NCBI GenBank assembly: GCA_016187935.1
Contig: JACPIU010000005.1
Coordinates: 11,028 to 43,027 of the forward strand
Reading direction: 5' to 3'
Length of the DNA stretch: 32,000 bases
From: Bdellovibrio sp.
Lineage (GTDB): Bacteria > Bdellovibrionota > Bacteriovoracia > Bacteriovoracales > Bacteriovoracaceae
Within the stretch, counting starts at the first letter, position 1. Each line of letters opens with the position of its first letter. A program made the translations under genes and the position numbers. The notes beneath the pieces are model-generated. The model made no database searches. It worked only from the letters and a program-made list of their open reading frames with translations, and had not been told where the DNA came from. Positions 1 to 32,000 of this stretch are shown piece after piece.

Positions 1-597
1 GACGATATCCGATCTCTTCCAGAAAAGAATATCTTGGTCCGGGGCGAACCGTTCTATTCTGCCTCTTTGGCCCTAAAAAGTGGAATCCCCTTCGTGGGGG
101 CCGAGCCAGAAGGGTCAGATGTCGTGCGAAGTCTTCTGTCCGAGAGATTCAGCACGGAGGACATCGTCGGCTTCCTGATCGCACGGCAGATCCCACAATG
201 GGAACGTGAGAAGAAGGATGTTGAGGCATCCTTCGACCTCCTTCTTTCAACCTTCAATAAGACCGTTCTCAAAGTCGAATTCGGTCTAGGCGAAGACGGC
301 TGGTTAACGCGAAAGCAGTTTCTCGCCTGGTACCGAAAGCGGACCGGGGTGGAGTTCTGTGTCTCCCGGCGTGACGGTAGTGGCTGCAGCACGTATTCAA
401 GTAACCATGCAGAGGATTCGTTTATGACCCGGCTTGCCCGCGCGATGGGTCGGGTTAGAGAGAGAAGCATCCAGCAGACAATCGCGGAGTCGCTCGAGGT
501 CAAGAGAAGGGTCCTGGTTGTGTACGGCGGTAACCACTATCTTGAGGAACGCGCTTTCCTGGCCGAGCAGCTCGGAAAGCCGTGCATGGAGCGGTAA
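1..597 (+). CDS. Hypothetical protein, left-truncated by the window edge; possibly TraB/GumN/ChaN (Tiki-like) superfamily C-terminus
   Basis: Frame 1 is open from nt 1 (DDIRSLPEKNILVRGE...), so the tracked ORF 34..597 is probably the tail of a longer gene. The C-terminal VVYGGNHYLEERAFLAEQLG resembles the GxxH...G end motif of TraB/GumN-type proteins; this is a by-eye match only. GC-rich relative to most of the window. Confidence 0.5.
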   Translation, partial: DDIRSLPEKNILVRGEPFYSASLALKSGIPFVGAEPEGSDVVRSLLSERFSTEDIVGFLIARQIPQWEREKKDVEASFDLLLSTFNKTVLKVEFGLGEDGWLTRKQFLAWYRKRTGVEFCVSRRDGSGCSTYSSNHAEDSFMTRLARAMGRVRERSIQQTIAESLEVKRRVLVVYGGNHYLEERAFLAEQLGKPCMER

Positions 598-959
598 CTA
601 AGGTGTTCATTAATTCGAGCAATACCCCGTAAGAGAGTCGGGTTAGATGTTGTGATTAATTTCATCCTTAATTTGCTGGAAGATATTTTTCTCTTTCTTT
701 CTCTTTGTTTTATCCTCTCATGCCGAAACACCTGACGAAATAAGAAAAAAAATTGAGGCGCGGCGAGCTGCCTGTTTCGGAGGCGATGACTGTTTTTGGG
801 TGCCAGAGAGCGTGGTGGATGAAGCCGTTCAATGTGAGCTTTCTCATCCTGAAAGGGCCCGAGCTTTTGCCTGTTATTCTAATGCGCCACTGGAGTGCGC
901 CAGCTGAGAGTCGAAACATCCGCCCACGCATGAGGCCGGATAAAAGAAAATGTAAGAAT

Positions 960-1976
960 TTACTTCCCCAACACCGGCGCCAGTGGCGCGCGGCGAGTGC
1001 CGCCTCCGCCGACCGAGGCCGGCGCATTATTGCTCACACAGCGAAGCATGGCCCATAAACGGGGCATATCATCGCGGGCCTCACCCAGCTCTTTTTCTAC
1101 CGACGGTTCGGCATAGATGGTTGAGGCCCCGGCAGAATCGACATTGTATACGCCATAATCCTGCAAGGCCTTGCCAATCGCCAGGCCTTGGGGACTTAAA
1201 GGTGGATCGAGTTTGCTTAGATCAATATCTGCAGGAATCGCCGCCAACTGTCCCATGGGATAGTGACCGCTGTAATTCTTTTCTCCCCCATCGTCAATCA
1301 CATTGGCCGGCCACACCGGTCCGCCTGGCCACAGATGAGTGTTGGGCTGAGCCATGGCCAGGGCGTGAGGAATACCTCGGGCCAGTTCACCTGGTCGAAT
1401 GAGTCCACCAACAGCGCTACCGCCGTAGGCCCGCACGCCTCCCGTTAGGACCCCAGGCCCATGCAAATCAGTGCGATTGTAATGCCCCACATTCCAGCCG
1501 CCGCCTTTGCGCGGGAAGGCCCGCCACATCTCATCCACATAGCGACCAGTGGGATCAATTATGTGCAGATGGGCATCGGTGGGAAGCGCCTTGGAGTCGA
1601 GAGGAAGCGCCGGTTGGACATTGGAGGGAATGTGAATACGAATTTGCTCCACGCCTTCTCGGGCCACGTCGGCCTCGGTGAAATCGACATATTTCGCTGA
1701 TTCCACTCGCACAATTGGGACCATGGGATCGCTTGCGCGGGCACGGTAAATGGGGTGACTCCATTCATCGCTGTTGATCCATGCGCCCTGGGCCTCAGAG
1801 ATAAGCGAACGGGTGCAAGGCTCCGCGGCCTTCTGATAACGAGCGCCACTGCCAATGGGCGTGTTCCAAGGAGAATCAGCACTAAAGGGCCAGTCTGCCG
1901 CGTTTCTGGTTTTTACCTCACCGGCCAATGTCTGTGCCACAACTCCCAGGAACATGATGCAAATAAAAAATCGCAT
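960..1976 (-). CDS. Secreted hypothetical protein
   Basis: 338-aa ORF with an N-terminal signal peptide (MRFFICIMFLGVVAQTLAGEV). No family recognised. About 60% GC in a sampled line. Confidence 0.7.
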   Translation of the reverse strand: MRFFICIMFLGVVAQTLAGEVKTRNAADWPFSADSPWNTPIGSGARYQKAAEPCTRSLISEAQGAWINSDEWSHPIYRARASDPMVPIVRVESAKYVDFTEADVAREGVEQIRIHIPSNVQPALPLDSKALPTDAHLHIIDPTGRYVDEMWRAFPRKGGGWNVGHYNRTDLHGPGVLTGGVRAYGGSAVGGLIRPGELARGIPHALAMAQPNTHLWPGGPVWPANVIDDGGEKNYSGHYPMGQLAAIPADIDLSKLDPPLSPQGLAIGKALQDYGVYNVDSAGASTIYAEPSVEKELGEARDDMPRLWAMLRCVSNNAPASVGGGGTRRAPLAPVLGK

Positions 1977-2186
1977 AATTTTCTCCGATCGAAGCCATTA
2001 TAAGTCAGCGATTAGCAATCGCTTTATTTTTTTTCATGAATATTATCATAACAAATTGCAAGATTTTTCTGAAGTTCGATCTCGGATTAGACGCATATTT
2101 ATAACAATATTTATGTAGGTGGATAGAGTGGTTTGTCCTATAATCTTAAGGGCAAGTCACAAGGCTTTAAGCATTCCATAAAAGTT

Positions 2187-3368
2187 ATGAAGGCGACCAT
2201 ATTTTTTTTACTTGCACTCATGCTTCCCCTCGCAGCGACGGGGAAAACCTCGGCCCTTTGGGGACAGCAGGGAGAGCTTTGGAAAAAAGACCGGCTTCCT
2301 GATTTCACAAACGCCGGTTATAAAGCGGGAAAAGTTGAACCCCCCGACTTTAAAAAATCAATCGACATTAAAAAACTGGGCGCAACCGGTGACGGCAAAG
2401 CGGATGATACAAAATTTTTCGAGAAGGCGATAAGGGAATGCTCCGATCATGCGGCGATTTTTGTGCCCAACGGGACATACCTCATTACCAAACCCCTGCT
2501 AGTGAAGTCCAGTCATTGCTCAGTGGTTGGTGAAGACGAAAGTAAAACGAAAATATTTTTTCCAAAAGGTCTAGAAGAAATCCAACCCAAATTTGATGGC
2601 GAGCATACTACCTGGTCATGGGAAGGAGGGATGATCACTTTTTTTGGAAACAACCTGGGAATTCAAAATTTGACGGTGCAATTCCCCGACAACGCCTGGG
2701 AGGGACACAACTTTCACGAAAAAGGCTACAATGGCATCGGCTTTAAAAAAGTGACTGATGGCTGGGTGAAAAATGTGACGATCACCGGAGCGGATCTGGG
2801 CGTGTGGATATCGAGGGAATCGTCGCATATCACGGTAGACCACCTGACTTTGAATTTTGGCCCGAAGCGCAGGGAACGGGACCTCATGGGGCATCACGGT
2901 CTGAACGTCTATGGTGGTCATAATTTAATCAGCAATTTTGAAATCGACGGGCAATTCAAACATGATCTGAGCGTGGAAAGTAAATTTTCCATCTACAATG
3001 TTTTCATGAAAGGAAAAGGCAAAGATCTTTCCATTGATCACCACAGCCAGGACTATAATCAAAAATACAATCTCTGGACCGAGATCGATGCAGGTCAGGG
3101 CTCAAGACTGTACCATTCCGGCGGAAAAAACGTCCCCCGCGGCGTCTGCTTTTACGAAACATACTGGAACATCAAATCACAAAGGCCTGTCCCCTGGGTG
3201 ACCTCCATGGGAATTTCTCGAAACAACAATGCTGTCGGTCTTAATGCTTCCGATAGAGAGGCCATAGTAGATCAGTACAATAATTGGTTTGAATTAATTT
3301 CCCCTGCGGACATTGAACCGAAAAATATTTATACTGCGCAGATGGATGCATTAATAAAAGGAAAATAA
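2187..3368 (+). CDS. Secreted right-handed beta-helix protein (pectate lyase superfamily / Pectate_lyase_3-like glycosidase)
   Basis: The motif LGATGDGKADDTKFFEKAI is the hallmark N-terminal motif of pectate-lyase-3/GH28/GH55-like beta-helix proteins. The signal peptide MKATIFFLLALMLPLAATG starts at the internal ATG 2187, which I prefer to the tracked TTG at 2133. Confidence 0.7.
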   Translation: MKATIFFLLALMLPLAATGKTSALWGQQGELWKKDRLPDFTNAGYKAGKVEPPDFKKSIDIKKLGATGDGKADDTKFFEKAIRECSDHAAIFVPNGTYLITKPLLVKSSHCSVVGEDESKTKIFFPKGLEEIQPKFDGEHTTWSWEGGMITFFGNNLGIQNLTVQFPDNAWEGHNFHEKGYNGIGFKKVTDGWVKNVTITGADLGVWISRESSHITVDHLTLNFGPKRRERDLMGHHGLNVYGGHNLISNFEIDGQFKHDLSVESKFSIYNVFMKGKGKDLSIDHHSQDYNQKYNLWTEIDAGQGSRLYHSGGKNVPRGVCFYETYWNIKSQRPVPWVTSMGISRNNNAVGLNASDREAIVDQYNNWFELISPADIEPKNIYTAQMDALIKGK

Positions 3369-3462
3369 CATCGGATAGGTACTTTTCACATTTTTTTAGG
3401 GAAAAATAATCTTTAGAGAGCTTTTCTAAGAGAGCTAATATCCCCGTTTTAAACTCAAAATA

Positions 3463-4242
3463 TTATTTCTTCCTGGCGATAAACAAAAGATGGTTGCCCA
3501 ACCCTAACAGCTCAGGCTTTGTACAAATTTCTAATTCTAACTTTTTCAATTTTGCCCACTTCTTCGGTTCATAGAATTTACTTTTATCAACCGTATCCGT
3601 GATGGTCGGAGTTGATGCAATCTCTAAAATCTTACAATTATTTTTTTCTAGGAGCTGCTTCATTTCATGAATGTCATACACATGGGTTCTGGGGCCCATA
3701 CCACAATAAGTTTCATTTTTTTTATTTATTTTCAACACTTCATCTAAGTTTCCGTCATTGAGATATTGCCTCATAAATCCATATTTAGAATCGCAGCCAA
3801 TAACCATAATCGAATTTTTTTTAGCAACTCGCACTAATTCTTTCATTGCCTTGAAGCGGTTTTCTAATACGTAAGAAATCGCATCACCAACACAAACGAC
3901 AAAACTAAACTGACCGTCTTTAAATTGTTTTAAATTGCTGATGTCCCCTTCAAAAAGATCGACCTTGTTGGAGAGGTGAGCGTTCTCTACATTTTTTCGA
4001 GCACAATTAACAATCTCAGTTGAAATATCAATTAAAGAAACGTGCTTGCATAGCTTTGCCATCATTATTGCGTTAACACCGGTCCCGCCACCCGCGTCCA
4101 ATACAACATCAACTTCTTTTAAATATTTCTTGATAAACGTTCTTGGAATTTCGGTTCGCAAAGTTGGTCTTTTCTCTTGCCGATCCTCTTCCTCAGCAAT
4201 TTCGTCGTACCGGCTTTTCACTTTCATCGGATCATATTTCAT
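3463..4242 (-). CDS. Class I SAM-dependent methyltransferase
   Basis: Motif I VLDAGGGTGVNA, followed by an acidic residue at the end of the next strand (SLIDIS). AAGGTGA Shine-Dalgarno 6 nt upstream of the ATG. Confidence 0.8.
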   Translation of the reverse strand: MKYDPMKVKSRYDEIAEEEDRQEKRPTLRTEIPRTFIKKYLKEVDVVLDAGGGTGVNAIMMAKLCKHVSLIDISTEIVNCARKNVENAHLSNKVDLFEGDISNLKQFKDGQFSFVVCVGDAISYVLENRFKAMKELVRVAKKNSIMVIGCDSKYGFMRQYLNDGNLDEVLKINKKNETYCGMGPRTHVYDIHEMKQLLEKNNCKILEIASTPTITDTVDKSKFYEPKKWAKLKKLELEICTKPELLGLGNHLLFIARKK

Positions 4243-4296
4243 TTGGATTCACCTTGTGTGCTTTGTTAAGAATAGAATTATCTTATCATACAAAAA

Positions 4297-4328
4297 CTGA
4301 GAACAGGAATTAATGTTCTCAGCTTTTT
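4297..4328. terminator. Rho-independent terminator hairpin (bidirectional shape), probably ending the amidohydrolase transcript
   Basis: The 9-bp stem CTGAGAACA (4297-4305) pairs with TGTTCTCAG (4314-4322). It is flanked by CAAAAA upstream and CTTTTT downstream, so either strand reads a hairpin followed by a U-tract. Confidence 0.65.
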
Positions 4329-4470
4329 ATAGGAATGGATGCAGCTATTTTGTTCAATGCACTCAATGATTAATCTCGCGATTTGTGGATGGTATTCTGG
4401 GCAGTGATTAGTTTTCTTTTTACGTGCTTGGCCGGAATTATGTGTTTTGCGCACTTATGGGCAGATTTAA

Positions 4471-5687
4471 TTATTTATTCAACCGGTAAATGTGAAGCGC
4501 GTTTTCACTCCCGATTTTGTTTGCAAGATATGAAGGTAGCTGCGCCAAAATCCGCCATGTTTCTTCGAAAGATTGTGGTGCCCGCTGAGATCTCCCGGGA
4601 ATTCCGAAGAACTCGTCAGTCCCGATGACAAAGCGGTCTGGGAATTCTTTGAAAAGCTGCAACCATTCCGGTTTGATCTTCCATTCTGCATCCACGATTC
4701 GGTTCGGCATCAGAGTTTTGCGATCCATCATCACCGTCCGTTCCTCGATCCTAAGCGCGAGAAAAAGATTCGGGTGCGCTGCTAAAAGGCGTCGAAGCAA
4801 TCCGACAGTCATCTGTCCCGTATTGTCCCAACCAATATGCTGCCATACAACTCGTGCTTTTCGGTCATGAGAGAGAAAGCGTTCAAAGGCCGGAATATTC
4901 GAGGCAAGTGTCGCAGGGTTACTTGAACTCACCTGATCAAGGCCGGGGGAAGATCTATTTTATCAGTGACCGCTTCCATATGCAGGTCGATCGGCACATC
5001 ATGCTTCGCTGCTACCTCTGCAAGCACGAAAAACAGTGGGTGATCAGGGTCCGTCCGTTCGAACACATGCTTTTTTGAAAAGGACAAATGGAGCGATGCT
5101 ATTTCTCCAAGACCAACCACACCTTTTGCCAGCAGACCTTCGGCCTTTTTTTTGAAGGAGGCACGGATATCTTCAGTGACCGCGTTCGCCGGGGTGGCAT
5201 GCAACACGGAGTTGAGCACGTCGCCTCCGCCCATCACCGCAAAGCGATCCGGGTGGGCCTTGGCAAGCTGGAGGAGTTCATCGAGTTCCTCTGTATCAAT
5301 ATTTTCCTCCGTCCGCGGCGGCGGCATCAGCAATGATTTTCGAACACCATACTTATCCATATGCGCAATCAGATTCAAAGCAGCGGCTTCGTAATCGGCC
5401 TGCGGCCTGCCATTCCTTTGCTCTGGCCCACCTGGGCGAAAACCTGGATGAAATTGTCGCCCAGGGCCCGGTCCACCTCGTCTCCCCCCAGGCCCTCCTG
5501 CGCCCCGCCCCCCACCTTCATCGACCAAACCCATTCCCGGACGGCCCCAAAGGTGCGTATGCACGTCCACGAATTCTCCCTCTTTCGCCATCAAAATCGA
5601 CGTCGACAATAAAGCAGCGATTAACGCCAAATTGTTCCAGACTCCAAAGAGAGAGATATCGCTTCTCCAATTCGAAAGTATTTTCAT
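4471..5687 (-). pseudogene. Periplasmic amidohydrolase-2 type TIM-barrel metallohydrolase, split by a frameshift into ORFs 4929..5687 and 4471..4932
   Basis: The upstream ORF carries a signal/TM segment, the HxH motif (VDVHTHLW) and DLHME. The downstream ORF carries WQHIGWD and GTDEFF, which complete one domain. The ORFs overlap as GTGA. Adding one base to the G5 run at 4945-4949 (C5 on the coding strand) fuses them: ...DKIDLPPGLDQVSSSNPATL... Confidence 0.65.
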
Positions 5688-5908
5688 TCTGCTACTCCGC
5701 TCAAATAGAGTTTCAGTCTAATCAATAGTTTTAATTTTTTCAACGTTGAGAGAGCATGGGAATCTTAAAACGTAATTTTCCATATAAAATCTCGTACTTG
5801 ATCCAGACAAGGAGACCAAGCGTGGCGGCCTAATAATTTCATGGAATTTCTAACCGAATTGCTCATGGCCTATTTTGAGATACTTGGCCCTTGATTTGCT
5901 TCTGCGAC

Positions 5909-5946
5909 GCTGGATTGAGAAAAAATTACAGTTTTCTCAATCCAGC
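5909..5946. repeat. Perfect 15-bp inverted repeat with an 8-nt loop in a divergent intergenic region
   Basis: GCTGGATTGAGAAAA (5909-5923), loop AATTACAG, TTTTCTCAATCCAGC (5932-5946). There is no U-tract after it, so it is not a classical terminator. Confidence 0.8.
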
Positions 5947-6011
5947 TTGAGCCGAAGCGCCATCCATGTTTAAACGCCCTTGTATATTTTATAACTAACC
6001 CTGGAATAATA

Positions 6012-6761
6012 ATGATTCGTAAATTAACGCTGATAGTATTTGTGTTAGGATGGGTTGTGACCTCTGCGAGGGGATTTGCTTCGAGTCCTCGCCAGTGTCT
6101 CGACAGTTATGAGGAAAAATCTGATAAAATTGAAAAACGTGTGAAGAAGATACAGACTCTTCAAACGGTCGGGTATCCGGTCACCGCCTTGGGTGCCCTA
6201 GTGGCCACAGCGATCTCCACCCCGGTCAGTCTGGTTGTGCTGGGGGTGGGAGCAACACCCATCGTGGTCACATCCTTGGTTGTCCATGCCCAAAGGAGAC
6301 AATACGTCGATCTGTTTAGGGCCGCGAGCTTCAATCAAAGATTTCTACCCTATATCGATCGTGCCTTCACCTACGCCGATGAGATTCTGAATAAACCGGA
6401 AGGCCACTCTAAGGAACACTTGGATGATCTGAGATGCAAATTGGATGAGAGTCAATGTTATTGGAACATCAGCATGGTGTACTCACACTCGGCAGACGAA
6501 TACTTCAAGGATTTTCCCAATCCCAATCGTGATTTCAACCAACCGGGAATTTGGGACATCAATGGCCTTTATCGTCGAATTACCAACGAAAAGGCCTTAA
6601 AAAAACTCAGACTCAGTAAGACTGACTTTAGCGAAGTGGATCTGGCCCTATTTCTCGATAAGGCCGTGAAAGAAGGCGCCCTCTGTTCGGCCACTAATGG
6701 AAAACCTCTGCCTTATAAAAAGTTCAAGCATTGGATCATTTCGAACATCAGAGCACGCTAA
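6012..6761 (+). CDS. Hypothetical membrane-associated protein
   Basis: 249-aa ORF with a signal peptide/TM (LTLIVFVLGWVVTSARG) and a second hydrophobic stretch (GYPVTALGALVATAISTPVSLVVLGVGATPIVVTSLVV). No family recognised. Confidence 0.6.
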   Translation: MIRKLTLIVFVLGWVVTSARGFASSPRQCLDSYEEKSDKIEKRVKKIQTLQTVGYPVTALGALVATAISTPVSLVVLGVGATPIVVTSLVVHAQRRQYVDLFRAASFNQRFLPYIDRAFTYADEILNKPEGHSKEHLDDLRCKLDESQCYWNISMVYSHSADEYFKDFPNPNRDFNQPGIWDINGLYRRITNEKALKKLRLSKTDFSEVDLALFLDKAVKEGALCSATNGKPLPYKKFKHWIISNIRAR

Positions 6762-6783
6762 ATCATATCTAAATCATCCCAAT

Positions 6784-6844
6784 CTATACGCATTCGTATA
6801 GGCTTATTTGTGCTCTTGCTTTTGTCTATACGATGGCGTATACA
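6784..6844 (+). promoter_or_regulatory. Two palindromic operators (TATACG-N4-CGTATA) plus a sigma-70-like promoter for the TetR operon
   Basis: IR1 is CTATACG-CATT-CGTATAG (6784-6801). IR2 is CTATACG-ATGG-CGTATAC (6826-6843). Their centres are about 42 bp apart. A putative -35 TTGCTT (6816-6821), 17-bp spacer and -10 TATACA (6839-6844) are present, and IR2 overlaps the spacer and the -10. Confidence 0.6.
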
Positions 6845-6866
6845 TAGCCAAGGGCAGGAGGTTTAG

Positions 6867-7301
6867 TTGAAAGCAAGAAAACCAAGGCACGGCATAATTT
6901 TGATGGTGACCGGCGTGATCCACTCCTTTATTGTGGGAATACCTTTTTTTTGGGAAAAATGGCGCGAATTCGCGCACAGGTTCTTTTTCAACATCACTCC
7001 ACATGAATTAAAATTTGACAGACCTCTCATCCAAAATTTCCGTGACATCCCAGCAGAAGCTGCCCTTTGGTTTTTCATTAGCGGTATTGCCTTACTGCTC
7101 TTAGGTCAGATTGTTCATAGCATCGAAATAGCAACTGGCCGGGTCCCAAGATATCTGGGTTGGGAACTGTTGGTGTTTGGTTTATTATTCTCATGGATGA
7201 TCCCCATAAGTGGATTTCCGGTTTTTCTAGTTCCCCAGTCCATTTTTATGATTGTAAGGCAAATGAAATTAGGAAACCCGACATGGCAAAAGCAAATGTA
7301 A
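6867..7301 (+). CDS. Small integral membrane protein (3-4 TM), first gene of the TetR unit
   Basis: TTG start preceded by GGAGG (6857-6861) at 5-nt spacing. Several hydrophobic helices. The stop overlaps the TetR start region. Confidence 0.65.
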   Translation: MKARKPRHGIILMVTGVIHSFIVGIPFFWEKWREFAHRFFFNITPHELKFDRPLIQNFRDIPAEAALWFFISGIALLLLGQIVHSIEIATGRVPRYLGWELLVFGLLFSWMIPISGFPVFLVPQSIFMIVRQMKLGNPTWQKQM

Positions 7302-7846
7302 CCAAAGAGCAATGGCTTGATGAAGGGCTGAAATGTTTTGGGCGACATGGACTAAAAGGCCTAAATGTTGAAGACATGGCGAAAAAACTTGGCAGTAGTA
7401 AGGCGGGTTTTTATTGGTATTTTAAATCCAGAGATGAATATATTAATGCTTTATTTAATTTTTGGCATGAAAAAGAAACTAATGCAGCAATTGCTCTTTC
7501 GAGAGGCGAAGCAAACCCCATAGATAAACTTGAGGCGCTCTTTCAGGCCCCAGCAAAGATAAAAATTTACCGCGATGTTTTGTTTCAGATTCGAAATCTT
7601 GCCTCGTCCAGAAAGTCATTTCGGAACTTACTGGAGAGTATTGAGAATCAACGGATAAAATATGTTAGCGACATTTTTGCAGAACTTGGTTATCCGAAGA
7701 GCAAGGCCATTAGGCTAGGCCAATTTTTATATTGTTATTATCTTGGATGGTATGAACGTATCAAAGATAAAAAAATTACTCAGGATGAAATGCATAAGCA
7801 ATTTCAACTAGTATCATCCCTTTTAAACATTCGAGGAGGGAGATGA
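7283..7846 (+). CDS. TetR/AcrR family transcriptional regulator
   Basis: N-terminal HTH LNVEDMAKKLGSSKAGFYWYFKSRDEY is a typical TetR_N motif. The internal ATG at 7283 (MAKANVTKEQW) is preferred because the tracked extension from 7160 overlaps the membrane-protein gene. Confidence 0.85.
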   Translation: MAKANVTKEQWLDEGLKCFGRHGLKGLNVEDMAKKLGSSKAGFYWYFKSRDEYINALFNFWHEKETNAAIALSRGEANPIDKLEALFQAPAKIKIYRDVLFQIRNLASSRKSFRNLLESIENQRIKYVSDIFAELGYPKSKAIRLGQFLYCYYLGWYERIKDKKITQDEMHKQFQLVSSLLNIRGGR

Positions 7847-8418
7847 GAATCAAAATTATACCGAGAAATAATAAACATAATGAATGGATCATTCATGACC
7901 TGGTACATGATTTTGTACTAAGGGATATTTGGTGCTTACCTATTAAAACTGAACGTCCCTTTCGAGAGTTCTTGCAATTTTTTTTTAGTGTTGACCCCAT
8001 GAATTCAGCCCTTATTGTCAAAACACTTTTCAAGTTTCGTCTTAGCCTTGGAAGAATCTTTGCGCTGGATAGTGAGGCAACCTGCATTCCTATCACAGGC
8101 GAAGCCAGCATTGGCGAACGCTTAATACATCAATTTCCTTTCGAACTTCCTCTTCCCCGCAATGCCTTTGCTCACTTTCATCCTGTTTACCAACGAGAAA
8201 ATGAAGCGCTTTTAGAAACTTCCAATAAAACTATTTTCGCGTTGATTCACTTAGGAAAAAAGGATCATGAAATTTGGCTGAGTGTTTACACAAAATCGTT
8301 TGGCCTTTTAAGTGACTGTTACATGGGTATGATTAAACCTTTTAGGCATTATATAATTTATCCCCTTTGGCTAAATTACATTAAAAAAGAATGGGAGAAA
8401 AATGAGCAAACTTTATAG
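7843..8418 (+). CDS. Hypothetical protein, possibly DUF2867-like
   Basis: ATGA start/stop overlap with tetR and GGAGGGA upstream. Weak by-eye resemblance to DUF2867 proteins (HDFVLRDIWCLPI), which often sit beside regulators. Confidence 0.55.
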   Translation: MRIKIIPRNNKHNEWIIHDLVHDFVLRDIWCLPIKTERPFREFLQFFFSVDPMNSALIVKTLFKFRLSLGRIFALDSEATCIPITGEASIGERLIHQFPFELPLPRNAFAHFHPVYQRENEALLETSNKTIFALIHLGKKDHEIWLSVYTKSFGLLSDCYMGMIKPFRHYIIYPLWLNYIKKEWEKNEQTL

Positions 8419-8463
8419 CGCCAGCGCCAGAACAAGAAATGTATCTCTCCTGAAATCGATTTT

Positions 8464-9837
8464 TCAACACCCTCCTAGATCTTCTATCTTTTTTAATTTG
8501 TACTGTAAGCTCCCTCGTGTGATCTGCAATCGTTTGGCCGCCTTGATTTGATTGTGCGATTCTTGCTTCATAATGTCTTTAATGATGCGAAATTCGATTT
8601 CTTCCAGAAACTGATTCAGCCCTTTACCCTCGGTTAGAATTTGAGATTGAGTTGTTGAAGAGGTAAGAGCTGGTGCGGGGGAATTTTTTGATACTTCCAA
8701 TGGCAGAAGAGTAGCGCTGACTTCTTTATTAGCTTCGCCCAGCACGATCAGCCTCTCCAAAATATTTTTCAGTTCACGAATGTTGCCAGGATAATCATAG
8801 GCCATGAGTTTGCTCTCAACTTGCGCATTCATTTTAGGATGGCGTTTAAGTTCCTGACACAAATCTTTCCAAAAAAATTCGATGAGAGCTTTCAGATCTT
8901 CTGTTCTTGCCGACAGCGGAAGAAGAGTGAAAGATAAAACATTGAGCCGAAAAAACAAATCTTCGCGGAAGGAGCCTAACTTGGACAATGAGAGAAGGTC
9001 CCGATGTGTGGCCGCAATAACTCTGGCAGTGGTATGAATACTCTTTTGTCCACCGACTCTATAAAATTCTTTTTCTTGCAAAACTCGAAGAAGTTTTGCC
9101 TGTAGCTCATAGGAGAGTTCTCCAATTTCATCCAGGAAGATCGTTCCACCTTCCGCCAGTTCGAATTTACCCTGCCTAGAATCTACCGCACCCGTAAAGG
9201 CCCCCTTTTCATGACCGAACAACTCAGAATCCATGAGTTCTTTACCAAGGGTGGCGCAATTAATCGCCACAAAAGGACCGAAGGCCCGTTTAGAAGATTC
9301 ATGAATAGATCTTGCCAGGACTTCTTTCCCCGTTCCGGTTTGGCCCAAAATGAGAATGGAGGATGGCACGTCCGCAACTTTTGCCGCAAATTCTTTAGCC
9401 GCTTTCATATTTTCACTTTGACCAAGTAAACGTGAGAGGCCCTTGCATTTTTGCTGACGTAACGAAATCTGGCGGCCCTGGGCCCTAAGTTCTTCAATGC
9501 GTTTTAGGCGGTGATCGAATTCGGTTAAGTTGAGCGGCTTGAGAATATAGTCAGAAGCCCCATTTTGAAGCGCAGACACGGCATCTTGAATGGAGGCATA
9601 GGCGGTCATAAGAATAAACGATGTTTCAGGCGAGAAGGTCTTGGCTTTCTTGATTAAATCGATTCCTAACATGCCCGGCATTTGTTGATCGGTGATCACC
9701 AAATCGATAGCGTGTTTTTCCAAGAAGGCAATACCAGCAATGGGATCATTGAATACTGTTACTTCATGCGAATCTTCCACTGCAGATTTTAGGGTTGTTC
9801 CCATGGTTGGGTCGTCATCAATAATGACTAATCGCAT
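8464..9837 (-). CDS. Sigma-54-dependent response regulator (NtrC family: REC + AAA+ + Fis-type HTH)
   Basis: REC domain with ITDQQMPGM. Walker A GQTGTGKE. The sigma-54 contact loop GAFTGA is present (EKGAFTGAV). C-terminal HTH AAKRLQITRGSLQYKLKK. Confidence 0.93.
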   Translation of the reverse strand: MRLVIIDDDPTMGTTLKSAVEDSHEVTVFNDPIAGIAFLEKHAIDLVITDQQMPGMLGIDLIKKAKTFSPETSFILMTAYASIQDAVSALQNGASDYILKPLNLTEFDHRLKRIEELRAQGRQISLRQQKCKGLSRLLGQSENMKAAKEFAAKVADVPSSILILGQTGTGKEVLARSIHESSKRAFGPFVAINCATLGKELMDSELFGHEKGAFTGAVDSRQGKFELAEGGTIFLDEIGELSYELQAKLLRVLQEKEFYRVGGQKSIHTTARVIAATHRDLLSLSKLGSFREDLFFRLNVLSFTLLPLSARTEDLKALIEFFWKDLCQELKRHPKMNAQVESKLMAYDYPGNIRELKNILERLIVLGEANKEVSATLLPLEVSKNSPAPALTSSTTQSQILTEGKGLNQFLEEIEFRIIKDIMKQESHNQIKAAKRLQITRGSLQYKLKKIEDLGGC

Positions 9838-9889
9838 TTTACTCTCGCTTAGGTTGGATATTCTTTCGATCTATTTTACACTACTTTCT

Positions 9890-10822
9890 ATGAGAAAAAT
9901 GCGCTTGTTTCTTATTTTGATTGCCGTGGGGATTTTATCAGGAATTTATTTTCTCACCCAATCTAAAAAAGACCCCGAGAATGAGGTTGCGCAGAAGCAA
10001 GACCTCTCTGCCGATGTTGCCGTTTTAAGTGCAAAAAATAATGAAGTTCAATACAAGAGAAATAATTCGTTTGAATGGCCTGATGCCATTATAGGGTTGG
10101 CACTGTCCAACTATGATTCCCTCAGAACTGGGAAAGATTCCAGTGCCTTGGTTACTTTTGACGATTCAAGTAAACTAAATATGGCAGAGGATACTCTGGT
10201 TGTGATTTTAGATCGGAAAAGGCGCGAGCGAGGTGCTCCCGATCAAATTCTTTCACTTCCAAACGGCCAGATTCATGTGGAATCGCGTGGAGATGAACGT
10301 TCCATATATTTTGAGGTAAGAACGCCAGCAGGTTGGGTAAGGCCCAAACATGGTGGGGGAGGTCTCTCCAAGGTAAAGATTCGAGGGCAGAAGCAGTTGT
10401 TGGTGGTGACCTTATTATCGGGTACGGCTGAAGTGGCCACCAAAGGTAAGACGACGGAAATGAATTCGGGAGAAACAAAGACCTTCATCGCACCAAAAGA
10501 AGTCAAATTTGAAGAGGAACTCCCCATGGGTGAGATGCAAGAAGAAAATCCCCCGATTTCGGCCATGAAGGTGAAGCCAGAGTTTGTACTGGAGTCGCCT
10601 TCTGGCGAAGAACTATCAACGGTTGATAATAGATTATTATTTAAGGGATATATGCGAGGAGATATTAAAGTCTTCTTAAATGGAAAGAAAATTATTGCAA
10701 CAGGTGATGGATCATTTAGATTCTATTACGATCTCGAAGTCGGCAAAAATATTTTGGGACTACAAATTGAAAGTGGCAACAATCTTGAGCATCGCATGCT
10801 TAAGGTATGGCGCAAACAATGA
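9890..10822 (+). CDS. Membrane-anchored FecR-domain protein
   Basis: Starts at MRKMRLFLILIAVGILSGIYF (ATG 9890); the tracked extension from 9692 lies antisense inside the regulator gene. FecR-like segment WPDAIIGLALSNYDSLRTGKDSSALVTFDDSSKLNMAEDTLVVI. Confidence 0.7.
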   Translation: MRKMRLFLILIAVGILSGIYFLTQSKKDPENEVAQKQDLSADVAVLSAKNNEVQYKRNNSFEWPDAIIGLALSNYDSLRTGKDSSALVTFDDSSKLNMAEDTLVVILDRKRRERGAPDQILSLPNGQIHVESRGDERSIYFEVRTPAGWVRPKHGGGGLSKVKIRGQKQLLVVTLLSGTAEVATKGKTTEMNSGETKTFIAPKEVKFEEELPMGEMQEENPPISAMKVKPEFVLESPSGEELSTVDNRLLFKGYMRGDIKVFLNGKKIIATGDGSFRFYYDLEVGKNILGLQIESGNNLEHRMLKVWRKQ

Positions 10823-12255
10823 AAGCCAAGCTTAGAAATCAATTCATCCTGTTGGTTGCTCTCGTCGTCAGCATCACGTTTCTTGGTACATCCTATATTG
10901 GTCTTCGCAATTTTGTAAAAAAAGAGCGCAATGATTTTCTTCTTGATGCCTCGACGTTGTCCTCTTCCACCGCCAGGGCACTCAGTGTTGGGTTGCGGGC
11001 GCAATCTTCTCTAGCTTCTTTGAAAGATATTTTGTCCATGGGGCCCTATCGTATTTTTGTTTTCAATACGGAAGGCGAGGTTTTGATTGCTAATCCACTC
11101 GGGGAATCTACTCCGGCACAGGATTTCCTGGCCACAGTGAAATCTTTAGATTTGGCAAATTTGAGCAAATTGCAGATTGCCATGACAAAAGAAATTTCCA
11201 TCCAGGGGCAGCCAAATTTTGTGGGTGTGGCTCCAGTTCCGGGCGATGCCAATCTCTATGTGGCAGTCTTTTTTCCCAAATCCACACTCTGGCTAGTGAC
11301 AAGACCAATCTTTTCAAAATTGTTGTGGCTTGGGTTAGCTCTTGCCCTCTTAACCACACTAATCGCGACGTTGTTCACGAAGAGGATTTCGCGTCCGCTT
11401 GAAAATCTTACGCGCATAACAGAGAAAATGGCCGAAGGTGAATTTGAAATAAAAATGGCGAGTGATTCACAAGATGAGGTCGGTCGACTTTCTCGTTCGT
11501 TTACTCTCATGGGCCATAAACTCAAAGAACGTGAAAATCGAATTAAAAGTATGGCCCAAGATTTGGCCCTCTCAGAAAAATTGGCCATTTTAGGTCAGTT
11601 CTCCGCCGGGGTGGCGCATGAAATAAAAAATCCGCTGGGAAATATTCTTGCCAATATTCAATTAGCGGAAAGAAAGATTGAAAAAGGTCAGGAAGGGGCG
11701 ACAACGCTTAAAACCGCAATTAATGAGGTTTATCGTGCCAATCAGATTTTGGCCGACATTCTCACTTTCGCTCGCCAAGATCGGCCTTCCATAGCGAAAA
11801 TTGAGCTAGATAAATTTCTGCACACCTTTTATGAAACTCAGAAAGTTAGACTGGAAGCACAGAATATTATGCTCTCATTGGATATTTCTAATCCAAATAT
11901 GATTGCGAGTTTTGACCCAAGACTGATCACTGAAGTTTTGGGCAATCTTCTTGATAATGCTCGAGATGCCCTGCTTGATCATCCTAAAGGAAACATGCAG
12001 ATTGTTCTTGGTATGGCGGTTGAGAATAGCACGCTCAAAATTTTTGTTAAGGATAATGGACCGGGAATTCCTGAGGAAATTAGACGCAAAGTCTTTGATC
12101 CGTTTTTTACAACTAAGCCTGGTAAGAAAGGAACAGGACTTGGTTTGGCCACCGCCTATTCAATTTTGGCCATGCATGATGGGTCACTTTCTGTTGAGTC
12201 GTCATCCTCTGATGGTGCTAATTTTATACTTAAGATTCCACAAGAAAAAAAATAA
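10807..12255 (+). CDS. Sensor histidine kinase (2 TM, periplasmic domain, HAMP, HisKA, HATPase_c)
   Basis: H-box [13 protein letters not shown]-box [10 protein letters not shown]1 DNGPGI, G2 GTGLGL, and a HAMP region after TM2. Overlaps the FecR-like gene end; an alternative ATG at 10819 forms an ATGA overlap. Confidence 0.9.
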
Positions 12256-12296
12256 AAGAAGTGGCCTTTTGATATGGCCACTTCTTTTATTTTTTT
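12254..12296. terminator. Bidirectional rho-independent terminator between convergent genes
   Basis: 13-bp perfect stem AAAAGAAGTGGCC (12254-12266) / GGCCACTTCTTTT (12276-12288), then a T-run on the plus strand. An A-run upstream gives a U-tract for the minus-strand transcript. Confidence 0.85.
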
Positions 12297-12301
12297 AGCA
12301 C

Positions 12302-12952
12302 TTACTTTGTGCCGAAGCTGAAGGTTGGGGCATTCATTTCGCAGATAGGGTTCTGCCCACCTCGGGGAGTTGTATCTTCGATTTGACCGCGTCCGTCCAC
12401 GATAAATTTAGCAATCGTGCCATTGCTCACAATTAAGGGAGCGAGGAGCTTCAGACCACGAGCACGATTTTCTGCCGTCGGTGGGACAAAGGCCGGTTCA
12501 TTACCTCCGCCGGAGGTAGAACCAGTTGAGAGATAAACGGCAACTTTTTGCTCATTATCATTACAAGCGAATTGTGTTCCATCAATCAAAACACCGTTTT
12601 CTTGCCAGTCTGCGCGGCAGATTTGACCACTGTGCTGCTCTCCTGCTACACACAGTCCTGAATCACTATTCGTTGTCGAAGCATAACGGATAATATCCGA
12701 GAATTCGATCACTACGCAGGGATATGTTCCGACGTCTATGCTGCCACTGCCGAGTGAAGGATTGTTTAGAAAATCTTCGTAAACAGGATTGTTAGTTTCA
12801 AAAACTGTAATCAAGTCTGTGCAAAATTCGCTTTTAGAAATAGCAAATTTATACACTTTAAGTTCAAGATAAGCAGGATCAAGAGCGAGGTCAGCGGCAA
12901 AGCCAGTTGACATAATTCCTAGAGACAGAAGCGCCAATAATTTTGTTTTCAT
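12302..12952 (-). CDS. Secreted Cys-containing hypothetical protein
   Basis: Signal peptide MKTKLLALLSLGIMSTGFA and several Cys residues. GGAGA Shine-Dalgarno 5 nt upstream. Lies 31 nt downstream of the small lipoprotein ORF on the same strand. Confidence 0.75.
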   Translation of the reverse strand: MKTKLLALLSLGIMSTGFAADLALDPAYLELKVYKFAISKSEFCTDLITVFETNNPVYEDFLNNPSLGSGSIDVGTYPCVVIEFSDIIRYASTTNSDSGLCVAGEQHSGQICRADWQENGVLIDGTQFACNDNEQKVAVYLSTGSTSGGGNEPAFVPPTAENRARGLKLLAPLIVSNGTIAKFIVDGRGQIEDTTPRGGQNPICEMNAPTFSFGTK

Positions 12953-12983
12953 AAAATTCTCCTTTTTGTTAAAATTTTTCTAA

Positions 12984-13121
12984 TTACTGTCCAGCGCCCT
13001 CAAGTTCTAAAACAACTTTTTCCGGAGCTGCCGGTGCCGCTGATCCCGTAGAATCGCTTTGGCATGCCATAAAAGAAGCAAGTAAAGTTACGAGCAAAAG
13101 ACATTTCAAAACTGTTTTCAT
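12984..13121 (-). CDS. 45-aa putative lipoprotein (absent from the ORF track, which has a 60-aa cutoff)
   Basis: My translation of the minus strand gives MKTVLKCLLLVTLLASFMACQSDSTGSAAPAAPEKVVLELEGAGQ*. It has a signal peptide with a lipobox-like FMAC, AAGGGGG Shine-Dalgarno 5 nt upstream, and a sigma-54 promoter about 46 nt upstream. Confidence 0.6.
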   Translation of the reverse strand: MKTVLKCLLLVTLLASFMACQSDSTGSAAPAAPEKVVLELEGAGQ

Positions 13122-13165
13122 ATTTCCCCCTTGTTTGTAGTTTTGCTCTTGTTGTTAGGTAAATA

Positions 13166-13181
13166 AGCAAGATGGGTGCCA
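13166..13181 (-). promoter_or_regulatory. Sigma-54 (-24/-12) promoter
   Basis: The minus strand reads TGGCAC-CCATC-TTGCT, matching the consensus TGGCAC-N5-TTGCW in sequence and spacing. It points at the lipoprotein/secreted-protein pair, and an NtrC-family activator is encoded 3.3 kb away. Confidence 0.75.
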
Positions 13182-13289
13182 TCTCGATACAATCGTCATG
13201 GGCTCGACAACACTTTGGATTTAAAAGATAATGCAGTTATAGTTAGGTGCTTAACTTTAGGTCTTTGCTTAAAATTAGGCGGGGGTTCT

Positions 13290-14777
13290 TTGAAAATTCA
13301 TTATTTGGCATTGTGGTCTTTTCTGCAAGTGCTTGGCACCGCATGGGGAGGAGAATTTTTCCATTTTTTTGGGCCCACTAAAAACTTATCCTTTCTGCAC
13401 ATTCACGCTAGTCCTGTAACTATTCGGGTACAATTGACCGGTGCTTTGTCGCCTCTTAATTTTTTTATTAATGGTGAAGATAAAACAGAGTTACTAAAAA
13501 CTTTACCATGTGATGGCAAAGAACCAGGATTCTATGTCAATCAAAAGCATTATTTGTTGGTGGGGGCCCATCTCCGTTTCTATGCCGAGCTGATAGAAAG
13601 CGGAGTCACACAGTTAGAGATTGAACTAATTGGGCGGACAAAATGTTTTCGCACTTCTCTGCCGCTTTCCAATAATATTTTTCAACAAAAAGTTGATGAG
13701 AAGTACGAAATAGAAGATGAGCAATATAAAAGTCCTTATCCTTTTATTTTGACTGGGGCACTTAAAGAAAATGAAATCGTTGAAATGAATCCTGGGACAC
13801 TTACCCGAAGTGAAGGACGTGCATCTTTTGAGACGCTGCTCAATGAAGGAGAAAATCACTTTTCAGGAATTTCAAAAAATAGGGAAGGGGCCGAGGAAAT
13901 TTTGAGTTATAAATTGACACTGGAGCGTGAGAGTTTTTCATCAGATCGTCCAACCTTGAGTCTCAAAAAAAATGGTATCGACTGGTCTTCAGAGATCGTT
14001 GTTCTGTCGCAAGAGATTGAGAATATTGAAGGATATATGACGCCAGGATGGAAGCTTAAAATCAATCAGCAATTAGTGGAAAGTAATATTGAAGGTTACT
14101 TCCAATATTTTTTGGAATGGGGCCAGGCGCAACAGACCTTGCAGTTCGAACTGATTGAACCAAGCGGCCGAATTTTTCACAAAACAAAAAAGTTGCAATT
14201 TGTTGACTGGACGCCTACCTCCCCTTGGTACAATCCAGGCCATTTAAAGGATCGATCTTTGGTTGTTGGTCTGTCTTTTGGCCATTTCTTTCTCTCGCAA
14301 GATTCCTTCACCCAGGCGATCGTGCATAAAATTCAAGATTTTGCTCCCACTTTGTCGATTGTGTATAAATACAATAGAGCAAATTTTTATGCATTTAAAG
14401 CGCGCCATCTAGAGCGGCGCCGTGTTGAGAAGGGAAACAGATCATTTCAAACGTGGAGTCAATATCAATTGACTCTTTTGAAACTTTGGGAATTGCCGGC
14501 AGACTTGGAATTGGGAACAGGTGTTTCCTATAGGGGAGGAGGGAGCCAAGCGACGGAATATCACCACGGAACTTCAGCTGGGGATCAATCTTGGGAGGAC
14601 GATACTTCACCGACTAATGGATTCGATCTGTCTCTACTTTTGGATCGCCGCTTTCGGGCCTATCGTGACTGGTTTGTGGCCACCTCTCTCGGGCTGCATG
14701 TATCGACAGGTATTCCAGAGAAGCACGATAACGGTTTTTTTGAAATTATTTTTATTAGATTTGAGCGATTATTCTAA
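13290..14777 (+). CDS. Hypothetical outer-membrane-like protein
   Basis: Preferred TTG start at 13290 (GGGGG Shine-Dalgarno, then the signal-like KIHYLALWSFLQVLGTAWG). The C-terminus ends in an aromatic residue (...FIRFERLF), as in beta-barrel OMPs. The tracked start 13176 would overlap the sigma-54 promoter. Confidence 0.55.
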   Translation: MKIHYLALWSFLQVLGTAWGGEFFHFFGPTKNLSFLHIHASPVTIRVQLTGALSPLNFFINGEDKTELLKTLPCDGKEPGFYVNQKHYLLVGAHLRFYAELIESGVTQLEIELIGRTKCFRTSLPLSNNIFQQKVDEKYEIEDEQYKSPYPFILTGALKENEIVEMNPGTLTRSEGRASFETLLNEGENHFSGISKNREGAEEILSYKLTLERESFSSDRPTLSLKKNGIDWSSEIVVLSQEIENIEGYMTPGWKLKINQQLVESNIEGYFQYFLEWGQAQQTLQFELIEPSGRIFHKTKKLQFVDWTPTSPWYNPGHLKDRSLVVGLSFGHFFLSQDSFTQAIVHKIQDFAPTLSIVYKYNRANFYAFKARHLERRRVEKGNRSFQTWSQYQLTLLKLWELPADLELGTGVSYRGGGSQATEYHHGTSAGDQSWEDDTSPTNGFDLSLLLDRRFRAYRDWFVATSLGLHVSTGIPEKHDNGFFEIIFIRFERLF

Positions 14778-14925
14778 TTTGTAAAAGGACGAATTGAGCA
14801 CACATCTTTTCCTAAAAATGGCAATATACGGCTAATTTTACTTGAATAAATAATCGATAAGTATTCATGTGTTTGCAAATGCTAACCTTGGAATAGAAAT
14901 TGCTGTCAACACAATCATTGAAAAT

Positions 14926-15456
14926 TTAGTTTTTCTCATTTTTAAACCATGACTTAAAAATGTTTACAACCATCCTATCTTTTTGTTCAGAAAAAATTTC
15001 AACTAAAGTACGATTCTTTTTTAGAGCACAGTAAATAATAAGCATAACACATAAAAAAGTTACGACCAGATTTTGCCAACTATCAAGCTCCCATCGAAAT
15101 TGGAAGGGAAGTTCATATATTTTTTTTAAATAGGGCCAAAAGTAGGGAATTCCCCATCCTTCTCCACTTCCAAATAAATCTCCGAGCAAATGTGAATGAA
15201 AGGCCAAAAGTGTGAATGACAATGTCTTTTTTTTATCCTCGCAAATCAAGCTCAAAATAATTGACGTTGAAAGGCCAAAAAAAAGATTGTGCCCTACTGT
15301 GTGGTGGTATCTTGCATAATAATCTGTTCCAAAAATTGCACCAATCCCATCAATATCAGGCAATATTGCAGAAACTGTCACAATGAGCCTGCTTTTTCTT
15401 GTTCCGAGAGGTTGAGCGATCAGCCATCCGATCATTCCGTGTGTTATTGGAAACAA
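14926..15456 (-). CDS. Membrane-bound metal-dependent hydrolase, YdjM/DUF457 family
   Basis: Family motifs seen: ILPDIDG, HHTVGHNLFFG, SHLLGDLF and GIPYFWP. Confidence 0.75.
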   Translation of the reverse strand: MFPITHGMIGWLIAQPLGTRKSRLIVTVSAILPDIDGIGAIFGTDYYARYHHTVGHNLFFGLSTSIILSLICEDKKKTLSFTLLAFHSHLLGDLFGSGEGWGIPYFWPYLKKIYELPFQFRWELDSWQNLVVTFLCVMLIIYCALKKNRTLVEIFSEQKDRMVVNIFKSWFKNEKN

Positions 15457-15698
15457 AATGCCATTCCTTGAAAAGTAACATTAAGAGTTTAAGTTTTTCT
15501 AGAGAAAATCTCGAAAAATTACAAAGTCTCGCGTTCATTCTAGCATGAATCAATCTTAGCGAGTGTAATTTTTCGACATATAATCCCGCGATTTTTCGCA
15601 AAAGAACTGTCCTGCGGGACACTTTTTTTCAGGAGTCCTGGGAACTCTTTCTAGGACGTTCTAGAATTTTTGGGTTCTCGGCAGTATCTTTTTAAATT

Positions 15699-15908
15699 TT
15701 AACAAGAAGGGTTAGAAGAGTAGCAAAAATAAAAAAGCTGATCATGTGTTGGTATAATTTTTCTGAGGTGAAAGAGGAGGGCATCTTGATACTCAAAACC
15801 GAGAATTAAAAAAAGAGGTGTACCAAAAAGCAAAAGCCCTACCCCAAACAAGGACTGAATTACTGAGAGTCCGAGGATTAATAAATAGGGAATGAGTTCG
15901 TAAAGCAT
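15699..15908 (-). pseudogene. Possible N-terminal remnant of a TauE/SafE (TSUP) family permease
   Basis: MLYELIPYLLILGLSVIQSLFGVGLLLFGTPLFLILGF resembles the first TSUP helix-loop-helix. The ORF degenerates after about 55 aa, and I saw no continuation in the one downstream minus-strand ORF I read. Confidence 0.3.
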
Positions 15909-16109
15909 GGCCAACACTTTAGATTCACAATCAAGTGTCAATTGTTAAGATAACGCAATGCTTCTTTAGCGTTCTAGAGGCCTATTAAAACCGTCATCCA
16001 TGGCCCATGATCTTTTCCAACAGAGTAGAAGGAAATGATCATATTCTGCCTCGTTTAATAGAGGTTCTGTGAGGGGTAAAATAAGAAATCTGACAATTAC
16101 GGTAAAAAA

Positions 16110-17984
16110 ATGGAAAGAGGATTATTGCCTTTGAATTTGATGATGGGTGGAATGCGCTTGCTGCTTTCATTGAGCTTTTTCTTCTCAACGGTCTGGGGAT
16201 CTGTCGACTTCACCTTCGTCCCGGTGGCAACCAGCGTGGAGCAGTCTAAGGCCCTTTTTAACCAGAGAGGTGAGCAGGTGCTCAAGTACTGGCTGCAAAG
16301 AGAGCAAGGTGAGTTTTCTAAAAAAACCATCGGATTTGGAGTTCCCGCCCTTGCTCGTATCATTGCGGGAGAGGACACCATTTCTCTAAATCATCTGATT
16401 CTTAATCCCGCTACCACACCCTATGCTAAATATGGAAGTAGTCTCTCGATTCTGGGAGGTCTGTGCCAAAGAAATGGCGACTATGATTTTATGTTGCAAC
16501 ATCTGATTCGGCTCGCCTACGTCAAGAAAGATTCAGATGTTCTCTGGCCACAAACCCGGCATAAGATCACCCATCAACTTTTAACAGCCAAGGGCAATGA
16601 CCACTACAGGACCTTTCGATTGGGAATTTGTGGAGTCCATGAGGATTCGGAAAATCATATTCTCATGACTGAAACATCACGCTATCTCACTAATCAGTTA
16701 ATTCTCGATGATGGCGGCGAAGATGCGAGTCGCAATCAATACGATAATGCCCTCAATGGTTTTAACCATTGGATGTTGAATCATCTCCAAGGTTTTTTTG
16801 TTGATTTTTTCGATGAATACAACTCAAGACCTTATCAGGGCTATACGGTGCTCTCCCTAAATAACCTTCATTCCTTCGCCAGAGACCCAAAAGTGCGACT
16901 AAAGGCCGAGATGCTACTGGATCTCCTAAGTGGGATTTTTGCCGTCCAAAGCAATGGTCTGCGCCGTTCAATACCCTTTCGAAGACAACCTCTCTACCAA
17001 CCGGTACCACAAACCTATGCGGCCGATGGTGAGACGGCCCGATTCGCCATGCTGGCCGGCAATTACACCTATATGCAAAAACTGGAGAAACCGTTTATCG
17101 CTCCCTATGGAAGCCATTTCATGCTCAGTGCTCTGGTCAGCGACTATAGAATTCCCGACTTGATGCTGGATTTGATGATTGAAAAACAGCACAATCCTTA
17201 TTTTCAAAAAATCCGGCACCAAAATGTGGAAATTTTCTCCTCTTCAAAGAACGGATTGCTGTCTGCAGGAGGGCTGTATCGTAACCGCTTTGATGTGGGA
17301 ACAAAATTGAGCGATGGATGGGCCCGCCCAACCGTTCTCATTGCCACAAGGGATGGTTATTCAGACTTCAGAGATTGGATTCACTTCAAAGGACACAAGA
17401 AACGCTTGAAGAGAAAGAACACCTGCGTGGCACCTGGCTTTGCCTGCGGGCTTGGGCCGGTCATTCCCAGCACCATACCTTCGGAGTGTACTCACAAAAC
17501 TGGGCATTGGACTTTTTTGAATCTCAACGCCCCCGCATGTTCGATGGTTGACTACGGACTGCATGTGGCCCTCTATAAAAAGGACTGTGAAAGTCTTGCA
17601 TGTAAAAAGGCCGCCCAATCCTTCGGTTTTCTTGAAGTGCGAGAGGCCTCCGAACTCCCCTTTGAACTTTTCATGGCAAAGATTTTAAATAGCAATCAGG
17701 GCCGGAAATTTTTCTCTCGCGGCGAAAACATTTTCACCACAAGTCGCGGAACCAACATAAGATTTGAGATCGCTCCCGCCAAAGAGAACCTCTGGGAGAT
17801 CATTGCCATTAACGGGAAAATGCAGGAAAGGAATTTTGAGAAATGGCCTCTTTTTCAAGGGGATATTTTGAATTCGCCGAAGAAGGGTTTGATTACAATC
17901 GACAACCCGTTCCTTAAGCAGAGAATGATTCTCGATACAACTGTTCCACTTCAACCAAGAAAGAAACTAGTGGAGTTGCAATGA
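16110..17984 (+). CDS. Secreted hypothetical protein (about 620 aa), translationally coupled to the GH88/GH105 hydrolase
   Basis: Signal peptide MMGGMRLLLSLSFFFSTVWG; the true start may be 16140 or 16152. ATGA overlap with the next gene. No family recognised by eye. Confidence 0.7.
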   Translation: MERGLLPLNLMMGGMRLLLSLSFFFSTVWGSVDFTFVPVATSVEQSKALFNQRGEQVLKYWLQREQGEFSKKTIGFGVPALARIIAGEDTISLNHLILNPATTPYAKYGSSLSILGGLCQRNGDYDFMLQHLIRLAYVKKDSDVLWPQTRHKITHQLLTAKGNDHYRTFRLGICGVHEDSENHILMTETSRYLTNQLILDDGGEDASRNQYDNALNGFNHWMLNHLQGFFVDFFDEYNSRPYQGYTVLSLNNLHSFARDPKVRLKAEMLLDLLSGIFAVQSNGLRRSIPFRRQPLYQPVPQTYAADGETARFAMLAGNYTYMQKLEKPFIAPYGSHFMLSALVSDYRIPDLMLDLMIEKQHNPYFQKIRHQNVEIFSSSKNGLLSAGGLYRNRFDVGTKLSDGWARPTVLIATRDGYSDFRDWIHFKGHKKRLKRKNTCVAPGFACGLGPVIPSTIPSECTHKTGHWTFLNLNAPACSMVDYGLHVALYKKDCESLACKKAAQSFGFLEVREASELPFELFMAKILNSNQGRKFFSRGENIFTTSRGTNIRFEIAPAKENLWEIIAINGKMQERNFEKWPLFQGDILNSPKKGLITIDNPFLKQRMILDTTVPLQPRKKLVELQ

Positions 17985-19360
17985 AAATATATACTTTTCT
18001 TTTTGTTGCTATTTTTTTGCCACTTTCTCAAACTCATGCTGGAGTCCGACTTGTGTCTCCCAAAAAGGATGCTTACGTCTTCAATAATATTCTTCAGATC
18101 GTGATCAAAGGTTGCAATAAAAAACCCTCGACTCAAATCCATTTTGGTGACGAGAGCACCAAAAATCACTGGCAATCTCACCAATATTCCCGACAATGGA
18201 TTTCCAATGTTCTCCTCAGCGAAAGCAACTATCAGGTGAGCAATTTTCGTCTGATGGGTAAATGTGGATTTCACACTATCGATTTGAAATCCACATTCCA
18301 AAAAATCAGTGATCCCCTTATTCCCGCCGAAGAAGTGGCCATCAGATATATGTCCAGACATTCCGCTCGAAAGGAAAAGTGGGATTGGGGGCCCGCCATC
18401 TTTCTCTATGGTCTGGGCAGAATGGTTAATACTTCTTCGCGAATCTCCTCGCAGTCGCTCCAATATCTCATGGATTATCATTCTTACCATATGAACAGAG
18501 ATGACCTGAAAATTGACTGGGCCGACAGATGCCCATCATCTCTCTCTGCCATGGATCTTGCCTTCAAATTCGAGCGCGATTTTGCTATGCCTAACGTGGA
18601 AAAAGTGATGGCCTTTTTAAGGCATGCCAAAAGAAACAGGGCCGGCTCTCTTGATCACTTTGGCAATGACACCTGGATGGCGAAGATCTTTCCTTCAACC
18701 ATCTGGGTGGATAGTCTCATGATGTGGGTTCTCCCGGCAGTCAAGTATGCGCTCTTGAAACAGGATACGAACTTGCTTGAATTTGCCGTAAGACAACCCC
18801 TGATTTTTGCCTCGCGAATGCAGGACAAAAAAAGTGGATTCTTCTTCCACGCCTGGAATCTTGAAAAGTCCAGGTCCTATCCAAAAAACAACACCTTTTG
18901 GCTGCGCGGAAATGGTTGGGTTCTTGCTTCATTTATTGAAATTCTGGAATTGCTGGGCCCTGGGCATTCTCTTTATGCAGGAATCAAGGACTCCTTTCTC
19001 CGTCTGGCCTATGCCATGAAGTCCCACCAGTTACCTACAGGTCTTTGGGATACGGTCGTGGCCAGGCCTGGTTATGCCTACGAAGAACTTTCCGGCTCGG
19101 CCCTCGTGGCCTATGCATTCACCAAGGCATGGCGCTTAGGAATTCTCGATAAGGATTATCTCACCCGGGCCACGCGGACATTCAATTCCTTATCCGGACG
19201 TCTGAAACAGAAAAAAAACGGATACTCCATGCCAGGCATTTCATGGTTGACCATGCCATACCCTCCCATCATCTACAAAATGCTTCCAAAGGTTTCTGAT
19301 ATAAACTATGGAGTCGGTGCCTTTCTTCTCTTGGCCGCAGAACTCGCCCTGGTTATTTAG
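17981..19360 (+). CDS. Unsaturated glucuronyl / rhamnogalacturonyl hydrolase-like protein (GH88/GH105)
   Basis: Signal peptide. Family motifs FWLRGNGWVLASF (WxRGNGW) and IWVDSLMM (catalytic Asp region). Size fits the alpha/alpha-barrel fold. Confidence 0.75.
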   Translation: MKIYTFLFVAIFLPLSQTHAGVRLVSPKKDAYVFNNILQIVIKGCNKKPSTQIHFGDESTKNHWQSHQYSRQWISNVLLSESNYQVSNFRLMGKCGFHTIDLKSTFQKISDPLIPAEEVAIRYMSRHSARKEKWDWGPAIFLYGLGRMVNTSSRISSQSLQYLMDYHSYHMNRDDLKIDWADRCPSSLSAMDLAFKFERDFAMPNVEKVMAFLRHAKRNRAGSLDHFGNDTWMAKIFPSTIWVDSLMMWVLPAVKYALLKQDTNLLEFAVRQPLIFASRMQDKKSGFFFHAWNLEKSRSYPKNNTFWLRGNGWVLASFIEILELLGPGHSLYAGIKDSFLRLAYAMKSHQLPTGLWDTVVARPGYAYEELSGSALVAYAFTKAWRLGILDKDYLTRATRTFNSLSGRLKQKKNGYSMPGISWLTMPYPPIIYKMLPKVSDINYGVGAFLLLAAELALVI

Positions 19361-19515
19361 CCGTTTCCAGTTTCACTCTACCTCCGGGAAGATCAAGCAC
19401 CATCGAGTGCGGTGCTAAACGGGCCATTTTTTTATTTCTTATTTGTGCGTTTTTTTACGCCAAGTTGAGGCCAGCATTTCCCCATGGAAAAACCTCAGCG
19501 AATTGCATCGTCTCT

Positions 19516-20283
19516 TTATTTGTAAATGAGACAAGGACTTGGTCCTCTGCCGGAAAAAAGTCGCATTTGGATTTGATCCCCGGCCTCAAGATCAAAATGC
19601 GAGAATAAATAATTAAGATTAAATTTTACATTGTTTGTTAACGTGGCGGTTCTGTTTGAGATTTTTTCCTTCCTCTTCTTTATGGGAATTTTCGTTCCTT
19701 TGGTTCCAGTTACCATGATATCTTGCAACCCTATTCGCAATTTTTTTTGGGTTGGACCTTCATAGATCAATTGAATGTCTTTATTCTCCTGAATTAATTC
19801 ATAAGATTCGACAGTTTGTTTGGGCGATTTATCCACAATCAATTTGAAAAAAGCGGCAAGAGAAAAATTGGTTTGTAACTTATCGACATGAAAAACAATT
19901 GCTGAGGGGCCAAAAAGTTGAAATCTCCAATACCCGAAGGTGGACTTCTGTTTTGATGGAATGTAGCACTCGGGGAATTTTTCGCAGGTGGATTTGGCGT
20001 TTTTTAGTTCGACTTTTAACAATTCAAAATTGCTTGCATCGATATGCCCTGTAAATGTTCCCACCTTCTTTCCCGAGCAGTTTGAAAAACCTCCGATATT
20101 TGTTTCAAGCCGATAATCACCATTGTCGAAGACATTGAGAATAGTGTTGGCAACGACATCAATAAGATCCTGTTTGAGTATAGCTTGAAAGATGGGAGGA
20201 GATAAATCGTCTTTGGCAAAAATGCTCTCGCCTAATAAAATGCTAAAAAATAGAAGTGAAATTTTAAAATTAATCCCAGGCAT
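19516..20283 (-). CDS. Secreted hypothetical protein, downstream partner of the metalloprotease gene
   Basis: The internal start MPGINFKISLLFFSILLGESIFA (ATG 20283) gives a signal peptide and overlaps the upstream gene stop by 14 nt. Confidence 0.6.
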   Translation of the reverse strand: MPGINFKISLLFFSILLGESIFAKDDLSPPIFQAILKQDLIDVVANTILNVFDNGDYRLETNIGGFSNCSGKKVGTFTGHIDASNFELLKVELKNAKSTCEKFPECYIPSKQKSTFGYWRFQLFGPSAIVFHVDKLQTNFSLAAFFKLIVDKSPKQTVESYELIQENKDIQLIYEGPTQKKLRIGLQDIMVTGTKGTKIPIKKRKEKISNRTATLTNNVKFNLNYLFSHFDLEAGDQIQMRLFSGRGPSPCLIYK

Positions 20284-22018
20284 ATCTAATCCTATCGTGA
20301 ACTCTGCCATGGCATCGTTCAGGCCTTAAAATTCTTTCCACATGGCGAGGAAGGATTTCTTCACCACTATTCATTATACTGTTGTTGGGGCCGATCTCAT
20401 TATAGGGATAGCTCTTTTTATCGACATATTCGTCAGGGAGACCAAGACGATGCAACATTTCATGTTTTAGAATCCAGCACTCTGTGGTCGCAGTTACATT
20501 GTTAGCATCTTGGCGATCGCGCCAGTGTGTACCTGCGGCAAGAACAGCGTCCTTTTGTTTCGGTGTCAAATCTTTTTTGCAGGTTGTATTAGGAATTTCA
20601 CTTCTACCGGCAAAAATGACTTCGATGCCGTCGGGATCAGGAACATGACAGTCGGCACAGTAACAGCGGTGAACAGCAAAATCATTACCTTCTTCAAAGT
20701 TGAAATACAAATTGATCTTAGCATTTTTCAGCCATGGCAAAGAACCGGATGCTTTGGTAAAAGCTGCTTCAATATCTCCCTCAAAACTTGCTCTACAGGT
20801 CTTGAGGGTATTGTAAAACTCGGTTTTTTCATCTTGCGAAAGTTCATCCGTGTCAAATCCCAAATCAAGCGTCAAATTGATGGTATTCTTTTTTTTATTG
20901 AACTTTACTTGATAATCAAAGTCTGAACCGAAAGGTGGATCATCCATTCTTCGACCTTGCTGTCTGAATTCATTGTTCGGATCAAAGGGATGATCGGGGG
21001 CAGGATCGTCATCATCAAAGATACCATCGCAGTCAGTATCAAATTCATGGGGATCATAATAATAGCTTTGGCGGCAAAGATATATATTTGCCATCGCTCG
21101 TTGAGTTTGATTCATATCGATAATCGCTTGATCGAAAATTCCTGGAAAGTTTTTAAAAAGCTGTTCAGGGCTCATATTGCAGACATTACTTAATTGGGAA
21201 TGGATATTGGCAGTATAATCCGTTTCAATATTAATGATGGCCTGATCAACTTCCTTTTTAAAATTCGAATTTGGAGCGTTGTAAAGCGTATCATAGGCGG
21301 ATTTGATGGCCTCATGCTGGCCAACGGAATGGGCATTGGGAGTCCAGTGATCGCCCAAATGACGCTTCATAAGAGAGACCAGTTGGGTCGTGCGATTTTC
21401 AGGCCAAAATAAATGCGGCATAGCTCTATGCAAGCGATCCACATACTCGGCTTTCGTATATTCCAAATCAAGGCCACCTATGAGGCTCAAATTGTAGCCA
21501 CCATAAATTTGATCGATGATGGTTGCGCTGATTGTGTTGTATTTAAAATGGGTAGATTTTCTGATCTCTGCATGAGGGGCAGGGGGAAGCGATGTGAGAC
21601 AACTGAGATCAGGCAAAGGCGCAGGCTCCCCGGGAACATTGTCCAAATATTCGGACTTTAAAACGCTGGCGACATAATCTCTCAGATAGGAGGTCGTATT
21701 AGTTTGGGAAAAAAAATTGACAAGAAATAGAAGTGGCGGTTGATCCAAAACGGTTAAGTGCTGGCATATACTGCTTAAATTTTTCGAGAGAATGGAACGA
21801 GTACAGGTTTCCCTTACCGCTTCATTCGCCTCGAAAGCGTCGGACGCAATTCTGCCCATTCCCGAGTGGCTGGTACCGCCATCACTCGCAGGGGTACTAA
21901 AAAGGTTATCAGTTGCAGGCGAGGGCACATGGGCGAAAGTTGTCGGCCCAATTCCCGTTGATAAAAAAAAGGCAAACAGACTAGCGCGAAATGATAGATT
22001 TAAAATCATTGAAAGCAT
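20270..22018 (-). CDS. Large secreted protein with a C-terminal snapalysin-type (HExxHxxGxxD) zinc metalloprotease module
   Basis: HEMLHRLGLPD is encoded at 20432-20464, followed by a Met-turn-like SIMNSG. The mid-protein has an Asp-rich Ca-binding-like DTDCDGIFDDDDPAPD. The signal-peptide start MLSMILNLSFRASLFAFFLS at 22018 is preferred over the tracked 22189. Confidence 0.7.
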   Translation of the reverse strand: MLSMILNLSFRASLFAFFLSTGIGPTTFAHVPSPATDNLFSTPASDGGTSHSGMGRIASDAFEANEAVRETCTRSILSKNLSSICQHLTVLDQPPLLFLVNFFSQTNTTSYLRDYVASVLKSEYLDNVPGEPAPLPDLSCLTSLPPAPHAEIRKSTHFKYNTISATIIDQIYGGYNLSLIGGLDLEYTKAEYVDRLHRAMPHLFWPENRTTQLVSLMKRHLGDHWTPNAHSVGQHEAIKSAYDTLYNAPNSNFKKEVDQAIINIETDYTANIHSQLSNVCNMSPEQLFKNFPGIFDQAIIDMNQTQRAMANIYLCRQSYYYDPHEFDTDCDGIFDDDDPAPDHPFDPNNEFRQQGRRMDDPPFGSDFDYQVKFNKKKNTINLTLDLGFDTDELSQDEKTEFYNTLKTCRASFEGDIEAAFTKASGSLPWLKNAKINLYFNFEEGNDFAVHRCYCADCHVPDPDGIEVIFAGRSEIPNTTCKKDLTPKQKDAVLAAGTHWRDRQDANNVTATTECWILKHEMLHRLGLPDEYVDKKSYPYNEIGPNNSIMNSGEEILPRHVERILRPERCHGRVHDRIRYAWD

Positions 22019-22286
22019 AATGTGACACACCCTTTTCGTCGTGAAAAAATAACTTCGTGCAGATTTGCTCCAATCAGTCATGCTTCTATTATGGCGTAAA
22101 AAAATCAAGAAGTGTACTGTCGATTTTGCCGAGAAACTCAGAAGAGCAGACAGCACACCCCGCCGATGAAGTTTATTCCGACTTCTCAATTATTGCTTCC
22201 AGAATCATCAGTGAGTTATTAAAAATTCATCTTGCTTTTTTAATTCATTTTTCCTAGCGAGAATGGGGGCGAAGCTTTGCAAAATT

Positions 22287-23138
22287 CTATTTTTCTTCCT
22301 TTTTATAAAATATTAGAGTTAACGCAGCGATAGTCATGATGATAGTTGCTGTCTTTTCTACTTGAAAAGGTTTCCCGACAATGAGCCAATCAATTAAAAA
22401 AATCCAAACGATAAACATCTTTGACGAGATGTTCGCCAATGAAGCGGAAAGTCCGCAATAAACTTTCACCAAAAAGACTTGTCCCAGATAGGCACTGAGC
22501 GCTATCCCCAAAAGATACATCCACTCCAAGAAAGAGGGGATTGCAGGAGTATACGACAGGAAAGGGAGGGAAACGAAAAACAAAAGCGCATGCAATGAAA
22601 AAATCAAATTATTAGTGCTGGAAACTCTAGAAGCCATTTTGAGAAAAAGAAATGAGATGGCCATAAAGACTGACCCAACAATTCCGATGACAATTCCCTT
22701 GGTTTCTAAGGAAGAATTAAAACCTTTAAAGTTAACAAACGTTTCGATCAGGACAATAAGAAATATTCCGATATACTGGCGCGCACTTAATCGCTCATCC
22801 ATATAGACTCTCGAAAGGACCAGAAGAAAAACCGGAGCAAGAAGGGTGATAAGGGCCGCATTCAAGGTGTCGAGATATTTCAAGGAAAAGTAATAACAGC
22901 TCAAGGAGATAGAGCCAAAACAGGCCCTATACCAACTATTTTTAGAATCAGACGAAAAGTATGACCTTATTTCGCGGAAATAAAGGATCGTTAATGCGGT
23001 CAAAGTTAAAAGTGAGCGACTCAGAAGAATTGAGCCTATTGAAAGACTTTGGCTGGCATATCTGACCATTACCGCCATACTTCCTAGGAATAGCGCCGCA
23101 AACGTCGCGCTTATGAGAGGATGCATATTAACCCGCAT
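22287..23138 (-). CDS. EamA/DMT superfamily transporter (10 TM)
   Basis: About 285 aa, entirely hydrophobic helices arranged as two EamA-like halves. Candidate starts are TTG 23144, ATG 23138 and ATG 23126; all overlap or abut the cyclase stop at 23128-23130. Confidence 0.8.
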   Translation of the reverse strand: MRVNMHPLISATFAALFLGSMAVMVRYASQSLSIGSILLSRSLLTLTALTILYFREIRSYFSSDSKNSWYRACFGSISLSCYYFSLKYLDTLNAALITLLAPVFLLVLSRVYMDERLSARQYIGIFLIVLIETFVNFKGFNSSLETKGIVIGIVGSVFMAISFLFLKMASRVSSTNNLIFSLHALLFFVSLPFLSYTPAIPSFLEWMYLLGIALSAYLGQVFLVKVYCGLSASLANISSKMFIVWIFLIDWLIVGKPFQVEKTATIIMTIAALTLIFYKKEEK

Positions 23139-25263
23139 ATTCAAAGATTGAAGCCCTGATATAATCTTTTTTCACGAATAAGTTGATCTCTTTCTTTTTC
23201 TTTAGACTCAAATTCAAAAAACGTTCGGCAAGGGAGTTCGAAACCATAATCTTTCCCTTCGGGCAGACTTGCAAAAGACGGGACGATATATTCACGGATG
23301 CTCCCGAACTCCGAATCGAATATTGGTCACAAACCAAATTGGCTTCCCCCACATTCAAACTTATTGACATGGATATTGGAGGATAGCCTTTTTTACTGCA
23401 GAGGACTGCGCCATCGGTATTGATAAACTTGACGATTTCCTCCACCACCAAGGCCGATCTCTGGGCAATATTCTCAAAGTTGTTGTTCAATTTGTCGGTC
23501 ACTATCAGGTAGATCTCATCACCCTCAAAACGCTCGGGAATAGCATACTTCAAGACGGACTTGATAAGGGCAGGAAAATAGACCTTGTCGACAAATTTCA
23601 CATATTCGTTATCTTGCGCTCCATATTTATGGTTGTTATAGCTGTAATCAATAATATCGATAAAAACTGATCCCAATATCAATTTGTGTTCACCGATGCC
23701 AAAGCTCGATTTTATTTTTTCTATAGAATAGGATTCCTTCAAGGCATACTCGATCAGCTTTTCAGAAAAGACACCCAAGTTTGACATAATGGATTTGATC
23801 GAGGTTTCGCTCTCCAAGATATGAAAGTTTGACTTGTATTTATTGTCTGACAGATTGATCCAGGCTACGCTGCCTATGGGGATGATGCAATAATATGAAT
23901 TATCATCGCCTTTTTGCAAAGTGATGTTTCCCTGTTTTGAACTTTCCACCATCTTGCCGCCTTTTCCGGTTAAAAAGTCTATTTGAGAATCAATAGAAGT
24001 ATCCTTCTCGTAACCAAACTCGTATATTCTCCTTGCCTTGTTCCCTAACTGTGTATTAAGTCCAAAGCAATAGTCGTCCACATAGATAGAAAGCCGTGAA
24101 AACCCGCTGCGCTCGAGCAAAATTGTACCCACTTCTACCAGCGACTCTTTTATATTCTTGGAATTATAGATCGAGTCCAAGATGCGAGTCATTGCACTGA
24201 TCTTTAATCCCACCTTCATCTCGGATTTATTGGTGAAATAGAACACGCATAGAGCGATCACGGCGATCATCGTCTGTGCGGTGTAAACCCCTAGGCTTGA
24301 GAACATTGAGACTGTGTCTATCAATTGGGAAATGCCCCAAGTAAGAGCGATAACCTGAAGAGTGGAATAGTTCTTCCTGATAAAACGCTCGTTAAAAATG
24401 TACCACGCACCAAAGGCGGTCGCGAGGACAAAGAACGGATAAAAATAGACGTAGCAATTGACAAGATTCGATGGATCGAAAACCTGGATGAAGGCGGTCA
24501 AGGCGAGCATAGCTCCATGCATGGAAATTGAAGTTAGGGAGAACTTGGAATATGTCCCGATAAATGTGACAAAAGCGAGTGAATATAAAATGCGAAGGTA
24601 TATATGGAGAGTCGTTGTAAAAGTTCCACTCCAAAAAAGTCTCATAAAATGGGCAAGCGAAAGGCAATAGACAAATGAAACCACAGCGAAGAAAAGAATG
24701 GCAAAACGTTCCTTATCCGAACTTGAAAGGCTATTGAAAACATGTCTCAGCGCCTTATATGTTCTGGCATCGGTAAAAATAGAAAGAATTAGAAGAAGTG
24801 AACAAATGGGTCCCAGGTAGATAAGTATAAAATCCCTCAGCATATGAAGCCAATTACCTGAGCCAATGTCCAATATCACGGGTGAATAGGAGAAACTGAA
24901 AGAAAATCCCGATTGTGGCAGACATTGGATGGAAATTAACTTGTCTCCGTCATTTTTTCGGAAATGAATTTTAGGCGATATTTCCTGCTTGATACCATCA
25001 GAAACGAGTACTGTCTGATAGAGACTGGAAGCGTCCTTCATAACCGAGCAAGCTCCTCTCGGGCGCCCTAACGATACAACGTAAGTTCCTTTAGGAAGTT
25101 TGGATATATCGGCTTGGTAATGACATTGGTCGATCTTTTGGAATAGCTTTTTACTTCCAATCACTTTTAGGGAGATGCTGTCCAAATAAACGGTGGCGAC
25201 GGAAAGCAGGAGAAGAAGGCCCGTGGAAATGAAGATTTTTAGCCAGAATTCACGCTTATTCAT
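23128..25263 (-). CDS. 7TM receptor (7TMR-DISM-like, with an extracytoplasmic domain) - GAF-like - class III nucleotidyl cyclase
   Basis: Signal anchor, an extracytoplasmic segment of about 115 aa, 7 predicted TM helices (aa 145-345), a GAF-like region (aa 360-510), and cyclase motifs VFIDIIDYS, ERFEGDEIYLIV, ISLNVGEA and GASVNISSRL...KGKIMVS. Confidence 0.75.
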   Translation of the reverse strand: MNKREFWLKIFISTGLLLLLSVATVYLDSISLKVIGSKKLFQKIDQCHYQADISKLPKGTYVVSLGRPRGACSVMKDASSLYQTVLVSDGIKQEISPKIHFRKNDGDKLISIQCLPQSGFSFSFSYSPVILDIGSGNWLHMLRDFILIYLGPICSLLLILSIFTDARTYKALRHVFNSLSSSDKERFAILFFAVVSFVYCLSLAHFMRLFWSGTFTTTLHIYLRILYSLAFVTFIGTYSKFSLTSISMHGAMLALTAFIQVFDPSNLVNCYVYFYPFFVLATAFGAWYIFNERFIRKNYSTLQVIALTWGISQLIDTVSMFSSLGVYTAQTMIAVIALCVFYFTNKSEMKVGLKISAMTRILDSIYNSKNIKESLVEVGTILLERSGFSRLSIYVDDYCFGLNTQLGNKARRIYEFGYEKDTSIDSQIDFLTGKGGKMVESSKQGNITLQKGDDNSYYCIIPIGSVAWINLSDNKYKSNFHILESETSIKSIMSNLGVFSEKLIEYALKESYSIEKIKSSFGIGEHKLILGSVFIDIIDYSYNNHKYGAQDNEYVKFVDKVYFPALIKSVLKYAIPERFEGDEIYLIVTDKLNNNFENIAQRSALVVEEIVKFINTDGAVLCSKKGYPPISMSISLNVGEANLVCDQYSIRSSGASVNISSRLLQVCPKGKIMVSNSLAERFLNLSLKKKKEINLFVKKDYIRASIFEYAG

Positions 25264-26776
25264 ATTTTAATTTTGTTACCGCTATGGAATGCTCCAAACT
25301 TGAGATCATGTCCTGCATGCCATTTTTTTTGAAAGTCACAAGACGATCAGTTGAAGTTTTGCATTCTTTTTTACTTATCTTGGAATCGAGTGGATAAGTC
25401 ACAAGAAATATTCCTTCACCTACCCCGTGTTTCTTCAAAGTTTCCTGCATGTATGCTTGCACGTCTTCATTTGTTAACTCTGGATCGAAGACCGAGCAAT
25501 AATTCAAGGAGTTACTCAAATTAATGAATGAACTGGAAAAAACAAGCATCGCCCCGGGATATCTGAGTGCCGTTCGCAATTCTTTGCCTATCTGATATTG
25601 GGACGACTCAATTGGCTCCTCTTTTGTCCTCAATCCGGATTGCACAACATGCTCACGATGGATATGGATGGGTATGATCGCCCCTTCCTGTTTGGAGTAA
25701 CTTACATATTTGGTATAAATACGTTCGCACCACCGGCTTTTGGAAGAATAAAGAACCATGGCCGCAGGGGTGTTGTCTTTATGTGTGGGGCTCCCCATGA
25801 TATATTCACAGCGCCACTTGTACAGATCGCCCGAGTTGTCGAGCTGCCTGTTATTTTTTATGGCACAATAGCTGTGCTTAATCCACATGAACTCCCCGTC
25901 CTGCACAAAGCTCTTTGTAAGACTTGAGCTTCCAACAAGATTCTCCCCCTCGCAGACGGCAAGAATGTCATACGTGTTCCCGCCCTGCTTGTAGACGTTA
26001 TCCCACACATCGAAGATGTCACCACTCATATTTTTTATCTCTTCGATGTTCATGTACTGTCCGAGATAGCCGCTTTCAATGAAAAGTTTGAAGATTTTAT
26101 CATTCTCAAAATTGCTCCTACGTGACAATAATGGGTACTTTAGGGACATAAAAAGTTCGAATGAAAGACGATATTCCTCGTCGGAAATCGCATTAAAACT
26201 GTAGATACTCTTTTTCTCTTTTCTATTAAGCAGGGTGAGTGCAATCCTGCCACCAGGGGTGATAATTTTTGAAATGTCCCTTGAATCATTGAATGCAATG
26301 CTATCGACATTCACACTAAAGCTCATGGCCGTCGATTTCTGCCCATCGGCTAACATGACGGGTAATTCTTGTTCAACCAGGGTTCTAGGCTGTTTTCGGA
26401 ATTTAAGCACGGTTATTTTATTGGGCAATGCCAATTCAAAATACTTGTCATTTTCGAAGCACTCTTCAGAGATTATGGAGGCTTCAAGCTCAAAGCAGAC
26501 GTTAAAGACTTCAAACCTTGCGCGTAAGATTTCGTTTCCGGGACCGAATGTCTTCGATGTTTTTACATGGAAGGAGTCATAATCCGCCAAGTCTTCATCA
26601 ACAACGAACTCGGCCTTGTTGTATTCTTCTCCATGGTAAGCGATGCACTTGGTAAGGTCTTTCCATTGGAAGTAAAGTGCAAGGATTCGCTTAACGTCTT
26701 TTTCGCTGTCGAAGGTATAGAGATTCTCGGTTTGTAAAAGCTGTCCCAAAGAATAGGATTCGGATTCTGTCACCAT
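25256..26776 (-). CDS. Hypothetical cytoplasmic protein (506 aa), possibly with a degenerate PilZ-like segment
   Basis: No signal peptide. Coupled on both sides: TGA-T-ATG upstream and an ATGAATAA overlap downstream. RKQPR (aa 127-131), then NVDSIA 25 residues later, loosely matches RxxxR...(D/N)xSxxG. Confidence 0.7.
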   Translation of the reverse strand: MVTESESYSLGQLLQTENLYTFDSEKDVKRILALYFQWKDLTKCIAYHGEEYNKAEFVVDEDLADYDSFHVKTSKTFGPGNEILRARFEVFNVCFELEASIISEECFENDKYFELALPNKITVLKFRKQPRTLVEQELPVMLADGQKSTAMSFSVNVDSIAFNDSRDISKIITPGGRIALTLLNRKEKKSIYSFNAISDEEYRLSFELFMSLKYPLLSRRSNFENDKIFKLFIESGYLGQYMNIEEIKNMSGDIFDVWDNVYKQGGNTYDILAVCEGENLVGSSSLTKSFVQDGEFMWIKHSYCAIKNNRQLDNSGDLYKWRCEYIMGSPTHKDNTPAAMVLYSSKSRWCERIYTKYVSYSKQEGAIIPIHIHREHVVQSGLRTKEEPIESSQYQIGKELRTALRYPGAMLVFSSSFINLSNSLNYCSVFDPELTNEDVQAYMQETLKKHGVGEGIFLVTYPLDSKISKKECKTSTDRLVTFKKNGMQDMISSLEHSIAVTKLKYE

Positions 26777-26777
26777 A

Positions 26778-27701
26778 TCAAGCTACTTTAAGCATTGCCC
26801 TATCGTTGTAAGCGATCTGCATTATTTCATCAAAATTTTTGTACAGTATTTTCTTCACCCCCCCGGTGCCTGGAGGTGACTTTTTGACAAGATGTTCTTT
26901 GAAGGCATTCAATGTTGCTGGTTCAGTCAAAACGTTGAGTCCTTTTAGAAACATGAAGACTCTTTTCGCAAGAATTACTTTCTTGTCATCAAGATATTCG
27001 AATCCGGAGACCTGCTCCATCATCAGGGAAGATTCAAACTGCTGTAAAAAATGATATTCCTTCAGCTCTTCCCTTTGTTTTAAGTCCATACAGCCGCTGT
27101 AAATTGCCGCTTCAAGCTTGATTAAATCAATCCAAGACAGACTTAAGGAAGGTGCAAGCAGGTTAAGCATCCGATCTTGTTTAAGAAAAGACTGTGTTTG
27201 GCCATTTATGGCGATCATGTTTTGAAGAATAGAGGTCAATATTCCGGGAAGCAAGGCCTCCTTCGTCTTTTCGACAAAGGATTGCACTAAAGAAGGAAAG
27301 ATTTCGTTAAGTTTGTCTCTATCAAGTAGGCTTCCTTTGTCCAAATACTCCAGGTTTCGTCCATCATTTTTTAGCATCCGATAGGTCGAAAGACTTTCAG
27401 TGCCATTATGGGTAAGGACATAAAATGCAGGCCAGCCAAGCGACTCATAATAATTTTTTAAATTTGCAAATGCATTTTGAAAGTCAATTTCTGGAATCTC
27501 TTCATCGAAAATGAAAAATCCCACAGTCTTTTTTCCCTTGCAAAAATCCAAAGCGTCCGAATAACTGTCAAAAGAATCGATTTGGGTTTCGAGAAAAGGA
27601 AACTCTTCAGCAATTGCGACTTCGATTTGCATTGGGGTGCGGTCGGTGCTTCCAAGGATGACTATGTTCACATCTTGAAGTATATTTTTATTTAATTTCA
27701 T
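26778..27701 (-). CDS. Atypical receiver (REC-like) domain protein with an uncharacterised alpha-helical C-terminal domain
   Basis: The N-terminal ~120 aa shows the REC pattern: VNIVILGSTD, FFIFDEEIPEID (acceptor-Asp position), YVLTHNG (Thr) and EYLDKG (Lys). The usual DD acidic pair is incomplete. The C-terminal ~180 aa was not recognised. Confidence 0.6.
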   Translation of the reverse strand: MKLNKNILQDVNIVILGSTDRTPMQIEVAIAEEFPFLETQIDSFDSYSDALDFCKGKKTVGFFIFDEEIPEIDFQNAFANLKNYYESLGWPAFYVLTHNGTESLSTYRMLKNDGRNLEYLDKGSLLDRDKLNEIFPSLVQSFVEKTKEALLPGILTSILQNMIAINGQTQSFLKQDRMLNLLAPSLSLSWIDLIKLEAAIYSGCMDLKQREELKEYHFLQQFESSLMMEQVSGFEYLDDKKVILAKRVFMFLKGLNVLTEPATLNAFKEHLVKKSPPGTGGVKKILYKNFDEIMQIAYNDRAMLKVA

Positions 27702-27813
27702 AAATGATTCCTTTTGTCTTTTATCGGTATTAACTGCAGAAAAATAAAGGGCTTCGACCCTTATTAACTGATCTTATTAATCGGTTTTGGCAGGCTCAAT
27801 CCGGAAGGTATTT

Positions 27814-28683
27814 TCAAAGCCTTTTGTGGAAAAAAACCAAATCTTTATAGCTGCTGTCGATCAGGCAGTTACGCTTTAGTAGCCCGCTATCACTAAAACC
27901 GAGCGCTCTAAACAAATTGGTTGCTGAATCGGAATCTGAACGGGTCAGGGCATAGGCAGATTGGATTCCTGTTTTTTTGATAAAGGTTTCCAAATTCGTA
28001 ATTACTTTCCTATTAAGCCCCTTCCCCCGAAACCCTTCTTTCGTGCAACATTCGGCGATCTCGGCAGTAGAAGACTTGTTGTCAATATGGGCCACAGCGG
28101 TCGCTGCCATGACCCCTTCCACAAAGGCCACAGAGCAGACAGTGGATTCGCAGAGAAGTTTGAGAAATGGAGAATAAAAAATTGGGAATGGGTAACAAGT
28201 AAAAGAGTTCTTGAAAAGTTCACTCAGTCCCTCATAGTCCCTCTCTTCACCCTGAGAAAAGACTTTATATTCGGCTTTAAAATTTCCCTTTTCGGTAATC
28301 TTTCTTGGTGATATCTGCATAGGTTCGAATTTTCTCTTTTCAAAAATTACCCGTGAATAGATCGAATATTCCTGGAATCTTCCAAAATTGTTGAGCCTAG
28401 CTTCACACTCGATCATGGGAATTGACTGGGTAATTTCAGGATTAAGTCCAACATCGGTGTATAGTATCAGCTTGGAAAAACCAGAAAAAGAAAACTCTTT
28501 TTGCATGTAAGCAATGACTTCGGGTTGATCGGCAGGTTTTAGACCGGTCAAATGTACTTTCAGACGGTCATTGTAAAAATCTTCTTCAATCAAATACCTC
28601 TGAGAACCTATCAACCCTTCAAAAACTTCGAAGTAATCGATCCCATTATAGGAGACTGTTTTGATTTTTTTTAAATTTGGCAT
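27814..28683 (-). CDS. GNAT N-acetyltransferase of the AblB/YodP (putative beta-lysine N-acetyltransferase) type
   Basis: C-terminal GNAT motif A (FRGKGLNRKVITNLE) and the tail ALGFSDSGLLKRNCL. An N-terminal extra domain carries EDFYNDRLKV, which resembles my recollection of YodP/AblB proteins. The ~290-aa size fits that family. Confidence 0.65.
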   Translation of the reverse strand: MPNLKKIKTVSYNGIDYFEVFEGLIGSQRYLIEEDFYNDRLKVHLTGLKPADQPEVIAYMQKEFSFSGFSKLILYTDVGLNPEITQSIPMIECEARLNNFGRFQEYSIYSRVIFEKRKFEPMQISPRKITEKGNFKAEYKVFSQGEERDYEGLSELFKNSFTCYPFPIFYSPFLKLLCESTVCSVAFVEGVMAATAVAHIDNKSSTAEIAECCTKEGFRGKGLNRKVITNLETFIKKTGIQSAYALTRSDSDSATNLFRALGFSDSGLLKRNCLIDSSYKDLVFFHKRL

Positions 28684-28778
28684 CGTATTTAGGATACTTC
28701 GTGGTTAAAAAAATGTCCAAAAGAGGAAAAATTAGGAGCCTCTTTTTCAAGTTTGCACCGACGTAGGGAGACCGTAAT

Positions 28779-29180
28779 GCATTCTTGGAAATTAATGAAA
28801 ATTCTGCTCAAGATTATGATATTGAGACGGGGCTGACCCACATGGTGTGCGGTGGTATGATTCCATCACAGGTAGATTTATTAGTCCTGACCCGATCGGA
28901 TTTTCTGGTCGGGATACGAACTTGTATAGATACACATTTGATGAGCCACTTGGGCGTGTGGATTCAGATGGTCTGGACTCTTACCGAACAAACATGGGAC
29001 ATGGTTTCTTGGTTATAGATGATCCAAAGAGAAGCGGCGGTGTTTGTGTATTTACATTTGGCCCTCGTGATCCCAGTGTAGTCACCTATGCGAAAACTTT
29101 GGCCCTTCAACCTGTTGCTGCAAGTGCTGCTGTAGATTTCTTTCCTAAGGGATCAGACTTAACATTCTTAGGCATTGAGG
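28779..29180 (+). pseudogene. Orphan Rhs/YD-repeat core-end fragment with a C-terminal tip; 5'-truncated, frameshifted and 3'-truncated
   Basis: Frame A reads ...SAQDYDIETGLTHM and frame B continues VRWYDSITGRFISPDPIGFSGRDTNLYRYTFDEPLGRVDSDGL (the Rhs PxxxxD(P/S)xGL end). The 1-nt frame change lies between 28836 and 28847. Frame A opens only after a TAA at 28776. The tip is cut off by intron sequence near 29175. Confidence 0.7.
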
Positions 29181-30383
29181 GTCCCATTCTCTCGCATTCC
29201 TCAATCATACAAACCGCAACCAGTGCGCAGAACTTATATTCCGAAGACCAATGGAAAGCTTCGTCCGCTGGGGATTCCCTCGGTTGAAGATAAAATCGTT
29301 CAAAAAGGAATGGCGCGAATACTTGAGGCCATTTACGAGAATGAGTTTCTAGATTTTTCTTATGGATTCCGCCCACACAGAAGCTGTCATCAGGCATTTA
29401 AACAATTAGATAAAGTGATTATGACAATGCCGATCAACCACGTTATTGATGCCGACATCAAAGGATTCTTCGATAACGTAAATCATGACTGGCTGAAGCG
29501 GTTTCTAGAGGAAAGAATCAGTGATCCAAATTTTCTTCGCTTGGTTGGCCGCTTTCTGAAGAACGGGTACATGGAAGAAGGAGTGATTCATAATTCTGAG
29601 CAAGGGACACCCCAGGGCGGAATTATTTCTCCTATTCTTGCGAATGTGTACCTTCACTACGTCCTTGATTTGTGGATTGAGCGAGCGGTGAAACCAAAAT
29701 GCAGAGGTGCTGTCGAGATTGTACGGTACTGTGATGATTTTGTGATCTGCGTGCAATACAAGGACGAGGCCGAAAAGATTCTGCTTGCACTCCGAGAACG
29801 TTTGAAAAAGTTCAATCTGGATTTGGCAGAAGAAAAGACAAGAATACTTGAGTTTGGTAGATTTGCTAAGCGAAATGCAAAGGCAAAAAATCTCCGGCCA
29901 GCAACATTCAACTTTCTTGGATTTACACACTTCATAGACAAAGGCAGAAATGGATATTTCAAACTAGGGCGTAAGACTGATCGAAAGAAGTTCTCGGCAA
30001 AAGTGATTGAGATGAACAAGTGGCTAAAAAGTGTGAGAAATCTTTTTCAACTGAAAGAGATTTGGAAAATACTTAAGGCCAAACTTCGAGGTCACTATCA
30101 ATATTATGGAGTCAGTGGTAACTATCGGAGTATCAAAAACTTTTATGGCCTGACGCTCAAGCTTGTCCTTAAGTGGGCAAACAGGCGAAGTCAGAAAAAG
30201 AGTTTTGACTGGACAACGTTCCTAGAATACCTACGAAGGTATGAACTGCCGAAGCCGCGAATCTGCCATAATTTCTATGATCTAAAAGCAATATTCGTGA
30301 ATGCTATCGAAGAGCCGTATGTGGGAAAACTACAAGTACGGTTCTGTGAGGGGCATGGTTCTTCTCACAATAGGAAACTATAG
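29175..30383 (+). CDS. Group II intron reverse transcriptase/maturase, N-terminally truncated (no En domain)
   Basis: RT motifs RPLGIPSVEDKIVQ, FRPHRSCHQA and the active site YCDDFVICV. Maturase (X) motif LRGHYQYYGVSGN. About 75 aa shorter at the N-terminus than my recollection of LtrA. The ORF reads through domain V (EEPYVGKLQVRFCEG). Confidence 0.85.
   Translation: MRVPFSRIPQSYKPQPVRRTYIPKTNGKLRPLGIPSVEDKIVQKGMARILEAIYENEFLDFSYGFRPHRSCHQAFKQLDKVIMTMPINHVIDADIKGFFDNVNHDWLKRFLEERISDPNFLRLVGRFLKNGYMEEGVIHNSEQGTPQGGIISPILANVYLHYVLDLWIERAVKPKCRGAVEIVRYCDDFVICVQYKDEAEKILLALRERLKKFNLDLAEEKTRILEFGRFAKRNAKAKNLRPATFNFLGFTHFIDKGRNGYFKLGRKTDRKKFSAKVIEMNKWLKSVRNLFQLKEIWKILKAKLRGHYQYYGVSGNYRSIKNFYGLTLKLVLKWANRRSQKKSFDWTTFLEYLRRYELPKPRICHNFYDLKAIFVNAIEEPYVGKLQVRFCEGHGSSHNRKL
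30312..30344 (+). ncRNA. Group II intron domain V
   Basis: GAGCCGTAT-GTGG-GAAAA-CTAC-AA-GTACGGTTC: a lower 9-bp helix with the AGC triad, a 2-nt bulge and an upper helix with an A-rich loop. It closely matches the canonical DV GAGCCGUAU...GUACGGUUC. A further GAAA-capped helix (30355-30392) may be DVI. Confidence 0.8.
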
Positions 30384-30392
30384 GAGAACCAT

Positions 30393-31028
30393 ATGTCTAC
30401 TCGACAAAAACTAATAAACCCCACCCAAACTCACGAAAGTCCAGTCATTGATGAGCCGATTGCAATGTTGAGAGATGTGAATGGAAATGGGAGATTTGAA
30501 GGGTCGGAAGTATTTACCTACACGAAAGACCACCTTGGCTCGGTCAAAGATTTAACTGATGCCAACGCGGAATTAAAACAACGCTACGGGTATTCAGCTT
30601 ACGGCAGCACCAAACTTGAAAAAGATGATTCGCATTCATCGAATAAATTTATCGAAAATCCTTATGCCTATACGGCAAGAGAGTGGGAACAGGAAACGGG
30701 ATGCTATTACTATCGTGCACGCTGGTATTGTCCGATGATGGAGAAATTTATTTCTGAGGACCCTATTGGCTTTTACAGCGGCGACTTTAGTAAATATAGA
30801 TATACGGGGAATTCTCCATTTATAAGAAATGATCCATTCGGATTGCAGAGTATGTCATGTATAAATAAAGCAAATGAAGAATATTTGGAAGAAGTAAAAA
30901 GAGATGTTGAGACCGTAAAAAGGGCAAAAGAAGAAGCGGAACGAATATTAAAGGAAAAGCAAAGGATTGAATTCTATAAGCAACTTGACGAAGCACTTAA
31001 AGAATCATTTGCGAGAGAAGAGCTATAA
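30393..31028 (+). CDS. Orphan Rhs C-terminal cassette (core end + PxxxxDPxGL + 60-aa helical tip)
   Basis: DHLGSVKDLTD, YGYSAYG, ETGCYYYRARWYCPMMEKFISEDPIGF and SPFIRNDPFGL (aa 141-151) are Rhs core-end motifs. Only about 150 aa of core is present. The tip (30846-31025) is charged and coiled-coil-like. Confidence 0.75.
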   Translation: MSTRQKLINPTQTHESPVIDEPIAMLRDVNGNGRFEGSEVFTYTKDHLGSVKDLTDANAELKQRYGYSAYGSTKLEKDDSHSSNKFIENPYAYTAREWEQETGCYYYRARWYCPMMEKFISEDPIGFYSGDFSKYRYTGNSPFIRNDPFGLQSMSCINKANEEYLEEVKRDVETVKRAKEEAERILKEKQRIEFYKQLDEALKESFAREEL

Positions 31029-31095
31029 CAGAGGCTTAGAATTGGAAAAATGCTGGAAGCAACCTTGTGATCCTATATAGTTTTTTTGAGAAAAG

Positions 31096-31281
31096 ATGTT
31101 AAAAAGTCAAAGGAATAGATATTTTGTTAGTGCAATAATAGTCATTGCGAGCACTTATCTATTATTTAGGTTTTTTATTTATGATATCCAAAGCATAAAG
31201 ACTAATAGGTCCACGAAATTGAACGAATTAACTAATAAGGTAAAGTCCGTCCATGAGGATTTGCCTGTAATTAATAAATAA
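31096..31281 (+). CDS. Small single-TM protein; possible cognate immunity protein of the orphan Rhs tip
   Basis: 61-aa ORF with one TM (YFVSAIIVIASTYLLFRFFIY) immediately downstream of the Rhs cassette. The evidence is position only. Confidence 0.35.
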   Translation: MLKSQRNRYFVSAIIVIASTYLLFRFFIYDIQSIKTNRSTKLNELTNKVKSVHEDLPVINK

Positions 31282-31420
31282 ACAAGAAAAGAAGAAGCGG
31301 AAGCACATTATCAAAAAACCGATAGACACAATACATTCTCACCAAAACCCTGGGATTGATGAAGACACCAATAATCTTGGCCACTATGGATATTGCTTGG
31401 ATTAGGCCATCGAATCTTGC

Positions 31421-31449
31421 TTGACAGATTGTAACTTATAAGTTACAAT
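31421..31449 (+). promoter_or_regulatory. Consensus sigma-70 promoter with an embedded 22-bp perfect palindromic operator
   Basis: -35 TTGACA (31421-31426), 17-bp spacer, -10 TACAAT (31444-31449). The palindrome ATTGTAACTTA|TAAGTTACAAT spans 31428-31449. The ATG at 31458 is only 8 nt after the -10. Confidence 0.75.
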
Positions 31450-31457
31450 CTTCCTTA

Positions 31458-31787
31458 ATGGAAGTACACGTAAAAAAACTTCAAAAATATGTTACTGACA
31501 ATGGGCGCTGTCCATTTGATGAGTGGATTGAGTCATTAAGTAATAGGCGCGTACAAGCGATTGTGGCGACTCGGCTCAACCGGGTTATTCAAGGGAACTA
31601 TGGACACTGTCGAAAACTTGAGGGTGGCATCCTGGAACTTAAAATTGACTTTGGAGCAGGCCTTCGCATTTACTTTGCAGAAGAGGGGAACACGATTGTT
31701 GTTCTTTTATGCGGTGGCGATAAATCAACCCAAAGTAAAGATATTTTAAAGGCCCAAGAATATTGGGCCGAGTATAATAAGGAGTAA
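31458..31787 (+). CDS. Type II toxin, RelE/ParE superfamily (addiction module killer protein type, HigB-like)
   Basis: PFDEWIESL...RLNRVIQGNYGHCRKLEGGILELKIDFGAGLRIYFAEEGNTIVVLLCGGDKSTQSKDI matches the pattern I recall for the addiction-module killer family (COG3657/TIGR02683). Confidence 0.85.
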   Translation: MEVHVKKLQKYVTDNGRCPFDEWIESLSNRRVQAIVATRLNRVIQGNYGHCRKLEGGILELKIDFGAGLRIYFAEEGNTIVVLLCGGDKSTQSKDILKAQEYWAEYNKE

Positions 31788-31791
31788 GTGT

Positions 31792-32000
31792 ATGCCAAAG
31801 CGAACACGAGATTATGAATTAGATTTAATTGAAAAATTAAAAGATATCGAGTTTTCTGTTGAATACCTCAATGCCTCTCTTGAAGACAGTGATGAAGGTT
31901 CAGACGAACGTTTCCTTATGGCATTACGGCAAGTTGCCCAAGCACATGGCATGACTGCCATTGCTGAACGTTCAGGAATGGCAAGGCCGGCCCTGTACCG
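31792..32000 (+). CDS. Antitoxin, HTH (HigA/XRE-like addiction module antidote type), right-truncated by the window edge
   Basis: My translation gives MPKRTRDYELDLIEKLKDIEFSVEYLNASLEDSDEGSDERFLMALRQVAQAHGMTAIAERSGMARPALY... AGGAG Shine-Dalgarno upstream; starts 4 nt after the toxin stop. Confidence 0.8.
   Translation, partial: MPKRTRDYELDLIEKLKDIEFSVEYLNASLEDSDEGSDERFLMALRQVAQAHGMTAIAERSGMARPALY

Follow-up and report, generated by a model that had tools for sequence, protein, structure and literature searches.

PixB of Myxococcus xanthus (MXAN_2604) has the domain order PilZ-PilZ-GNAT, binds c-di-GMP although it is without the Ser of the second PilZ motif, and acts through its acetyltransferase domain, which controls reversals and development (PMC8316039). 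MtPat and MsPat (Rv0998 and MSMEG_5458) act downstream of class III adenylate cyclases and carry a cAMP-binding domain that allosterically gates a fused GNAT (PMC8556138). YcgR, MrkH, MotI and PP4397 are PilZN-PilZ receptors of c-di-GMP that function as stand-alone adaptors or transcription factors. In E. coli, ycgR belongs to the FliA-dependent class 3 flagellar genes, and cyclase outputs occur among the 7TMR-DISM receptors (PF07695/PF07696).

Here we describe a minus-strand locus of Bdellovibrio sp. (contig JACPIU010000005.1), found in a stretch of 32,000 nucleotides that was analysed as a whole and is called the window below. A previous reading of this DNA from its letters alone (the sequence-only reading) had proposed an uncharacterised cluster of five signalling and transport genes, four of them translationally coupled, around a membrane protein of the nucleotidyl-cyclase type. 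ORF calling recovered all five minus-strand ORFs at the coordinates that it had given, and the features of the locus are the following.

27814..28683, minus strand: AblB-like GNAT, an adjacent gene outside the conserved module
27737..27762, minus strand: terminator-like hairpin (at 27762-27747), AAGGGTCGAAGCCCTT then TATTTTT, 3' of the GNAT gene
27721..27727, minus strand: FliA (sigma-28)-type -10 box CCGATAA, 20 nt upstream of the p307 ATG
26778..27701, minus strand: p307, which opens the operon and is the obligate partner of p506
25256..26776, minus strand: p506, PilZN, PilZ and predicted tandem GNAT-fold acyltransferase
about aa 1-115 of p506: PilZN domain
26132..26431, minus strand: PilZ beta-barrel of p506 (about aa 116-215), with RxxxR at R127...R131
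25259..26131, minus strand: tandem GNAT-fold region of p506 (about aa 216-506), from the AlphaFold model, Foldseek and conservation
23128..25263, minus strand: p711, membrane receptor, from family alignments A2 and A4 and hydropathy
23719..24228, minus strand: cytoplasmic domain of p711 (aa 346-515), between the membrane region and the cyclase domain
23131..23718, minus strand: class III nucleotidyl-cyclase homology domain of p711 (aa 516-711), with D536, D582, N658 and R662
22287..23144, minus strand: EamA/DMT-family permease, with a start codon at 23144, 23138 or 23126

Gene organisation and upstream boundary

Inspection of the ORF list and of the junctions showed that the ORFs and their overlaps are real: p307 and p506 are joined by TGA-T-ATG, p506 and p711 share an 8-nt overlap (ATGAATAA), and p711 is followed by the permease either through TAA-T-ATG or through an overlapping ATG/TTG start at 23126-23144. 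The same order, with overlaps or gaps of at most 1 nt, is seen again in loci that share only 20-30% protein identity with the window, and the coupling of these genes is therefore far beyond chance. Searches of Pfam, NCBIfam and the literature returned no characterised pathway that covers the cluster genes, and the general proposal of an uncharacterised coupled cluster with a membrane cyclase-type protein at its centre is supported.

The operon is made of four genes, from 27701 to 22287, and not of five. The fifth gene was correctly identified as an AblB-like GNAT (Acetyltransf_1 at 1.9e-10; TIGR03827 AblB at 112 bits, under the cutoff of 205 bits), but no homologue of it was found beside the module in any other lineage examined, so that both the five-gene system and an AblB-type chemistry drop out. 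It could be argued that the GNAT, which is on the same strand with a gap of 112 nt to p307, joins the four genes in making and exporting an acetylated amine, for example a solute of the N-acetyl-beta-lysine type, as EamA-family exporters handle amino-acid derivatives (the permease has a weak TIGR00950 match) and as a second contig from another sample (L001) carries GNAT, p307 and p506 together, all 100% identical to the window proteins. We regard this as very improbable, given that no GNAT homologue adjoins the module in any other lineage, the low TIGR03827 score, the absence of ablA (lysine 2,3-aminomutase) among the window ORFs scanned, and the presence of the hairpin and of the FliA-type -10 box between GNAT and p307. 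The stem of this hairpin is weak (6 bp) and such sites are not above shuffled expectation in the region; its intergenic position makes it a probable boundary between transcription units.

Distribution in Bdellovibrionota

The order p307, p506, p711 recurs in about 25 metagenomic or MAG loci, all of them from Bdellovibrionota wherever a taxon name is given; all homologues of the module come from MAGs or metagenomes and, as far as sampled, the operon, conserved among predatory bacteria like Bdellovibrio, is restricted to this phylum. Wherever upstream sequence is available, a p307 homologue immediately precedes the p506 homologue, and a p711 homologue lies directly downstream of p506 in every informative locus with the single exception of L007, which has p307, p506 and EamA without p711. 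The permease, correctly assigned by the sequence-only reading (Pfam EamA at 7.9e-20, two repeats), adjoins the module in 13 of the 16 evaluable lineages, where it usually overlaps the p711 stop; it is divergently placed upstream in L019/L020 and L024, is absent from L011, L012 and L028, and is thus a frequent but non-universal fourth gene. The parts of the module are separable, as L007 and these last three loci demonstrate. A loss of synteny in other genomes, which had been named beforehand as refuting the cluster, was seen for the GNAT only: p307, p506 and p711 are syntenic in all informative loci but one, and EamA mostly adjoins them.

The mobile and toxin-rich island reported beside the cluster is real, with two Rhs-associated core fragments, a group II intron (a reverse transcriptase and an Rfam Intron_gpII element) and a RelE/ParE toxin. 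This Rhs, intron and toxin-antitoxin neighbourhood is specific to the present genome; elsewhere the module has no island features around it and lies among ordinary genes (FtsH-like, MFS, COX15, PALP and methyltransferase genes). The island had suggested a defence or conflict function, and a Pycsar- or CBASS-type cyclase system, directed against phage or other bacteria, would share with the module a nucleotide-cyclase-type gene beside membrane proteins; a cytidylate cyclase (8jsf) is also found among the weak profile matches of p711 (E=0.05-0.3). This is nevertheless the least probable of the explanations considered here: PADLOC returned no match for any module gene, nuclease, TIR domain and pore-forming effector are all absent, the cyclase-type protein is built as a membrane receptor, with its sensor domain outside the cytoplasm, and a promoter of the FliA type speaks for a developmental programme. 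Moreover, a phylum-restricted and deeply divergent distribution with conserved gene order suggests vertical inheritance. Membership of the module in Pycsar or CBASS was rejected on the PADLOC result, the missing effector, the ordinary contexts and the receptor cyclase.

p307 and p506

p307 has an N-terminal alpha/beta region followed by a helical C-terminal half, and its family alignment (A3) has E27, P35, E38, S43, Y47, A50, G61, R177 and W190 invariant. Its earlier designation as an atypical receiver is unsupported: it has no match in Pfam, in NCBIfam or in the PDB profile search, nor by hhalign against receiver domains. By eye only, the N-terminal region resembles a receiver that is without the acidic pocket.

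The suggestion that p506 is possibly PilZ-like was confirmed and can be extended to a PilZN-PilZ sensor followed by a tandem GNAT. The AlphaFold model (pLDDT 92, pTM 0.91) retrieved MrkH, YcgR, PP4397 and MotI with Foldseek at E=3e-9 to 1e-6, the N-terminal 215 aa superposing on these receptors with a TM-score, normalised to the target, of up to 0.64; the same search retrieved the tandem-GNAT proteins 3n7z, MAB_4324 and Eis at E=2e-7 to 1e-3 (best 1.6e-7). The family, with 91 representatives in a full HMMER scan, gave a profile that matches MrkH in the PDB at 1.9e-4 with the RRxxxR motif aligned, and some members match DUF1577, PilZ-like or PilZNR models; DUF1577 corresponds to PilZN, GAZ and PilZ (PMC11800159). 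R131 is invariant and R127 is found in 53 of 56 sequences. By contrast with YcgR, MrkH, MotI and PP4397, the second motif, (D/N)xSxxG, is degenerate (family consensus [DNE]-[IL]-[SG]-x-x-[SG]), the window copy, SVNVDS, being more divergent still, and p506 adds an enzyme-type domain of 290 aa.

This second half matches no Pfam GNAT model, in the window protein or in family members, and the canonical acyl-CoA motif (Q/RxxGxG/A) was not recognised in it. Its conserved residues are W298, H301-Q-L-C304, L318-Y-x-W321-R322 and S347-R-W-x-E351-R352, together with R401, N419, R478, H496 and K504. p506 and PixB, the latter compared by description only, both have a PilZ-type sensor N-terminal to a GNAT, with RxxxR kept and the second PilZ motif degenerate; they differ in that PixB has two PilZ domains whereas p506 has PilZN and one PilZ (the YcgR layout), in the tandem GNAT of p506 with no Pfam GNAT match, and in the fixed operon context of p506, next to a cyclase-type receptor, p307 and in most cases EamA. 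MtPat and MsPat likewise fuse a cyclic-nucleotide-type sensor to a GNAT, but they use a CAP-type sensor in place of PilZ and one canonical GNAT, and no dedicated cyclase, partner protein or permease accompanies them in an operon. The idea of small-molecule synthesis and export controlled by a cyclic mononucleotide survives in modified form, with a predicted acyltransferase inside p506 fused to a PilZ-type sensor. To our knowledge, c-di-GMP is the sole established ligand class of PilZ domains, and cyclic mononucleotides are not among them.

The membrane receptor p711

p711 starts with an N-terminal anchor, after which come an extracytoplasmic domain (about 110 aa; C72 and C114 invariant), 6-7 transmembrane segments, a cytoplasmic domain and the cyclase homology domain. 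Its description as a 7TM protein is consistent with hydropathy only (the anchor and 6-7 hydrophobic segments). The 7TMR-DISM receptors are similar in architecture only (anchor, extracytoplasmic domain, about seven transmembrane segments, cytoplasmic output), neither of their Pfam models matching the window protein or family members. The GAF domain once placed in p711 found support in no sequence or profile test, and aa 346-515 have no Pfam or PDB profile match; the single-sequence AlphaFold model was too poor to use here (pLDDT 35). The likeness of this region to GAF is a by-eye reading of the sequence pattern only.

The cyclase assignment, to a divergent class III domain, holds at the level of the family profile and falls short for the window protein alone. 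A domain profile (A7) matches CyaC of Spirulina (1wc0) at E=7.7e-8, and class III cyclases, which include CyaB (3r5g) and Rv1625c (1yk9/4p2f), make up 23 of the 24 PDB matches with E<=1; the full-length profile reaches E=1.7e-5. The window p711 alone has no significant Pfam match, its cyclase domain scoring 13 bits, under the cutoff, and Pfam Guanylate_cyc matches two of eight family members at E<=1 (best 8e-4). As in class III cyclases, the metal-binding Asp residues (D536, D582) and the Arg (R662) are present, invariant across the family, and the Asn (N658) is found in 8 of 12 members. Unlike in these enzymes, the purine-specifying positions (Lys/Glu and Asp/Thr/Cys; R578 and R651 in the window) are non-canonical and vary across the family.

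With these base-specifying positions, the loss of the Asn in 4 of 12 members and the sub-threshold domain of the window protein, the predicted cyclase activity is uncertain. The same facts, and the existence of L007 without any p711, would fit a cyclase-type domain that is catalytically dead or purely regulatory, in which case p711 would be a receptor or scaffold that makes no dedicated nucleotide and brings p506 and p307 to the membrane or controls them there allosterically. We find this rather unlikely, as both metal-binding Asp residues and the transition-state Arg are invariant at 20-30% identity to the window p711, a pattern typical of retained catalysis and not of decay. A divergent GGDEF-type diguanylate cyclase supplying local c-di-GMP to the PilZ domain of p506 would be the textbook pairing, the GGDEF and class III folds are related, and a p711 motif xGDE[IL] (RGDEI or EGDEI) resembles GGDEF by eye. 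Yet no GGDEF protein appears among the PDB profile matches with E<=1, although the PDB contains many, and the spacing D-x-x-[DG]-[YF]-[ST] and the block G-x-x-V-N-x-A-K-R-L are class III hallmarks, which leaves this assignment highly unlikely.

Promoter and proposed function

In the window, only the -10 half of a FliA-type promoter is clear upstream of p307, the -35 being weak (TTATT or TTTAT). In several lineages, TCAAG-N15/16-CCGATAA is found 22-57 nt upstream of p307; of 17 non-redundant loci, 5 carry an exact CCGATA between -26 and -63 (binomial P=8e-6), and T[CA]A[AG][AG]-N14-17-CCGAT[AT][AG] has 13 matches over all loci, nine of them within the same interval of 22-57 nt before p307. In B. 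bacteriovorus, attack-phase promoters have the consensus TTAAG-N16-CCGATA (PMC3627812). These motifs suggest that in several lineages the operon is driven by a FliA-type promoter, the attack-phase promoter type of Bdellovibrio, and it would have its promoter type in common with E. coli ycgR.

This promoter would place the operon in the motility and attack-phase regulon, and it is one argument for considering p506 as a protein acetyltransferase through which motility or predatory behaviour is adjusted, much as with PixB or YcgR. p506 would then read c-di-GMP from GGDEF enzymes encoded elsewhere and acetylate a protein target, possibly p307 or a flagellar or chemosensory component, with p711 as a separate cAMP/cGMP input and EamA as an accessory gene with no role in product export. 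The logic is that of PixB, the best structural matches of the sensor half are of the flagellar-brake type (YcgR, MotI, MrkH), Eis acetylates proteins, and 3 of 16 lineages do without EamA; its adjoining position in the other 13, usually overlapping the p711 stop, is however hard to explain without a small molecule. No GGDEF or EAL gene was found near the module in any locus, and the substrate class of a GNAT is not readable from sequence. This alternative is unlikely on balance.

The reading that we consider best, tentatively and with a little less than even confidence, is an attack-phase acyltransferase gated by a second messenger, with its own sensor cyclase and permease. p711 would be an inner-membrane receptor in which a disulfide-bonded extracytoplasmic domain responds to an envelope or external cue by controlling the C-terminal class III cyclase-type domain, which probably makes a nucleotide second messenger because it retains the Arg, the Asn and both catalytic metal-binding Asp residues. 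p506 would be the output enzyme, in which a YcgR-like PilZN-PilZ nucleotide sensor gates the fused tandem-GNAT acyltransferase, the ligand being either c-di-GMP or the product of p711. p307 would be made in stoichiometric amounts and may be an adaptor, a regulator or a substrate of p506, and the permease may transport the small-molecule acceptor, or the product once acylated, through the inner membrane. By analogy, the module would work like PixB (PilZ-GNAT) or MtPat (cAMP-GNAT), though its protein families and operon architecture are new, and it looks like an undescribed signal-gated acylation module of the Bdellovibrionota.

Organisation of the gene cluster

The sequence-only reading had proposed a cluster of five genes on the minus strand of the window, and all five were recovered:

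22287-23144, minus strand: EamA gene, ORF confirmed
23128-25263, minus strand: p711 (711 aa), ORF confirmed
25256-26776, minus strand: p506 (506 aa), ORF confirmed
26778-27701, minus strand: p307 (307 aa), ORF confirmed
27814-28683, minus strand: GNAT gene, ORF confirmed

The junctions described for these genes were also confirmed by reading the minus strand: p307 and p506 are joined by TGA-T-ATG, p506 and p711 overlap by 8 nt (ATGAATAA), and p711 is followed by EamA through either TAA-T-ATG or an overlapping ATG/TTG start, with 112 nt separating the GNAT gene from p307.

Using Pfam and NCBIfam, only the two outer genes were recognised, and the window proteins p307, p506 and p711 gave no significant match. 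The EamA gene matches PF00892 at 7.9e-20 in two stretches, so that the two EamA repeats of an EamA/DMT permease are present. The gene read as an AblB-like GNAT is a GNAT (Acetyltransf_1, 1.9e-10) that falls short of the AblB equivalog, scoring 112 bits with TIGR03827 against a cutoff of 205, and no ablA was found among the window ORFs scanned.

Downstream of EamA, on the same strand, a 639-aa protein (20270-22189, minus strand) weakly matches the M6-family metalloprotease domain (TIGR03296, 8.5e-5) in its C-terminal part, with HExxH present, and a 264-aa protein without significant family match is encoded at 19516-20310 (minus strand); neither gene is conserved beside the p307-p506-p711-EamA module at other loci. 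About 10 kb from the module, at 8464-12255, are three regulators for which there was no evidence of linkage to it:

8464-9837, minus strand: NtrC-type sigma-54 activator (receiver, AAA+ and HTH)
9692-10822: FecR-domain protein
10807-12255: HAMP histidine kinase

Distribution and synteny of the module

The three central genes correspond to locus tags HYV97_01285 to HYV97_01295 of the Bdellovibrio sp. metagenome-assembled genome (MAG). Word-indexed searches with p307, p506 and p711 returned the query alone, a result of low sensitivity, and orphan status was rejected when an exhaustive HMMER scan recovered 91 cluster representatives of p506. As most of these are full length (500-550 aa) at 25-30% identity to p506, we consider the p506 family to be real but deeply divergent.

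Gene order was compared in the homologue-bearing contigs that were fetched, together with a JGI metagenome scan and a GTDB genome scan, by clustering of all ORFs and by tblastn with several family members; in the profile scan of genome contigs, family alignment A1 gave no match and the tighter alignment A5 gave matches. In all loci having upstream sequence, the gene immediately before the p506 homologue is a p307 homologue. A p711 homologue comes immediately after p506 wherever sequence suffices, with the single exception of locus L007, in which that position is taken by EamA and the p711-type gene is missing (552-3101); in locus L004, which has no p711 match, the downstream sequence is limited to about 390 nt. 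The EamA gene adjoins the module in 13 of the 16 evaluable lineages, usually overlapping the p711 stop codon; L019/L020 and L024 have it upstream in divergent orientation, and L011, L012 and L028 lack it. According to the gene tables, junctions at the other loci are likewise overlaps or 1-nt gaps. Since p711 is missing from L007 and EamA from L011, L012 and L028, p307 and p506 form the invariant core. Synteny elsewhere, on which the five-gene proposal depended, was thus found for four of the genes; the GNAT gene has no counterpart adjoining the module in any other lineage, which reduces the cluster to a four-gene unit.

The named source genomes belong to Bacteriovoracaceae (three), Bdellovibrionales, Oligoflexia and unclassified "Proteobacteria" MAGs; all are MAGs, with no cultured isolate among them. 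As far as taxon names go, the module is so far limited to Bdellovibrionota.

Some loci carry additional genes. Two tandem EamA-type genes follow the p711 homologue in L025 (11612-13204). In L021, a 121-aa cNMP_binding-domain protein (5685-6050, minus strand) is encoded divergently and immediately upstream of the module, and a 130-aa ORF occupies the corresponding position in L010 (8589-8981, minus strand). One sub-lineage has a conserved 465-aa protein directly upstream of the p307 homologue, abutting or overlapping it, which gave no Pfam match and may be a fifth, lineage-specific member of the module:

L013, 7627-9024: 465-aa upstream protein
L014, 7621-9018: 465-aa upstream protein
L017, 7589-8983: 465-aa upstream protein
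L027, 5580-6947: 465-aa upstream protein

Promoter and transcription unit

The gap between GNAT and p307 contains a terminator-like hairpin (27762-27747) followed by a T-tract, and after the hairpin the sequence CCGATAA (27727-27721), 20 nt before the p307 ATG. The GNAT gene is probably a separate transcription unit. Taken in the window alone, CCGATAA is no more frequent than chance expectation, and the window's -35 element is weak, agreeing at three of five positions. Across the non-redundant loci, exact CCGATA is present at -26 to -63 in 5 of 17, the background rate being 1.7% per locus (binomial P=8e-6). The wider pattern T[CA]A[AG][AG]-N14-17-CCGAT[AT][AG] has 13 matches on both strands of 372 kb, nine of which are on the coding strand 22-57 nt upstream of p307. 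The stricter form is found at the following sites, of which that in the window has the -10 half only:

FliA (sigma-28)-type TCA[AG][AG]-N15/16-CCGATAA: window 27721-27727 (-); L003 5417-5444, L008 2426-2452, L010 8960-8987, L015 944-971, L024 7012-7038 (+)

In B. bacteriovorus, the FliA (sigma-28) consensus TTAAG-N16-CCGATA heads 92 of 140 attack-phase promoters (PMC3627812), and the module motif matches this published consensus. Because the motif recurs upstream of p307 and agrees with the attack-phase consensus, it is probable that the four-gene operon is driven by a FliA-type promoter of its own and is part of the attack-phase programme. A FliA-like TTAAT-N17-CCGATGA also stands ahead of the 465-aa gene in L013. 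The sequences ahead of the operon, in the window and in 20 loci, gave no match to a riboswitch or other Rfam element.

p506 combines a PilZ half and a GNAT-fold half

The AlphaFold2 model of p506, made with a 56-sequence alignment, has a pLDDT of 92 and a pTM of 0.91, and is divided into two halves by Foldseek comparison with the PDB. The N-terminal half matches MrkH, YcgR, PP4397, MotI, VCA0042 and PlzA, all PilZN-PilZ c-di-GMP receptors, at E=3e-9 and weaker with target-normalised TM-scores of up to 0.64; it also matches the YcgR-N domain, so that a PilZN barrel followed by a PilZ barrel is present. Two profile results agree with this split and point to a PilZN-PilZ N-terminal half: the p506 family profile matches MrkH in the PDB (1.9e-4) with RRxxxR aligned, and four p506 members match Pfam DUF1577, which in Leptospira YcgR homologues comprises PilZN, an inserted GAF-like domain and PilZ (PMC11800159). 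In the RxxxR motif, R131 is invariant and R127 is kept in 53 of 56 members. The suggestion that this protein was possibly PilZ-like is therefore borne out by the structural matches, the MrkH profile match and the RxxxR motif. The second PilZ motif, (D/N)xSxxG, is degenerate: the family has [DNE]-[IL]-[SG]-x-x-[SG], in which every position is below 75% conservation, and the window copy is more divergent. By analogy this need not preclude c-di-GMP binding by p506, because PixB, a PilZ-PilZ-GNAT protein with the acetyltransferase domain as its output, binds c-di-GMP though it lacks the Ser of the second motif (PMC8316039).

The C-terminal half matches the tandem GNATs 3n7z (1.6e-7), MAB_4324 (9e-6) and Eis/Eis2, N-myristoyltransferases (NMT) and the single GNATs 3d8p and 2vxk, and the order of secondary-structure elements in the model agrees with a GNAT fold that is repeated in tandem, like that of Eis or NMT. 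Conserved in this half are W298, HQLC (301-304), LYxWR (318-322), SRWxER (347-352), R401, N419, R478, H496 and K504. The beta-4/alpha-3 loop reads HQLCAxKxPxxLxxTGxLY, no canonical loop of the acyl-CoA pyrophosphate-binding motif Q/RxxGxG/A was recognised, and none of the 56 members matches a Pfam GNAT model, which leaves the acyl donor uncertain.

Two short p506-like sequences, P0059 and P0081, were considered as stand-alone GNAT halves and rejected: one is a fragment at the end of a contig, and the other comes from a 1.4-kb contig with an odd arrangement. At L016/L029 (MWWH01009199.1, 1450 nt), a fragment resembling the p711 C-terminus directly precedes a 319-aa ORF corresponding to the p506 GNAT half only, which may reflect either rearrangement of the locus or a chimeric assembly.

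p711 is a membrane protein with a divergent cyclase domain

In family alignments of 8 and 12 members, p711 begins with a hydrophobic anchor, which is followed by about 110 aa of extracytoplasmic sequence and by six to seven hydrophobic segments; a cytoplasmic domain of some 170 aa and a C-terminal domain complete the protein. The extracytoplasmic region carries the motif GxYxxSxGRPRGxC and two invariant cysteines, C72 and C114, and the Pfam 7TMR-DISM models did not match p711. The GAF domain assigned to the cytoplasmic part (aa 346-515) had no Pfam or PDB match, either with single sequences or with profile A6 (a single-sequence AlphaFold model reached a pLDDT of only 35), and this part can be called GAF-like by sequence pattern only.

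Searched against the PDB, the C-terminal domain matches class III adenylate cyclases: CyaC (1wc0) is found at E=1.7e-5 with the full-length profile and at 7.7e-8 with the domain-only profile A7, for which 23 of the 24 matches at E<=1 are class III cyclases. As GGDEF proteins are absent from these matches, the xGDE[IL] motif was not taken as a divergent GGDEF, a reading that had been considered. Pfam Guanylate_cyc is matched by two of eight members (best 8e-4), and for the window domain alone the score is 13 bits, below the cutoff of 21.9, so that membership of PF00211 applies at the family level only. The nucleotidyl-cyclase call consequently holds for the family profile and not for the window domain by itself.

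D536 and D582 are invariant in 12 of 12 members and align with the metal-binding Asp residues of CyaC. Concerning the transition-state residues, R662 is invariant and N658 of the window copy is Asn in 8 of 12 members. Class III cyclases specify their base with Lys plus Asp/Thr for ATP and Glu plus Cys/Ser for GTP; the window copy has R578 and R651, which is not a canonical pair, and at the R578 position family members have P, V, H, F, D or R without constraint. We conclude that the C-terminal domain of p711 is a divergent class III cyclase domain in which the catalytic machinery is probably retained and whose product is not predictable.

p307 is strictly linked to p506

An alignment of 12 p307 sequences shows alternating strand-like and helix-like segments in the N-terminal part, followed by a helical C-terminal half. 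The protein had been read as an atypical receiver. E or D occupies the presumed phospho-acceptor position in 10 of 12 sequences, but the first strand is not followed by a DD pair. A receiver assignment was not upheld: no Asp pocket is present, Pfam (PF00072) and PDB profiles gave no match, and hhalign comparison with the window's own NtrC-type receiver and with CheY gave a probability below 1%. No further receiver domains were found in the fetched loci. The one firm fact on p307 is its strict linkage to p506.

The neighbouring island and a defence function

The mobile and toxin-rich island reported next to the cluster is present:

28847-29287, plus strand: Rhs-associated core ORF
30393-31028, plus strand: Rhs-associated core ORF
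29175-30383: reverse transcriptase ORF of the group II intron, between the two Rhs ORFs (28847-31028, plus strand)
30310-30405: Rfam Intron_gpII, same intron
31458-31787: RelE/ParE toxin gene, after the second Rhs ORF

The insertion site of the group II intron may lie within an Rhs C-terminal cassette or between two of them. With such neighbours, the cluster had been considered a possible defence or conflict system. Against this, PADLOC gave no match to any defence-system model for seven proteins at E<=0.01, covering all components, and the module's neighbours in other genomes are ordinary (FtsH-like, methyltransferase, MFS, COX15, PALP, Lon-domain and histidine kinase genes). Deep divergence with a fixed gene order within one phylum moreover argues for vertical inheritance, and we regard a defence function as highly improbable.

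A model for the module and its significance

We tentatively propose a joint model, to which we give slightly less than an even chance. The p711 protein would sense an extracytoplasmic cue and produce a nucleotide, p506 would act as a PilZ-gated tandem-GNAT acyltransferase, its PilZ domain reading either c-di-GMP or the p711 product, with p307 as its stoichiometric partner, and EamA would carry the acceptor or the product of the acylation. The linkage of EamA in 13 of 16 lineages suggests that the acceptor is a metabolite; the analogy with PixB or Eis would instead favour a protein. A more specific version is unlikely: that the operon is a self-contained pathway, in which the atypical class III cyclase domain of p711 makes a non-canonical nucleotide and this nucleotide, in place of c-di-GMP, acts through the degenerate PilZ domain of p506 to turn on the acylation of a metabolite exported by EamA in the attack phase.

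A second combination of cyclase, PilZ and acyltransferase adjoins the module in the metagenomic contig L019 (2284-8056, plus strand, and 8067-8813, minus strand), with an EamA gene between the two clusters. Its members are a membrane protein of 715 aa that Pfam recognises as Guanylate_cyc, a PilZ protein of 118 aa, and a PlsB/GPAT-type acyltransferase of 1089 aa that also contains a PilZ domain. As the theme recurs there, PilZ-gated acyl transfer linked to class III cyclases may be common in these bacteria. The 715-aa cyclase (2284-4431) is not detectable as a p711 paralogue.

The principle of a nucleotide-gated GNAT is already known, its precedents for p506 being PixB and MtPat, in which a cAMP domain is joined to a GNAT (PMC8556138). 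In the literature searched we did not find the p307, p506 and p711 families, the PilZN-PilZ-tandem-GNAT architecture, or a fixed operon that joins a cyclase-type receptor and a DMT permease to them. Of the four proteins, three represent families without Pfam or NCBIfam match above threshold, found so far only in Bdellovibrionota MAGs and in metagenome contigs that mostly have no taxon name, and the fixed operon ties a membrane sensor with cyclase-type output to a predicted PilZ-gated acyltransferase and a permease. If the joint model is true, p506 would represent a second, architecturally distinct class of PilZ-acyltransferase effector beside PixB, and the module would bring sensor, messenger, effector enzyme and transporter together in one compact set of genes, which could make the effector chemistry and a possible crosstalk between cyclic mononucleotides and c-di-GMP directly testable. 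Should the more specific version be correct, PilZ would be sensing the product of a class III cyclase, which is a new pairing of messenger and receptor, and predation would involve a new secreted molecule under signal control. In the attack phase these predators seek their prey by sensing that is poorly understood, and the FliA-type promoter suggests that the module has a role there.
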